Of a stretch of 64,000 bases of DNA, positions 1 through 64,000 are shown in pieces. This stretch comes from Candidatus Omnitrophota bacterium (GTDB taxonomy: Bacteria > Omnitrophota > Gorgyraeia > Zapsychrales > Fredricksoniimonadaceae), in NCBI GenBank assembly GCA_903901225.1, contig CAIUQE010000006.1, positions 15,369-79,368 on the forward strand, read 5' to 3'. The position numbers and the translations under genes are program-made. Every line of letters begins with the position of its first letter. The first letter of the stretch is position 1. The notes under the pieces are model-generated. The model saw only the letters and a list, made by a program, of their open reading frames with translations. It ran no database searches and had not been told where the DNA came from.

Positions 1-650
1 AACCGGCCTGTCGTCGATCTTGACGCCGCCCGTTGTTTCAAGGCCTTTCGCATCCCTGCGCGACCCGTCCAGGCTTAACGCCTGATGGGCCTTGGCGGCA
101 TCCGAAGACTGGCTCGTCTCAACCCCGACCTTGACATCGGTATTGTCGATCTTTGTTGACCCTCCCAGGGTCAAAGCCCCCTCTTGCGTGCCCGCCGTTG
201 TCCGGGCTACGCTGGTCAATGCCTGGAGCGACGTTGTCTCGTTCACCTTCGTCGTTCCTCCCAGTGAAACCGTGCTCTGGGGGCCGGTACCAACCCCTCG
301 CGTCACGGCCGCCATCGCGTCGAGCGATGTCTTGTCATTGATCTGACCTTTACTGCCCAAAGCCACAGTCTGTGAAAGCTCACCTGTGCGCGCCTTCGCG
401 AGGGTGATATCCGTGCTGACAGCCAATTTGGGCGTAACATTTGCCGCAACACCCGCCCTGGTGGCCGTACCCGCGCTGCCCACGGTCTCCTCAAGTGTTC
501 CTTTGAGCTTGTTGGTCAGCTGGCGGTCAACACCGAGTGTTGTTGCCGTAGTTCCCGTCCCTGATACCTCGACCTGTTCCTTCAAGCGGATGTCCGTCTT
601 CTCGTTGAGGGCATATTGCGCCTCGGCCGCCGCCGTAGCGCTGTTGCTTT
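1..650 (-). repeat. Thr/Gly-rich ~33-aa tandem coding repeats at the C-terminal end of the giant protein (within the window)
   Basis: Translated units such as TSLDAMAAVTRGVGTGPQSTVSLGGTTKVNET / TSLQALTSVARTTAGTQEGALTLGGSTKIDNT recur consecutively. Confidence 0.5.
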
Positions 651-3600
651 GTTGCGTCGTGGCTGTCCCGTTACCCTTGGTCTGGGTACTCGCAAAAGCC
701 TCTGTCAACCTCAGGCGACGCGCGTCATGGACCAGCTGGACCAGGGTCGTTGTTGTCTCCTGCCCGCCCACCTGCATCGCGGTCTGCAAATTGCCGCTGG
801 TGATCAATCGCTGGACATCCCGGCTCGCGGTCAAGCGGGTGACGGGCGTCATGTCAAAGGTCATGGCCATCCCGTTCATGCTCTTGCCCTGCTGGGATGT
901 GGTCCCGCCCGTCGAGAAGCCATCCCCGATCCATTTGTAGTAACTCTTCAGGCCGACCCTGTCGAAGAGGCGCGCGTCCTGCGTGATCCCGTACGCTTTG
1001 CCGTTGCTGCCCGCGGCACCCGACAGGTCGCTGAATGTGATGCCGCCATCCGTCGATATAAAATTATTCTGGGCCGCGGCGACGGTTTCGGCATATTCGG
1101 CATGCACGGTAGAATCCTTGGCCAGGTGGACGGTCACATCCTCCCCGCCCAACTGGTACTTGCCCGCTGCCTGCGTTTCAGACACATACGTGGCCCCGGC
1201 CACGACATTCTTCCCCAAAGCCTTTGTCACGCGCGCTCCCTGGGTGCCCTCGGCCAGCTGGTCATGGACAAAATATTCATAATCCGCCACCACATACATC
1301 GGGTCCCCGCCGAGCAGGTTATTGGAGATCAGCTGGTTGTTATCAACGGACATGGACAAAGGGCGCCAGAAAAGGATACGCCCGTTGGAGGGGTCAATGG
1401 AATAATCAACGCCGCTCTTCATCTCCAAGGCCGATTTGACCAGCCCTGTGACCGCGTCCCTCACCTCGACCTTCACCTTGTCCGTGCCCTGCACAATATC
1501 ATTGTTCTTGAAATAATAGAGCGACCCGCCTGTGGCTAGGAATTCGTTATGCGCGGCGCGCTGATGGACTTCAGCGTGAAAGACCGCTATGCCGGTCTTC
1601 GCTTCACCGTAATCGGTCGTCGCCACACTCTTGTAATCCAGCTTCCCGCCATAAAGTGTCCGGGTATAATTCGCGAATTCCGTGTCGTTGAACGCCACCG
1701 CGTAATTACCCCAGATCGCCTGGGACTTGTCCCAATCAACAGAAAGATAGAGAGGCCCTTCCGTGTTCGCCGCGTCATAGTTCAGGGTTGAATTATCGCC
1801 GTAAACCGGATAATACGCATTATCCTTGAACGTGCGCAGGGCTGCCTTGGCCTGGCGCTCCGTGTCAAAACTCGACGTCACGATATATTTCCCCTGGATC
1901 TTGCCTTTAAGGTAATAAGCGATCTTGCCCTGGTCGTAGAACCCGCGGCGGTACTGGTCATTGCTCTGGACCGGTTCGATATGTCCGCGATCCATGTTAT
2001 ACCCGACCTTGCCGTCGCCCATAGCCACGAACATGAGGTAATCTTCCCCGACTTTCAGCGGTTTCCTGTAATGCGCCGTCTGCACCGGCGCCGCCTCAAT
2101 AACCTCAGGCGTTCCCGCCGTCATGGCACCTGCCTGTTCAGCCGGCCCCTGTTTTACCGCTCCCCCTCCCGCCGCGGCTTTAGGCCAGCCGCCCGGGCCC
2201 TTCTCCTGGGCCGTCACAACTTCAAGCTCATAATCCCCGTCAGGCAGGATGACCTCCATCGGTATCGCCTGTTCCTCGGTCTGCCCGGCCGCGAGGTCCT
2301 GCGCTGTCAATCCGTGATGCTCGGGCACGGGCACTTCCGCGAACACCTGGCCATTCCTGAGGACCACGACCTGCCGCACGTCGCTGCCAGCGGACTTGAG
2401 CGTGAGGGTATCCCCCTTGACCCAGATATTCCGGGTCTTCAAAGCGTCCCCTAGCGCGAGGGCGAGCAGGAAATCATGATATTTCTTCGTGCGGGCCGTT
2501 GCCTCGTCCTTCTTTTCCTGGGCGGAACGCTGGCGCTGGCGATCAGCCATGTCGGCGTCGGTCATCACCTTCAACACCAGCGGCTGTTCTTTGGTCTCAT
2601 CCCACTTTTCATGCTCACCCTGGACCTTAAGCACAAACGCGTAATGATGGCTCGCCAGAAGATACTGGCCGGCCGCGTCCCTCCCGTCCCAATAAACCGG
2701 ATCATTGATGTTAGACCGGGTCCCTTTGAACGAACGCACCAGCTTTTTGGTATCCGCGTCAACGACATCAAGCTGCCACGACACCAGGAACGGCGCGTAA
2801 TTGGTGAACAGCCTAAACTCGATCTGCTCGATCACAGTGTCGTTATGCAACAAAATGTTGTCATTGAACATATTAACGTTCAGCCTGGGTTTGGGCGCGG
2901 TCGTGCTTTGGTCGACCTTCAGTTCTTTCTGGAAGTACTCCGCGTCCTTCCCTACGATCTGAGCGTTGTCCACATTCACGCCGAAATTGACCTTGATGAT
3001 GCTGCCAGGCGTAACATCCACCACCTGGACCTTGTCCGTGGTCAAATATGCGCCCGGCGGCAAGGTCCGTTCATCAAGCCTCAACAGATGCCGGCCGGGC
3101 ACAAGCGCCGGGATGTGGAACTGCCCGTTCTCATCCGCCGTCACCACAGTGCCGTCTTCCATGGCAAGGCTGACATTGGGCACAGGCCCTTCGATGACCT
3201 TCTGTCGGTCTTCATAACTGTACTGCGGGTCATCCTGCCGGCCGTTCTCGTTCCAGTCATAGAACACCTTGCCGAACACGGTCCCCGCGTCAAAAAGCGG
3301 ATCAAGGACAATCTTGACAGTGGCGACGGTCTTGTTGGAGATAATCAGGCCCGTGGGATACTGCATGGTCGCCACGTTATCATAGGCTCCGGGCGCCACA
3401 CCGGCACCGATGACCAGCTGATAACGCACGATCTTCTTCTGCCCGGGCGTAAAATCGCCAGGGAGGAAGGTGAGCGGCCTGTTGCCCGTCGGATCGGGCA
3501 TGGGGACCCCATCCAGCAACGCGCGCCCGTTCATGTACTTGAACCCCGGCGGGATCACGTCGACAAACCTCGGAGCGATCACCGAATTGGTCTTGGAAAG

Positions 3601-6600
3601 GCATTCAATGCTGACCGTGTAGGTCACAACTTCGCCGATCCTGGCTTCCGTCTTGTTGGACTTTTTCTCGATCCTGAAAAGATACGGATTAGCATCCAGG
3701 GGCTGGTCCATCTGGTGGATGAGCCCATCCGTGATGAACACCTCACCGCGCGACCCCAGGAGAATCTTGCGGCCCGCCGGAAGCTTTTCATCAGAAAGGA
3801 TGGTTGGATAACTGTAACCCAGCGCCGTTATCACAATCTTATAGCTGGCATTCACTGTCAGGAAAGAATAAATGCCATCCGCTCCCGTTACCATCGGATT
3901 AGTATCCGTAAGCGCTATATCCGTCCCCTTCACCGCCATTGTCCCGTCCGCCTTTAACATCAACACCGATGCCCCCTTAAGCGGCTGGTTGGATGAGGAG
4001 TCGAACACGATACCGTAGACATCGTTCACGATGAATGTCTTGATCGCGCTGGAAACGCCGTCTACGATCACAGAAACATAATTGGAGCCGCGCGAAAGGT
4101 TCCTGGTCAACGCGAAGGAGAATGTCCCGTCCGCGGCAACAACCCCCTGCCCCATGTAAGCTTCCGGGGGCAATGACAAAAGATACAGATCAGCCTGGTC
4201 CTTGGCAACGACAAACACCTGGCTTCCCGGTTTGGCGTTGCCCTGGATCACGGGTTGGGATGTAACGATCGTCTGCTGGTCCACGGGAGAGGTGATCACC
4301 GGGACCTGGGCCGCTGTCGGCGCGACAACGACCGAAAAGGTCGAAGAATCTCCGGTAATGATCCCGTAATATGGCGTGATCGTGTTCGTCACCGGATGGT
4401 TCGGGTCAGAGTCAAGGGCAAACTTGGTCACCGTTCCCAGGGACGCGTCATCTTTCCCGACCACAACACGGAAATTCCCGTTCGTGTCAGCCTTGGCCGA
4501 AGCGATCACCGTGCCGGTACCGTCCTTGAGGGTCACATCATGCCCGGGGACTCCGTGGCCGATGATGGTCGGCACCGGGCCGACAACGGTGCCCGGGGCC
4601 GGGGTCACGATGTTCAGGGTGAAAAATATCCAGTGGATATTGGTCGGCGTAACTCCATTCTTGTTGTCCGTGGAATTCGTGGCAATGATATCCGTCGCCG
4701 GATTCACCGGAAAATTCGGGAACACGGCCGTTGAATCGCGCACGTCGACGAAACCTGCCAGCGGTGCCGCGTTAAGGATGGTCAGCGACCAGGATGTGGA
4801 ACCGCCTCCTGACGTGCTATCCGTCGTCGAACGGAGGATCAGCTTGTTTGCCGCGTTACCCGCCAGGTCCAGGGACCCCGTGATGGTCTGGTTGGATCCC
4901 TGCGCGAATTTGATGGTCTTGGCCCCCGATGATATCTGGGACGCGACGTCCTGGAACACCGTGTCACCGCTGACAGTGACCGTATTGTTCCCGCTGAAGG
5001 TGACCTTGCCGCTATTGTGGACAAAGCTTCCCGCTGTATGGGCAAACCCTCCCTGCACCGTGAAACTCTTGCCACTGCCCGGCGCCGTAAAATTACCGCC
5101 CGTCATCGCGAAATCGCCACGCAGGTCGATGGCCTTGGCTCCGGCGTTAAGCGTCGCGCCGGCCACGCCCAGGTTCCCGTAAATGGTCATGTCCACCGCA
5201 TTCACAAAAGTGGAAGGCGTCCCCGAAAGATTGTTCTCGATCACAAGATTGTAGAACAGGTTCGGGGCCGTAAGCGGGAAACTGCTCCCGATGACGCCAT
5301 TGCCGCGGTACACAAAAGTCCCCGAATAAATATCCGGATCAACAATATTAACGGCTTCGTCACCCTGAAGATAAATTGTGCCGTCGTTGGCAAAAGCTCC
5401 CGTCACGTCAAACTTATAACCATCCGCGTAAAGCCTGGCATCCACATCCAGCGTCATGTTGAGCAGGTTAATGTCATATTGTTCGGGATCCGGCGGCACA
5501 TGCGGCACCGTAAAATGCGGCACGTTCGTCACGCCGCCCGGTATCCGGACGCTGTCCGCGACCACCGCGCCATGCGCGTTCATCGGCACAAGCCCAAGGT
5601 CCCAGTTATTGGGCACGCGCCAGTCCGTGGAAAGGGCTCCAGTCCATGTGAACAGCGTCGACCCGAAAACCCAGTGCGTATTGTTGTACATCGCGGCGGC
5701 ATGAGGCGTGGAATCCCGCGCCACAAGCCAAAGACCTCCGCCGGCATTGGAATCCGTGACATCGACGTAGTTGATATGCTGAAGGCCTCCCGGCACCAGA
5801 GATATCCCCGCGGCATTGCTGCCCAGGTCCGATTTCAGGAAAAGTTCGTTGCCCGCGATCCCCTGCAGGGTCAACTCATTGGTGATCGTCTGTACCGCCG
5901 TATGGTCAAATATGAGCTGGTGGACTTGGATCCCCGCGGGGATCGTTTTGGTCAATTTATAAAATGTCGTGCTCCCGTTCAAAGCCTGCGCGGTCGCCCC
6001 CATGGTCGAGGTCGCATCCAACGCGACAGTCCCGTGATTCGCGTCAAATCCGGCACCGGCCGTATTGGTAAAATTCCCGGCGACGGCAAGCGTTTTTCCA
6101 CTGCCAGGCGCCAGGAACGAACCGCCGGTCATCACGAAATCATGCCCGATATCCAGGGCCGCGGCCGTTGCATCAAGCGATGAACCGCTAATGGTCAGCG
6201 TGCCGTAGATCGCCAGGTCCACATTCGCCGTGAACGCGGAGGCTGACCCCGTGAAAGGCGCATGGACAATAAGATTGTTGAACATCACAGGTCTCCCCCC
6301 GCCCGTGATGGTGAACGGCGCACCCGTCCCATCCCCGTGATACACAAAAGTCCCGTTGTAAATATCCGGGTCAGCGATATTCACCGCCTCACCGCCGTCA
6401 AGGTAGATCGACCCGTCATTGACGAACGTCCCCGACACCGTGAGGCCATGCCCGTCCAGATAAAGGCTCGCGTCAACCGCGTACAGGCCTAGGTCCACAA
6501 GGACAGGCGAGCCTGACCCCGCGGTCAGGTGCGGCTTGTCCGCCGTGCTCGGTATCTGAACACTGTCGCCGTTCCTCGGGACAAGGCCGAGGTCCCAGTT

Positions 6601-8640
6601 CGACGGCACATCCCACGCGGTATGCGACAGCGCGAGCGGGCTCGGTGTCCCATCCCAGACAAAGGTCGCCGCCCCGAATACCCAGTGCGGATAATTGCTG
6701 ATCCCGGCGGAAGACCCTCCCCCGACCAGCAACAGACCTCCGACAGCGCTGTTATCCTGCACCGACACATTATGGATATCCTGGACACCGCCCGTGGCCA
6801 GCAGCAGGAATGGCGCAGTGCCTGCCGACGAACTGACGATATCAAGCCGGTGGGTGCTGTCAATGCCGTTAAGGGTGAGCTTATCCGCCACCATATACGT
6901 GTACGGCGTGCCCGGGCCAACCCCGACCCCGAAGGTCAAAGTTTCAGGCCCCGTGGCCACGTTCTTCGTCAAGCCATAGAAGGCGATACTGCCGGTGACC
7001 GTCTGGTTGGAACCCACAGCCGGGTTTGCCAATACGACCGTCCCGTCATTGGGCGTGAACGTCCCCGCGGTACGCGTAAAATCCCCGGAAACCGTGAAAG
7101 CGTGAGAAGCATCCGGCGTTACGAAAGACCCTGCCGACAAAACAAAATCATGCAGGCTCAGATTCCCGGACTGGGCATCGACGGCCCCCCCGTTCATCGC
7201 GGTCCCATGCTCCACCGTGAGGGCCTTGCCGGAGGCCAGCAGGACGCTTCCAGCCGTGAATGTCGCGTCCGTGTATACGGTCAGATCGACCCCGATGGTG
7301 AATGTCCCGTGCGAACTCCTCGAAGAATCGTCGACGATCAGTGAATGATACCCGGCCAGCGGCGTTCCGGCGACCGTGAAATTCGTGGTGATATCAACAC
7401 CCGCGCCACTGGGCCTACCCAGATATTTGAAAACACCGGCGTCATTCAGGGCCGCGGTCACAACCGCTTCATTCCCGTCCAGATAAATGGCGCCGTCATT
7501 GACCAGGGCGGCGGACAGCGTGGCGTTATGCCCGTCGAGCGTCAGCGTGGTGCCGCTGCCGATGTTCAGCGTGCCGATAACAATATCGCCATCAAGAACA
7601 GGATCATACACAGTTCCGTCGACGATAAGGGCCGTATCCCCGTCCTCAGGCACCACGCCCAGGCTCCAGTTAAAGGCATTATCCCAGTGAATATCATAGC
7701 CACCCGTCCAGGTCTCCGTGATCGCGCCAAACTGCCAGTGCGTGTTATTGTACAGAAGATGGTCCGAATGGTCCAAAGAAGCGCGCCCCAGCAGCACCAT
7801 ACCGCCGGTGGCGTCATTGTTCCACACATTAACGTAGCGGATATCCTGGACCCCTCCCGTGGTAAGGATAAGCCCCGCGGCCGGATTGAGCACCGCCGGA
7901 ACCCCGGCGCTGTTATTCAGTGTCAACAAGTGTCCCGCGTCAAAACCGCGCAGGGTGAGGCTGTTGTCAACCCTCTGGGTCAGCCCCGGGGGGAAGACCA
8001 GTGTGCGCGCGGTCGTGGTCGGCATGACTTTCCTCAACGCGTAGAACGTTGTGCCGCCGAGGATCTGCTGGTCAGCCCCGTCAAGGATGACCCTGTTATT
8101 ACCATGAACATAAGACAAGGGCAACGCGGGAGAAACATTGTTCCACGTCCCTGTCACGTTCATGGGCATCCCGTTCGCCTCAAAGATCCCGGCGAGATTG
8201 TTAAAATCCCCCCGGATATAGATCCCGGCGTCAACGGCCGGAATGATGAGCCCCAGGCGCGCGGTCGATTCATGGGTCAAGTTATAGAACGTATCTGTCA
8301 CAAGCTTCCCGGCATAAATGGTCTGCAAGCCGGCCGCGGCGGAAAAGACCACCGTCCCTGTGCCAGAGTCATAATAACCGGAACCATAAATGGCCCAGTC
8401 ACCGTTGAGACGGATCTTCCCCGTGGTGGTTTTGATGACCCCGCGGTTGGTCACCAGACCGGGATGACCGTTGGCCGTTTCAACTTTCAAAGTACCTGTA
8501 TTAACGTTCAGGCGGGAATTGGCAGGGACAGTAACACCGGCCGCCCAGGCGGCATAACACGTCAAGAATACCGCGCACGCGGCAAAAACCGCGATCTTGA
8601 CGCTCTCGAAGAGCTTGTGCAAAGACTCACGCGCCGACAT
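1..8640 (-). CDS. Giant secreted repeat-containing surface protein (adhesin/S-layer-like), C-terminus truncated by window edge
   Basis: Manual minus-strand translation from ATG at 8640 is open for >2880 codons down to position 1; it is absent from the ORF track because no stop falls in the window. N-terminal signal peptide (MSARESLHKLFESVKIAVFAACAVFLTCYAAWAAG). Four tandem ~340-aa units ending in NNTHWQFG / NYPHWVFG / MYNNTHWVFG / TNIHWIFF with beta-helix-like NxxG/T-rich repeats. These are followed by Ig-like domains, a conserved-repeat-domain-like segment (TYTVSIECLS), a Cna-B/SdrD-B-like segment (GKVFYDWNENGRQDD), a CarbopepD-reg-like segment (GIVFDSSSNQPLKGASV), a beta-strand-rich region and Thr/Gly-rich short tandem repeats. 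Confidence 0.85.
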   Translation of the reverse strand, partial: MSARESLHKLFESVKIAVFAACAVFLTCYAAWAAGVTVPANSRLNVNTGTLKVETANGHPGLVTNRGVIKTTTGKIRLNGDWAIYGSGYYDSGTGTVVFSAAAGLQTIYAGKLVTDTFYNLTHESTARLGLIIPAVDAGIYIRGDFNNLAGIFEANGMPMNVTGTWNNVSPALPLSYVHGNNRVILDGADQQILGGTTFYALRKVMPTTTARTLVFPPGLTQRVDNSLTLRGFDAGHLLTLNNSAGVPAVLNPAAGLILTTGGVQDIRYVNVWNNDATGGMVLLGRASLDHSDHLLYNNTHWQFGAITETWTGGYDIHWDNAFNWSLGVVPEDGDTALIVDGTVYDPVLDGDIVIGTLNIGSGTTLTLDGHNATLSAALVNDGAIYLDGNEAVVTAALNDAGVFKYLGRPSGAGVDITTNFTVAGTPLAGYHSLIVDDSSRSSHGTFTIGVDLTVYTDATFTAGSVLLASGKALTVEHGTAMNGGAVDAQSGNLSLHDFVLSAGSFVTPDASHAFTVSGDFTRTAGTFTPNDGTVVLANPAVGSNQTVTGSIAFYGLTKNVATGPETLTFGVGVGPGTPYTYMVADKLTLNGIDSTHRLDIVSSSAGTAPFLLLATGGVQDIHNVSVQDNSAVGGLLLVGGGSSAGISNYPHWVFGAATFVWDGTPSPLALSHTAWDVPSNWDLGLVPRNGDSVQIPSTADKPHLTAGSGSPVLVDLGLYAVDASLYLDGHGLTVSGTFVNDGSIYLDGGEAVNIADPDIYNGTFVYHGDGTGAPFTITGGGRPVMFNNLIVHAPFTGSASAFTANVDLAIYGTLTISGSSLDATAAALDIGHDFVMTGGSFLAPGSGKTLAVAGNFTNTAGAGFDANHGTVALDATSTMGATAQALNGSTTFYKLTKTIPAGIQVHQLIFDHTAVQTITNELTLQGIAGNELFLKSDLGSNAAGISLVPGGLQHINYVDVTDSNAGGGLWLVARDSTPHAAAMYNNTHWVFGSTLFTWTGALSTDWRVPNNWDLGLVPMNAHGAVVADSVRIPGGVTNVPHFTVPHVPPDPEQYDINLLNMTLDVDARLYADGYKFDVTGAFANDGTIYLQGDEAVNIVDPDIYSGTFVYRGNGVIGSSFPLTAPNLFYNLVIENNLSGTPSTFVNAVDMTIYGNLGVAGATLNAGAKAIDLRGDFAMTGGNFTAPGSGKSFTVQGGFAHTAGSFVHNSGKVTFSGNNTVTVSGDTVFQDVASQISSGAKTIKFAQGSNQTITGSLDLAGNAANKLILRSTTDSTSGGGSTSWSLTILNAAPLAGFVDVRDSTAVFPNFPVNPATDIIATNSTDNKNGVTPTNIHWIFFTLNIVTPAPGTVVGPVPTIIGHGVPGHDVTLKDGTGTVIASAKADTNGNFRVVVGKDDASLGTVTKFALDSDPNHPVTNTITPYYGIITGDSSTFSVVVAPTAAQVPVITSPVDQQTIVTSQPVIQGNAKPGSQVFVVAKDQADLYLLSLPPEAYMGQGVVAADGTFSFALTRNLSRGSNYVSVIVDGVSSAIKTFIVNDVYGIVFDSSSNQPLKGASVLMLKADGTMAVKGTDIALTDTNPMVTGADGIYSFLTVNASYKIVITALGYSYPTILSDEKLPAGRKILLGSRGEVFITDGLIHQMDQPLDANPYLFRIEKKSNKTEARIGEVVTYTVSIECLSKTNSVIAPRFVDVIPPGFKYMNGRALLDGVPMPDPTGNRPLTFLPGDFTPGQKKIVRYQLVIGAGVAPGAYDNVATMQYPTGLIISNKTVATVKIVLDPLFDAGTVFGKVFYDWNENGRQDDPQYSYEDRQKVIEGPVPNVSLAMEDGTVVTADENGQFHIPALVPGRHLLRLDERTLPPGAYLTTDKVQVVDVTPGSIIKVNFGVNVDNAQIVGKDAEYFQKELKVDQSTTAPKPRLNVNMFNDNILLHNDTVIEQIEFRLFTNYAPFLVSWQLDVVDADTKKLVRSFKGTRSNINDPVYWDGRDAAGQYLLASHHYAFVLKVQGEHEKWDETKEQPLVLKVMTDADMADRQRQRSAQEKKDEATARTKKYHDFLLALALGDALKTRNIWVKGDTLTLKSAGSDVRQVVVLRNGQVFAEVPVPEHHGLTAQDLAAGQTEEQAIPMEVILPDGDYELEVVTAQEKGPGGWPKAAAGGGAVKQGPAEQAGAMTAGTPEVIEAAPVQTAHYRKPLKVGEDYLMFVAMGDGKVGYNMDRGHIEPVQSNDQYRRGFYDQGKIAYYLKGKIQGKYIVTSSFDTERQAKAALRTFKDNAYYPVYGDNSTLNYDAANTEGPLYLSVDWDKSQAIWGNYAVAFNDTEFANYTRTLYGGKLDYKSVATTDYGEAKTGIAVFHAEVHQRAAHNEFLATGGSLYYFKNNDIVQGTDKVKVEVRDAVTGLVKSALEMKSGVDYSIDPSNGRILFWRPLSMSVDNNQLISNNLLGGDPMYVVADYEYFVHDQLAEGTQGARVTKALGKNVVAGATYVSETQAAGKYQLGGEDVTVHLAKDSTVHAEYAETVAAAQNNFISTDGGITFSDLSGAAGSNGKAYGITQDARLFDRVGLKSYYKWIGDGFSTGGTTSQQGKSMNGMAMTFDMTPVTRLTASRDVQRLITSGNLQTAMQVGGQETTTTLVQLVHDARRLRLTEAFASTQTKGNGTATTQQSNSATAAAEAQYALNEKTDIRLKEQVEVSGTGTTATTLGVDRQLTNKLKGTLEETVGSAGTATRAGVAANVTPKLAVSTDITLAKARTGELSQTVALGSKGQINDKTSLDAMAAVTRGVGTGPQSTVSLGGTTKVNETTSLQALTSVARTTAGTQEGALTLGGSTKIDNTDVKVGVETSQSSDAAKAHQALSLDGSRRDAKGLETTGGVKIDDRPV
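4640..8535 (-). repeat. Four tandem ~1 kb coding repeats (~340 aa each) inside the giant protein gene
   Basis: Repeat units delimited by recurring ...GGVQDI(R/H)xV.V.DN.A.GG..LLV....NTHW.FG...W.G....W....NW.LG.VP..GD motifs. Approximate unit ends at nt 7725, 6702, 5691 and 4640. Confidence 0.55.
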
Positions 8641-8763
8641 CAAGTATTAATATTCATATTCAGTGTTTGATAGATATTTTAACTTATTTCATCATATTAA
8701 ATAGAAAATACGATTAAATCCATTTTTAAAATATTTTAATATTAAAAGAAAAGTGAGGATCGA
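8641..8763 (-). promoter_or_regulatory. AT-rich intergenic promoter region upstream of the giant protein gene
   Basis: About 75% AT in a ~60% GC genome (tattaatattcatattcagtgtttgatagatattttaacttatttcatcatattaaatag...). It lies immediately 5' of the ATG at 8640. Confidence 0.4.
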
Positions 8764-9471
8764 TCAGGAAAGCATCGCGAGGAAAGCCGTCACGGCAGTT
8801 TCGACACGCAGGATTCGGGGGCCCAAACCGGCTAAAATACAACCGGCGGCCTGGAAACGTTCAAGTTCGTAAGGAATAAAGCCACCCTCCGGCCCGATGA
8901 TGAGCACTGCCCGTCCTTCAGCTCCCTTGCTTAAAGGTCGGCCCGAAGGATCAGCCACGATCCCCTGGCGGCCCTGAAGAAAATGCGGCAGAACATCTTC
9001 GACAAAAGGCTTGAACCTCTTATGGTAAGTGACAGAAGGCAGGACAGTATCCCTGGCCTGTTCCAAACCAAGGATCAATTGCTCCCGGATCTCGCCAGGA
9101 ACAAGGGCCGAGCTGTTCCAGAAACTTTTCTCGACACGGCGCGCATGAAAGATATGGATCTGGGGTACGCCCATGGCCGCGGCGGTCTGAAGGACGCGTT
9201 TGAGGACCGGCGGGCGCATGAGCGCCACCGCGAGGATGACAGGGACCTTGGGCGGAGGATCAGCGTTGAGCGCGACCTCCATCTCAAGTTCCGTATCCGT
9301 CAGGCGCAGGACCTTGCCCTGCCCTATCTGCCCGTCCTCCATCCCCACGTTGAGCACATCGCCAGGACTGGCGCGATGGACCGAAAGGACATGCGCGTGC
9401 CGGCGGCCCCTCAGCAGGGCCCTTGACGTGTGCGGGATAATGTCAGGCGCGGCAAGAAGAACGAGGTTCAT
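8764..9471 (-). CDS. rsmE: 16S rRNA (uracil1498-N3)-methyltransferase RsmE
   Basis: 235 aa with a PUA-like N-terminus and the C-terminal SPOUT motif GPEGGF...LG.RILRVETA. Confidence 0.85.
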   Translation of the reverse strand: MNLVLLAAPDIIPHTSRALLRGRRHAHVLSVHRASPGDVLNVGMEDGQIGQGKVLRLTDTELEMEVALNADPPPKVPVILAVALMRPPVLKRVLQTAAAMGVPQIHIFHARRVEKSFWNSSALVPGEIREQLILGLEQARDTVLPSVTYHKRFKPFVEDVLPHFLQGRQGIVADPSGRPLSKGAEGRAVLIIGPEGGFIPYELERFQAAGCILAGLGPRILRVETAVTAFLAMLS

Positions 9472-9863
9472 TCTTGCATGTTGAGGAGCTTGCGCAGTTT
9501 CGCAGGCACCATTCGCGCGAGCGTGTGCGACTTGACCTTTTTCTTCTGGCGGTCAACGATGACCTCGACCTGGCGGCGGATGGCCACGAACGCGTCGCGG
9601 ACAACAGCGGCAAGATCGTCGTGCGCGTTGCGCCCGGAGTCGCGCTTGACCACAAGCTCGTGATGCGGCGGCATGCGCACGTCGATGCGGATATGGTACG
9701 TGTGCTTGGAATGCTGGTGTGTCGGATTCTGCTCGATGAACACGCGGCAGCTGGTGATATGATCGCAAGAATGCTCGAGCTTGGCGATCTTCTCCTGAAC
9801 GACCGCCTCGATCTCCTTCTTGTTCTCAACATTCTTCATGATAAGTTCCAGGGGAAGTTGCAT
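9468..9863 (-). CDS. hpf: Ribosome hibernation promoting factor (HPF/RaiA family)
   Basis: 131 aa. The MQL...I....VE......V.EKI.KLE....I.S..V pattern and conserved DLAAVVRDAF...RQ basic tail are typical of sigma-54 modulation protein/YfiA. Overlaps rsmE by 4 nt (ATGA). Confidence 0.75.
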   Translation of the reverse strand: MQLPLELIMKNVENKKEIEAVVQEKIAKLEHSCDHITSCRVFIEQNPTHQHSKHTYHIRIDVRMPPHHELVVKRDSGRNAHDDLAAVVRDAFVAIRRQVEVIVDRQKKKVKSHTLARMVPAKLRKLLNMQE

Positions 9864-9952
9864 GGTGCCTCCGTAAGGTTATTGGAACGCGCTAAGATCA
9901 ACGAGTTCCATTGTCGTCATAATCCGGGATTTTTCAATAGAAAAATCTGCGG

Positions 9953-12139
9953 ATGTCGATTAGAATGTCACTTCCTATGAATTTCGCGGACACCTTATCC
10001 AAATATAATTTTCCCGAGGAATACAAACAAGCCCTTCTCGCCACGGGGATCGTGACGCTCCATCCCCCGCAGGCCGCCGCCATTGACGCTGGCGTCCTGG
10101 AAGGGAAGAACGTCGTCCTGGCCGTACCCACGGCTTCGGGAAAAACCCTGATCGCGGAACTGGCCATGCTCAAGGCCATCTTTGAAAAGAACGGCCGCTG
10201 CCTCTACATCGCGCCGCTGAAAGCTTTGGCCAGCGAAAAATACCGGGAGTTCCAGAAAAAATACGCGCCCCTGGGCATCAAGGTCGGGATCGCCATCGGC
10301 GACCTTGACTCGCCCAGCGCCTATCTGAAGAATTACCAGATCGTGATCGCGACCGCCGAAAAAGTGGACTCGCTCCTGCGCGCGCGCTCCGACTGGTTCA
10401 TCAATGACCTGGCGGTCACGGTGTTCGACGAGATCCATGTCATCAACGACCCCTCCCGCGGCCCGACGCTCGAGATCCTCGCCACCCGCATCCGCCTGCT
10501 GAACCCGGCGATGCAGGTGCTGGCTTTGTCGGCAACGGTGGCCAACGCCAAAGACATGGCGGACTGGCTCGGAGCCGGAGCTGTCGTCAGCTCATGGCGG
10601 CCCATTCCCCTGCACGAAGGCGTTTACTACAACGGCCGGCTGACCTATGAGAACGGCAACATCCGCGTGATCAAGGAAGATGCCCCGGAAGAGGTCCAGC
10701 AGCTGGTGATGGACACCCTGCGCGGCAAAGGGCAGGCGCTGGTCTTCGTCAATTCACGGCGCTCAACGCAGGCGGTGGCCCGCGAACTTTGCCGCTGGGT
10801 GGGGACACTTCTGACACCGGAAGAGCGGGAGACGCTCAAAGATGTCGCCGCGCGCGTCGCACCACCGCTGGAAAGCACCAAGGTCTGTCAAAAACTCGCG
10901 GAGGTCGTGATCCATGGCGTCGCCTTCCACCACGCGGGCCTGCGTCCCGACCAGCGGGAAGCGGTCGAGGAGAATTTCAAAAAGAATATCATCAAGGTGA
11001 TCTGCTGCACACCCACGCTGGCCGCCGGGGTCAACCTGCCGGCCCGGCGCGCGATCATCCGCGACGCCAAACGCTACGCCTCGGGCGTGGGGTCTGTTTT
11101 CATCCCGGCTTCCGAATACAAGCAATGTGCCGGCCGCGCGGGGCGTCCCCAGTACGATGACTACGGCGAAGCCGTACTGCTCGCGAAATCCCTTTCCGAC
11201 CAGGACGCTTTGTTCGAGCGCTTTATCCTCGCGCCCCCCGAGCCCGTGATGTCCCAGCTGGCCAATGAGCACCAGCTGCGCAAACACGTCCTTGCCTCGA
11301 TCGCGGGAGGCTATGTCAATGATGTCAACGGGATGTTCGAATTCCTCAGCCACACCTTCCTTGCGCATCAGCACAAGGGCGCGAATCTGGTCGAACTTGT
11401 GGGCAACATCTTTGACTTCCTGCACAAAGAACAGTTCATCGACAAGAGCGGCTTCCGTTTTTTTGCCACGCCTTTCGGCGCGCGGGTCAGCCGCCTTTAC
11501 ATCGACCCTCTCTCGGCGCTGGTCATCCGCAAAGGCCTGGCGCGGATCGCCTCAGGCGCGAATTTTTCGTCGATCGGGATATTGCACCTGATCTGCTCCT
11601 GCCCCGACAGTGAAAAACTTTCCGTGGGCAAGACCGACCTGGAAGACCTCGAGGATTTCGGCAACAAGGTCGTTGACGAACTGGCGCTGTCGCCAGAGGA
11701 TATTGAAGCCACGCAGGACCACTACACCGCGCTGGGCGTCCTCAAGACCGTCTGGCTTTTATTGCGCTGGATGGATGAAGAAAAAGAGGAAGATATCTGC
11801 GAACGCTTCAATGTGGGCCCCGGTGATGTTTTCCGCCACACGGAATCGGCCCAGTGGCTGCTCTACGCCGCCCAGTCCATTGCCGAGGTCTACCAGTTCA
11901 AGCAACTGACCCATTTTCTCAACGGGCTCCAGAGCCGCGTGCGTTACGGGATCAAGGAAGAGCTCCTGGAACTGGCGAACCTGCGGGGCATCGGCCGCAT
12001 CCGCAGCCGCATCCTTTTCAACAAGGGCTACAAAACCATCGCCGCGCTCGGGAAACTCTCCGCCGAAGACCTGGGCCACATCAAAGGCATCGGGCTGGCT
12101 TTGGCCAAAGACATCCTGAAACAAACCGCCTCACGATGA
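9953..12139 (+). CDS. Hel308/Ski2-like superfamily-2 DNA helicase with C-terminal helix-hairpin-helix domain
   Basis: 728 aa. Q-motif and Walker A (AVPTASGKT), DEIH box, SAT motif ([10 protein letters not shown]), and C-terminal HhH ([46 protein letters not shown]). The size and domain order match archaeal Hel308/Hjm. Confidence 0.8.
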
Positions 12140-15100
12140 CGTTCCCGTCCCCGCGCCAAAGCCCATAAAATTCCGAACATCACTCACCGGCTGAACATTG
12201 ATGATCAGCGGCAGGATACCCTGGACGTCCTGGTCCAGCGCCTTGACCTGCGCCGGAGAAAGGTCGAACCTGAATGCCCCCGCGTCACCCTGGACATCCA
12301 TCCCCGCGGCCTGGTCCGTGAGGTCGATACCGCCGTCGATCTCGGCTTTAGTGGACTGACTGCGGTCCTTGCCATTCCGATGCGACACCGGTTTGTTCTT
12401 AGGACGACTCTTATAATTATTCCCCTTAGCCACCCCATTACGGCCATCTGGTTTCATTACAAGAAGGGGTTTACTTAAAGCAACCGTTGTTTTCATGTTG
12501 TTTATTTTTTGATCCTCTTGTTTACCTGCAAAGCTGGCCTCGTAGAATCTGCGAGCTGTACGCCCATTTTTCTCCATGAACTTCTCAGCCTCCTGTCCCG
12601 ATAAAGGCATCAAATACACCACATCGCCATATCGCGCACCGGACACAGCGCTCGCCTCTTGCTGGGCAAGGAACAACGCATAACGTGCCTCGCCATAACG
12701 GGAAAAAAGTACCATAAAATGCCTGAATCGCGGGTCTGACTTTTCACGCATATCTTTGACCCACTTTCGCGTAGCAACCTTCGCCTGAGAGTTGCCATTT
12801 AAAAATTCTTCAAAGGGGATTTTATTTACCTTACAAAAAGACGCCATGGCATCCCTGGCACTATCCCTTTTGCCAACAGCCTTTTGAACATTTATTACAG
12901 TTATCTTTTTGACCGAAATGCGTTCTTCCGCAGAAAGCAAAGACAATTCGATTATTCTTTTATAAGTTTCATACGTTCTTGGCCCTCCCACATTCCATGA
13001 AGCTCCCCACGTGATAATTAAGATCCGTTCTGGTGACAATTGAGGATATTCTTTACATAACTGCACAAATGATGCCACCATTGATCTGCGTGACGCAAGC
13101 CGGGTCTTTATCTTGGCTGGCATGGTCACCTGTCCTCGCAACATATCAAACGAACGGGAGTAATAATCATCGGCGGGAACATAGGGCTCCCTGGCAAAGA
13201 TATCATCCATGAACGTTAGTTGAAAGATCAACTGCAACTTGGTATCATTCATCCCCATTTTAAACGCTTTCGGAACAAGCCAATGATCCTTATCTGCCAT
13301 ATATCCCATGGCTTTCGACAGGGCAACAACATGTTTATATTCACGCTCATAACCCGCCCCTCTTAAACGCTCCAGCACTGGTATCGCGATCTTGAACATC
13401 TGTTGGGCTGTTGTGGGTTGGATCTGCAAATATCCGATGGTCGACGAGCGCTCCTTGGCATCCCGAAGGGACTGATTATTCCCGAAACCACTTTCAATGC
13501 CCGACTCCCCGATCCATATCTGGAACAAAACCCTGGAGGATATGCCCGCGGCCTTGAAATTCGGCGCCAGATCATCGTAATACCGCTGGAACATTTTTGC
13601 CATGTCATCGTACGTCGCATTTGGTTTTCCCATCATTTTGATCAGGATTTCCTGGGCGGTGTATTTCTTCGTGGGACGGCCACTCCTGCCATCTTCCAAT
13701 ATCTTGAAATTCTTTGCCACATTCTGAAGCATTTCCTTAACATCCTGCCCGGTCAACTTTTTTTCCTTCTGTTCCACAACGGCAATATGTTTCGGGATCG
13801 CCAGCTTCTCAATCACAAATTTACCGCCGACCGCCATCGCCACGGCCAACGACAACCCCAACAATATCTTTCCACCTGAAGAAGATTTATTCTCAATCCC
13901 GGATTTTATGGCCCTGGCCAATGTCGTGACAAGTTTAACAGCCACCTCCTTAAAACTCCCCTGGGCATTGTCGGGTGAACCATCCTTGACATCCATCGAA
14001 GCATCCATATCTTCCGCCACAAACCCGCCGGAGAAATATTTGCGCGGGATAAGTTCCTGGGAATAAGTATCGAGCTCTTCCTTGATCAGGCTGTAAGCGC
14101 CTTTCCGGAACGCCTCAACGTACCTGTCATAGATCTGCCGGTTCTCTTCCCGCGGATGCGCGATCTCATTGCCCTGCGTCTTGTGCCGGTCGATGAACAC
14201 CTGCGCGAACACATTGGCGTCCGTCCCTTGTATTCCCGTCACAAGCCCGGCACTGGCCATCAATTTCCTCTTGAGCCAGGCCGAAAGGACGAGCGCGTGA
14301 ACGATCTGGCGAAGCATGGCAAAATTCGCGCCTTCATTGACCTCTTTCTCCAGCACCGGTAACACAATCTCGCGCAGGACCCCTTTGGCCAGGAGGACGG
14401 CACTATTGTCAGGTACACCAGCTGCGGGCACAAGCGCATTGGCCTGCGCCGCTGTAACATCCCCGGCAGGAGCCGGGGATTCCGCCATGCCCCTCTGATG
14501 GGACATGGCTACATAGTCAGATTCCAGCATGACCTTGAGCTCAACCTTATCCACGAACGCGGATATCTGCTTGCCATCGGGGCCCAGCATCTCGTGGACC
14601 AGCGAACGGCCGGGCATGATCCAGACCTTGTTGAACGTATCGACCGGGATATCGGTGGTGCCATAAGCCTCGTAGGCGCGGCGGTACACTTCCTTCCAGA
14701 ACACCTTGCCCGTCTCACCGTCAGGATGAAGGAGCGATGCGGTCAACTGCTTGAGGATATAATCCTGGGCCAGCAGGTCGCGCCCCATGGCCGTGCGCCC
14801 GAGGTCCTCCTGGACAATCCGCTGGCTTTCATACGGTGACAGGTTGACCCACAGGTCCTTGTTCGGGATCGTCAGCGACACCAGAAAATATTTGATGAGC
14901 CGCATCGAGACATCATTGAATTCCTGTTGTGCCAGCGCCGCGCGGCCTTCATCGAACAGGAAATCCATGCGCAAAGGGTCACTCGCGTCCACGCGCATCC
15001 CCCGCAGGAGGCACGGCGCGCTCGCGGGGCTGAGCGCCACCATCTGCCCCGCGGGCGGAAGGACAAGCCCCTGGGCCATGGCCGCGGGCACGACCCCGGT

Positions 15101-15148
15101 CACGATGAACGCCAGACAGACAATGGACGCAACCATACGCCTTATCAT
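12131..15148 (-). CDS. Modular envelope protein: signal-peptide-like N-terminus, conserved ~350-aa N-module, hydrophobic segment, SLT lytic-transglycosylase-like domain, conserved C-terminal GGIDL module (paralog A)
   Basis: 1005 aa. N-terminal [25 protein letters not shown]. The N-module ([30 protein letters not shown]..., [19 protein letters not shown]) is shared with the ORFs at 22371-25583 and 25764-28748. The SLT signature is [15 protein letters not shown]...[11 protein letters not shown]. The C-terminus GGIDLTDQ...[21 protein letters not shown] is shared with the two paralogs. Confidence 0.8.
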
Positions 15149-15230
15149 TTCAGATCCTCAATGTTCGTTCGGACAACGCTACCACCATTAAAAGTATAGA
15201 CTAGTTATAGGTGTGAAAACAACGGGAGGG

Positions 15231-15258
15231 AGAATAAAACGGGAAAGCGGTTTCCCTG
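15231..15258 (-). terminator. Putative rho-independent terminator downstream of recO
   Basis: Hairpin GGGAAAGCGGTTTCCC at 15241-15256. On the minus strand it is followed by GTTTTATT. Confidence 0.45.
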
Positions 15259-15289
15259 GAAGAACAACCTTTGACGTAAAGTATTAGTA

Positions 15290-16027
15290 TTAGTCGAGAT
15301 ACTTCGCTGATTTAATATTCCGTTCTAAATGATATATTAAAAAATTATTCAGGACCTGCCTCAATTCCTGCTTCACGGACAAAGGCAGGACAAGTTTGAG
15401 GCACTGCGCCCAGGGATGCTTGCCCGCGTATACCAGCGAGGCAATGGTCCCGGGTGATAACGTAACAAGCCCCATGTCTTTCCTTTGACAACGGGGACAG
15501 ACAAGCCCGCCCTTGTACGTGCTGAACTTTTCCCGGCCCGACAACCCCCCGCCGCACTGAACGCACGAGTCGATATGCGGCTGGAATCCGGAAAGGGCCA
15601 GCACCTTGATCTGGAACAGATGGACGAGCCGTCCCACATCGCGTGCCGTCCCGAGGGCCGCGCAGTAATCCAGAAGGAGCTCATACACCGCCTCATTCTT
15701 CTGCTCGACGGGCATGATCTTGTTGACCAGTTCGCAGGCATACTCGCCCGCCGTGATGCGCCGGATGTCGCGGCGCACATCGGGAAAATATTCCTTCATG
15801 TCGCACTGGCTAACGAGGTGCACGTCACTGTTGCGGTACTGGTAATAGACAATGTCGTTGACGGAAAGCTTGTCGAGCGAAGTGTGGAACTTGCGGGGAT
15901 CCTTGCGGATGCCTTTGAGGACGCCCGTCACCTTCCCGTGCGAGCGGGTGAAGAAAAAAGCGATCTTGCTGGTCTCGCGCAGGTCGATCGAACGGAGGAC
16001 TATCCCTTCAGCGGCAATGATAGCCAT
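15290..16027 (-). CDS. recO: DNA repair protein RecO
   Basis: 245 aa with an OB-fold N-terminus and a C4 zinc motif (CVQCGG...CPRCQ). Typical RecO length. Confidence 0.85.
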   Translation of the reverse strand: MAIIAAEGIVLRSIDLRETSKIAFFFTRSHGKVTGVLKGIRKDPRKFHTSLDKLSVNDIVYYQYRNSDVHLVSQCDMKEYFPDVRRDIRRITAGEYACELVNKIMPVEQKNEAVYELLLDYCAALGTARDVGRLVHLFQIKVLALSGFQPHIDSCVQCGGGLSGREKFSTYKGGLVCPRCQRKDMGLVTLSPGTIASLVYAGKHPWAQCLKLVLPLSVKQELRQVLNNFLIYHLERNIKSAKYLD

Positions 16028-16473
16028 GACAGCATCTCATCCTCTTTACGGCGCATCAGCGCGCGTTCACCGGGCGTGGCGTCATCATGCCCCAGAAGAT
16101 GGAGGATGCCGTGCGCCACATAACGCAACACTTCACGGCGGGGCGCCTCGCCGAACAGGCGCGCGTTGCGGTACGCCTCGGCCGGGCAAATGACCAGCTC
16201 CCCGTCGAAAGGCGCACGGGCGTGGTCCCTGAGGTCAAAGGTGATGATATCCGTCACATGGTCATGCCCCAGCCGCTCGCGGTTAAGGCGGCGCATGGCC
16301 GTGGGCGTCACAAAAGCAATGGAAAGCGTCCCGGCCTTCACGCCCGAACGGGCAAGGAATGTCGCGGCAGCCTTACTGGCCGCCGGGGCCGTCAGAGGGA
16401 CTTTCGTCCGCTGTGGATTTGCTACCGTGATTTCCATTGGCCTTTTTAGGATTGGGATATTTGACGCGGACAT
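16000..16473 (-). CDS. ybeY: Endoribonuclease YbeY (rRNA maturation factor)
   Basis: Conserved HGILHLLGHDD metal-binding motif and ~150 aa size. The start codon is uncertain because the ORF overlaps the upstream gene. Confidence 0.85.
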   Translation of the reverse strand: MSASNIPILKRPMEITVANPQRTKVPLTAPAASKAAATFLARSGVKAGTLSIAFVTPTAMRRLNRERLGHDHVTDIITFDLRDHARAPFDGELVICPAEAYRNARLFGEAPRREVLRYVAHGILHLLGHDDATPGERALMRRKEDEMLSWLSLPLKG

Positions 16474-17803
16474 GGTACATGGCGGAAAGCTCGCGCGAGA
16501 ACATCCGCGTCACGGTATCGATCTCGCGCAGCGTGAGCGCGCACTCGTCAAGCTGCCCGTCGATGAATTTGTTGTTGATGACCTTGCGGACCATGTCGCT
16601 GATCCTGTTGGGCGTGTGCTCGTCCAGCGCGCGGGTGGCGCCTTCGACGGAGTCCGCCAACATGACGATCGCGGTCTCACGGGTCTGCGGCTTCGGCCCG
16701 AGATAGCGGTAGTTCTCCTCGTTCACCGATTCCGTTTCCTGCTCGATCAACGCCTTCTGGTAAAAATAATGGATCAGGCTGGTGCCATGGTGCTGCTGGA
16801 TAAAATCGATCAGCTTCGGGCTCAACTTGGCCCGGCGCGCGATGTCGACCCCTTCCTTGACGTGGTTGAGGATCACCAGGCGGCTCATCGACGGCTCAAG
16901 GTCGTCGTGCTTGTTGTCCGCCATCATCTGGTTCTCGGTGAAATACTCGGGCTTCACCAGTTTGCCGATGTCATGGTAATAGGCGCCGACCCGCACCAAA
17001 AGCGCGTTCGCGCCGATGGCATCCGCCGCGGCCCCCGCCAGGTTACTGAGGATCAGGCTGTGATGGTACGTGCCCGGCGCTTCGAAAGCGAGGCGTTTCA
17101 ACAGGGGCTGCGTGAGCGAATCCGAAAGCTCCAGCAGGCTGAAATTCGTCAGTTCACCGAAAAGCGTTTCAAAGATCTTGAGCGTCGCCAGGACCGCCGC
17201 CGCGGACAAAAGGCCGCTGGTAAAGAACGGCTCCAGGCCGTCGAGCAAAAGCTCTCTGGAAAATACCGGATGCACCAGGAAATAGCCAATGGCCTGTACC
17301 GCGCCCAGCAGGAGTCCGGCGAAAAGGATCGTGCCGCGGGTCCGCGCGCCGCTGATGGCGTAAGCCCCGGTCAACCCGCCGATAAAAACAATGATGCAAT
17401 AATCCAGCGGCATGCCGATCACAAGGCTCAGGACCGCGGCCGACATGAACGACATCGAGAACGCCAGCTGGAGGTCATTGAACAACAGCATGGCCAGCAT
17501 GGCCACGCTCGCCACGGGGATGGCGTACGGCGAAAAATGCAGGAACTCGACCATGTAATGCCCCGTGACGACAATGATCGTCAGAAGGAACCCGAGGTGC
17601 AGGAAGCGTTTGGCGTCAAGATGCCTGAAAAAAGCCAGATGGCACCCGTAAAAGGCCACAAGCAAAGGGATGAGCAAAGAAAACCCGGCCACCATGCAGT
17701 AGCCGAGCAGAATGAAAAAGAAAATACCTGCCGCGATGATGCCGTTGGTGGGTTTATTTATGATAGTGGTCATAAGCTTCAATGATCTTCTGCACCAGTT
17801 CAT
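16373..17803 (-). CDS. Membrane-associated HD superfamily phosphohydrolase (7TM-HD, PgpH/YqfF-like)
   Basis: Multiple N-terminal transmembrane helices followed by an HD domain (GAYYHDIGKL ... HHGTSLIHYF). Lies in the conserved phoH-pgpH-ybeY arrangement. The start may be the downstream Met at 17773. Confidence 0.8.
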   Translation of the reverse strand: MNWCRRSLKLMTTIINKPTNGIIAAGIFFFILLGYCMVAGFSLLIPLLVAFYGCHLAFFRHLDAKRFLHLGFLLTIIVVTGHYMVEFLHFSPYAIPVASVAMLAMLLFNDLQLAFSMSFMSAAVLSLVIGMPLDYCIIVFIGGLTGAYAISGARTRGTILFAGLLLGAVQAIGYFLVHPVFSRELLLDGLEPFFTSGLLSAAAVLATLKIFETLFGELTNFSLLELSDSLTQPLLKRLAFEAPGTYHHSLILSNLAGAAADAIGANALLVRVGAYYHDIGKLVKPEYFTENQMMADNKHDDLEPSMSRLVILNHVKEGVDIARRAKLSPKLIDFIQQHHGTSLIHYFYQKALIEQETESVNEENYRYLGPKPQTRETAIVMLADSVEGATRALDEHTPNRISDMVRKVINNKFIDGQLDECALTLREIDTVTRMFSRELSAMYHVRVKYPNPKKANGNHGSKSTADESPSDGPGGQ

Positions 17804-18701
17804 GACGGACCGTGTCCGCGGCCGTCAAGTGCACGAACTTGATCTCTTCGACGTTGCGCAGGACTTTCTCCGCCTCGATCAGCCCGATCGGCTGGCCCGA
17901 AGGAAGGTCGCTCTGGGTGACATCGCCCGTGATGATGGTCTTGGAATCGAAGCCGAGGCGCGTCAGGAACATCTTCATCTGTTCGGGGGTCGAGTTCTGC
18001 GCCTCGTCAAGGATGACGAACGCCTCGTTGAACGTGCGCCCGCGCATATACGCCAGGGGCGCAACCTCGATGATCCCCTGTTCCGCGTACTGCTCGACCT
18101 TGTCAGGCTCCAACATTTCATAGAGCGCGTCATACAGCGGCCTGAGGTAAGGCATGACCTTCTGTTCCAGTTCACCCGGAAGAAAACCCAGGTTCTCGCC
18201 CGCCTCGACGGCCGGACGGGTCAAAATGATACGGCGCACGAGGCCTTTCTTAAGCGCGTTGACCGCCATGGCCATGGCAAGATAGGTCTTACCCGTGCCC
18301 GCCGGGCCTATGCCAAAAACAATATCGAATTTCTTGATGGCTTCAACATATTCGATCTGCCCCTTGGTCTTGGGCGTGATGAGCCCTCCCTTGACCGGCA
18401 GTTCGATCTTTTCCTTGGAGAGGCGCTTGAGCCCGTCCTCTTTTTCCACCTCCGCGACACGGTTGGCATACTGGATATCGCGTTTCTTGACGCTGCGCCC
18501 GCTCTTGACGATGCCCAGCAGGTAATTGAAAAGTTCGCCGACCTGGTTGACCTTGTCATCCGGCCCGTCCACCCTCAGACCTTCCTGGATACGATAGATA
18601 CGGACACCAAATTCCTTTTCAATGGTCTTCAGGTTCTCGTCGTATTTCCCGAATAGGTGCTGGATATCGCGATTGTCGTCAAACTTGAGGTTCAGGATCA
18701 T
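17754..18701 (-). CDS. phoH: PhoH-like ATPase (PhoH/YbeZ)
   Basis: Walker A GPAGTGKTYLA. 315 aa with typical PhoH family conservation (ILTRPAVEAGE, FVILDEAQN). Confidence 0.9.
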   Translation of the reverse strand: MILNLKFDDNRDIQHLFGKYDENLKTIEKEFGVRIYRIQEGLRVDGPDDKVNQVGELFNYLLGIVKSGRSVKKRDIQYANRVAEVEKEDGLKRLSKEKIELPVKGGLITPKTKGQIEYVEAIKKFDIVFGIGPAGTGKTYLAMAMAVNALKKGLVRRIILTRPAVEAGENLGFLPGELEQKVMPYLRPLYDALYEMLEPDKVEQYAEQGIIEVAPLAYMRGRTFNEAFVILDEAQNSTPEQMKMFLTRLGFDSKTIITGDVTQSDLPSGQPIGLIEAEKVLRNVEEIKFVHLTAADTVRHELVQKIIEAYDHYHK

Positions 18702-18718
18702 GGGCTGTTATCCTTCTG

Positions 18719-19228
18719 TTATTGCGACGGTGTCTGAGATTTTTCTTCCAACGCGGGGATCTTCAACGCGACCCCCTGCTTGAGGAAATTCGGATCCTTG
18801 ATCACATCACGATTAGCGTCATAGATCTTTGTCCATTTGCTATAAGAACCATAAGACTTCTTGGCGATCTTCTGCAACGTGTCGTCTTTCTGGACAACAT
18901 AGGTCACCGGCTCGGCGACCTGCGGCACAACCTTGACAACGGGCGCGCCGCCCTGCGGCGGCGTAAAATTCTCCGCGGGCGCGGAAGGAACAGCCGTCGC
19001 CTCGGGCACGGGGCCCTGACTTTCCGCTGTTTTCGGTGCGGCTTTATCCTTCTCCACGACTTCGACGACGACCATCTTGCGGGTCTTGACGGGACCCTGC
19101 GTTGACTGGCCAGGAACACCCTGGTCCACGCGCGGCCTGTCGACGACATAAGTCCGCGTGCTCACGCACCCGGACACCGCGGCCAGCGCCGCGCATCCTA
19201 AAACTACGATGAGGATATTCCTGATCAT
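18719..19228 (-). CDS. LysM-domain lipoprotein
   Basis: Lipobox (AAVSGC), a Pro/Ala-rich linker and a C-terminal LysM (YVVQKDDTLQKIAKKSYGSYSKWTKIYDANRDVIKDPNFLKQGVALKIP). Confidence 0.75.
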   Translation of the reverse strand: MIRNILIVVLGCAALAAVSGCVSTRTYVVDRPRVDQGVPGQSTQGPVKTRKMVVVEVVEKDKAAPKTAESQGPVPEATAVPSAPAENFTPPQGGAPVVKVVPQVAEPVTYVVQKDDTLQKIAKKSYGSYSKWTKIYDANRDVIKDPNFLKQGVALKIPALEEKSQTPSQ

Positions 19229-19238
19229 AAACCGCCTC

Positions 19239-20642
19239 CTATATTTTCTTCTTCACTACCGACACAAGCCCCAGGTCCTGCAATTGCTTCGCGTCGACCG
19301 ACGAAGGCGCGTCCGCGAGCGGGCAGGCTCCCCGCTGGGTCTTGGGGAACGCGATGGTATCACGGATGGAATCAAGCCCCGTGAGGATCGCCACAAGACG
19401 GTCAAGCCCGTAGGCGACACCCGCGTGCGGCGGTGCCCCGTACTCGAACGCGCGCAGCAAAAACCCGAAACGCGCCTCGACTTCTTCGGCGCTGATGCCG
19501 ATCGTATCGAATATTTTTTTCTGGATATCCCGGCGGTGGATACGGATCGAACCGGAACCGATCTCGTTACCGTTAAGGACAAGGTCATAGGCCCGCGAAC
19601 GGATCTTCGACAGGTCATTACTCTCCATGAGGGCCACATCGTCCGGATGGACCGACGTGAAGGGATGATGTTCGCTCTCCCAGCGTTTCTCCTCCGCGTT
19701 CCACTTGAACAGCGGGAACTCCGTGACCCACAGGAACGCGAACTCTTCCTTGTTCGTCTTGTCCTTGCGGATATCCGGTTTGTCACAACCATACTGCGCC
19801 ATGGCCTGGGCGTGCGTCATGCGCGGGAACGGTGTCGGCAGATCAATGCCCTTGACCTCCTTGAGGACCGTCCGGAACATGCGCTCCGTCACCGCGTAAA
19901 CATCTTCCTCGTCGACAAACGACATTTCCATGTCGATCTGGGTAAATTCCGGCTGACGGTCCGCGCGCAGGTCCTCATCCCTGAAACATTTGACGACCTG
20001 ATAATAGCGATCCATGCCCGACACCATCAAGAGCTGCTTGAAAAGCTGCGGCGATTGGGGCAACGCGTAGAACTGGCCCAGGTTCAGGCGCGAAGGCACC
20101 AGGAAGTCGCGCGCGCCCTCAGGCGTCGATTTTGTCAGGACAGGGGTTTCAACTTCAATGAAATTTTCGCTGTTAAGGAACGCCCTCACCGTGGCGGCAA
20201 GTTTATGGCGGGTCAGCAGTGTTTCGCGCATCTTGTCGCGGCGCAGATCAAGGTAACGATAGGTCAAACGCAGTTCTTCGGTGACATCACTGTCGCTGTC
20301 GATCTCGAACACCGGGACCTTGCTCTCGTTGAGGATCTCAAGCTCCTTCGCCAGCAGTTCCACACCGCCGGTCGCCATATCCTTGTTAACGTTCTTGTCC
20401 GGCCGCACGCTCACCGAACCCTTGATGCGGATCACGAACTCGGGCCCGAGCTTCTGCGCGGTCTCATGGGCGGGTTTGGCCACCGACGGGACAAAAACGA
20501 CCTGGGTGATGCCGTACCGGTCGCGGATATCAATAAAAATGAGCTTGCCATGGTCGCGGCGGCGATGGACCCAGCCGGTCAATATAACTTCCTGATCTTT
20601 GTGGGCGGGACGAAGCTCGCCACATGTATGCGTGCGTAACAT
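19239..20642 (-). CDS. aspS: Aspartyl-tRNA synthetase, bacterial-type but lacking the GAD insertion domain
   Basis: Canonical N-terminus MLRTHTCGELR (start at 20642; the track ORF extends to 20711) and class II motifs (FRDEDLRADRQPEFTQID, GGxxRIHR). About 467 aa, with a direct junction where the ~130-aa GAD domain normally sits. Confidence 0.88.
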   Translation of the reverse strand: MLRTHTCGELRPAHKDQEVILTGWVHRRRDHGKLIFIDIRDRYGITQVVFVPSVAKPAHETAQKLGPEFVIRIKGSVSVRPDKNVNKDMATGGVELLAKELEILNESKVPVFEIDSDSDVTEELRLTYRYLDLRRDKMRETLLTRHKLAATVRAFLNSENFIEVETPVLTKSTPEGARDFLVPSRLNLGQFYALPQSPQLFKQLLMVSGMDRYYQVVKCFRDEDLRADRQPEFTQIDMEMSFVDEEDVYAVTERMFRTVLKEVKGIDLPTPFPRMTHAQAMAQYGCDKPDIRKDKTNKEEFAFLWVTEFPLFKWNAEEKRWESEHHPFTSVHPDDVALMESNDLSKIRSRAYDLVLNGNEIGSGSIRIHRRDIQKKIFDTIGISAEEVEARFGFLLRAFEYGAPPHAGVAYGLDRLVAILTGLDSIRDTIAFPKTQRGACPLADAPSSVDAKQLQDLGLVSVVKKKI

Positions 20643-20655
20643 GTTAACTGCCTTT

Positions 20656-21969
20656 CTATGGCCGGACGATCCGGGCCTTGATTTCTTCCACCAGCCGGTC
20701 TTTACCCACACGCGCCTGCGCGCCGGTGACCATGTCCTTGATGCTGACCTCGCCGCTCTTCATCTCTTCCTCACCGAGCACAAGAACGATCCCCGCGCCC
20801 AGCTTGTTCGCCTGTTCAAACTGTTTTTTGACCGGCCGCCCGACGCCAAAATCCATATCCGCGGCGATCCCCTGCCGGCGCAAAAGATCAACAATACCAA
20901 AAACATCGGCCGCGAATTCCGGTTTTCCGGCGACTACAAAAGCATCCAGAGAAACTTTGCCCGCGACTGACTTTCCCTGCGCTTCGAGCGCCAGAAGGAT
21001 GCGTTCGATCCCCAGCGCGAAACCTATGGCACCGACCGGTTCAGGAAAACGGCGGTCGCCGCCATCCAGCTGTTCGATCAAGCCATTATAACGGCCTCCG
21101 GCACCAAGCGCGTCCTGCGCGCCAAGCCCAGCGTAGGAAACCTCAAAGACCGTATGGGTATAATAATCCAAGCCCCGCACCAGATGGGGCGAAACTTCAT
21201 AAATGACACCCAGTTGATCCAGGCCCTGCTTCACCTGCTCGAAATACGCGCGTCCGCTGTCCGACAAATGCCGAGTCCCGATATCAAGCCCCTGGATCAG
21301 ATCCCGGCAAGCCTGGTCCTTGGAATCCAGCAAGCGAAACACATTGCGTTCATACTGCCCCTTGCACTCATCGCTCAAATGGTCGATCTTACCTTCCAGA
21401 GCAGAGCGCAACCATTGCGCGAAATTCTTCTTGTCCTCGGCGCTTCCCAAACTATTGATCTTGAGCTTAAAGTCACTGACACCGAATGCTTTAAGAAGGC
21501 TCACGCTTAAAGCTATCATCTCCGCGTCGAGCAAGGGATGATTGGCCCCGCGGCCAATGGCTTCCGCGCCGATCTGATGGAACTGGCGCAGCCGCCCTTT
21601 TTGGGGCCGTTCACCCCGGAACATCGGAGCTATATAAAAGAACTTGGAAAGGAACGCTTCGCGGCCGATGTCATACTGGTTATACGCCCGGACCACCGGC
21701 GCTGTGCCCTCGGGCCGCAACGCAAACTGGGCGTCTTCAGCAGCATTGGTGACACGCTGGCTTTTAACCTCAAGGAGCTGTTTGTTGACGACTTCCGTCG
21801 TCTCACCCAAAGACCGCTTGAACAAGCCCGTTTCTTCAAAAACAGGCGTGCGTATCTCGCTATAATTGTATGCTTTGAAAAGCGACCTGGAGATCTGTTC
21901 GATATTTTGCCATGCGGCGATCTGGTCAGGAAGGATATCGCTGGTGCCGCGGGGAGCTGATATTTTCAC
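20656..21969 (-). CDS. hisS: Histidyl-tRNA synthetase
   Basis: N-terminus MKISAPRGTSDILP, class II motifs, a HisRS-specific region and an anticodon-binding C-terminus. 437 aa. Confidence 0.9.
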   Translation of the reverse strand: MKISAPRGTSDILPDQIAAWQNIEQISRSLFKAYNYSEIRTPVFEETGLFKRSLGETTEVVNKQLLEVKSQRVTNAAEDAQFALRPEGTAPVVRAYNQYDIGREAFLSKFFYIAPMFRGERPQKGRLRQFHQIGAEAIGRGANHPLLDAEMIALSVSLLKAFGVSDFKLKINSLGSAEDKKNFAQWLRSALEGKIDHLSDECKGQYERNVFRLLDSKDQACRDLIQGLDIGTRHLSDSGRAYFEQVKQGLDQLGVIYEVSPHLVRGLDYYTHTVFEVSYAGLGAQDALGAGGRYNGLIEQLDGGDRRFPEPVGAIGFALGIERILLALEAQGKSVAGKVSLDAFVVAGKPEFAADVFGIVDLLRRQGIAADMDFGVGRPVKKQFEQANKLGAGIVLVLGEEEMKSGEVSIKDMVTGAQARVGKDRLVEEIKARIVRP

Positions 21970-21970
21970 G

Positions 21971-22243
21971 TTATTTGATCTTCTGTTTCATCTCAAGACC
22001 GGGTTTGAACACGACCACGCGCCGGGGCGGGACCGGGACACTGGCGCCGGTGCGGGGATTACGGCCAAAACGCGCGCGGCGTTCCTTGATCTTGAAAACC
22101 CCGAAATTACGTAACTCTACCTTCTCGTTACGGTTCAGGCTCTCGACAATGACATCGAACGTTTTCTGGACGATCTTTTTCACGTCGACCTGCTTGATGC
22201 CGGTCATGTCCGTGATCTTGAGAACAATATCCTTTTTCGTCAT
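21971..22243 (-). CDS. hup: HU/IHF family nucleoid-associated DNA-binding protein
   Basis: 90 aa from MTKKDIVLKI. Conserved arm RNPRTG and FKPG motifs. The track ORF has 14 extra upstream codons. Confidence 0.85.
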   Translation of the reverse strand: MTKKDIVLKITDMTGIKQVDVKKIVQKTFDVIVESLNRNEKVELRNFGVFKIKERRARFGRNPRTGASVPVPPRRVVVFKPGLEMKQKIK

Positions 22244-22370
22244 AAGGCAAAACCTCCTCAAATTTTGTAACCATCGTACCAACAAGGCTTTAGAAAGTCA
22301 ACTATTATAAAAGACACCTGATCAGTAACGCTTCGGCAAAGATTTCGTGATCTAAAAACTCTATCAACTT

Positions 22371-25300
22371 TTACTTAACCATCAGAAATCCTTGCAAATC
22401 AACCAAAGGAACACTCGAAACAAGGACCGGCTCAAGTCCAAAAAGCCTTTCCTGAAAAACCGTGACTACGGCATCATTGACCTCAAACGACACCGCGCCG
22501 CTCGCGGCATCAACATGCAGATCGATCTTTTGAAGGTCAATACCGCCATAACTCTCCGCATTATCCTGACCCTGCTCAACTTTCGTGAATGTGACCGTCG
22601 AAGATTGACTGCCAAGACTCTGTCCCCATGCTTCATCGCCATGAGCTACAAAAATCTGTTTGAGACGACTTACCCCTTGAGGAATAACCAACGCCACTTC
22701 GACCTTATTATTCACAACATTCACTGTTTTCTTGATCCTGGGATTATCGTCTGGATTTTCATCGTCCACCAGCAAACCTACCAACACTTTTTGGGCACCA
22801 TATACCGTTAATGATACCCTGATCTTTTGACCAGCTACAACAGGAATGCCCTTGTTCATATCCAGATCAAGATAGGAAGATTTCCAATTACTCCCCGAGG
22901 CTAACCCAGGATCCCTCCCACTCAACAGATCCTGATCGCTCACATTGCCGCCCTTTGTTGGCACGGCCAACAACCGATCACTCGCAGGTGTTTCTTGCAC
23001 TGTTCCTATGTCGCCTTGTGTGACAACTTGGGTGACAACAGAATATTCTTTCCCCAGAACCGCATTGTTAATAAAATCAGCTGCCCCCTTCGTATCAATA
23101 CCAATGGCGTCATAAGCAGCTCCGTAATTCTCACCCGTAAACGGATTAACGCGCAGAATAGGATAGAGGACCCAAGAACCAATCGTGCTGCCGCGTACAA
23201 CACCAGAAGGAAACGGTGTCTTCCATCCGTGACCGGTTTGAATGCCGGCTTCAGTGGCATAATAAGCGATCAACCCATCCCCATTCTGAAGTTTTCCAAA
23301 CGCGCTTTTAGCTTGTTTTAAAAGTTCTTCCGCGACGCCCTTATATAATTTAGCCGTTGACTCATCACCTGATGCCGCACAACGAATGGCAGCTTTCTGT
23401 ACTGCCATGATGACACCGCCTGTCCACTCCACGGTTCCCAGCGGATGAACACCTCCCCGTTGGGACGTCGCGAACGAAGAAAGAGGATCCGTAAAATCCA
23501 CCAGGGTTATGGTTTTCACTTCGCCACCCGGGATTGGAGCCGTCACACGCACTAGCGACTTGTTGAGCAACTTGTTGATCTCAGCCTTGAGTTGCGGTAG
23601 CGGCAACTCGTCTCCTACCCGACCCAATAAGGTCCAGGAATATGCATCCGTGGCGAAACTGCCCGGTGAATCATTGGCGCCGCGCAAAATAACGCCGGTT
23701 GAAGGGTTATAAAGATTATTGTAAAAATACGTTTTCCCCTTATCCGCCGCTTGCTTCCATTTTGGATCGCCATACGCTTTGTACAACGCGTAAAATAATG
23801 CCACGGCATCCATGTGCGGTTCCGTAATCACAAGCCCCGGACTCCGATCACCGTCCGTTACACCTCCCTCCGCATTCTGAAGCGACAAAAGAAGATCGCC
23901 CATGGCCAGCGCTAATGGCTGATATTTCTTCGCATCAACGTTCAAGGCCGACAAACCGATCCAGGCGTTGGGTCCCGGTGTCACCTGATACTCAAGCCCC
24001 GCCATACCTGTATTAATATTGACACCATTCATGAATCCCACTAATCCGTTGATGGGCTTGGCAAGGTTAGGATTAGACAAGCCGTTCATAAAGAAATCCA
24101 TAACTGTCCTGGCATAAGCGTCTTCTCCGGCATACTTGAAAGCACCCGCCTCAACGGCCAGATCATACGCATAAGCAATATTCTCCAATTGCGGCATGCC
24201 GACATGGCTCGGAATAAGCCTGGTATTCGGATCTTCCAGTGATTCCATTGCCCGGATAGCTTGCTTATTAAAATCACCCGCATTAACATCCTTCGCTACC
24301 TGCGTACAGCCCGAGGAAGTCAAAAAGACAGAAAGAACAACTAAAAATGAGATTTTCCGTACAAAACCAATACCGGCATCCAGTAACTTCTTCTGAAAAG
24401 CCCGTGTACCCGTTAATGTTGAAATGCCGGGTCCGATGGGAGAAGCATCAATAGTTTCAATGACCAATCCTGTATCAGGTGCCTTGACTGACTGCTTCCC
24501 GTCGATTTCTAGTTTGGGATGGATCGCCATACCGCCGGCAAAATACTTGCGGGGGATCGCCTCGCCAGTATACTGGTCTTTATCTTCCCGGATATAGTTG
24601 TAAACTCCCCGCTTGAAAGCTTCGACATAATTGTTATAAATATTTTCAACAGCCGCCGGATCACCATGCAACACACCTTCGATCTTGTTCTGGTCGGCAT
24701 AAGCACGTGCCAGCAGAGAATCCTTCAACCTTGTTTTGTACCATGTGGCCAGAATAAGCGCCCGATGGATCTGTCGCAGCGGTGCAAACTGGGCGCCTTC
24801 ATTCACTTCTTTCCTGATGACTGGAAGGATCGTCTGGCGCATGGTCTCGCGGGACATTTCCTGCGCTGGAGTACTGCCAGTGGATTGGCCATTCGCCTCC
24901 ATGAGCGCATGGTCACTGTCCAGCATGACATCCAATGAATCTTCCGTAATATAGACAGCACCGCCGTTCTCATAGACCTTGGCTTTCTTTGAAACGATCC
25001 ACACTTTGCTGAAAACATCCGTAGGAATATCAGTTGTACCAAAAAGATCGTACGCCCTTTCATAAACATTTTTCCAGAACACCTTACCCGTTTCGCCTTC
25101 CGGATATATCAAGGAAGATGAAACCTGCTTGAGAATATAGTCCTGCGATAATAACTCGCGGCCCATTTGCGTCCGCCCAAAATCCGGCATAACAATACGA
25201 TCATGCTCCAGAGGAGAAAGATTGACCCACATTTCATTCTCAGGGGTCGTCAGCGCCGCAAAAAAATACCGCACCAGATGATCGACCTCTTCTTGGCCAA

Positions 25301-25535
25301 CCACTTTGGACTCTCCAGGAGACAAAAGAAATTGGAAACGGAAAGGCTCTTTAGGATCGACCTTGAGACCCTGCAAACTTGCCGGGGTCATCGGCTGACT
25401 TAGTCCAACCATATTACCTGGCTCAGGCATCGGCGTCACTTGGGCCGCCCACTGGGCAAAGCCGGCCCCGGCAGTATTCAAAAGGAACGCGCACGCCACC
25501 AGCATGCTCACAATTTTCTTAAACAACTTGCCCAT
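22371..25535 (-). CDS. Modular envelope protein: signal peptide, conserved N-module, hydrophobic segment, (alpha/alpha)6 glycoside-hydrolase-like domain, beta-sandwich region, conserved C-terminal GGIDL module (paralog B)
   Basis: About 1054 aa from MGKLFKKIVSMLVACAFLLNTAGAGFA; the track ORF extends to 25583. N-module WVNLSPLEHDRIV...MGRELLSQDYILKQ...NEGAQFAPLRQ...PRKYFAGG. Central GH-like region with ITEPHMD and SFATDAYSW, reminiscent of GH8-like toroid folds (low certainty). C-terminus GGIDLQKIDL...GLEPVLVSSVPLVDLQGFLM. GC content is lower than the flanking genes. Confidence 0.78.
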   Translation of the reverse strand: MGKLFKKIVSMLVACAFLLNTAGAGFAQWAAQVTPMPEPGNMVGLSQPMTPASLQGLKVDPKEPFRFQFLLSPGESKVVGQEEVDHLVRYFFAALTTPENEMWVNLSPLEHDRIVMPDFGRTQMGRELLSQDYILKQVSSSLIYPEGETGKVFWKNVYERAYDLFGTTDIPTDVFSKVWIVSKKAKVYENGGAVYITEDSLDVMLDSDHALMEANGQSTGSTPAQEMSRETMRQTILPVIRKEVNEGAQFAPLRQIHRALILATWYKTRLKDSLLARAYADQNKIEGVLHGDPAAVENIYNNYVEAFKRGVYNYIREDKDQYTGEAIPRKYFAGGMAIHPKLEIDGKQSVKAPDTGLVIETIDASPIGPGISTLTGTRAFQKKLLDAGIGFVRKISFLVVLSVFLTSSGCTQVAKDVNAGDFNKQAIRAMESLEDPNTRLIPSHVGMPQLENIAYAYDLAVEAGAFKYAGEDAYARTVMDFFMNGLSNPNLAKPINGLVGFMNGVNINTGMAGLEYQVTPGPNAWIGLSALNVDAKKYQPLALAMGDLLLSLQNAEGGVTDGDRSPGLVITEPHMDAVALFYALYKAYGDPKWKQAADKGKTYFYNNLYNPSTGVILRGANDSPGSFATDAYSWTLLGRVGDELPLPQLKAEINKLLNKSLVRVTAPIPGGEVKTITLVDFTDPLSSFATSQRGGVHPLGTVEWTGGVIMAVQKAAIRCAASGDESTAKLYKGVAEELLKQAKSAFGKLQNGDGLIAYYATEAGIQTGHGWKTPFPSGVVRGSTIGSWVLYPILRVNPFTGENYGAAYDAIGIDTKGAADFINNAVLGKEYSVVTQVVTQGDIGTVQETPASDRLLAVPTKGGNVSDQDLLSGRDPGLASGSNWKSSYLDLDMNKGIPVVAGQKIRVSLTVYGAQKVLVGLLVDDENPDDNPRIKKTVNVVNNKVEVALVIPQGVSRLKQIFVAHGDEAWGQSLGSQSSTVTFTKVEQGQDNAESYGGIDLQKIDLHVDAASGAVSFEVNDAVVTVFQERLFGLEPVLVSSVPLVDLQGFLMVK

Positions 25536-25763
25536 AGGAACCTCTCTTTGATAGCTTGACGTCACCAGTGCAAAGTATGCCACATATACCTTACTGCACG
25601 CAACTTTTTCAAAAAAGCTGAATGAAAGCTGAATTGACTCAAAAAAATAATTCCCATGGAAAATGGCCTCGTGAACTTTTTATACCCGCCTTATAAATCT
25701 ATTGCCGCAATGATCACATCCCGTTTTTTATGAAAAATCAAATTAAGTTCTCAGCTAGCATCT

Positions 25764-28748
25764 TTATTGATTAAACCCTAATAAAACAGGATCTGCCGAC
25801 TTGATCGCCAATATCACCGGAACAAGGCCGCTGATATGAATACGATCAAAATTTTGTTGGTTTACCGGCAACGGCACCCCATCCCCATCGCGCTTAATTT
25901 GCAAATCGAGATTGGCCTGAGACATATCAATACCACCGGGAGTAAGCTTTGCCCCATCACGAACAACCGGCATCATGTTCTGCGCAAAGTCAGCCAATGT
26001 TTCTTTAGCCAGCCTTGAAATCACTTGATCCGGCTCGCGGTCTGACTTTTTCAATGACTTTACAATATAAAATTTCATTGCATCATAAACTCCGGCGAAT
26101 CTCGCTGGCATAACAACACCTGTATAAACCAACCCCTGTAAGAATAACCATTTTGTCACTTTAAAAGCCTCGCGTTCCTCCCGCACACTCTTAACTGACA
26201 AACTCATTCCCACATTAACCGCTAGCCATAAGAAATAATTAGTGACCATAGCATTAAATGAAAACGCTTCAGAAGGCTTAATTGGCAGGCTTAATGTGAG
26301 GAAGACATATGCCATGAAATTAATTGCTGTCTGTAATGCCAAGATGTTGGGTGAATGAAACTGCTTCATATAAAATCCAAACTTGTCCACAAACACTTTT
26401 AACGTCCCCCGTTCCCATCTACGGCGCTGTTTAAACAATTCTTTAACAGTATTTGGAACCGTTGTTTGAACTTTTAACCCTGTGTAATATCCAACACGAT
26501 AGTTCTCTTCCATCAACTTGACAGTGATCAACAGATCACCCGTCTCAAAATCCGGCACCATATTCCGCAATGCATGAAGCAACACATCAGCGCGAAACAT
26601 CCCTGCAGGGCCATTGATAACCCACAATTTCCCCTGCTTAGCGGAAACACGATTCCAAAATCTCGTCCCAATATATTCAGCATACTGAGCTTTTTGTAAA
26701 ATAGATGGCTTCTCAGGTAGCAATGGTTCCATCCTAAACGTCATCCCCGCAATACCCTTGTCCTGCATATACGCCGAAGCCTGAGATATCATTTCCTGCA
26801 AAGACAATCCCGGCTTAACTAGGTTAAGATATGAATCAGAGTCAAGCAAGATGACCTTTTCTGGTAAACGCCCCTCCCGACTTAACATTTCTAGCACTTC
26901 ACGAATCGCACCTTCTTTCTTCTTATTCTCTCGCAAATGCATGACCTCGATTCCATCAGAGGCAACCCATCTATCTAATATCTCTTTTGAATTATCTGTG
27001 GAGGCATCATTTACAAAGGTAATTTTATGCAAATACCCTAATGATTTTATCCTAGTTAAAATTTCATCCAGCTTATTACCTTCATTGAACACCGGCACCA
27101 CGATATGGTAATTAGCTGGTAATGCATTCGGATAATAGGGAACATCTAAATTGACTGAATCCATGCCTTCAATATATTTAGAATCTCTTTCCAACTGCTG
27201 TGCAAGGTCAACGTTTAATGACTCACCAATTTCATGAAAAAGTAATAACTTCAGCATCTCATCCTGAAAAGACCTTGCTAACTCAGAAGCATCCTTATCC
27301 TGACCAATATCTTCTGACAACGGAACCAATAATTGCGCAGGAATTTCTATTACTTGTGGCTTCTTAACAATGGCCCCCTGCAAAGGGTTCACAACTTCGA
27401 TACCAGTAACTTTCTCCAAATCAATACCAGGCTGTTCTTTAAGCAACTCACCAAACGCTGCAGCAATAGACGGTCTAATGCCTTCAGATGACAATCGATG
27501 AACCTCTCCATTATACTGAAAGGATTCCGGATATTTAACTTCCAGTGCTTTCTCAACACCATTCTTTGTTGGTAGATTTATCATCAATCGATCTGGAGTC
27601 CTTCCGTACCCAGCGTCAACCATTACAACGGAAACATTATCCGCCTTCGCCATATCATTCTTTCCATCTACCGGAATACGATCAATTACACTCAATATCG
27701 ATGCATCACTTCCTAAAGCCTTGCCAACCCCAATCATACCGCCCGCGAAATACTTGCGTGGAATAGTCTCTTGCGTGTATCGGTCAACATCATCTTTAAT
27801 CATGTTGAAAACACCCATTTTAAATGCCTTAACATATTCCTCATATATGCGCTGATTATTTTTTGGATCCTGATCCACTCCCTTGACCTTACTCTTATCT
27901 GCATACAATTTACCCAGGATCGATTCTTTAAGAGCACGTTTATACCATGTTGCCAGAAGCATGCCACTGTAGACCTGACGCAATGGGGCAAAGTTACGGC
28001 CAGTATTCACTTCCTTTTCAATCTCTGGAATAATCACCCCGCGCATAACATCGTTAAAAATCTTTGCTGTCTCATTATCAGCCTGCGGGCTATCGTGCGT
28101 CTCATTGGCCTTCATTGCCTTATAATCACTTTCAAGCATAACCTTTAGATGATTCTCAATCACAAAAGCCTTGTTCCCTTTTTCATAGATCACAGCTCTA
28201 TCTGGCGTGATCCATACTTTATTGAACGTATCAGTCGGAATATCGGTTGTGCCAAATTTCTCATACGCTTTTGCATATACATCATCCCAAAACTTCCTGC
28301 CTAGATCCGTATCAGGATTACTTAGCGAAGCCGAAATCTGTTTAAGTAAATAATCCTGCGCCAAAAGATCGCGACCCATTTCAGTAAGGCCAAAGTTATC
28401 CGGCAATATACGATCATGTTCATACGGCGAAAGGTTCACCCACTGATCAGTGTCCGGCACCGCTAGTGCGGCCAGAAAATATTTGATAAGTTTTGAATAT
28501 TCTTCCTGTTTTTTATTCTCAGATAACAGATCATCACCACGATAAATAATAAAATCGAACTTGAAAGGATCCCCTGGATTAATAACCATGCCCTTCAAAT
28601 AGGCAGGAGTGAATAAAGAAGTCAACCCTACTGCAACCCCTGGCTGTGGCATCCACGGCATCTCAGAAGCCAGAGCTACAGGAACTCCTGGAAATAGTAA
28701 GGTTGGCAATAAAAGCACACTTGCTATCAATCGTTTTATTGCTTTCAT
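25764..28748 (-). CDS. Modular protein: signal-peptide-like N-terminus, conserved N-module, processive family-2 glycosyltransferase (cellulose-synthase/PgaC-like), C-terminal TM helices, conserved C-terminal GGIDM module (paralog C)
   Basis: 994 aa. N-terminal MKAIKRLIASVLLLPTLLFPGVPVALA, then [13 protein letters not shown]...[14 protein letters not shown]...TGRNFAPLRQ...PRKYFAGG. GT2-A region HIVVPVFNEGNK...FVNDASTDNS...LLDSDSY...NGPAGMFR...KQRRRWERG (the Q(Q/R)xRW motif), followed by three or more transmembrane helices. C-terminus GGIDMSQANL...GLVPVILAIKSADPVLLGF. Lowest GC in the window. Confidence 0.82.
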   Translation of the reverse strand: MKAIKRLIASVLLLPTLLFPGVPVALASEMPWMPQPGVAVGLTSLFTPAYLKGMVINPGDPFKFDFIIYRGDDLLSENKKQEEYSKLIKYFLAALAVPDTDQWVNLSPYEHDRILPDNFGLTEMGRDLLAQDYLLKQISASLSNPDTDLGRKFWDDVYAKAYEKFGTTDIPTDTFNKVWITPDRAVIYEKGNKAFVIENHLKVMLESDYKAMKANETHDSPQADNETAKIFNDVMRGVIIPEIEKEVNTGRNFAPLRQVYSGMLLATWYKRALKESILGKLYADKSKVKGVDQDPKNNQRIYEEYVKAFKMGVFNMIKDDVDRYTQETIPRKYFAGGMIGVGKALGSDASILSVIDRIPVDGKNDMAKADNVSVVMVDAGYGRTPDRLMINLPTKNGVEKALEVKYPESFQYNGEVHRLSSEGIRPSIAAAFGELLKEQPGIDLEKVTGIEVVNPLQGAIVKKPQVIEIPAQLLVPLSEDIGQDKDASELARSFQDEMLKLLLFHEIGESLNVDLAQQLERDSKYIEGMDSVNLDVPYYPNALPANYHIVVPVFNEGNKLDEILTRIKSLGYLHKITFVNDASTDNSKEILDRWVASDGIEVMHLRENKKKEGAIREVLEMLSREGRLPEKVILLDSDSYLNLVKPGLSLQEMISQASAYMQDKGIAGMTFRMEPLLPEKPSILQKAQYAEYIGTRFWNRVSAKQGKLWVINGPAGMFRADVLLHALRNMVPDFETGDLLITVKLMEENYRVGYYTGLKVQTTVPNTVKELFKQRRRWERGTLKVFVDKFGFYMKQFHSPNILALQTAINFMAYVFLTLSLPIKPSEAFSFNAMVTNYFLWLAVNVGMSLSVKSVREEREAFKVTKWLFLQGLVYTGVVMPARFAGVYDAMKFYIVKSLKKSDREPDQVISRLAKETLADFAQNMMPVVRDGAKLTPGGIDMSQANLDLQIKRDGDGVPLPVNQQNFDRIHISGLVPVILAIKSADPVLLGFNQ

Positions 28749-28938
28749 GATTCCTCGTTACTTAATAGTAAGTGCTATTTTCTGCCGTTCAACTGTGAAT
28801 AAAGACCACAACCCACCTTTATAAGTATGTACTCTATATACAAGAAAACAAGATGCCAGCGCCCAAACCGGGAAAACGCTTTCTTGCCTGCAGATTTAAC
28901 GAATATTTGGAGGATGCCCTTGAACCAGGGCGCTTAAA

Positions 28939-29028
28939 CCCGGATTTTTCATTAGAAAAATCCGCCCCGTGAATTCACCTGCTCCAAATCGTTTTGAGAA
29001 GGTGAATTCAGGTCGCGTGGCAAATCCG
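28939..29028. repeat. Left terminal inverted repeat of the cassette
   Basis: Reverse complement matches 30558-30647 with only a few mismatches or indels. Confidence 0.75.
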
Positions 29029-29163
29029 ACGAGGATTTGCCAGCTTTGCGAGGTAATCCTGGACTTTTGCCTGTCCTGGGCTGACGCACCCGACAGGCCA
29101 GGGCACGCACTTTTTAGTGCACAGTATTCTCGACGCTATTTTGAGAAGCGTGCAAAATCCGGG

Positions 29164-30420
29164 TTAAAACAATTTCGGGATCAAATGAGCAAAATAATGC
29201 GGCGCGAACAATACCTTACGGCCATCAAACTGAACCGTTTGAAAAATGTCATTATTCAACACAACAGCCTTGCGAGAATCCGGATACTGCTGCAAGAAAA
29301 CCCGTATGCCTTGTGGAACAACAGCCTCTGTCAATTTCGACTTGACCTCAACGGCTATCGGCGTCCTGTCCTGAACAAGGATAAAATCAACCTCTTCCTT
29401 GCGCCGCGTCCGCCAGTAATAAATATCCTGTCCAACTCCCAAATTCTTCTGCATCTCAGCCAAAACAAACGATTCCCACAACTCTCCCTTGTCACCCCGA
29501 TCCTGCATTGGCCTGAAATCCCTCAAAACGGCGTTGCGAACACCCGTATCGAAATAATACGTCTTGTTCATCTGCTTCAACTCACGCCCGCGATTATTAA
29601 AAAATGGCTTAAGCACACTCAAAAAAAACATTTGCTGAAGGATCGCAAGATCGTTACGGACCTGTCTGAGAGAATAATTTAAATCCTGCGACAACCCGAT
29701 CTCGCTCAATATTCCGCCCTCCTGCGCTGCCAAAAGAGATAACAAACGGTTAAACGACAAAATGTCCTCTTCTCTGAGGAGTGCCTTTATATCTTTCTGA
29801 ATATAAGTTTCAACCAGATCCAGTAAAAGACGCTTCTTGTCGTCTGCCGTCTTCTCATGAACCAGTCCGGGCATGCCGCCAAAGACCACGAACTCGTTCA
29901 AAAGGCCCCGAAGGATCCCATGTGCCCGCCGGGACACAACCGGGCCCCACGCGTCCGGCAGTGCGGCTTTAGACCGGCTTGGCAACCACTCTTTAAAAGA
30001 CAAAGGGAATACCCTGTATAAAAGCCGCCTTCCAGCCATGCTCTCTTTCAGGTGCTTATGCCTCTCGATCGCTGAAGAACCGGATGCGTAAACACGAACC
30101 GCGGGATACTCATCAAAAATGACCTTGAAGAGTTTGGTCGCATTGGGCAGATAATGGAACTCATCGATAAAAACAACCTGTGCTCTGGACGTCAACTCCT
30201 CAAGAACAACCTTCATCGGCCTGGCAAAATATTCCGCGTGCGCCGGGACTTCAAGATTGTAATAAACGTACGGGATATTCCTGTCAACGCAGAGCTTGGC
30301 GATCGTCTTAAGAATGGTGGTCTTGCCGACCTGGCGGGGACCGATAACAACACGCGTCTCGTTACGGTCAAAGTCCTTTGCAAGCCGATCCAGGATATTT
30401 CTTTTAAGTTTCATGCTCAT
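29164..30420 (-). CDS. AAA+ ATPase (AAA_14 + DUF4143-type ATP-binding protein)
   Basis: 418 aa. Walker A GPRQVGKTT, Walker B VVFIDEFHY, and a C-terminal DUF4143-like region. GC is lower than the core genome. This is the sole gene between the TIRs. Confidence 0.8.
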   Translation of the reverse strand: MSMKLKRNILDRLAKDFDRNETRVVIGPRQVGKTTILKTIAKLCVDRNIPYVYYNLEVPAHAEYFARPMKVVLEELTSRAQVVFIDEFHYLPNATKLFKVIFDEYPAVRVYASGSSAIERHKHLKESMAGRRLLYRVFPLSFKEWLPSRSKAALPDAWGPVVSRRAHGILRGLLNEFVVFGGMPGLVHEKTADDKKRLLLDLVETYIQKDIKALLREEDILSFNRLLSLLAAQEGGILSEIGLSQDLNYSLRQVRNDLAILQQMFFLSVLKPFFNNRGRELKQMNKTYYFDTGVRNAVLRDFRPMQDRGDKGELWESFVLAEMQKNLGVGQDIYYWRTRRKEEVDFILVQDRTPIAVEVKSKLTEAVVPQGIRVFLQQYPDSRKAVVLNNDIFQTVQFDGRKVLFAPHYFAHLIPKLF

Positions 30421-30557
30421 ACTTTAGGCTACATCGACGAAGATGTCAATGGAATCATGGACAATCTATACACTACTGAATAGATTGTCCACAACACGCC
30501 TGCCATCCGAACCAGGCATTGCGCTTTCAAATCCGCCAACAACGAAGGCTGTTAATC

Positions 30558-30647
30558 CCGGATTTTTGCCACGCGACCTGAATTCACCTTCTCAAAACGA
30601 TTTAGAGCAGGTGAATTCACGGGGCGGATTTTTCTAATGAAAAATCA
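30558..30647. repeat. Right terminal inverted repeat of the cassette
   Basis: See the left TIR. It ends 17 nt before the dnaE stop codon. Confidence 0.75.
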
Positions 30648-30663
30648 GGGTCAATATCTTTTC

Positions 30664-33600
30664 CTATAAAACCACCCGGAACCCGTTCTCGCCGACCACG
30701 GACTTGATCTCATCCATCAAAACCTCGCTCGGGGTCACGTAAAGCTCACGCCCGACCTTGATCTCGACGCTTTTGTGGTTGCGGGTATCGATCTGCAGGT
30801 GGACCGGGACATTGCCGGGGAACCGTTCGAACTTTTTCTTGATCAGAGGCAGTTTGTCAGGGCCGATCTTGGTCATGTCGACACGGATCAGCTTGACCAG
30901 CTGGTAGATCTCGTTGATGTCCCGCAGTTCATCCACCGCGATATTCCGGGGGCCCGAGGGCTTGCCGTCCTTGCCCTTGCGCGAAAGAACCTTGCCCTTC
31001 ACGACAACGACAGCCCCTTCCTTGATATGGGTGCCGACCACCTTGAAGACCTCGGGGAACGCCACGGCTTCCGTCGTCCCTTCAAGGTCTTCGAGGGTCA
31101 ATATGGCCATGCGCTCCCCGCGGCTCTTGGTGACCGTGTATTTGACCTGGATGATCATCGCAATGAGGCTCACCGACTGGTTTTCCATCACGCCGGGAAT
31201 TTTGGATGTTGTGGCATTGGTGAACGTCTGAATCTCGACCGTATACATGTCCAAAGGATGCCCGCTCAAATAAAAACCGAGAAGTTCCTTCTCGAAGGAC
31301 AAAAGCTGCTGTTGGGGCCATTCTTTCATATCCGGGAATACGTCCGGCTTGGCCACAAATCCTCCTGAATCCTCACCCATCGAGAAGAATGACAACTGCC
31401 CGGCCTGCGCGTCCTTCTGCCGACTGGTCCCGCCATTGAGCGCCTGGTCAAGCACAGCGGCCATTTGAGACCGCTTCGCGCCAAAACTGTCGAACGCGCC
31501 GCACCTGATGAGCGACTCCATCACCTTGCGGTTGCAGGCCCGCAGGTCAACGCGCTGGCACACATCAAAGATAGATTTGAATTTCCCGCCTCTCTCGCGT
31601 TCTTTGACCAAAGACTCGATCGCGCCCGCCCCCACGTTCTTCACGCTCAACAGGCCATAACGGATAGTATCCTTGCTCACAACGGAAAAAACAGCGCGGC
31701 TTTCATTCACATCGGGTGGCAGGACTTTCAGGCACATGGCCTCGGCAGCCTTGACATAATCCACGATTTTGTCGAGGTTGTCTTTTTCATTGGTCAGCAA
31801 AGCGCACATAAACTCCACGGGATAATTCGCCTTCAAATAAGCGGTCCGGTACGTGATAACGGCATATGCCGCGGAATGCGAACGGTTGAACCCGTAACCC
31901 GCGAACTTGTCGATAAGGTCAAAGAGCCGGTTCGCCTCGTCCTCAGGGATAGCGTTCACGCGGGCGCAGCCTGTGACGAAAGACGCGCGCGCCTTGGCCA
32001 TAACATCCGCCTTCTTCTTGGACATCGCGCGCCGCAGATTATCCGCCTCGGCCATCGAGAATCCCGCCAGTTCGCACGCCATCTGCATGACCTGTTCCTG
32101 GTAGATAGCGACGCCATAACTGTTCTTGAGGACCTTTTCCAGCTTGGGATGAAGGTACTGGACCGGCGCCTCACCGCGTTTGCGCTTCACAAAATCGTCG
32201 GCCATGCCGCTGCCCAAAGGGCCCGGCCGGAAAAGCGCGAGCAAGGCAATAATGTCCTCGAATTCCGTCGGCTTGCTCCTGGTAAGGAGGTTCTTCATCC
32301 CGTCGCTTTCCACCTGAAAAACCCCGGCGCTGTCACCCCGGCTCAACAGCTCGTAGGTCTTCGTGTCGTCCAGGGGGATCTTGCGGATATCCAGGTCGAT
32401 CCCGCGGGTCCGTTTGATAATGTGCAAGGCATCCTCAATGAGCGTGAGCGTCTTAAGTCCCAAGAAATCCATTTTCAAAAGGCCGATCTTCTCGACACCC
32501 TTCATGGTATAGGCGGTCGTGATCTGCTCCTCGACCTTGTACAGCGGCACATATTCCTGCAGGGGCTTGTCGGAAATGACAACCCCCGCGGCGTGAACGG
32601 AGGCGTGGCGCGTGAGGCCTTCAAGGACTTTGGCGATATCCATCAGCCGCCGCGCGGTATCATCCATCGCGATGATCTCTTTGAGCTGCGGCTCCGCGTC
32701 AATGGCCAGGTCAATGGCCACATGCATCGCCTCACCGTTATCGTCAAGGATACGGTCGGGGATAAGCTTCGCGATACGGTCAACATCCGGGTATGGAAGG
32801 CCAAGCGCCCGGCCGACATCGCGCACAACGGCCTTGGCCTGCAATGTTCCGAAGGTGATGATCTGGGCCACATTCGCGCGGCCGTATTTCTTGGTCACAT
32901 AATCAACGACTTCTCCCCGGCGTTCGAAACAAAAATCAATATCGATATCCGGCATGCTCACACGCTCGGGATTGAGGAAACGTTCGAAAAAGAGGGAGTA
33001 CTTGATCGGATCAAGGTCCGTGATCCCCAGAAGATAGCTCACCAGGCTCCCGGCGGCCGACCCGCGGCCCGGCCCGACGGGAATATTGCAGCTCTGGGCA
33101 TAATGCACAAAATCCCAGACGATCAGGAAATAGCCCAGGAACCCCATTTTCGCGATCTCCTGGAGCTCGAACTCCAGCTGTTTAAGGACATTCTCGGGTA
33201 TATCTTTGCCATAACGCTCAACGGCACCCTCGAGGCACAGGCGCTTCAAATACCCTTCTTTTGTGTCTCCCGACGGGACGGCGTATTCGGGGACATGATA
33301 CGCCCCGAATTGAAGTTTCACGTTACACTTTTCAGCGATCTCGAGCGTATTGGCCACGGCCTGGGGCGCCCAGCTGAACAAGGACGCCATTTCCTCCCCG
33401 CTCTTGAAATAGAACTGGTCGGAATTCATCCGCATGCGCTTGGGGTCGGAAAGGGCTGTCTGCGTCTGGATGCACAACAACGCCTCATGCGCCTCATAAT
33501 GGGCGTACTCAAGATAATGGACATCATTGGTGGCAACCAAAGGAATATTCATCTCGCGGGAAAGTTTCAGGAGGCCTTCATTGACCACGCGCTGTTCCGG

Positions 33601-34140
33601 CAGGCCGTGTTCCATGACTTCCAGGTAATAATCGCCGGGCGCGAAGATCTGCCGGTATTCATCGGCGACGCGGCACGCGTCCTCATACTTCCCGGCGGAT
33701 AAACGCGCCGGGACTTCCCCTTTCAGGCAGGCCGAAAGGCCGATGAGACCCCTGGCATGCCGTGCCAGAAGTTCCTTGTCGATGCGCGGCTTGTAATAAA
33801 ACCCCTCAAGATACCCCGCGGAAACAAGTTTCATCAGATTGGCATAGCCATCAAGGTCTTTGGCAAGAAGGATGAGATGCGCTGTACTGCGCTGATCGCC
33901 GGAGCGTCCCTGCCGCGCGCCCGGCGCAACATAAACTTCGCACCCGATGATGGGCTTAACGCCGGCATTATGGGCGTCCTCGTAAAACTCCAGGGCGCCG
34001 AACATGTTGCCATGGTCCGTCATCGCGACCGCGGGCATGCCATAGGCTTTGGCTTTTTTGACAAGTTCCTTGAGGCGGCAAGCGCCGTCAAGAAGGCTGT
34101 ACTGGGTATGGACGTGAAGATGGGCGAAAGGTGTGGACAT
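30664..34140 (-). CDS. dnaE: DNA polymerase III alpha subunit
   Basis: 1158 aa. N-terminal PHP domain (FAHLHVHTQYSLLDGA), polymerase core, and OB-fold C-terminus. Confidence 0.95.
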   Translation of the reverse strand: MSTPFAHLHVHTQYSLLDGACRLKELVKKAKAYGMPAVAMTDHGNMFGALEFYEDAHNAGVKPIIGCEVYVAPGARQGRSGDQRSTAHLILLAKDLDGYANLMKLVSAGYLEGFYYKPRIDKELLARHARGLIGLSACLKGEVPARLSAGKYEDACRVADEYRQIFAPGDYYLEVMEHGLPEQRVVNEGLLKLSREMNIPLVATNDVHYLEYAHYEAHEALLCIQTQTALSDPKRMRMNSDQFYFKSGEEMASLFSWAPQAVANTLEIAEKCNVKLQFGAYHVPEYAVPSGDTKEGYLKRLCLEGAVERYGKDIPENVLKQLEFELQEIAKMGFLGYFLIVWDFVHYAQSCNIPVGPGRGSAAGSLVSYLLGITDLDPIKYSLFFERFLNPERVSMPDIDIDFCFERRGEVVDYVTKKYGRANVAQIITFGTLQAKAVVRDVGRALGLPYPDVDRIAKLIPDRILDDNGEAMHVAIDLAIDAEPQLKEIIAMDDTARRLMDIAKVLEGLTRHASVHAAGVVISDKPLQEYVPLYKVEEQITTAYTMKGVEKIGLLKMDFLGLKTLTLIEDALHIIKRTRGIDLDIRKIPLDDTKTYELLSRGDSAGVFQVESDGMKNLLTRSKPTEFEDIIALLALFRPGPLGSGMADDFVKRKRGEAPVQYLHPKLEKVLKNSYGVAIYQEQVMQMACELAGFSMAEADNLRRAMSKKKADVMAKARASFVTGCARVNAIPEDEANRLFDLIDKFAGYGFNRSHSAAYAVITYRTAYLKANYPVEFMCALLTNEKDNLDKIVDYVKAAEAMCLKVLPPDVNESRAVFSVVSKDTIRYGLLSVKNVGAGAIESLVKERERGGKFKSIFDVCQRVDLRACNRKVMESLIRCGAFDSFGAKRSQMAAVLDQALNGGTSRQKDAQAGQLSFFSMGEDSGGFVAKPDVFPDMKEWPQQQLLSFEKELLGFYLSGHPLDMYTVEIQTFTNATTSKIPGVMENQSVSLIAMIIQVKYTVTKSRGERMAILTLEDLEGTTEAVAFPEVFKVVGTHIKEGAVVVVKGKVLSRKGKDGKPSGPRNIAVDELRDINEIYQLVKLIRVDMTKIGPDKLPLIKKKFERFPGNVPVHLQIDTRNHKSVEIKVGRELYVTPSEVLMDEIKSVVGENGFRVVL

Positions 34141-34198
34141 CGACTACCCGGATAAAAACACGAAGGCTGGTTTCAGCCAGCCTTCGTGCTTGAAAAGA

Positions 34199-35974
34199 TC
34201 ATTCCCATTCGATCGTGGCCGGCGGCTTTGAACTGATGTCATAAACCACACGATTGACGCCGCGAACCTCATTGATGATACGGTTGGATATCTTGCCCAT
34301 CAGGTCATACGGCAAATGCACCCAGTCCGCGGTCATCCCGTCGAGGCTGTTGACGCAGCGCAGGGCGATAACATTCTCGTACGTGCGCTGGTCCCCCATC
34401 ACGCCAACGGTCTTGATGGGCAAAAGCACCGCGAACGACTGCCATACTTCACTGTAAAGCCCGGCGCGTTTCATTTCCTCGAGCACCCGTTCATCCGCTT
34501 CACGGAGGATGGTGAGCCGCTCTTCGGTCACATCGCCGAGAATACGGATGGCCAAGCCCGGGCCCGGGAACGGCTGGCGCTTGAGGATAGATTCCGGCAC
34601 CGCCAGGTGCTTGCCGATAACACGCACCTCATCCTTGAACAGCTCGCGGAAAGGCTCCAGCAATTTCAAATGAAGTTCCTTGGGAAGCCCGCCGACATTG
34701 TGGTGGCTCTTGATCACCGCGGAAGGCCCACCCGTCGGAGAAATAGATTCAATGACATCAGGATACAGCGTGCCCTGGCCGAGGAATTCAGCCCCCTTGA
34801 TCTTCTTGGCCGCTTCCTGGAACACTTCAACGAAGACACGTCCGATGATCTTGCGCTTCTGTTCGGGATCCGTGATGCCTTTCAATTCATCCAGAAAACG
34901 CTTCTGGGCGTCGATGACATTGAGGTTGATCTTGTAATATCCCTTGAACGTCTTCTGGACTGACGCCACCTCGTTCTTGCGCAGGAGGCCGTTGTCGACA
35001 AAAATGCACTGCAGGTTATTGCCGATAGCCTTGTGGATGAGGACCGCCGCGACCGACGAATCCACACCGCCCGAAAGCCCCAGGATAACTTTTTTCTTGC
35101 CAACCTCTTCCTGCAACTTGCGGATCGACGCGTCAATGAAACGGTCCATGGTCCAGCGCGGCAGGCAGCCGCAGATCTGGATCACGAAATTCTGGAGGAC
35201 CTGGGTACCCCGCTGCGTGTGCACCACTTCCGGATGGAACTGGACACCGAACACCTTCTTCGAACGGTTCCCCATGGCCGCGCAATTATTGTTCAGCGTG
35301 TGCGCGAACCTGTCGAATCCTGGAGGAAGCTTGATGATCTCGTCGCCGTGGCTCATCCACGATGTCAGGTTGGTCGGCAGGTTCAGGAAAAGGTCGCGGT
35401 TCGAGTCAATGAAGAGCTCGGCCCGGCCGTATTCCCTGTCCTTGCACTTGTTGACCTTGCCGCCCAGCATCTGGGTAATGACCTGCATGCCGTAACAGAC
35501 GCCGAGGATCGGAATGCCCAACGTAAAGATACCCTTGTCAGGATGCGGCGCCCCCGGGTCATAAACGCTCATGGGCCCGCCGGAAAGGATGATCCCCTTA
35601 GGCGCGATCTCCTTGATCTCCTGCGCGCTGATATTGAACGGGACGATACGGCTGTAAACCTTGCTTTCGCGGATACGCCGCGCGATGAGCTGGGTGTACT
35701 GGGAACCAAAATCCAATACCAGAATGACATCCTTGGTCTTGAGCTGTTTGACCTTGATGTGCACTGTCTTGGAGGAACCTGCCAGCAAAGTGACCTGTTT
35801 GCGCTCCATGAAATGCCCGTGCCTGAACCCGTTCTTTTGGAACGCGGGTTTCCCGAAATTCCGGACGATCTTCTTCAGAGGCTTCGGCGCTTCGACCTTG
35901 GCCGGGGCATTGACGGGTTGCTTCACCACTGCCTTGACCGGTTTCTTGACGGAGATTACAGAAGATTTTGGCAT
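34199..35974 (-). CDS. guaA: GMP synthase (glutamine-hydrolysing), with a possible Lys/Pro-rich N-terminal extension
   Basis: GATase-1 domain ([27 protein letters not shown]) plus a PP-loop ([12 protein letters not shown]) and a C-terminal dimerisation domain. The long ORF starts at 35974 with 55 Lys/Pro/Val-rich codons. An alternative start MERKQV is at 35809. Confidence 0.9.
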
Positions 35975-36001
35975 TTAGATTCCACTTTCCACCATTAAAG
36001 G

Positions 36002-37162
36002 TTACTTACCCATCCCGATTTTCTGGCTCATCTGGAAAACCTTGCCTTCGCTCTGGAACGAATGCGCGATGATGATCTCGACATCATGCATTTCCTTGAT
36101 ATTGGAAGCGCCCAAAGACCCCATGGACGTCTTGAGAGCGCCGACAAGATTCTGTGAACCGTCATCCACCTTCGCCGGGCCCAGGAGGATCTCCTTGAGC
36201 GTGCCGGCCTGCCCCACCTTGACGCGTGTGCCGCGCGGAAGGTTGGCGTTAGACGTGGCCATGCCCCAGTGATACCCGCGGCCGGGCGCTTCAAACGCTT
36301 TCGCGAACGCGGAACCGACCATGCACGCGTCACCACCCGCGGCGATCGCCTTGCAAATCTCGCCGCCGATGCGCATGCCGCCGTCAGTGATGATCGGGAC
36401 ATATTTGCCCTTGCGCTTGAAATGATAATCACGTGCCGCCGCGCAATCAACGGTCGCCGTGATCTGCGGCACGCCGATGCCCAGGACACCTCGGCTGGTG
36501 CACGCGGCACCCGGCCCGATGCCGACCAGGATCGCGGCCACGCCGGCTTCCATCAATTCCAGCGACACATCGTAACTGACGGTGTTGCCGAGGATCACGG
36601 GGATCTTGGCCTCACGGCAGAATTTCTCAATGTCAAAAGCTTTATACTCGGTAGCCACATGGCGGACCGTCGCGACTGTTGACTGGATAACAAACATGTC
36701 ACAGCCGGCATCAATGGCAATATCTCCGAACTTCTTGGCATTCAGAGGGATACAACTCACGATGGCAGGAACTTTATGCTTCTTGATCTCTTCGACACGT
36801 TTGGCTATAAGCGCTTCTTTGACAGGCTTGGTATACAAGCTCTGGATGAGTTTAGTAGCTTCGTCGGGCGTGGCTGAAGCGATCTGATCAAGGATCTCAT
36901 CGGGATTCTCATAACGGGTCTGGATCCCGTCAAGATTAAGGACCGCGATGCCGCCCAACTTCCCCATCTCGACGGCAAACTTGACATTGACCACACCGTC
37001 CATGGACGCGGCCAGGATCGGTATATCAAACTTCATTTTCCCGATGGACCAGCTGGTATCCACTTCATTAGGATTTACGGTTTTATCTCCGGGAACAAGG
37101 GCAACTTCATCAAAACCATAGCAACGGCGGGCTCTACGATTGATACCTATCCAGTCAGCCAT
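36002..37162 (-). CDS. guaB: IMP dehydrogenase family protein lacking the CBS subdomain (IMPDH/GMP reductase fold)
   Basis: 386 aa TIM barrel with catalytic-Cys loop GIGPGAACTSRGVLGIGVPQ and DGG...GGDACMVGS. Lies directly upstream of guaA. No CBS pair is present. Confidence 0.65.
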   Translation of the reverse strand: MADWIGINRRARRCYGFDEVALVPGDKTVNPNEVDTSWSIGKMKFDIPILAASMDGVVNVKFAVEMGKLGGIAVLNLDGIQTRYENPDEILDQIASATPDEATKLIQSLYTKPVKEALIAKRVEEIKKHKVPAIVSCIPLNAKKFGDIAIDAGCDMFVIQSTVATVRHVATEYKAFDIEKFCREAKIPVILGNTVSYDVSLELMEAGVAAILVGIGPGAACTSRGVLGIGVPQITATVDCAAARDYHFKRKGKYVPIITDGGMRIGGEICKAIAAGGDACMVGSAFAKAFEAPGRGYHWGMATSNANLPRGTRVKVGQAGTLKEILLGPAKVDDGSQNLVGALKTSMGSLGASNIKEMHDVEIIIAHSFQSEGKVFQMSQKIGMGK

Positions 37163-37277
37163 GAAACCTAACCTCCGTAATTTGAATTACTTATGAATAA
37201 AATGACAAAATTTACAGTTTTCTACCGAGTTTGACCATATATTTTATAATAATATACCAAAAAGTCAAATAGAAAAA

Positions 37278-37312
37278 AGCCCCGGGGGTTACCCGGGGCT
37301 TTTTGTATTCAG
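37278..37312. terminator. Bidirectional rho-independent terminator downstream of groEL
   Basis: AAAAAAGCCCCGGGGGTTACCCGGGGCTTTTTG is a GC-rich hairpin flanked by an A-run and a T-run. Confidence 0.6.
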
Positions 37313-37408
37313 AACAGCAACGATCTGAACTTGACTTCGGACATCCCGGCCTCGTTAACGAGGCCAGGTGATGTTCGAAGTAAAAGTTTTTGCCGGTGGC
37401 AAAAACTT

Positions 37409-39058
37409 TTACATCATCCCGCCCATGCCACCGCCCATGCCGCCACCCATCGGAGGCATTGCCGGACCCTTGTCCTTTTCAGGAGCGTCCGTAACAAGGC
37501 ATTCCGTGGTCAGCAACAGGCCCGCGATGGATGCCGCGTTCTGCAGGGCCATGCGCGTGACTTTGGCAGGGTCAATAACACCGGATTCGAGCATATCAAC
37601 GTACTCATCCTTGTTGATGTCATACCCGATGTTCTTCTTTTCCTTCTTCAGGCGATCAACAATGACCGAACCTTCCAGCCCGGCATTGAAACACAGCTGC
37701 CTGACAGGCGCTTCGAGCGAACGCAGGATGATCTCCGCGCCCGTTTTCTCGTCGTCCTTCAGGTTGAGGGCCAACACATCCTCCAGGCAACGGAGCAACG
37801 CCACACCACCACCAGGGACAATGCCCTCTTCAATGGCCGCGCGGGTCGCGTGGAGCGCGTCCTCGACACGGGCCTTCTTTTCTTTCATTTCCGTTTCCGT
37901 CGCGGCGCCGACATTGATGATCGCAACGCCACCGGAAAGCTTCGCCAGACGCTCCTGGAGCTTTTCCTTGTCATAGGAAGAGTCCGTCTTGTCGATCTGG
38001 TTCTTGATCTGGGCGATACGGCCCTTGATGTCAACCGTCTTGCCCGCACCCTCAACGATCGTGGTGTTGTCTTTATCGATCTTGACCTTCTTGGCACGGC
38101 CAAGGTCGGACAGCTGGATATTCTCCAGTTTAAGACCAAGGTCCTCGGAGATCGCGCGGCCACCGGTGAGGACCGCGATATCCTCGAGCATGGCCTTGCG
38201 GCGATCACCATACCCAGGCGCCTTGACAGCCGCGCAGGACAATGTTTTGCGCAAGTTATTCACAACGAGCGTCGCAAGTGCTTCGCCCTCAACATCTTCC
38301 GCAATGATCAGAAGGGGTGCGCCTGACTTGGCGACTTTCTCCAGGACCGGGAGGACTTCCTTGATATTGCCGACCTTCTTCTCATAAATGAGGATGAACG
38401 GATTATCAAGTTCGCATTCCATCTTCTCCATATCTGTCGAGAAATACGGTGACAGATAGCCCTGGTCGAACTGCATGCCCTCAACGAGCTTGAGCTCGGT
38501 GTTGATGGTCTTGGACTCTTCAACCGTGATAACGCCGTCCTTGCCGACCTTCTCGAACGCTTCGGCGATCTTCTTGCCGATAACAATGTCCGAGTTGGCC
38601 GCAATGGTCGCGACCTGCTCAACTTCGATCAGGTTCTTCATGTCGACCTTCTTCGAGAGCTTCGAGACTTTTTCAATGACCGCGACAACAGCCTTGTCGA
38701 TCCCGCGCTTGAGGGCCATCGGGTTCGCGCCGGCGGTCACGTTCTTCAAACCTTCACGATAAATGGCTTCCGCGAGAACGGTCGCCGTGGTCGTGCCGTC
38801 ACCGGCATTGTCGGAGGTCTTTTCAGCGACTTCCTTGACCATCGCGGCACCCATGTTCTCGAAAGGATCTTCGAGCTCGATCTCCTTGGCCACGGAAACG
38901 CCGTCCTTGGTGACCGTCGGTGAACCGAACTTCTTGTCCAGAATGACATTGCGGCCCTTGGGACCCAATGTGATCTTCACGGCCCTGGAGATCTGCTCAA
39001 CGCCGCGCAGGATAGAACGACGCCCTTCGTCGTCAAACTGTAATATCTTCGCACCCAT
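37409..39058 (-). CDS. groL: Chaperonin GroEL
   Basis: 549 aa with highly conserved GroEL sequence and a C-terminal GGM repeat tail ([13 protein letters not shown]). Confidence 0.97.
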
Positions 39059-39097
39059 GTTCCTACCTCCTGATTTTATTTATGTAGTAACCTGAAA

Positions 39098-39388
39098 TTA
39101 CTTTACGATCGCGAGGATCTCGTCTTCACGGACGATGAAAACCGAATTGCCTTCCTTGGTCTTGTACTCGGTGCCGCTGTACTTCCCATAAAGGACAGTA
39201 TCGCCCACCTTGACCTCAAGAGCCTGAACCTGCCCGTTATCCAGGGCCTTGCCCTTACCTACCGCCAGCACCTTGCCCTCCTGGGGCTTTTCCTTGGCCG
39301 TCTCCGGGATATAGATCCCGCCAGCCGACTTTTCGAGAGCCTCCAAAGGCTCAATAATGACGCGGTCCGCTAATGGTTGCAACTTCAT
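39098..39388 (-). CDS. groS: Co-chaperonin GroES
   Basis: 96 aa. [14 protein letters not shown]...[22 protein letters not shown]. Confidence 0.95.
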
Positions 39389-39439
39389 CTTTACTCCTCC
39401 TTTTTGATTTTTACGACACGTGTTATTTCATTGTTGCGG

Positions 39440-39466
39440 TTAGCAACTAATTTTCGTGAGTGCCAA
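39440..39466. promoter_or_regulatory. CIRCE-like HrcA operator 1 upstream of groES
   Basis: TTAGCAACT-N9-GAGTGCCAA, compared with the CIRCE consensus TTAGCACTC-N9-GAGTGCTAA. Confidence 0.55.
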
Positions 39467-39518
39467 TTTAATCAAATACAGCATGTTTTGTCAAGAAAAA
39501 TTTTTATTACAGCCGTAT

Positions 39519-39545
39519 TTGGCACTATAGCCATATGAGTGCTAC
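39519..39545. promoter_or_regulatory. CIRCE-like HrcA operator 2 upstream of groES
   Basis: TTGGCACTA-N9-GAGTGCTAC, a second imperfect CIRCE inverted repeat 79 bp upstream of the first. Confidence 0.55.
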
Positions 39546-39596
39546 ATGTCAACAACAAAAAAACAGCAAAAATGCTGTTTTTAGAAACTGATCGTT

Positions 39597-40349
39597 TTAC
39601 AAGTCCGCAAGCAACGCGATTCCTTTGAATATCAGCTCCTGATCAACCACGACCCCCTGGTGTTTCATGAACTTCCGCATGATCTCGGCATGCCCGCCTG
39701 TCATGACCACCTTAAGCCTGTGGCCCATCTCCTCGCCCAGGCGATCGACCATGCCATCGCACAAGGCCCCGTAGCCATGGAATATCCCGCTCTGGATGCT
39801 CTCCTGGGTGGACCGCCCGATCACCTTATCAGGTTCTTCGATACGGACCATGGGCAAAAGAGCTGTCTTCTCAAATAAGGCCTCCGTAGACAACCGGATG
39901 CCGGGGATGATCGCCCCGCCCAGATAATCCCCTTTTAATGAAATGCCATCAAAGGTAATGGCCGTGCCAAGGTCAATGACAACCGATGGCGCACCGTAAA
40001 GCTCCCGGGCCGCGAACGCGCAGACAAGGCGGTCTTTCCCGACCTGGCGCGGACTGCGGTATTTGTTGCGGATAGGAACCTTGATATGGGGGCCAACGAT
40101 CTGGATGGGCGCGTCAAAATGCTTCTGAAGGAGTTTCTTCAAACGCCGGGTCGCGTCAGGTACCACACTGCAGATGATGATCCGCGTGACCGTGTGCTGG
40201 GCCGCCGCATGACCCAGGAAATTCTCAAGCTTCACCCGGACCAATTCGCTCTTTGGCTGGTTCTCGACCTTGAACACACGCGTGACCTGGCTGTTCTCAA
40301 TAAAGCCGAACCCGATGGTTGAATTGCCGATGTCGATGGCGAGGATCAT
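39597..40349 (-). CDS. coaX: Type III pantothenate kinase
   Basis: MILAIDIGNST start (the track ORF has 18 extra codons). ASKHA fold motifs: GTA..FD, and MTGG near the C-terminus. Confidence 0.85.
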   Translation of the reverse strand: MILAIDIGNSTIGFGFIENSQVTRVFKVENQPKSELVRVKLENFLGHAAAQHTVTRIIICSVVPDATRRLKKLLQKHFDAPIQIVGPHIKVPIRNKYRSPRQVGKDRLVCAFAARELYGAPSVVIDLGTAITFDGISLKGDYLGGAIIPGIRLSTEALFEKTALLPMVRIEEPDKVIGRSTQESIQSGIFHGYGALCDGMVDRLGEEMGHRLKVVMTGGHAEIMRKFMKHQGVVVDQELIFKGIALLADL

Positions 40350-40383
40350 AAGAAAACCTGTTCCATGTGGTCCGGGGCAAGCG

Positions 40384-40773
40384 TTACTCGTCAAACTTGA
40401 CACCCGGAATGCGGGAGAAATCTTTGATGTTTGATGTCATCAAGGGATAACGCCAATGAAGGGACGTTGCCGCGATAAGGATGTCTTCCGTATGGATCAA
40501 GGATCCTTTTTTCTTGAGATCCGTATAAATATCCGCGGCACGCTGGGATATCGGCAAAGTTACATCGAGCACCGTGCACAAAGCAATAAGCTCCCGGCGT
40601 TGGGCAAGATGTTTGTCGGCCGTAACGCCCCGCAACAATTCAAAAACTGTAATGACCGATACCGCGCCCCGGGCCTCCAGGAGCAACCGCTCCACCCGCG
40701 CCGTTACCGGTTTGTTGTGTCCGGACAGAAAATCGAAGAGGACGCACGTGTCAAGGACTGTCACGTTCTCCAT
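40384..40773 (-). CDS. vapC: PIN-domain toxin VapC
   Basis: 129 aa. N-terminal VLDTCVL with the acidic PIN residues. Overlaps the upstream antitoxin gene. Confidence 0.75.
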   Translation of the reverse strand: MENVTVLDTCVLFDFLSGHNKPVTARVERLLLEARGAVSVITVFELLRGVTADKHLAQRRELIALCTVLDVTLPISQRAADIYTDLKKKGSLIHTEDILIAATSLHWRYPLMTSNIKDFSRIPGVKFDE

Positions 40774-40994
40774 AGGGCGCGCCCCTCCTGGACATCCTTG
40801 AGCGCCTTGGCATGTTCCGTCAAAGACATGGAACCCTTGAGCCGCGCAACGGCGTTTTTGCGATCAACGGCATTCGAAGCAAAATAATTCTCCAGTGCCT
40901 CGACAATGATGGCGGAAAACCCTTTCAAATTACGGCTTGATGCCTCCCGGGACAAACGCTGGCGGATATGAACAGGCATATCGATCGTGGTGCG
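40761..40994 (-). CDS. vapB: VapB-family antitoxin
   Basis: MRTTIDMPVHIRQRL... small protein directly upstream of vapC and overlapping it. The track ORF extends to 41042. Confidence 0.65.
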   Translation of the reverse strand, partial: RTTIDMPVHIRQRLSREASSRNLKGFSAIIVEALENYFASNAVDRKNAVARLKGSMSLTEHAKALKDVQEGRALWRT

Positions 40995-41063
40995 CATAAT
41001 AAAACCTCCTGAGGCTTCAATATATACCACATGCATGTGCATGTCAATATCAGGTTGCAGAAT

Positions 41064-41771
41064 TTACGTTAAAAGCGCGCGCAGGGACTCGATGGCCTGA
41101 TTTTGATCCATAAAGAACGGGCTTGTGGCGATGGTGATGAACGGCGCCGTGGCGATCCAGGCGCGCAGGCGGGACAGCTTCAAGTCGCGGGGAATGTAAT
41201 CCATGACCGGGGCGAAAATATCCAGGTCGATATCAAGGACAAAGGGCGCGGGAGGATCAGCCATAAGCGCTTCGGCAGAACCGACCTGGACCACATCCTG
41301 GAACCAGCCCGCCCCAACGGCCGGGAGGATAAAATTGCCGACATCAAGCACATCATTGGCATAACGGCAGGCATCCTGAACACCATGACCCGTAAACCCG
41401 GAAGGTGGTGGGCGCGTATCCTTGTGCTGGTCCACATGGACAAGCCTGGCGCCAGGACGGATCGCCCCCGCGTGGATCCCGGCCGCCCAGCATGAAAAGG
41501 CATGGTTATGATTATCCATGACAAAAATATCATGCCCCGGTCGCTCGATATGGACAAAATGCTTCAGCCCCCTGGCATTCACCTCAACCCCGTCGACAAG
41601 ATCGCTGAAGACAACCTCAGGGCCGCACGCGACAGCATCAAGGCCACCTTTGATCAGGGGCGGGACATAAACCGTCCGGTGCTTCCTGTGCTCAAACGCG
41701 AACCTGTTATTGCCCAAGGGTGCGGTGATATCAAACCCGCGGTAGAATTCCTGAAGGCCGGCAATATCCAT
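41064..41771 (-). CDS. Hypothetical protein, possibly UPF0489-like metal-dependent hydrolase fold
   Basis: 235 aa. The VMDNHNHAF ... VHVDQHKD His/Asp-rich motifs suggest an arginase/deacetylase-like metal site. The family assignment is tentative. Confidence 0.5.
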   Translation of the reverse strand: MDIAGLQEFYRGFDITAPLGNNRFAFEHRKHRTVYVPPLIKGGLDAVACGPEVVFSDLVDGVEVNARGLKHFVHIERPGHDIFVMDNHNHAFSCWAAGIHAGAIRPGARLVHVDQHKDTRPPPSGFTGHGVQDACRYANDVLDVGNFILPAVGAGWFQDVVQVGSAEALMADPPAPFVLDIDLDIFAPVMDYIPRDLKLSRLRAWIATAPFITIATSPFFMDQNQAIESLRALLT

Positions 41772-42778
41772 TATAACTGCAATTTGTCGACGTCGGCCTG
41801 CGTGAGCACGGCCGCGATGACCTGGCTGATCTTCTCAGGCTCCTGCTTCGGCCAGCATTGCAACGGCAAAGGCGCCAGGCCGCGGGATTTGGAATGGAAC
41901 TGTGCCAGGCCGGCCACGAACGCCAGACGCGCCTCATCGATCTTCCCGCCGCGCAACAGGGCCGCGGGGCCGGGAAATACCGTCGGACGAAGGATGACAT
42001 CTCCGGGCACGGCGTAGCGGATAAGTTTTTCATTCTCGGCATCATCCCTGCCGAGGATAACAAAAGCTGCGTCATCAATGCGGAAGTACCGTCCCAACCC
42101 CAGCACCGCGGTCGCGGCAATATTGTCACAGCCGCGTTTGAGCACATCCTCGATCCTGGCCCCGAAAAGCTTCTCGGTCAGCAGGCACCCGCCCCCCGGT
42201 GAGGAGAACCCGCCCAGTCCCAATTCTTTCGCGAGGGCGAACTGCCGCTTGCGGGAGCGGCCGGAAATATCCAATAGTTTGTTACGATCCACAATGCCTT
42301 CCTGTTCCGCGATGGTCGGCGGCAACAGCTTCGCCGACATGGGCCGCAACAACTGCCCCGGTATGCCCGCATCCTGTTCGACCCAGCCCAGGCATTCCCG
42401 CCGCTGGGACATGGGCCTCTGGCCGAGAACCTCTCCGGTAAAAACAAACGACGCGCCGATCTCCTTCATGTACGCCGCGGCTTTCCTGATCATATAGATG
42501 TGACAATCGACACAAGGATTGTGCGCCGAACCAAAGCCGTATTTGGGCTTTGTGAGGACCGGCAGGTAATCATCCCCCAGCGGGATACTCTTGAAGGGGA
42601 TGCCGAACTTTTCCGCCAGCGCCGTAACACGAGACGGACGGCCACACCCCCAGGGCATGGAAATATTCATCGCGTGGACCTCGATACCCTGGTCCAGCAG
42701 AAATTTCGTTGCGATAGTGCTGTCGAGGCCGCCCGATAGAAGACCGACAGCTTTGTGCGGTTTACTTGCGTTTTTCAA
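41771..42778 (-). CDS. PP-loop ATPase, MnmA/TrmU-like tRNA thiouridylase family (putative)
   Basis: SGGLDS PP-loop at the N-terminus, an NPCVDC cysteine motif, and a downstream GGCLLT cysteine. This resembles the MnmA catalytic cysteine layout. 335 aa. Confidence 0.6.
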   Translation of the reverse strand: MKNASKPHKAVGLLSGGLDSTIATKFLLDQGIEVHAMNISMPWGCGRPSRVTALAEKFGIPFKSIPLGDDYLPVLTKPKYGFGSAHNPCVDCHIYMIRKAAAYMKEIGASFVFTGEVLGQRPMSQRRECLGWVEQDAGIPGQLLRPMSAKLLPPTIAEQEGIVDRNKLLDISGRSRKRQFALAKELGLGGFSSPGGGCLLTEKLFGARIEDVLKRGCDNIAATAVLGLGRYFRIDDAAFVILGRDDAENEKLIRYAVPGDVILRPTVFPGPAALLRGGKIDEARLAFVAGLAQFHSKSRGLAPLPLQCWPKQEPEKISQVIAAVLTQADVDKLQL

Positions 42779-43400
42779 GAATAAGCTCCCCTTTTTTTGT
42801 GTCCATGGAAAAAATAAAATTCTCCAGGAACGTCATCCCCAACAAGCCGTCAGCGAGCTTGAGGTTGTCCTGGTCAAGGACAATGGCCTTGACATTATGG
42901 ACCTTTGCTTCTCCGACAGCAACTTCGCTGATATCGACCGCGCGTCCGCGCACATAACCACCCCCGGCGAGCATCACCGGCACCACCTGAGCGCCCGAGG
43001 TCTTCAACTTCAGTTTCTTTGACATGGCCCGCGACACCTGCATGGCGCTCGCCCCTGTATCAAGGAGCAATCGCGCCGGGACCTTGCCGTTGAACGTGAC
43101 ACGCACATAAAAACTCGTTCCCTCGCGTTCCAGCGGGACCACAAGGCGCCCCCCCGACAACGTCACCCTTGAAGTCTTATGACGGGGCGACTCCCGCGAT
43201 AAATTTTTATTGGTCTGATTCGCGGTCTGCCCGGCCATGGACGTCCCCGTGTAAACCACGCCGCCGACGGCTTTCGCGGCGGTCCAACCCGCCTTGCCGA
43301 CAACCCCGACAGCCTCTCCGCCGGCCTCAAGAAGAGTGCACCCGCAGCCAAAAGCCACAAGACCACACAAAAATATTAAATACCCTGCTCTCATATTCAA
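42762..43400 (-). CDS. Retropepsin-like aspartic protease lipoprotein
   Basis: Lipobox (FGCGC) and an LLDTGAS active-site motif of clan AA aspartyl proteases. Confidence 0.7.
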   Translation of the reverse strand: MNMRAGYLIFLCGLVAFGCGCTLLEAGGEAVGVVGKAGWTAAKAVGGVVYTGTSMAGQTANQTNKNLSRESPRHKTSRVTLSGGRLVVPLEREGTSFYVRVTFNGKVPARLLLDTGASAMQVSRAMSKKLKLKTSGAQVVPVMLAGGGYVRGRAVDISEVAVGEAKVHNVKAIVLDQDNLKLADGLLGMTFLENFIFSMDTKKGELILEKRK

Positions 43401-45379
43401 TGGGCTCCCTTGCCTTTTAGGTCCATGATCAGGTCACGCAATTTCGCGGCTTTCTCAAATTCCAGGTTGCGCGCGGCAAGGTCCATCCGGCGTTCCAGCT
43501 CCGCCACTTCCTGGCCCTGGTCATATTCTTCCTTTGCCTGGCCTGTCACTTCCCGGACAAACTCCTCGGCCTCGGCCCACGCCTCAATGCCGGTCTTGAT
43601 GGCCTTGTCAATGGTGCGGGGCGTGATGTTATGCTGCTGGTTATACGCGACCTGGATCTTGCGGCGGCGGTCACACTCGCCGATGGTCGCGCGCATGGCA
43701 TCCGAGACCGTGTCCGCGTACATGATGACAATGCCGCTGACATTGCGCGCCGCGCGGCCCGCGGTCTGAATGAGCGACGTCTGCGAGCGCAGGAAACCCT
43801 GCTTGTCCGCGTCGAAGATCGCGACGAGCGACACCTCCGGCAGGTCAAGCCCTTCGCGCAGAAGGTTGACGCCGACGATGCAATCATATTTCTTAAGGCG
43901 CAGGTCCTGCAGGATCTTCGTCCGTTCAATGGTCTCGATGTCCGAATGCAGGTATTTGACGCTCAACCCCTGCTCCTGAAGATAGGCGGAAAGGTCTTCC
44001 GACATCCGCTTCGTCAGGGTGGTGATGAGCGTCCGTTCTTTTTTCGCGACCCGCGCCTTGACCTCGCGCACCACATCCTCGACCTGGCCTGTGGTCGGGC
44101 GCACCTCAATATGGGGGTCCGGAATGCCCGTGGGGCGGATGACCTGCTCAACAACCCTCCCGCCTGCGGCCTTGATCTCAAAAGGCGCCGGGGTCGCCGA
44201 AACATAAATGGTCTGCCCTGTTACGGCCTGGAACTCCTCAAAACGCAACGGCCTGTTGTCGAGGCATGAGGGCAGGCGAAAACCATGCGCTACCAGCATT
44301 TCCTTGCGGGCGCGATCGCCCTCGTACATCCCGCGGATCTGCGGGCACGTCACATGCGATTCATCGATAACGACAAGAAGGTCTTTGGGGAAATAATCAA
44401 TGAGGCACGATGGCCTCGCCCCGGGAGGACGATCGGCAAGGACGCGGGAATAATTCTCAATGCCATTGCAATAACCCATCTCGCGCATCATTTCCATGTC
44501 ATATTTTGTCCGCGACCCCAGGCGCTGGGCCTCAAGGAGCTTCCCCTGCGCCGTCAGTTCCGCGACGCGCGCGGTCATTTCACGTTCGATCTCGGCCAGG
44601 GCCTTTTCCATCTTGGGCTGGGCGACAACGAAATGTTTAGCGGGAAAAACAGCGGCCTGGTCCAGTTCCTGCTGGACCTCGCCGGTCAGCGCGTCCACCT
44701 GGCGGATGCGCTCGATCTCATCGTCGAAGAATTCAATGCGCAGGACATCCTGGCGGTAAGCCGGAAAGACCTCGACGATATCGCCCCGCACGCGGATCCT
44801 GCCGCGCGCAAGGTCATGGTCATTGCGTTCATACTGGATATCCAGCAGCCGCCGCAAGAGATCATCGCGGTCCACCTTGTCCCCCCGCTTGAAACACACC
44901 AGGCTGTTCTGGTAATCTTCGGGAGAACCAAGGTTGTAGATGCACGAAACGCTCGCGACAATGATGACATCGCGGCGCGACATGAGCGATGTCGTCGCCG
45001 CCAGGCGCAGGCGGTCAAGCCGGTCATTGATCGAAGCGTCTTTCTCGATATAAACATCAGTCGAGGGAATATACGCTTCAGGCTGGTAATAATCGTAATA
45101 GCTCACAAAATACTCGACGGCATTCGAAGGGAAGAATTCCTTGAACTCCCCGTAAAGCTGGGCCGCGAGGGTCTTGTTATGGGAGATGACAAGGGTGGGC
45201 CGGTGACTGCGGGCGATCACATTGGCCAGCGTGAACGTCTTGCCGCTGCCCGTGACCCCGAGCAGGACCTGCGCGTTCTCACCCGCCGCGATCCCGGCCG
45301 TCAGGATATCGGCCGCTTTTTTCTGGTCTGGGATAAGTTTGAACGAAGACTGCAACTGGAATGACGGCATAACGACCAC
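43397..45379 (-). CDS. uvrB: Excinuclease ABC subunit B
   Basis: 660 aa. Walker A GVTGSGKT, helicase motifs, the beta-hairpin region and a C-terminal UvrC-interaction coiled coil. Confidence 0.95.
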   Translation of the reverse strand: MVVMPSFQLQSSFKLIPDQKKAADILTAGIAAGENAQVLLGVTGSGKTFTLANVIARSHRPTLVISHNKTLAAQLYGEFKEFFPSNAVEYFVSYYDYYQPEAYIPSTDVYIEKDASINDRLDRLRLAATTSLMSRRDVIIVASVSCIYNLGSPEDYQNSLVCFKRGDKVDRDDLLRRLLDIQYERNDHDLARGRIRVRGDIVEVFPAYRQDVLRIEFFDDEIERIRQVDALTGEVQQELDQAAVFPAKHFVVAQPKMEKALAEIEREMTARVAELTAQGKLLEAQRLGSRTKYDMEMMREMGYCNGIENYSRVLADRPPGARPSCLIDYFPKDLLVVIDESHVTCPQIRGMYEGDRARKEMLVAHGFRLPSCLDNRPLRFEEFQAVTGQTIYVSATPAPFEIKAAGGRVVEQVIRPTGIPDPHIEVRPTTGQVEDVVREVKARVAKKERTLITTLTKRMSEDLSAYLQEQGLSVKYLHSDIETIERTKILQDLRLKKYDCIVGVNLLREGLDLPEVSLVAIFDADKQGFLRSQTSLIQTAGRAARNVSGIVIMYADTVSDAMRATIGECDRRRKIQVAYNQQHNITPRTIDKAIKTGIEAWAEAEEFVREVTGQAKEEYDQGQEVAELERRMDLAARNLEFEKAAKLRDLIMDLKGKGAH

Positions 45380-45406
45380 ATCGCCGGGCCCGGGACGGAG
45401 AGAGCC

Positions 45407-45706
45407 TCAGCAGATCTTCCCGTGCTTGTAGGGGCGAAGCTTGTTCTTGTCGCACTTCTTGAGGATCTCGGCCTCGATGTCGATCCCCATCCCCCCGCAA
45501 AGGTCAAAGAGGCGGATGAACGTGTCTGCCAGCTCTTCCTTGAAATTCGCGTCATCCTGTTTGCGGTGGGCTTCCATGGCCTCGGCAAGCTCGGTGACGA
45601 CGAGCATCAGGGCCTCGCCCGTGTTGCGGGGCTTGTCCCAGAAACCCTTGGACTTGGCGATGGCGTGGCAAAGTTCGGTCATCTCTTTGATCGTGGGTGC
45701 GCTCAT
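45407..45706 (-). CDS. MazG-like nucleotide pyrophosphohydrolase (small all-alpha NTP-PPase)
   Basis: 99 aa. The EL.EA..A...GD...EELAD motif pattern (VVTELAEAMEA...EELADTFIRLF). Confidence 0.7.
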   Translation of the reverse strand: MSAPTIKEMTELCHAIAKSKGFWDKPRNTGEALMLVVTELAEAMEAHRKQDDANFKEELADTFIRLFDLCGGMGIDIEAEILKKCDKNKLRPYKHGKIC

Positions 45707-45735
45707 GGCTGTTTCCTTTCCAGGTCCGGAAAATA

Positions 45736-46455
45736 TTATTTCGGGTAACGCTCCAGAAAATTCATCATGTCCGCCGACAGCTTCGCTTCCACCTTGACAG
45801 CCTTGCCCGTGAAAGGATGCTTGAAGGATATTTCCGCCGCGTGCAGGGCCGTGCGCTTGAACTTGAGGTCATAGTCCTTGCGAAAAATATACTTGTTCTC
45901 ACCGACGATCGGGTTACCTATCCCCTTGAAATGAAGGCGCAGCTGGTTGGTCCGGCCCGTGATCGGCTCGGCCTCGACGATGGTGAACTGCTTGCGGAAC
46001 TCGAGAACCTTGTATTTCGTGAAAGCATCCTTGGCCCCCGCGTCAGGAGAGAATTTGTCCGCGAACGCGTCCTTGACGGGAATGCTGATCGTCCCGGCCG
46101 GGCGCGTGACCCTGCCGTGCACGAACACGATATATTTCTTGTGGACCAGGCGTTTATGGAACAATCCCATCAAAGCCTGCTGGCTGGCCTTGCCTTTGGC
46201 AAAAAAGATCGCGCCTGAAGTTTCCCGGTCAAGCCGGTGACACGGATGCAGTTTCGCGCCCGGGACGCCGTTGACCTCTTCCCGGTAGAATTCATTGACC
46301 TCATCTTCAAGGCACTGCTCTTTCTCCTGACGGGACGCGGCGGCCACGCTCAACAGGCCAGCCGGTTTGTAGAACGCCATGAACTGTTCGTCCTCATACA
46401 GGACCTTGACGGGCCTGCCGGAGGTGTAACGCTTAGACATGGGGTTCCTCTTCAT
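45736..46455 (-). CDS. RluA-family pseudouridine synthase
   Basis: HRLDRETSG catalytic motif. 239 aa. Confidence 0.85.
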   Translation of the reverse strand: MKRNPMSKRYTSGRPVKVLYEDEQFMAFYKPAGLLSVAAASRQEKEQCLEDEVNEFYREEVNGVPGAKLHPCHRLDRETSGAIFFAKGKASQQALMGLFHKRLVHKKYIVFVHGRVTRPAGTISIPVKDAFADKFSPDAGAKDAFTKYKVLEFRKQFTIVEAEPITGRTNQLRLHFKGIGNPIVGENKYIFRKDYDLKFKRTALHAAEISFKHPFTGKAVKVEAKLSADMMNFLERYPK

Positions 46456-46636
46456 CCGCCCCGAAACGCTCCTGCAAAAGGCGCGTGAGGCGGTTGAGCT
46501 TGACGATGATGATGACGGGAAAAACGATCAGCCACATCTGGAACAGGAGCGCCAGAAAAACCTGCGCTGAACTGACGGAAATATTGAATGAATTTTCCAT
46601 ATTATCCTCGGATAACTTTGAAGTGGACCATCCCGT

Positions 46637-47023
46637 TCAGTTCTGACGGCCCCGCGTTTCTCTGCCGGCAAGGATGCTGTCGACAAAATCAGTGAGGATG
46701 CCGCTGTCCCGGGGATGGATGTCATTAAAAAATATGGCGGTGTTGAACGCGTTTTCACCGGGGATGTTCTCCGTGCGCACCACCACGCCGCCGCAGGTGA
46801 TCTTTTTCGTCGCGCCCCGCCCCGCTTTCTTCATGGGAAGCAGCAGGATGATCTGCAGCTTCATCATGGGCTCAAGGAACTCGTTGACCCGGCAATAAAC
46901 ACCCGAGCAGCTGATATTCCGGCTCTCGGTGACAAGGTCGGCCTTCGGCCCGCAGATCTTCAACGGGATATTGTTGTCAACACGCGGATGACGACGTTGT
47001 TCTTGCGAAGGATTCCCGCTCAC
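46637..47023 (-). CDS. PilZ domain protein (c-di-GMP receptor)
   Basis: RRHPRV ... DLVTESRNISCSGV fits the RxxxR / D.S.GG PilZ motifs. Confidence 0.65.
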   Translation of the reverse strand: MSGNPSQEQRRHPRVDNNIPLKICGPKADLVTESRNISCSGVYCRVNEFLEPMMKLQIILLLPMKKAGRGATKKITCGGVVVRTENIPGENAFNTAIFFNDIHPRDSGILTDFVDSILAGRETRGRQN

Positions 47024-47037
47024 ATTTCCTCCTTGCC

Positions 47038-47382
47038 TCAGGTCGACCTGACAAACTTGCCTATGGTCCCGCGCTGGAAATCAGCTTCGTTGATGAACTC
47101 CAGCCCGATCTGATAATTCTCGGCCATGGGATTATACCGCACCCAGACCACGCGGCCCTCAACATCCAGGACCTTCGTGCGGTCCTCAAGCTGTATCCTG
47201 ACGGTGACCTGGCTGTTAATGGGAAGGAATTCGGAAGCCATGAACCTCACACCGCCCTGGCTCAGGTCCTGGGCCATCTGATCGCAAAAACTTTCACTGG
47301 CAGCCGTATGGAACCTGAGCGGCCGCTTGAACGGCACCCGGATAAATTGCCTGCTGTTAATGCTTCTGGTGGCTGTAGGCAT
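47038..47382 (-). CDS. PilZ domain protein (c-di-GMP receptor)
   Basis: RQFIRVP ... DLSQGGVRF. 114 aa, adjacent to a second PilZ gene. Confidence 0.65.
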   Translation of the reverse strand: MPTATRSINSRQFIRVPFKRPLRFHTAASESFCDQMAQDLSQGGVRFMASEFLPINSQVTVRIQLEDRTKVLDVEGRVVWVRYNPMAENYQIGLEFINEADFQRGTIGKFVRST

Positions 47383-47483
47383 AAATTTTCTCTTTATAAC
47401 GAAAATATTATATCATAGAAGAAAATCGTCCCTAGCAACTTTTAGACGATTTTCAACCTTCGCCGCCATCCTGTTATATAATA

Positions 47484-48299
47484 TTGCCCATGTACAAACA
47501 GTTCTACGGCTTCAAAGAAAACGCGTTCAATATCACCTCGGACCCCGCCTTCTATTTTGAGAGCGACCAGCACAAGGAAGCTTACGCGCACCTCCTTTAC
47601 GGCATCAGGAACCGCAAAGGCATCATCTCCATGACAGGCGAGGTCGGGACTGGAAAGACCACCCTTTGCCGCATCCTCCTGAACCAGATCGACGAAAAGA
47701 TAAAGACCGCCTTCATCCTCAACCCCAGCTTTTCGCAGATCCAGCTCCTGCAGCTCATCACCAAGGACCTGGGGATACCCCTGCCGGCCAAGACGAACAA
47801 CAAGCTCGAGCTTATCAACACCCTGAACCAGTTCCTCATCGATGAAACATCCAAAGGGCATAACGTGGCCGTCATCATCGACGAGGCGCAAAACCTCAAT
47901 ATCCACCAGCTTGAACAGATCCGCCTGCTCTCCAACCTCGAGACCGAGAAGGACAAGCTCCTGCAGATCATTCTCGTCGGCCAACCGGAACTTCTTGATA
48001 AATTGAAGAAACCCTCCCTGCGCCAACTCAATTCGCGCGTGAGCGTGCGCTACCATATCCAGCCGCTCGCGCGGGACGAGATAAAAAAATACATCAACCA
48101 CCGGCTTGCCATCGCCGGAGCGCCGCCCGTCCTGAAATTCACCGACGCGGCCGTTAACGATATCTTCACATTCTCAAAAGGGACCCCGCGCCTCATCAAC
48201 ATCCTGTGCGAGCACGCGCTTTTGGCGGGATTCGTGAATGAGACCATGACCATCGACGACGATATCATCAAAAGCGCGGCCAAAGAGGCTTTGGGCTGA
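47484..48299 (+). CDS. ExeA/GspA/MshM-like AAA ATPase
   Basis: 271 aa. Walker A GEVGTGKTT, Walker B VIIDEAQNL. Typical ExeA-family N-terminus (FYGFKENAFNITSDPAFYF). Confidence 0.8.
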   Translation: MPMYKQFYGFKENAFNITSDPAFYFESDQHKEAYAHLLYGIRNRKGIISMTGEVGTGKTTLCRILLNQIDEKIKTAFILNPSFSQIQLLQLITKDLGIPLPAKTNNKLELINTLNQFLIDETSKGHNVAVIIDEAQNLNIHQLEQIRLLSNLETEKDKLLQIILVGQPELLDKLKKPSLRQLNSRVSVRYHIQPLARDEIKKYINHRLAIAGAPPVLKFTDAAVNDIFTFSKGTPRLINILCEHALLAGFVNETMTIDDDIIKSAAKEALG

Positions 48300-48300
48300 T

Positions 48301-48900
48301 ATGAGCATCATCCACGACGCCTTGAAAAAAGTCCAGCAATCCAATCCCGGCGGGGCACCGAAACCCGCGGCGCCGCTCCCACCTCAGCCGCGAACGCCCG
48401 ATCCTGCCAACATGCCGGAAAGGACCAATATCCCCTTGCTGGTGGCCGTTCTATGCGCCGCCATCGCCATGCTTTTCGCGGCCTTGCCCCACTTCACCTC
48501 AAAAGGGCCCGCCGCTTCAGTTAAAAATGAGAAACCCGCGGCCCTGCCGCAGCCCGCGCAAAACGTTCCACCTCCGGTTCCTGGGCCTGTCCCTCCTTCA
48601 TCGCATGCCATGGCCCAGGCGCTGGCGGGTGCCGTGGCCGTTCCAACCGTACCGGCCGGCGCTCAAACCGTCCCTGTAAAAGAACCGACACCCCGTGAAC
48701 CGGCGGACCCGAATGACCCTCTGGGAAGCGTGCAGATCGAAGGTGTGCTGGAAACAGGCGGGAAAAAAGCCGTTCTGATCAACGGCAATATTTACGAGGA
48801 AGGCCAGACCATTTACGGCCGGATCATCATGCAGATCTCATTCGACGAACTTACTGTGATCGACAACGGCCGCAAACGCGTCCTGCGCATCAAGCCCTGA
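48301..48900 (+). CDS. GspB-like membrane-anchored Pro-rich protein (ExeA partner)
   Basis: Single TM (IPLLVAVLCAAIAMLFAAL), a Pro/Ala-rich periplasmic linker and a small C-terminal domain. Immediately follows the exeA-like gene with a 1-nt gap. Confidence 0.55.
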   Translation: MSIIHDALKKVQQSNPGGAPKPAAPLPPQPRTPDPANMPERTNIPLLVAVLCAAIAMLFAALPHFTSKGPAASVKNEKPAALPQPAQNVPPPVPGPVPPSSHAMAQALAGAVAVPTVPAGAQTVPVKEPTPREPADPNDPLGSVQIEGVLETGGKKAVLINGNIYEEGQTIYGRIIMQISFDELTVIDNGRKRVLRIKP

Positions 48901-49987
48901 TAAGCCCTTTGAGAATACCGGCGACAAAACCCTCGGGGACGGATCCGGCGATAACAGCACGCCCAATGCCCCGCGCCAGTACAAAACGGATCTTCCCGCC
49001 TTCGAACTTCTTGTCGAATTTCATGGCACCCATGACCTTGCCCAGCGTCGCGCCACGGACCTCCCGGGGAAGGCCGATCGCGGACAGCAACATTTCAACG
49101 CGCAAGGCATCCCGTGCCGGTAATAGTTGCGCGGCGACCGACATGCGGCAAGCCGCGCGCATGCCCAGGGCCACGGCTTCACCATGATGATAACGGCTGA
49201 ACCCACAGGCCGCCTCGATCGCATGGCCTGCGGTATGCCCGAAATTCAGGATCGTGCGGATGCCTTTGGTCTCCTTTTCATCTTCCTCGACCACCCGTGC
49301 CTTGATGGCCGCGCAGGCAAGGACCACGCGCGTAAGGGCAGCCCGGTCATGGCCCAGGAGCGGCCTGGTGTTCGCTTCCAGGAGATCAAAAAGTTTCGCG
49401 TCAGCGATGACACCGTACTTGACCGCCTCGGCAAGCCCGTTGCGCAACTGACGGTCTGACAGGGAAGAAAGCAAAGCGACATCGGCCCAGACAAGTTTCG
49501 GCTGGTAGAACGCGCCAACAAGGTTCTTTCCCTCCGGGAGATCCACCGCCACTTTACCGCCGATGGCGGAATCTATCTGCGCCAAAAGGGTCGTGGGCAC
49601 CTGCACAAAAGGGATACCGCGCTTGTAAACAGCGGCCACAAAACCCGCCAGGTCACCCACCACACCGCCGCCAAGGGCGACGATGAAAGGCCGCTTGTCC
49701 GCGGCGTAACGCGTGATCTGCTTGATAAGTCCCACCGCGACGGCAATGCTCTTGCTGCGCTCCGAATCCGCGACCTCAAGGACCTTGACCGTGAACCCGG
49801 CTTTCAACAGCCCCTTCGCCAGCTTCGCGCCGTAAAGCTTGCGGACCAGCGGATTGGTCACGACCACGGCATCCGTGCCGATTCCCAGCCTTTTCACCGC
49901 CGCCGGAAATTTGTCCAGGATATCATGGCCCACGACGATCGAATAAGGGTCATCTTTTAACGCCACATGAACTGTTGCCATCGTCAT
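48890..49987 (-). CDS. aroB: 3-dehydroquinate synthase
   Basis: 365 aa. GGGVVGDLAGFVAA nucleotide-binding motif and conserved metal-binding His residues. Confidence 0.9.
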   Translation of the reverse strand: MTMATVHVALKDDPYSIVVGHDILDKFPAAVKRLGIGTDAVVVTNPLVRKLYGAKLAKGLLKAGFTVKVLEVADSERSKSIAVAVGLIKQITRYAADKRPFIVALGGGVVGDLAGFVAAVYKRGIPFVQVPTTLLAQIDSAIGGKVAVDLPEGKNLVGAFYQPKLVWADVALLSSLSDRQLRNGLAEAVKYGVIADAKLFDLLEANTRPLLGHDRAALTRVVLACAAIKARVVEEDEKETKGIRTILNFGHTAGHAIEAACGFSRYHHGEAVALGMRAACRMSVAAQLLPARDALRVEMLLSAIGLPREVRGATLGKVMGAMKFDKKFEGGKIRFVLARGIGRAVIAGSVPEGFVAGILKGLIRA

Positions 49988-50607
49988 ACTCCCATCCAGC
50001 GCGCCGCGCTATAAATGAACCGGTCGAGAAAATTAAGCCACCCCATGTTCAACATCACAAAAACAATGATCACACCGGCAAAATTATCCAGGCGGCTGAC
50101 GAGCGCGAGCATCTGCCGCGGAAGGATGGCATAAAGGATCCCCGACCCGTCGAGCGGCGGGACGGGGATCATGTTGAACACAGCCAGGCCGAGGTTCAAC
50201 AGGACAGCCGTGGCAAATATCTCCTGCCCCCCGGGATTACGGACGAACGCCAGTGCTTTCGCGAAAACGAACGCGATCATCACGTTCATGAGCGGCCCCG
50301 CGAGGCGCACGAGCATGATGTCGCGCCGCGGATGATGCAGCTGGCGAGGGTCGAACGGGACCGGTTTCGCGAACCCAAAAATGATCGGGCTTTTCGTCCA
50401 GCCAAAAGCGTACGGAAGATACAGCATGAGCGGTACAAGGACCGTCCCGACAGGATCGATATGCTTAAGGGGATTGAGCGTCAGTCGCCCCATGCGGCGG
50501 GCCGTGGCGTCCCCCAATTTATCGGCGGACCACGCATGCGCGTATTCATGCAGGACTATGGCGGGCACAACCACACAAACAAAGATCAGGGCAATGGTTA
50601 TCATCAA
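49984..50607 (-). CDS. Site-2 protease family (M50) membrane metalloprotease
   Basis: HEYAHA HExxH motif within a TM helix. Multiple TM segments, and LDG in a later helix. Confidence 0.8.
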   Translation of the reverse strand: MMITIALIFVCVVVPAIVLHEYAHAWSADKLGDATARRMGRLTLNPLKHIDPVGTVLVPLMLYLPYAFGWTKSPIIFGFAKPVPFDPRQLHHPRRDIMLVRLAGPLMNVMIAFVFAKALAFVRNPGGQEIFATAVLLNLGLAVFNMIPVPPLDGSGILYAILPRQMLALVSRLDNFAGVIIVFVMLNMGWLNFLDRFIYSAARWMGV

Positions 50608-51446
50608 AGGGAAAGCTTGATCCGGGTAACGGACAATGTCACGGCGTCACGCCCTGGTTCGTCTTTGGCTGTACCGCGAACAACGACCCTGGCCCCGATG
50701 AAACCATCCAGGAACGCCGGGTCACCCGCAAGGAAAACAGGATGCGCTTCGCCCTTGGGAGCGCCTGTCAATTTATACCCGTCAAAACCATCCAGTGCCG
50801 TCGTGGCCCTGGCAAGGATGCCTTGCGCCTCATACTGCCCGTCAGCAACCGCCGTCAGCCCCGCAAACTTCGCCGCGCGCTGGCGTTCAGTTCCTTCTTG
50901 GGCGGCATTGGCCCTTGCCGCCGCGTCAGACGGATCGGCAAATGAACGGGCAGGGACCTGGGAACTTTTGAATTCCAGAAGATCTTCACGGACCCACCCG
51001 CCGGCCTTCGCAAGCGGGCGTATCCACAACCAGTCATTCTTGTTCTCTTTAATGAAGAATTGATCCCCGCGCACCAGCTGCCCGACGATCGCCGCTGTGG
51101 TATTGGCCCGCGCGCGGATATTCACGCGATCAGCGGTGACCTGCGCCACATCAACGGCCAACAGTTTGACATAGTCCATCTTCACAAAAAGCGACGCGCC
51201 TTCCGGGAGCCGGACCTTGTACCAGGAATACTGCTTCCCGACGACAACAAGCTCGTCCCCCTTGTGGGCGACGCCAAGCGACTCAAAATTGTTGCTCTGC
51301 CCGGCACGAATATTGACATGATCGGCCGAGACACGGCCCGTGAAAGGGAACTGTGGCGAGGGGACAACAGGCGCGGCATGCGCCGCCAAAGGCAGGATAA
51401 AATGGGAACAGGCCAAAAAGACTGCGACCAAAAGACGTTTCGACAT
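50604..51446 (-). CDS. Secreted protein with bacterial SH3 domains
   Basis: Signal peptide and two SH3b-like repeats (VNIRAG.S......VG...GDELVVVGK, VNIRARANTTAAIVGQLVRGDQFFI). Confidence 0.65.
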   Translation of the reverse strand: MSKRLLVAVFLACSHFILPLAAHAAPVVPSPQFPFTGRVSADHVNIRAGQSNNFESLGVAHKGDELVVVGKQYSWYKVRLPEGASLFVKMDYVKLLAVDVAQVTADRVNIRARANTTAAIVGQLVRGDQFFIKENKNDWLWIRPLAKAGGWVREDLLEFKSSQVPARSFADPSDAAARANAAQEGTERQRAAKFAGLTAVADGQYEAQGILARATTALDGFDGYKLTGAPKGEAHPVFLAGDPAFLDGFIGARVVVRGTAKDEPGRDAVTLSVTRIKLSL

Positions 51447-51484
51447 AATTTACCGGACCCTGACCCGCAAGACGCCGCGTTCGC

Positions 51485-51766
51485 CTATTTCTTGGCGCCG
51501 GCTGCCGGCTTGGCCGCCGGTTTGGCAGCCGCAGAAGCCGCTGCGGGAGCTGCGGCGCCAACTTTAGCGGCGGCACCAGCTGCTTCTTTGGCTTTCTTCT
51601 TGCCGGCCTTGACGCGGATCTGCTGGGTCTTCGGAAGGTTGGTGACGGTACTGGCGTCAGTCCACTGGCCTTTTTTCATAAGCTCATTGATGCGCTCGAT
51701 ACGCGTGAGGACCGTCCTCTGCGCCGCGCCAGCCTTGTCGATACGAAGCGATGAATGAAGTGACAT
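51485..51766 (-). CDS. Small basic protein with a Lys/Ala/Pro-rich histone-H1-like tail
   Basis: 93 aa with C-terminus KAGKKKAKEAAGAAAKVGAAAPAAASAAAKPAAKPAAGAKK. This composition is not what GC-rich noise produces. Confidence 0.5.
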   Translation of the reverse strand: MSLHSSLRIDKAGAAQRTVLTRIERINELMKKGQWTDASTVTNLPKTQQIRVKAGKKKAKEAAGAAAKVGAAAPAAASAAAKPAAKPAAGAKK

Positions 51767-51767
51767 A

Positions 51768-52394
51768 TCACAATCTCCTGACTAAAGAATCACGATAAAG
51801 ACTTTTTAACTGCCTTCTGGTATCCGAAGAATCTTCTTTCCTTTGAAAATTCCCGACACACACAATGGTATAACTCCCCTTGGGAAGAACATACACATCC
51901 TTGAACCCTTTTTGCTTGAGCAGGTCCGCCGCGCGCTGGGCTGGCCCCTCAAACTTGTAAGACGCGACCTGCACGGTATAAGCGCCGCTTCCCGCCACCG
52001 CTGTCCCGGCCGCCGGAACAATCCCCTCATCAGCCGCGGGCTTTCCCTTGACCATGGTCTGGGACGAAAGCGCGGGGGCTTTCAATTTCTGGTTATCCGC
52101 CGGCGAAGCTTTCACGTCGTCTTTAACAGCGCCCCTGTCGTTCTTCACGACCGAAACATTCACGCTGGCCGTCTCGGACTGATCCGGCACGCTCAAAGCG
52201 ATCTTCTTCCCGCGCTCGATCCCCATCGCGAAAGAAAAGATGACCATCATTATAGCCACGATCGATAAAATTACAAGATTTTCCAAAGAAAGGCTGATCT
52301 GCGCCGCCATGTAACGGGGCTGAAGATTCTCACCTTCTTTTCCCGAAGCCTGCGAGAGAAAATCGATCTGTCTTTCTTTATAATTAATATTCAT
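51768..52394 (-). CDS. Membrane-anchored SPOR-domain protein (septal peptidoglycan binding)
   Basis: TM helix, then a C-terminal SPOR domain (YTVQVASYKFEGPAQRAADLLKQKGFKDVYVL...SYTIVCVGNF). Confidence 0.75.
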   Translation of the reverse strand: MNINYKERQIDFLSQASGKEGENLQPRYMAAQISLSLENLVILSIVAIMMVIFSFAMGIERGKKIALSVPDQSETASVNVSVVKNDRGAVKDDVKASPADNQKLKAPALSSQTMVKGKPAADEGIVPAAGTAVAGSGAYTVQVASYKFEGPAQRAADLLKQKGFKDVYVLPKGSYTIVCVGNFQRKEDSSDTRRQLKSLYRDSLVRRL

Positions 52395-52442
52395 TTTTTT
52401 GGACCCTGAGCGGTATTTTTAAAGTGTACTATGATTATAGTT

Positions 52443-53513
52443 TTATTTACGAACAGTGCTCAAGAAGTTTCTGAATTTTTTTTCTTTCGACAACACGAGG
52501 AACACATCCACGACATGCGGATCGAACTGGGTGCCGCTGTGGCGCCCGACCTCCCTGAGAGCCGCGTCCACTGTCAGGCGTTTGCGGTAAGGCCTCCCCT
52601 GCACCATGCTCTCGAACGCGTCGACGACCGACATGATGCGCGCGCCGAGCGGGATCTGGTCCTTCTTGAGTCCCGACGGATATCCGGTACCGTCGTATTT
52701 CTCATGCAGATAAAGCACAACGGGAAGAACAGGCTTCAAGAACTCAAAAGGCTTGATCAGGTCCGCGCTCTTGCGGGGAAGATTGCGGATCACCTTGAAC
52801 TCCTGCGCCGACAATTGCTTCTTTTTCGCCAGGATCTGGTACGGGATATCGATCGCGCCGACGTTATGCAGGACGCTGGCGTAGTAAAGATTGTTCGCGC
52901 TCTCCGCGTCCATCCGCAGCCTCTGGGAAACAGCCTTAACGATCTTGAAATACACGGGGCTGTGCAAGCGGTAATGAGGATTCTGTTTCTCAAGGAGCGT
53001 CCGGACAAGCTTCATCGCGTCGAGGAGTATCTTCTGCTGCTGCTCGGAGAACTGCAGGTTCTTGATCGCCGTCACGGACTGCTCGGCGAAGATCGTGAAC
53101 ATTTCACGGTCATAGTCGTCGAACGCCGGCTCATTATCCCTGCGCTTGATGATGATCGCCCCGATGCATTCGTCGGTGACAAGGGGCATCCCCATCATCC
53201 GCTCGTCGAAGATCGACGCCCCCTCGGTGACGCTTTTTTCCCTGGCACTGATGCGCCTGAGCTCCTGCGGCTTGGTGACGATGTAATTGATCTCGTTGTT
53301 AAATACCGCGATCATGGCGAGCTTCTGGCTATCGGGAGCAAGAAGATAAATATTGGCAGAGGTCGCCTTGACAAACTGGCACAGAAGCCGGGTCAGCCTC
53401 AGCGAGAGTTCTTTCAGGTTCGGTGTTGAATTCACCAGGCGATACACGATGTGCACCGCCGAAATGATCTGTTTATACTTTTTTGTAAGGCTCGAAGAAT
53501 CGTTTATATTCAT
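52443..53513 (-). CDS. GAF-domain HD-GYP phosphodiesterase (c-di-GMP hydrolase)
   Basis: An N-terminal GAF-like region, then an HD motif and HEKYDGTGYP (the HD-GYP signature). Confidence 0.8.
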   Translation of the reverse strand: MNINDSSSLTKKYKQIISAVHIVYRLVNSTPNLKELSLRLTRLLCQFVKATSANIYLLAPDSQKLAMIAVFNNEINYIVTKPQELRRISAREKSVTEGASIFDERMMGMPLVTDECIGAIIIKRRDNEPAFDDYDREMFTIFAEQSVTAIKNLQFSEQQQKILLDAMKLVRTLLEKQNPHYRLHSPVYFKIVKAVSQRLRMDAESANNLYYASVLHNVGAIDIPYQILAKKKQLSAQEFKVIRNLPRKSADLIKPFEFLKPVLPVVLYLHEKYDGTGYPSGLKKDQIPLGARIMSVVDAFESMVQGRPYRKRLTVDAALREVGRHSGTQFDPHVVDVFLVLSKEKKFRNFLSTVRK

Positions 53514-54684
53514 CCAACGCCGCCCTGTCGGTCATTGCCGCGATATAATTGCACACAACCATATGTTTTTCCTTCTCGGAATAATGGCGCGATCTATCGT
53601 ATATATCATACGGCAACTGTTTGGGATTGTCCAGATAGACATCAAAAAGCTCATTGAGAATGCGGCGCGCCTTGGAAGTCATGCGCTCCACGCGCCAGTG
53701 ATGGTAAACTTTCTCAAACAAAATGTTCTGCAATTGGGCGCGTTCACGGACCATCTTGTCGGAAAAATTAATACTGCCCTTGCCATGTTTCTTCGCAAGG
53801 TCTTCCAGCGGCTTGCCGGCATACCCGTCCAGGCGCGCTGACGTGGCCGAAAGCAGGTCCTGGACCTGCATGTCGATGAGCGCGCGCACCACCTGGTACT
53901 TGAACACCGGGTCGGTCGGCGCAAGGCCCGGACGCTTGATCGCGTCCACAGCCTGCCGCCAAAGGCCGCTTTCCCGCAGGTCCTCGGCCGTGATACAGCC
54001 GGAGGTCAAGCCGTCGTCAATGTCATGATTGAGATAAGCCAGGGAATCGGCCTTATCCACCACCTGGGCTTCGAGCGAGCAGGCCCTGACCTTGAGCTTG
54101 CGCGCGAATTCCTTCCCACCCGCCACGTTCGCCCCCGCGACCTTGTCATAGAGCGTCTCGTGCTTAAGGATGCCGACGAGCACCTCGACCGTGAGGTTGA
54201 GGCCGTCAAAGTCCGGATAACGTTTCTCAAAACGGGTTACGATGTCAAAGCTCCGGCGGTTGTGGTTGAATCCGTCGAGCCCGGCCTTCTTCAGGCGCTG
54301 GTCAAGGGCATCTTCGCCCGCGTGGCCGAAAGGCGGATGCCCCAGGTCATGCGCCAGCGCGACGGCTTCGATAATATCCTCGTTCAAACAAAGGTTGCGG
54401 CCGATGCTGCGCGCCAGCTGGGCCACTTCAAGGGTATGCGTGAGGCGGGTGCGGTAATAATCATTCTCAAAAACAACAAAAACCTGGGTCTTGTACTCAA
54501 GTTTGCGGAACGCTTCGCTGTGAACAACGCGGTCACGGTCACGCTGGAAACACGTGCGGCTCGCGTGTTCGGCCTCGTTGAACTGCCTCCCCCACGACGC
54601 GCTCGCGTGCGTCGCGTATGAGGCCAGCAACTTATTTTCGTTCTTTTCTATCTCGGCCCTTGTTCTCATTGACGATCCGTTCAT
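53473..54684 (-). CDS. dGTP triphosphohydrolase-like HD-domain protein
   Basis: FQRDRDRVVHSEAFRKLEYKTQVF, and HTLEVAQLARSIG...HDLGHPPFGH. Confidence 0.9.
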   Translation of the reverse strand: MNGSSMRTRAEIEKNENKLLASYATHASASWGRQFNEAEHASRTCFQRDRDRVVHSEAFRKLEYKTQVFVVFENDYYRTRLTHTLEVAQLARSIGRNLCLNEDIIEAVALAHDLGHPPFGHAGEDALDQRLKKAGLDGFNHNRRSFDIVTRFEKRYPDFDGLNLTVEVLVGILKHETLYDKVAGANVAGGKEFARKLKVRACSLEAQVVDKADSLAYLNHDIDDGLTSGCITAEDLRESGLWRQAVDAIKRPGLAPTDPVFKYQVVRALIDMQVQDLLSATSARLDGYAGKPLEDLAKKHGKGSINFSDKMVRERAQLQNILFEKVYHHWRVERMTSKARRILNELFDVYLDNPKQLPYDIYDRSRHYSEKEKHMVVCNYIAAMTDRAALDEYKRFFEPYKKV

Positions 54685-55141
54685 AAGTATCTTCGAGCGA
54701 GACCGGGATCACTTTTGTCCCGAACAATGCCGGAAGGAAATTGACGTCCCCCGACCAGCGCGGGACAACGTGGATATGCAGATGTTCAGGGATACCGGCG
54801 CCGGCCAGATGGCCGATGTTCATCCCCACGTTGAACGCCTGGGGTTTAAATGCCCTGCGGCACATGGCCTTGACCTTGATAAGGGCGTCCATCAGGTCCG
54901 TCCGCTCCTCTGCGCTCAACTTTTCAAGGCTGTCCACGTGGCGCTGCGGAAGCACCAGGGCATGCCCGCCGTTGAATGGATAAATGTTCAAAACGCCGAA
55001 TGAATGTTCTGTGCGCAGAAAAATGTAGCGCTCCCTGTCTTTCTTCTCCTTCAGGATTCGGCAGAACACGCAGCCTTTTTTCTTTGGCCGGCTCATCTTC
55101 TCGACATATGGTTTGCGCCACGGCGCCCAAAGGACATCCAT
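54632..55141 (-). CDS. HIT-family hydrolase
   Basis: Histidine triad HLHIHVVPR, plus a CxxC N-terminal zinc motif. Confidence 0.85.
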   Translation of the reverse strand: MDVLWAPWRKPYVEKMSRPKKKGCVFCRILKEKKDRERYIFLRTEHSFGVLNIYPFNGGHALVLPQRHVDSLEKLSAEERTDLMDALIKVKAMCRRAFKPQAFNVGMNIGHLAGAGIPEHLHIHVVPRWSGDVNFLPALFGTKVIPVSLEDTYERIVNENKGRDRKERK

Positions 55142-55620
55142 TACCCGAGCCTCACGATCTTCGCTTTTACCTTGCCGTCCTTCAGTTCCAGGACCCCGTA
55201 GGAAAGATACGGCGCGCGGATCTTGTCCGTCGGGCTTCCCGGATTGAAAAAAATGATCCCGCCCAGCGTTTCATTGTACGGCTCATGGGAATGGCCGAAA
55301 ACAACGATCTTCACGCCCTGATCCTTGAACTGCCGGGCCAACCGGTCCACCATGCCCACCGGGCTGCCTTCGCCGTGGACAAGGCCGATGCGGACCCCTT
55401 CACATTCGAAAACGGTCTGCTTCGGAAGACACTCGCGCAGCGCCATCCCGTCCATATTGCCATAAACAGCGCGGACATCCTTCATGGCCTCAAGCTGGCG
55501 GTAAAACCCGATATCCGCGAAATCACCGGCATGCACGACCATATCCGCGCCGGCGATCTCCCTGACAAGGGCCGCGGGCAGCGGGCTGGAATGCGTGTCA
55601 GAAAGAACAATGATCTTCAT
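55141..55620 (-). CDS. YfcE/MJ0936-family metallophosphoesterase
   Basis: Motifs DTH, GDFAD, GNMD, GHSH in the canonical order. 159 aa. Confidence 0.85.
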   Translation of the reverse strand: MKIIVLSDTHSSPLPAALVREIAGADMVVHAGDFADIGFYRQLEAMKDVRAVYGNMDGMALRECLPKQTVFECEGVRIGLVHGEGSPVGMVDRLARQFKDQGVKIVVFGHSHEPYNETLGGIIFFNPGSPTDKIRAPYLSYGVLELKDGKVKAKIVRLG

Positions 55621-57236
55621 GAAACGATGTAGGGCTTATCGTAGAGGCTCATCAGGGAATTAAGCTCCGGCTCATTCCATATCCACATGCGCTCCTGGAG
55701 CGCCCTGAGCTTCGCGCCGTCATCCAGCGCGGCAAGCGACACGATGACGCAACGGCGCGGGCGGACGCCCAGCTTGCGCGCTTCATCGGCGATGGCATTA
55801 ATGTCCCCCTCGGCAAGAGGATCTTTCCGAAGGACAAGAAGCCACGGCCCTTCCTCGGTCTGAGCCTGCAGGACGTCAAAATAATTCCCGCAGCGGTTGC
55901 TGATCTTGAGCGGCTTGACATCCGTGAAGACCGGAAGCCTGTAAAGATGGCCGTGCAGGCTGAGGATCTCGTTCTCAAAACAGCGGACAAGCTCCGTAAC
56001 CCGGGTCGAAAGGTCTTTGCGGGCTGTCAGATGAAAATCGTTCAGCGCGCGGGTAACTTCATCCTTGAACTCCCTGGTCTGGCGCCCGGGCTCCATATCC
56101 ACCGCCCGGACACGGCGCTGGAACACATACTTCACCCAGTAACGGAAAAGCTTGTCCTTGATGTGGAAATAAGTGCCGTTCTTTTCAACGACATCCTGTT
56201 CGATCAGGTAAGCAAGCTTCAGCGTGACAGCTCCCTGCTTGGCGGCCAAGACGTCCATGATGTCCTTTGTTTTATGCGTGCCATTCGCCAGGGCGAAAAG
56301 GATATCCATGACAAGGCGGTTCGCGCGGCCGGAACAAAGGCGGTCGACGACAAGTTCAAAATGGCGGCTCAACGCGCCCCAACGGCTGAAAACAAGATTC
56401 TCGACAGCCTGGACGACCAGCGGCGCGTACACTTCCTGCTGCTTGTAGATCGCGCTCAGGTTAATAAGCTCGTGCAGGAGGATATCCAGGTAGAGCGGCC
56501 GCCCGCCGGTAAAGTCAGCGAGGAAGTTGCGCAGGGACAGCCCCATGCGAACATCAGCCATCCGCTGTTCAATGAAATGCTGGCTGGCCTTGAGATCGAA
56601 CGGCTGGATATCCACGACCTCGAAATTCCCGAACAACAGCGTCAGCTTCTCGGAAAGGATCTTCCTGGCAAGCCCTTCGTAAGAGCTGGTGATGATAAAA
56701 AGGCATTTCTTCTGGGTCGTAATGCTGTCAGCCAGGAGCTTGAAAGGCTCGGGGACGCCGAGATCCTCAAGCCTGTGAAATTCATCGAGAATAAAAACGC
56801 ACGCCACCCCCGACTCCCGGATCAGCGTGTCCGGCAAGCGAAGGACCGCCTGGTACGCGTCGGCGAAACGCCCCTTCTCGACAAGGGCCAAAGCCTCGAC
56901 CGCCGCCGCCGCCGTGCACGGGATAAAAGGGTGCACCGTCCTGGCCAGTAAGGGGAGAGACTCCTGCAACGGAAGCCCTTTGATCCTCGCGTACTGATAA
57001 AGGATGCTGCGCGTTGCCCTGGAAACAAAATAATGGATATCCCGGCCTTCAAGGTCGAGGTACAAAGGCACAACCCCGTTGTCGTCGAAGTCATTGAGGA
57101 ATTTAAGGAGGATGGCGCTCTTGCCGATATAAGAACTGCCGATGAAGGCGAGGTTCTGGCGGCAACCCTCTTTAAGGTCGCCGACACGCTTGCGGATCAA
57201 ATCCAGGGTCTCTTTTCTACCGCAAAAATGGGTCAT
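55617..57236 (-). CDS. Archaeal-type ATPase (Arch_ATPase) with DUF234-like C-terminal domain
   Basis: Walker A GSSYIGKSAI, Walker B FILDEFHRLE. 539 aa. Start codon overlaps the metallophosphoesterase stop (ATGA). Confidence 0.7.
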   Translation of the reverse strand: MTHFCGRKETLDLIRKRVGDLKEGCRQNLAFIGSSYIGKSAILLKFLNDFDDNGVVPLYLDLEGRDIHYFVSRATRSILYQYARIKGLPLQESLPLLARTVHPFIPCTAAAAVEALALVEKGRFADAYQAVLRLPDTLIRESGVACVFILDEFHRLEDLGVPEPFKLLADSITTQKKCLFIITSSYEGLARKILSEKLTLLFGNFEVVDIQPFDLKASQHFIEQRMADVRMGLSLRNFLADFTGGRPLYLDILLHELINLSAIYKQQEVYAPLVVQAVENLVFSRWGALSRHFELVVDRLCSGRANRLVMDILFALANGTHKTKDIMDVLAAKQGAVTLKLAYLIEQDVVEKNGTYFHIKDKLFRYWVKYVFQRRVRAVDMEPGRQTREFKDEVTRALNDFHLTARKDLSTRVTELVRCFENEILSLHGHLYRLPVFTDVKPLKISNRCGNYFDVLQAQTEEGPWLLVLRKDPLAEGDINAIADEARKLGVRPRRCVIVSLAALDDGAKLRALQERMWIWNEPELNSLMSLYDKPYIVS

Positions 57237-57256
57237 GTCAAACGTCTTGCCTTGAT

Positions 57257-57949
57257 TTAGGGAAGATAAAGCAACGGATTCGTTGCCTTGCCGCCCCTGC
57301 GCACTTCAAAATGCAAATATGCCAGATCACCGACCTGCGCGATCTTCCCGCCGCGGGACACGCGGTCACCAAGCCCGACCATCAGGCGGGTGTTATGCGC
57401 GTAAACAGTAAAAAATCCGTCGCCGTGATCGAGGATGACCGTCTCGCCATACCCGGCCAGATGGTCAGCCAGGACCACATTGCCTTCGCGCGCGGCCTTG
57501 ACGTCATCCCCGTCGCCCACCCTGATATCAATGCCCTCGTTCGCCGTCAGGCCATGGCGCTCCTGAAAATACGACACCACCTTGCCCGTGACGGGCCAGG
57601 CGTAATCCGACGCGTTCTCCGTCAATGAGGGGACGACGACAGTCCGGACACTGTCCGCGCCTGGAATAAAAATAAGCTGATTTTCTTCGATGGATGCCGC
57701 ACTGGGGATGCCATTGGCTTGAATGATGCTCTCAACAGGGACCTTATACGTTTTGGCGATACGCCAGAGCGTTTCACCTTTATTGACCTTGTGCTGAACG
57801 CCTTTTTTCACGACAGGCTTTGCCGACGCGCCCGCGGACGGGGTTCCCGGTGCCACGGCCGGCGCGCGCACCGTCGCGCAACCCGCCAGGAAGAACAAAA
57901 CCCCCATGGCGGCACATCCCCGAAAAAGGATCCTAGTCAATAAGACCAT
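57257..57949 (-). CDS. LysM + M23 peptidase lipoprotein (NlpD-like)
   Basis: Lipobox FLAGC, a LysM (HKVNKGETLWRIAKTYKVPVESIIQANGI), and M23 motifs (HLAGYG...DHG, YLHFEV). Confidence 0.85.
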   Translation of the reverse strand: MVLLTRILFRGCAAMGVLFFLAGCATVRAPAVAPGTPSAGASAKPVVKKGVQHKVNKGETLWRIAKTYKVPVESIIQANGIPSAASIEENQLIFIPGADSVRTVVVPSLTENASDYAWPVTGKVVSYFQERHGLTANEGIDIRVGDGDDVKAAREGNVVLADHLAGYGETVILDHGDGFFTVYAHNTRLMVGLGDRVSRGGKIAQVGDLAYLHFEVRRGGKATNPLLYLP

Positions 57950-57960
57950 GTGAAGAATCT

Positions 57961-58034
57961 TGGAGCGAGAGACGGGGATCGAACCCGCGTAGCCAGCTTG
58001 GGAAGCTGGAATTCTACCACTGAATTACTCTCGC
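57961..58034 (-). tRNA. tRNA-Gly (anticodon CCC)
   Basis: Reverse complement GCGAGAGTAATTCAGTGGTAGAATTCCAGCTTCCCAAGCTGGCTACGCGGGTTCGATCCCCGTCTCTCGCTCCA. It folds as a cloverleaf with a 7-bp acceptor stem, anticodon loop TTCCCAA, a T-loop GGTTCGATCC and an encoded CCA. Confidence 0.9.
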
Positions 58035-58046
58035 GTAAGTAACCTG

Positions 58047-58685
58047 TTATCCCGATGTCAGGGCTCTTTTGAGTTCCTTCACCACGCGCGCAGGATCTCG
58101 CGCAAGAAGGATCTCCCGGCAAACCGCCACCCGCGTGACGCCATGCGCGCGCACAAGGTGGATATTGCTGCGCGTGATCCCGCCGATAAAAAAAACGGGG
58201 ATCTTCGCGCGACGGACCGCTGAGGCCAATAGCTTCATATCCATCGCCGGACGGCCGGGTTTGGTCAATGTCCTGAAGACCGAACCGAAGCCCGCGTAAT
58301 CAGCCCCCTCACGCCGGGCCCGGGCAAGATGCTCCAGGGTCTGGCAGGACTGGCCGACGATCGCCTCCCGCCCCGCGATAGCGCGCGCGCAAGCGACCGG
58401 AAGGTCATCCTGCCCCACGTGCACACCCGACGCCCCCGCGGCCGCGGCAATATCGGCGCGGTCGTTAACGATGAATGGTATACGGCCTTTCAAACAGCAC
58501 TGGGCGCGCCTGATGAACGCGAGCGCCTTCAAAACTGTTCCCAATTTATCACGAAGTTGAACAATGTCAACCCCGTTGTTGACCCCGGCCTGGAGCACTT
58601 CCCACAACCGCGCGTGATCACAGACCTGGGCGTCAAGGATCAGATAAAGGCTAGATCTTTCCCAGAGTTTCTTTTTCAATATCAT
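58047..58685 (-). CDS. thiE: Thiamine-phosphate synthase
   Basis: From MILKKKLWERSSLYLILD. Conserved VQLRDK, GVHVGQDD, and a C-terminal FIGGI phosphate-binding loop. The track ORF extends to 58853. Confidence 0.85.
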   Translation of the reverse strand: MILKKKLWERSSLYLILDAQVCDHARLWEVLQAGVNNGVDIVQLRDKLGTVLKALAFIRRAQCCLKGRIPFIVNDRADIAAAAGASGVHVGQDDLPVACARAIAGREAIVGQSCQTLEHLARARREGADYAGFGSVFRTLTKPGRPAMDMKLLASAVRRAKIPVFFIGGITRSNIHLVRAHGVTRVAVCREILLARDPARVVKELKRALTSG

Positions 58686-59070
58686 AGACGGCATACCGCA
58701 ATTTTTTGAACCCGGCCGCCACGCGGGCGTCCTTGAGCTTGGCGAACTCCTCCAACACCCGTAATGACTCCTTGACCCGTTGGGCATTGGCATAGTAAAT
58801 GTCACCCACGCCATCACGGCGGGACTCCCGCCCGATCGTCGCCCGGCCGACATCCCCGGTGATATCCCTGGCGGCCGCCATATCTTTCAACCCGAACCCG
58901 GCCGCGGCCGCGGTAACGCCATGACGGATCTTCTTGAACCGCGCCGTGACCTTCGGATCATCCCGCAGGAAGCGAAAAATGTCCTCACAGACCCGCAGCC
59001 CTTCCTTGGCACGGTTATAATTGGCATCGATCACGCGGCCTATCTGGGGATGTTTCAGGCGCGAAGGCAT
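58651..59070 (-). CDS. Conserved hypothetical protein co-operonic with thiE
   Basis: 139 aa ORF with coding-like composition that overlaps the thiE start. No confident family assignment. Confidence 0.45.
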   Translation of the reverse strand: MPSRLKHPQIGRVIDANYNRAKEGLRVCEDIFRFLRDDPKVTARFKKIRHGVTAAAAGFGLKDMAAARDITGDVGRATIGRESRRDGVGDIYYANAQRVKESLRVLEEFAKLKDARVAAGFKKLRYAVYDIEKETLGKI

Positions 59071-59546
59071 TGGCGCTGGATCTTTGCGATGATGCTGGTC
59101 GTGGACAGATGGTCGATATACGTGATGAACTCCACGCGGCCGCCGTTCGCCTTCACGGTGTCACTGCCCGCGACCACCTTGCCTTTCCAGTCAGCACCCT
59201 TGATCAGGACCTGGGGCTTGACCGCCTTGATCAGCGCCGACGGCGTTGGATCATCAAAAATAACAACAAAATCAACGCAGGCCAGCCCCGCGAGGACCGC
59301 GGCCCGCTGGTCCTGGGGCACGATCGGCCTCTGGGGCCCCTTGTCAAGCGTGCGCACGGACACATCGCTGTTAAGCCCCACAACGAGTATCCTGTCCTGC
59401 TTTTTGGCCCTCTCCAGATAACTCACATGCCCGTAATGAAGGATGTCGAAACAACCATTGGTAAAAGCAATGCAGCGCCGGCGGCGCAACGACGCCAGCT
59501 TCTTAATGAGGCCCGGGAGTGTGACGATCTTGTCCGAACTTTTCAT
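59055..59546 (-). CDS. D-glycero-beta-D-manno-heptose 1-phosphate adenylyltransferase (RfaE domain II-type cytidylyltransferase)
   Basis: FTNGCFDILHYGH nucleotidyltransferase motif. About 163 aa. The start overlaps the gmhA stop. Confidence 0.85.
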   Translation of the reverse strand: MKSSDKIVTLPGLIKKLASLRRRRCIAFTNGCFDILHYGHVSYLERAKKQDRILVVGLNSDVSVRTLDKGPQRPIVPQDQRAAVLAGLACVDFVVIFDDPTPSALIKAVKPQVLIKGADWKGKVVAGSDTVKANGGRVEFITYIDHLSTTSIIAKIQRQCLRA

Positions 59547-60112
59547 TTTAAGAAAGCATTCTCGACGACCTCGCAAATAGCATGAAAGATCGTGATATGG
59601 GATTCCTGGATACGCGCCGTTACGGAAGAGGCGACTACAACACTGATGTCAGCGGCCGCGGCCGCGGGTCCTCCATTACCACCCGTGAACGCCACGGTCG
59701 TAATGCCACGGGACTTCGCGGCCTCAAACGCTTTCAGGACGTTCTTTGACCTGCCGCTCGTCGATATCCCGAAAGCAACATCGCCCTTGTGCCCCAGAGC
59801 TTCCAGCTGACGGGAAAAAACAATATCATAACTGTAATCATTCGCCAAAGATGTGAGGATGGACGTATCGGTCGTGAGCGCGATGGCGGCCAGCGCGCGG
59901 CGCTCCTTCTGAAAACGGCCAATGAACTCCGCGGCCACATGCTGGCTGTCAGCCGCGGATCCTCCGTTACCAAAAAAGAAAAGCGTCCCGCCGCCCTTGA
60001 GGCAGTCGATCGACACCCGTGCCGCCTTCTCGATGGCGTCAATGTTGGCGTCAAGCGCCTGTTGCTTGACGGCAATGGAATCAGCGATAATGGAACGGAT
60101 GTTGTTTTTCAT
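59543..60112 (-). CDS. gmhA: Phosphoheptose isomerase (SIS domain)
   Basis: From MKNNIRSII. Motifs GNGGSAADSQH and ISTSGRSKNV. Confidence 0.85.
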   Translation of the reverse strand: MKNNIRSIIADSIAVKQQALDANIDAIEKAARVSIDCLKGGGTLFFFGNGGSAADSQHVAAEFIGRFQKERRALAAIALTTDTSILTSLANDYSYDIVFSRQLEALGHKGDVAFGISTSGRSKNVLKAFEAAKSRGITTVAFTGGNGGPAAAAADISVVVASSVTARIQESHITIFHAICEVVENAFLK

Positions 60113-60128
60113 AGGCGCGCTCCAGTCC

Positions 60129-60737
60129 TCAAGCCCTGTAACCGTGGAACGGGACAGAACCCAGGCCCGGCGCGTCATCCTCGTCGTTGCTCCGGCCCTT
60201 ACGGAGGGCATCGGTGGCTATCTTGACAACATGGACGCTGATATTGACCTGTTCGTCAGCGCCAATGACATCCTGGATCTTACGCTTGATGATGCTCTGC
60301 AATTCCGCGGTCATTTCAGGGATGTTCACGTCCGAACGAAGAACAAGGCGCATGTCCACGTCCAGGCCGTTCTTTGTTGAGGCGATCGTCGGGCGGATCT
60401 CCTTGATCTGCGGCGTGTGGACCACGACACGGCGGATAAGGTCTTCGATGGCGGCAAGCGAGATCGTGACCCGGCCGAGCGGGTTCTCGAAATGGATCAG
60501 GCGTTCCTGCTGCTGGCGCCCGAAAATGATGCGCGCCAGGACAAGGCTTGTCAGCATGATAGCCGCGATGACAACAGCGGTCAGCATGCCCGCTTTCCCG
60601 TCAACGTAGATGAATTTCAAAAGGCTCAGGTACTGGTTGAAATCAACGGCATGGGCCAGGACGAGGAGCGCGGTGACCCCCACCAGCGTGATAACAAACA
60701 CATAAAAGAATATCGCCAGCCGGATAAAAAAATTCAT
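60129..60737 (-). CDS. Membrane-anchored Asp23/Gls24-family protein
   Basis: Two N-terminal TM helices, then an Asp23-like domain (GRVTISLAAIEDLIRRVV...). Confidence 0.65.
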   Translation of the reverse strand: MNFFIRLAIFFYVFVITLVGVTALLVLAHAVDFNQYLSLLKFIYVDGKAGMLTAVVIAAIMLTSLVLARIIFGRQQQERLIHFENPLGRVTISLAAIEDLIRRVVVHTPQIKEIRPTIASTKNGLDVDMRLVLRSDVNIPEMTAELQSIIKRKIQDVIGADEQVNISVHVVKIATDALRKGRSNDEDDAPGLGSVPFHGYRA

Positions 60738-60740
60738 GGG

Positions 60741-61091
60741 TCAACCCCTTTCAATGCCCTGGATGCTCACATCCACATCTTTCAGATTTATGTCCGCCAT
60801 CTTCTCGACAGCGGTCATCACCACATCCTGGACCCGGCGGGAAACATCCGCGAGGTTGAGCCCGTAACGCACAAGGACCTTCACAACGACACTGACCTGA
60901 CCGGCCGCGTCAAGCCTGACATCGACCGCCGAATTCTTGCGTCCGCCGAAGATGGCGCAAATATCTTCAAGAGGGACGTTGCGCGCCATGGCAACACCAT
61001 CGACCTCAAGGACTGCGGCCACGCAAATATCGGCGATCACGCGCTTGTGCACCTGGATGATGCCCAGATCGATCTTGTTTTCAGGTCTCAT
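60741..61091 (-). CDS. Asp23/Gls24-family (alkaline shock protein-like) protein
   Basis: GKIDLGIIQVHKRVIADICVAAVLEVDGV... core. The start is probably MRPENK at 61091; the track ORF extends to 61127 and overlaps accC. Confidence 0.7.
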   Translation of the reverse strand: MRPENKIDLGIIQVHKRVIADICVAAVLEVDGVAMARNVPLEDICAIFGGRKNSAVDVRLDAAGQVSVVVKVLVRYGLNLADVSRRVQDVVMTAVEKMADINLKDVDVSIQGIERG

Positions 61092-61098
61092 GGCGGCG

Positions 61099-62448
<1,350 letters not shown>

Positions 62449-62470
62449 AAGAAGTCTCTTGGTTTCTAAA

Positions 62471-62917
62471 TCACTTCGCCGGATCGACGCGGAACAGGAC
62501 CTGGCCGAATTCCACCGGTTCAGTATTGTCCACGCAGATCTCCACCACTTTGCCGCGGACCTCTGACTTGATCTCGTTCATGAGCTTCATGGCCTCAACG
62601 ATACAGACCACCTGCCCTACCTCGACCGTCTGGCCGATCTCAACGAACGGCGCCGCTTCCGGCGAAGGCGCGCGGTAGAACGTGCCCACCATCGGGGATT
62701 TGACATCTTTGGTCGTACTGGCCGCGGCCGGCTGCGCGGGGGCAGGTTCCGCCGCCCTCGCGGTCGCGACGGGAATGGCGGGGATCGAGTACACTGAAGG
62801 CGCAGGCTCCACGGCCTTCTTCAGTTTGATCACCGTCCCGTCGTGCTCAAGCTCAAGTTCGGCCAGCCCGTGCTCGTTCATCAGGTCGATCATCTCTTTG
62901 ACTTCTTTTAAATTCAT
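62471..62917 (-). CDS. accB: Biotin carboxyl carrier protein
   Basis: EAMKLMN biotinylation motif and an Ala/Pro-rich linker. Confidence 0.9.
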
Positions 62918-63483
62918 CGTTTCACCCTTTCGACGTATTCCCCGTTGCGCGTGTCGATCTTGATATCCTCATCGACATTCACGAACAACGGAACGAGGAC
63001 AGTTGCGCCCGTCTCGATCGTGGCAGGCTTGGTGTTGGACTTCGTTGAATCTCCCTTGACCCCGGGCTCGGTACTGACGATCCTGGTAACAATGAAATTC
63101 GGCATCGCTACCTTGAGGACCTTGTCCTGATAGACGAAACCGCTGATCTCCATGTTATCCATCAGGAATTTTACCACATTCTCACCCAATTCGTCCCTGG
63201 AAACCCGTTGTTCTTCAAACGTGGTCTGGTCCATGAAATGGTACATGCCATCCGCGTTATACAGGTACTGCAACCGGCGCTCTTCCAGCGGGATATCTTC
63301 GAGTGTCTCCGCGGAACGGTAGGTCCGTTCAACCGTATTACCGCTCTTAAGGTAACGCAGCCTGATGCGGACGAACGCGCTCCCCTTGCCCGGCTTCACA
63401 TGGCTGAAATCCACGATGGTACATATTTCGCCATCGACTTTCAGGGCCATCCCTTTTTCAACTTCATTGATCGTGATTGACAC
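62914..63483 (-). CDS. efp: Elongation factor P
   Basis: 189 aa. KPGKGSAFVRIRL with the conserved Lys loop. Confidence 0.92.
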   Translation of the reverse strand: MSITINEVEKGMALKVDGEICTIVDFSHVKPGKGSAFVRIRLRYLKSGNTVERTYRSAETLEDIPLEERRLQYLYNADGMYHFMDQTTFEEQRVSRDELGENVVKFLMDNMEISGFVYQDKVLKVAMPNFIVTRIVSTEPGVKGDSTKSNTKPATIETGATVLVPLFVNVDEDIKIDTRNGEYVERVKR

Positions 63484-64000
63484 TTAAGACCTCACATCCT
63501 TTTTTAGTGACAAGGACCATTTCTTCCAAACGGATCCCGTATTCTCCGGGAAAATAAACACCCGGCTCCACCGTAAAAACCATATTTTCCGCGAGGACCA
63601 CCTCATTGCTGAAGGAGATCCTTGGCGCTTCATGCACTTCAAGCCCTACGCCATGCCCCAGCGAGTGAGAGAACTTTTCCGCCAGGCCATGTTTTTTCAA
63701 ATGATCCCGCGCGGCGGCATCTACTTCTTTAGCCTTCACCCCCGGCCGGATCACTTTAAATGCTTCATGCTGGGCATCCCGGACAATGGCCAGGTTATTT
63801 CTGAATGAGGGCGGCATTTTACCCAAAAAAAACATGCGTGTCAAGTCAGACTTGTAACCTTTCCAATCCATCCCTAAGTCTATGAGAACAGGCTCGTTAT
63901 GACGCAAGCGACGATCTGTTACCCGCGCGTGCGGATACGATGAATTTGGGCCCGAAGCAATGATCGGATCAAAAGAAAAAGCAATGCCCTTCGCACGGAT
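63464..64000 (-). CDS. M24-family Xaa-Pro aminopeptidase, N-terminal part lies beyond the window end
   Basis: C-terminal pita-bread fold motifs HGVGLEVHE and EPGVYF. The reading frame stays open up to the window edge. Confidence 0.75.
   Translation of the reverse strand: MRAKGIAFSFDPIIASGPNSSYPHARVTDRRLRHNEPVLIDLGMDWKGYKSDLTRMFFLGKMPPSFRNNLAIVRDAQHEAFKVIRPGVKAKEVDAAARDHLKKHGLAEKFSHSLGHGVGLEVHEAPRISFSNEVVLAENMVFTVEPGVYFPGEYGIRLEEMVLVTKKGCEVLSVNHDQ

Follow-up and report, generated by a model that had tools for sequence, protein, structure and literature searches.

The 1.7-kb segment between dnaE and the GT2-fusion gene of this uncultured Omnitrophota lineage most probably arose by two independent insertions, in opposite orientation, of one MITE of a new family, which bracket a putatively horizontally acquired gene for a fused ATPase and nuclease. 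An apparent new transposon would then be a gene caught between two MITEs, and a tempting false lead is removed. The window (the whole 64-kb stretch of DNA that was analysed) contains two copies of the element and one solitary hairpin of the same family.

Two repeat copies between dnaE and the GT2-fusion gene

A repeat search of the window detected two inverted arms of 87 nt that are 98% complementary and lie 1540 nt apart, in agreement with the near-perfect inverted repeats reported in the initial annotation, whose right-arm coordinates (30558–30647) were 4–7 nt off. As also reported there, the arms lie between the end of dnaE (30664) and the start of the GT2-fusion gene (28748) and enclose a single real gene, an AAA_14/DUF4143 ATPase, with no transposase. 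The dnaE, ATPase and GT2 genes share the direction of transcription and both repeat copies are intergenic; the neighbours of the locus are dnaE, guaA, the GT2 fusion and a 1070-aa protein without Pfam domains. The features are as follows:

9921–9949, plus strand: a lone, degenerate copy of the family's terminal hairpin, CCGGGATTTTTCAATAGAAAAATCTG, in the gap that precedes a helicase gene starting at 9953
28934–28938: target-site duplication TTAAA, outer side of the long copy (the same flank in locus L075 was scored as an exact 5-nt duplication)
28938–29024: left arm of the 87-nt inverted repeat, the portion of the long MITE copy common to the short copy
28939–29163, plus strand: long MITE copy, 225 bp, with the ends CCCGGATTTTT...GCAAAATCCGGG and no coding capacity
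28941–28964, 28963–29017 and 29018–29042: hairpin 1, hairpin 2 (the GAATTC-box hairpin) and hairpin 3 of the long copy, which has more stems besides
29164–29168: target-site duplication TTAAA at the inner end of the long copy, with the ATPase stop codon TAA (29164–29166) in its minus strand
29164–30420, minus strand: AAA_14 + DUF4143 ATPase, PADLOC PDC-S01 type, 418 aa, with a C-terminal PD-(D/E)XK motif (EVDFIL...VEVKSK)
30421–30449, minus strand: promoter-like element TTGACA-17-TAAAGT, 10 of 12 matches, abutting the first ATG
30458–30491: palindrome TGGACAATCTATWC-N-GWATAGATTGTCCA, kept upstream of the closest ATPase homologues
30552–30556: target-site duplication TTAAT, inner side of the short copy
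30557–30650, minus strand: short MITE copy, 94 bp, outer end with one mutation (CCCTG)
30565–30651: right arm of the 87-nt inverted repeat, the bulk of the short MITE copy
30651–30655: target-site duplication TCAAT, outer side of the short copy, 4/5 against TTAAT; the dnaE stop codon is 8 nt away

Both copies carry terminal inverted repeats of their own, in which CCCGGATTTT(T) pairs with AAAATCCGGG (the repeat search scored the terminal pairs TTAAACCCGGATTTTTCA / TGCAAAATCCGGGTTAAA at 89% and a 15-nt pair at 87%), and each has its own 5-bp flanking repeats, TTAAA/TTAAA (5/5) around the long copy and TTAAT/TCAAT (4/5) around the short one. The repeats are best read as separate MITE copies, and a transposon remnant, one of the options in the initial annotation, finds no support. 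Another of its suggestions, a non-autonomous mobile element, holds for the repeats, which are mobile, but the mobile unit is the 225-bp and the 94-bp copy and not the ATPase cassette. At these lengths, and with no transposase gene, both copies fall within the size range of MITEs (∼ 50–800 bp). The open reading frames that overlap them (52 aa, 64 aa and 237 aa antisense to the ATPase) include no plausible gene. The short copy equals the long one minus 131 nt between the microhomologies GCAAATCCG and GCAAAATCCG and retains both terminal repeats.

Both copies have strong secondary structure. The outer stem-loop CGGATTTTTC-ATTA-GAAAAATCCG, described initially as perfect at both ends, is perfect at 28941–28964 but has one mismatch at 30625–30648. 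The GGTGAATTCA boxes (28970–28979 and 29001–29010 on the left, 30579–30588 and 30610–30619 on the right) belong to a pattern with five matches in the window, against 0.14 expected by chance. These inverted boxes had been taken for protein-binding sites; they are indeed present, but as the two strands of one hairpin with 26-nt arms, and this hairpin is subfamily-specific: in L040, a copy of close kinship, its place is taken by a short GCCCCGAAGGG hairpin. The long copy as single-stranded DNA has a predicted fold of -64 kcal/mol (z = -9.9). An Rfam scan of positions 28700–30900 gave no meaningful match.

The MITE is a miniature non-coding DNA transposon with terminal inverted repeats of 11–13 nt (CCCGGATTTTT / AAAAATCCGGG) on each copy. 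In the proposed mechanism, a trans-encoded transposase making 5-bp staggered cuts at WTHAW would have inserted each copy, the cuts giving rise to the 5-bp direct repeat on either side. The 225-bp copy would have entered a TTAAA containing the ATPase stop codon, and the 94-bp copy, a likely microhomology deletion derivative, would have entered 8 nt past the dnaE stop. The junction expected without the long copy is CCAGGGCGCTTAAAACAATTTCGGGATC and that without the short copy is AACGAAGGCTGTTAATATCTTTTCCTATAA or its TCAAT variant. Which transposase acted and of what type, the order in which events took place and any effect of the hairpin-rich copies on transcription of the ATPase and GT2 genes are inferred.

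A dispersed family of hairpin-rich elements

A scan of metagenomes for the terminal hairpin revealed 55 loci (mostly without taxonomy; the window's own locus is L075) that align as one modular family of 28–324 bp. Its members are non-coding and hairpin-rich, with the same ends CCCGGATTTTT...AAAAATCCGGG throughout, and their hairpin stems covary between subfamilies. An exact 5-nt duplication flanks 20 of the 30 distinct elements with a recognisable right end, compared with none of 180 shifted controls; under a looser definition of the right end it is found in 23 of 49 distinct elements, compared with 4.6% of cross-pair controls (P ∼ 3e-18). The duplications follow the consensus WTHAW, in which position 2 is always T and position 4 always A. 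Such a regular 5-bp duplication points to a transposase that makes staggered cuts. The left end holds a second, inverted copy of the terminal repeat, so that the 28-nt palindrome can itself appear as a minimal element, as in L042, where 28 nt are flanked by TTCAA/TTCAA.

The same subfamily end also occurs on contigs of the Omnitrophica MAG Ki2-D4_bin-0675 (same or sister lineage). Two of these contigs begin with 141 nt of the long copy (99.3% identical) and diverge past the shared 141 nt into unrelated flanks, after ATAAA and TTAAA, which amounts to at least two further junctions. A scan of viral contigs for the terminal hairpin gave no match, and a search within 6 kb of every family locus for an autonomous IS, with the family's ends and a duplication, found nothing longer than 324 bp. 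The IS beside dnaE in a relative with 95% dnaE identity (L093) was rejected as the parent element because its ends (CACTAGTGTCCCAGC...) differ. Other genome matches to the GAATTC-box pattern (Saprospiraceae, Gemmatimonadota and others) were unrelated palindromes or chance matches.

The family resembles prokaryotic MITEs as generally defined (PMC11602168; PMC10969869). Like the Correia/NEMIS elements of Neisseria, ERIC, RUP and MITEAba12, its members are small and non-coding, have terminal inverted repeats of at least 10 nt and a target-site duplication of fixed length, occur at many dispersed metagenome loci with strong predicted secondary structure, include internal-deletion variants and, in the window, lie beside gene ends. 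The CCCGGATTTTT terminus and the 5-bp WTHAW target match no family that we found in the literature, and the family differs from known MITEs in its second inverted terminal repeat at the left end, its 28-nt minimal form and its host, an uncultured Omnitrophota lineage; no parent IS was found around these loci. A literature search for the terminal sequence and for MITEs in Omnitrophica returned nothing relevant. A MITE family with CCCGGATTTTT ends and a 5-bp WTHAW target appears to be undescribed, and this locus documents it in an uncultured phylum; its hairpins are modular and covary, and its minimal form is 28 nt long.

REP/BIME elements with RAYT and elements derived from IS200/IS605 are likewise extragenic, hairpin-rich repeats whose stems covary between subfamilies. 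Insertion of elements of the REP/RAYT and IS200/IS605 type is one-sided, beside a fixed tetra- or pentanucleotide, and REP/BIME and IS200/IS605-derived palindrome elements are known to have neither terminal inverted repeats nor target-site duplications, as far as we are aware. As the family described here has both terminal inverted repeats and two-sided 5-bp duplications, we do not place it with either group.

The ATPase gene and its genomic context

The gene between the two copies carries AAA_14 and DUF4143 domains (Pfam, E = 3e-26 and 1.6e-32) and matches the PADLOC model PDC-S01 over its full length (E = 6e-84). Its Walker A motif reads GPRQVGKT; in a comparison of homologues G30, K31 and T32 as well as D84 and E85 are invariant, as are D343 and K358 of the nuclease motif, while E356 is nearly so. 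In the AlphaFold2 model (pLDDT 90) D343, E356 and K358 lie on consecutive beta-strands, and the predicted C-terminal secondary structure runs helix, three strands, helix, strand. Foldseek matched the model to the AAA+ proteins Orc1/Cdc6, STAND and RuvB; sequence searches of the PDB (single sequence and profile) yielded P-loop-level matches only. The protein shares with PDC-S01/COG1373 the Walker A motif, a DUF4143 domain with a D...ExK motif and the occurrence as a single-gene unit in islands, and we saw no difference in architecture.

The DUF4143 domain has been classed as PD-(D/E)XK (PMC3424549) and the AAA_14–DUF4143 family is among the commonest candidate defence genes, a status that remains that of a candidate (PMC12988326); one representative assayed in E. 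coli fell outside the set of protective candidates (bioRxiv 10.1101/2024.09.26.614923). The gene is foreign and of lower GC. We regard it as a horizontally acquired candidate defence gene that encodes an ATPase fused to a predicted PD-(D/E)XK nuclease.

The true start of the gene is probably the second ATG at 30414, which gives a protein of 416 aa. The promoter-like element, which is kept in the homologues L024, L026 and L097, directly abuts the first ATG, and this suggests a leaderless mRNA. The conserved gene unit reaches, on its 5' side, as far as the palindrome upstream of this element, which may be an operator or a second promoter.

In the Omnitrophota genome the interval between dnaE and HU is a variable islet that holds the ATPase and both copies. 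In relatives with 95%, 85% and 80% dnaE identity this site is taken up by an IS, by a PMT glycosyltransferase or by other genes, and their gene tables list no ATPase; no repeat copy was seen when the DNA of the 95% relative was read. The comparison with relatives proposed in the initial annotation thus found no empty-site allele for either copy: because the dnaE interval is a variable islet with unrelated content, there is no orthologous empty site. Apart from unitigs of ∼ 1.5 kb that break at the repeats, every occurrence of the exact ATPase is in the dnaE context.

Two insertions or one mobile unit

An alternative that we consider unlikely is that the ATPase and both MITEs arrived, or move, as a single 1.7-kb unit through a transposase acting in trans on its outer ends. 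Copies of the same subfamily that are 98% identical bracket a single foreign, lower-GC gene with like ends outward, and a composite origin would account more simply for two copies of a rare subfamily around one foreign gene, which is otherwise a coincidence; in addition, the short copy's own duplication is imperfect, and pairs of MITEs have been reported to mobilise cargo (PMC10969869; PMC5405625). An ATPase homologue with 80% identity (L024) is likewise bracketed by two copies, in this case direct copies of a different, G-rich hairpin element. Homologues with 82%, 78% and 61% identity, however, have no flanking inverted repeats (none was found around L026, L028 and L097), and the closest homologues lack the MITEs.

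The outer flanks of the 1.7-kb unit, TTAAA (28934–28938) and TCAAT (30651–30655), match at 3/5 positions, compared with the 5/5 and 4/5 of the individual copies, so that the initial observation of no target-site duplication is correct for the unit but not for the copies, each of which has its own 5-bp direct repeat. Since all four flanks resemble the target consensus, this difference is only moderate evidence against a composite. It is joined by the confinement of the exact ATPase together with the exact GT2 protein to the dnaE context in more than 16 contigs, with the same spacing in all contigs that hold the GT2 gene, and by the other genomic copies of the element end, which share 141 nt wholly inside the long MITE and gave no evidence of a link to an ATPase. 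The repeat family itself occurs at dozens of unrelated loci that have no ATPase, and tblastn with the ATPase against the 55 loci matched only L075 and one homologue at 27% identity.

MITE-flanked class 1 integrons and integron mobilization units (IMUs), in which a MITE pair similarly surrounds cargo without a transposase of its own, are thought to move by their outer ends with a trans-acting transposase. In those systems movement as a block is supported by identical MITE pairs around different cargo in several strains, whereas here the duplications belong to the individual copies, the unit has been seen at a single site, and the copies are unequal in length and in inverted orientation. Two independent insertions remain the preferred reading, and two copies beside a gene are an ordinary kind of event.

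It is very improbable that the repeats delimit an invertible segment or serve as paired regulatory palindromes, sites of recombination or protein binding through which expression of the ATPase, or of the GT2 gene downstream, would be switched or insulated. Homologous recombination between near-perfect 87-bp inverted repeats 1.5 kb apart could invert the segment, and structured copies between co-directional genes would suit a regulatory role. Nevertheless, the independent assemblies (the window, L001, L006 and L075) all have one orientation, and there is no recombinase among the adjacent genes (gene tables). No locus-specific function is needed to explain the repeats, since they belong, as ordinary members, to a transposable family that is dispersed and makes target-site duplications; the paired regulatory palindromes contemplated in the initial annotation find no support. 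The candidate defence gene is a natural example of one now positioned where MITE-mediated mobilisation or inversion could occur.

Even less probable is a new autonomous element, in which mobility would be catalysed by the AAA+/PD-(D/E)XK protein itself at the hairpin-bearing ends. The protein combines an ATPase and a nuclease motif, it is the sole product encoded between the repeats, and locus L062 has a distant DUF4143 gene ∼ 650 nt away from a family hairpin of minimal form. Such chance proximity is expected of a family among the commonest candidate defence genes (PMC12988326), however, and no such gene lies near 53 of the 55 family loci. Homologues with 61–82% identity lack such ends, and the protein has no domain of the staggered-cut transposase to which the regular 5-bp duplication points. 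A functional tie of PDC-S01-type proteins to the repeat family, by mobilisation in trans or through recognition sites, would turn the 1.7-kb unit into an as yet undescribed kind of autonomous or self-targeting element, and we hold it to be equally improbable.

Assemblies of these genomes break at the repeat copies, as expected of multi-copy DNA, and the two insertions explain the breaks at this locus.

Two small elements around the ATPase gene

The inverted arms around the ATPase gene lie at 28938-29024 and 30565-30651 (87 nt, 98% complementary, spacing of 1540 nt in an inverted-repeat search), so that the near-perfect ~90-bp inverted repeats of the initial annotation were recovered with small coordinate offsets. 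The sole credible gene between them encodes a 418-aa AAA_14/DUF4143 protein, and the gene coordinates bear out the placement of the region between dnaE and the GT2-fusion gene. What had been described as one ~1.7-kb cassette is instead two small elements, as each arm is contained in a smaller unit that has its own terminal inverted repeats and 5-bp flanking repeats.

Features of the ATPase region
25764-28748, minus strand: GT2-fusion gene, flanking the ATPase region
28939-29163: long copy, 225 bp, flanked by TTAAA (28934-28938) and TTAAA (29164-29168)
29164-30420, minus strand: ATPase gene
30557-30650: short copy, 94 bp, flanked by TTAAT (30552-30556) and TCAAT (30651-30655)
30664-34140, minus strand: dnaE, flanking the ATPase region

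In the long copy, the end TTAAACCCGGATTTTTCA (28934-28951) pairs with TGCAAAATCCGGGTTAAA (29151-29168). The inner end of the short copy, TTAATCCCGGATTTT (30552-30566), forms an inverted pair with AAAATCCGGGTTAAA (29154-29168), and its outer end is GAAAAATCAGGG. In an alignment, the short copy is the long copy less 131 nt, lost between near-identical GCAAATCCG and GCAAAATCCG; the 87-nt inverted repeat arises because the two copies sit in opposite orientation. The pentamers bounding the 1.7-kb unit, TTAAA and TCAAT, agree at only three of five positions, and the unit as a whole thus has no target-site duplication, as had been noted originally.

The outer stem-loop (CGGATTTTTC-ATTA-GAAAAATCCG), said to be perfect at both ends, is so at 28941-28964 but carries one mismatch at 30625-30648. 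The GGTGAATTCA boxes do occur twice in each arm (five matches in the window versus 0.14 expected by chance), although they are the two strands of one hairpin with 26-nt arms rather than the protein-binding sites suggested. Strong secondary structure is computed for the long copy: -64 kcal/mol (z = -9.9) when folded as single-stranded DNA, and -96 kcal/mol (z = -6.8) for the RNA of its transcribed strand; an Rfam scan of the region returned no matching family. The stop codon of the ATPase gene (TAA, minus strand, 29164-29166) lies inside the inner TTAAA of the long copy, whose insertion left the gene intact, since the C-terminal end of the protein coincides with that of homologue P0016 and is 1-7 residues from the ends of other homologues. 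The insertion lies upstream of a terminator-like hairpin at 28871-28856.

A dispersed family of miniature elements

A box-pattern scan of the genome collection hit 'Candidatus Omnitrophica bacterium Ki2-D4_bin-0675' on two contigs. Each opens with 141 nt of the long copy, identical in the two contigs and 99.3% identical to window 29075-28935, before running, after ATAAA and TTAAA, into unrelated sequence. We interpret these identical starts as a de Bruijn-graph overlap at a branch point, as a multi-copy element produces. The search for other copies, proposed in the initial annotation, additionally yielded 55 metagenome loci in a scan for the terminal hairpin (CCSGGATTTTTCAWTAGAAAAATC); once oriented, these loci have one common architecture.

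Family architecture, in order
1, flank of WTHAW form
2, CCCGGATTTTTC-AWTA-GAAAAATCCG
3, variable hairpin
4, hairpin of GGCCAAATTC-GACGA-GAATTTGGCC type
5, additional stems
6, terminus (G/C)AAAATYYGGG

Elements with validated ends range from 28 to 324 bp, and no longer element with matching ends was found in any of the loci. Target-site duplications are evident at these other copies: among 30 distinct elements whose right end can be recognised, 20 are flanked by an exact 5-nt direct repeat, compared with 0/180 when the left pentamers are shifted by 5-10 nt. Under a looser definition of the right end, 23/49 match their own flank versus 4.6% for cross pairs, a control that respects the AT-rich target consensus (binomial P ~3e-18). 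Within the target pentamer, T2 and A4 are invariant. The repeat family fits the definition of MITEs (PMC11602168), which are small, lack a transposase and have terminal inverted repeats with a duplication of 2-10 bp. In the literature we found neither the present family nor any MITE of Omnitrophota described; genes lying between MITEs are a situation of an already known kind.

Only one subfamily has the GAATTC-box hairpin; a close relative (L040, flanks TTAAA/TTAAA) has GCCCCGAAGGG in that position. The third hairpin covaries between subfamilies (9 of 11 pairs changed on both sides, 93% of cells paired, matched by 0/500 shuffles), with the caveat that hairpins were chosen via a best-hairpin search and that template-switch correction within palindromes could also yield such covariation. 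Each full element carries the terminal repeat a second time, inverted, at its left end. A palindrome of 28 nt, flanked by TTCAA/TTCAA at locus L042 (the single example), may therefore act as a minimal element.

Many family members (loci L056, L092, L081 and others) contain an internal second end, ...GAAAAATCCGGG followed by ATWAC, roughly 138 nt and 222-232 nt in from the left end, and in many an internal CCCAAATTTTGC pairs with the final GCAAAATTTGGG; these internal ends suggest nested or fused sub-elements. The CCCGG/TTTGG end pairing of the top strand would be G-U compatible as RNA. Elsewhere in the window, a single degenerate terminal hairpin belonging to the MITE family (CCGGGATTTTTCAATAGAAAAATCTG, 9921-9949) lies just 5' of a Hel308-like helicase gene (9953-12139), with no recognisable target-site duplication; its stem-loop, the third in the window, is at 9926-9949. 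Saprospiraceae MAGs carry an unrelated family of long palindromes with the common core TGAATTCACCSGGTGACT...AGTCACCSGGTGAATTCA (L009 5975-6013; L011 6864-6902; L013 2381-2419; L016 7871-7909; L017 107-146; L023 995-1033), some copies of which are nested in further inverted arms (GGCTGGAATCAGCT...).

Genomic setting and probable insertion history

The gene order IMPDH-guaA-dnaE-(variable)-HU-hisS is conserved in relatives; the best dnaE identity among homologues named Omnitrophica or Omnitrophota is 80-81%. The comparison with relatives gave no orthologous empty site: their dnaE-to-HU slot, which has no ATPase in the gene tables, is filled by a DDE_Tnp_1 IS with unrelated ends (L093, 95% dnaE identity), a PMT glycosyltransferase (85%) or other genes (80%). 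Set against L093, L094 and L096, the slot (22371-30655 in the window) is a variable, low-GC islet. Here it is occupied by the ATPase, the GT2 fusion and a 1070-aa protein in which no Pfam domain is recognised, and the GC content of these genes is 38-52%, versus 53-59% in dnaE and the genes beyond it in the window. Two proteins of ~1000-1070 aa without a Pfam domain are encoded in the window (12131-15148 and 22371-25583). The L093 IS (5011-6100), immediately downstream of dnaE, encodes a DUF4372 + DDE_Tnp_1 transposase; its ends, read from the sequence as CACTAGTGTCCCAGC and CACTACTGTCCCAAC, are unrelated to the MITE ends.

The spacing is the same in every recorded contig with the exact dnaE or the exact GT2 protein, which suggests that the populations sampled are fixed for this arrangement. 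One contig begins within the long copy and Logan unitigs of ~1.46-1.51 kb contain the ATPase alone; thus, the copies break assemblies.

From the terminal inverted repeats and duplications we infer a transposase, encoded in trans, that would recognise CCCGGATTTTT ends, cut WTHAW targets with a 5-bp stagger and insert family members. One recently active subfamily (copies 98-99% identical) would have inserted twice in AT-rich gene boundaries of a horizontally acquired islet, at the TTAAA of the ATPase stop codon and 8 nt past the dnaE stop codon. The main rival, a composite MITE-flanked transposon resembling MITE-flanked integrons and integron mobilization units (IMUs), would explain why a single foreign gene has like copies on both sides, but we consider it unlikely, given the lack of an outer duplication and of any second location. 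An invertible switch or a pair of regulatory palindromes is less probable still: no recombinase is encoded by the adjacent genes, the segment was found in a single orientation, and its arms do not stand out from other members of the MITE family.

Two independent insertions should come as no surprise to specialists; the finding helps annotation and the understanding of assembly breaks, and advises caution in scans that flag 'TIR cassettes'. The copies could give the ATPase transcript structured UTRs at its 3' and 5' ends, allow long-range RNA pairing within read-through transcripts, permit inversion through RecA, or lead to mobilisation of the gene between them.

The ATPase and its relation to the repeats

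The ATPase comprises AAA_14 (E = 3e-26) and DUF4143 (E = 1.6e-32) domains and is matched over its full length by the PADLOC PDC-S01 models (E = 6e-84). PDC-S01, a candidate single-gene defence system with an ATPase fused to a PD-(D/E)XK domain, is reported to be the fourth most common defence candidate in prokaryotes, validation pending (PMC12988326); one representative assayed in E. coli was outside the four protective candidates (bioRxiv 10.1101/2024.09.26.614923). DUF4143/COG1373 is counted among the PD-(D/E)XK families (PMC3424549). In a 52-sequence alignment, Walker A (G30 K31 T32), Walker B (D84 E85), D343 and K358 are invariant and E356 nearly so. In the AlphaFold2 model (pLDDT 90.3), the segment with these residues runs helix, three strands, helix, strand, and has D343 on one strand and E356-x-K358 on the next. 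The top Foldseek matches of the model in the PDB were Orc1/Cdc6, STAND NLRs and RuvB, and a PDB sequence search found no solved structure of the family.

Among the 55 loci and two MAG contigs, tblastn matched the ATPase only in L075, a JGI contig of the window's own locus, and in L062, where the gene for a 27%-identity homologue lies ~650 nt from a minimal hairpin. Hundreds of homologues (58-82% identity) occur in Omnitrophica, Planctomycetota, Ratteibacteria, Margulisiibacteriota and Elusimicrobia MAGs. No flanking inverted repeats were found at three homologue loci, L097 (82%), L026 (78%) and L028 (61%), and an 80% homologue (L024) lies between two direct copies of another, G-rich hairpin element. 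Repeats and ATPase are thus distributed independently of each other, which contradicts a role of the ATPase-nuclease as mobility enzyme; that it acts as a trans-acting factor is very improbable. The L024 repeat (3640-3860 and 5340-5520) ends in the G-rich hairpin CCCCCTCCCCTTGTGGGAGGGGG(C/T)AGGGGGAGGG and then a T-run (41 nt, 95% identical), and makes this locus a second case of an ATPase gene between repeat copies.

Conserved upstream of the ATPase gene is a palindrome, GGACAATCTATWC-N5-GTATAGATTGTCC, followed by TTGACA-17-TAMAGT up to the ATG (window 30421-30491; L024 3920-4007; L026 3930-4007; L097 1268-1347); similarity among the ATPase loci ends just upstream of the palindrome, which may serve as an operator for autoregulation or as a second promoter. 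Since the -10 box ends at the first ATG, the mRNA is probably leaderless, with translation from the second ATG (30414, 416 aa). The L097 and L026 homologues are found in islands downstream of tRNA-Gln(CTG) (765-838 and 2188-2261, respectively) and have in common a downstream small ORF and an AEP-TOTE primase-like gene, a context that suggests carriage on integrative islands. L026 additionally encodes a group II intron reverse transcriptase and a second AAA_14/DUF4143 protein.
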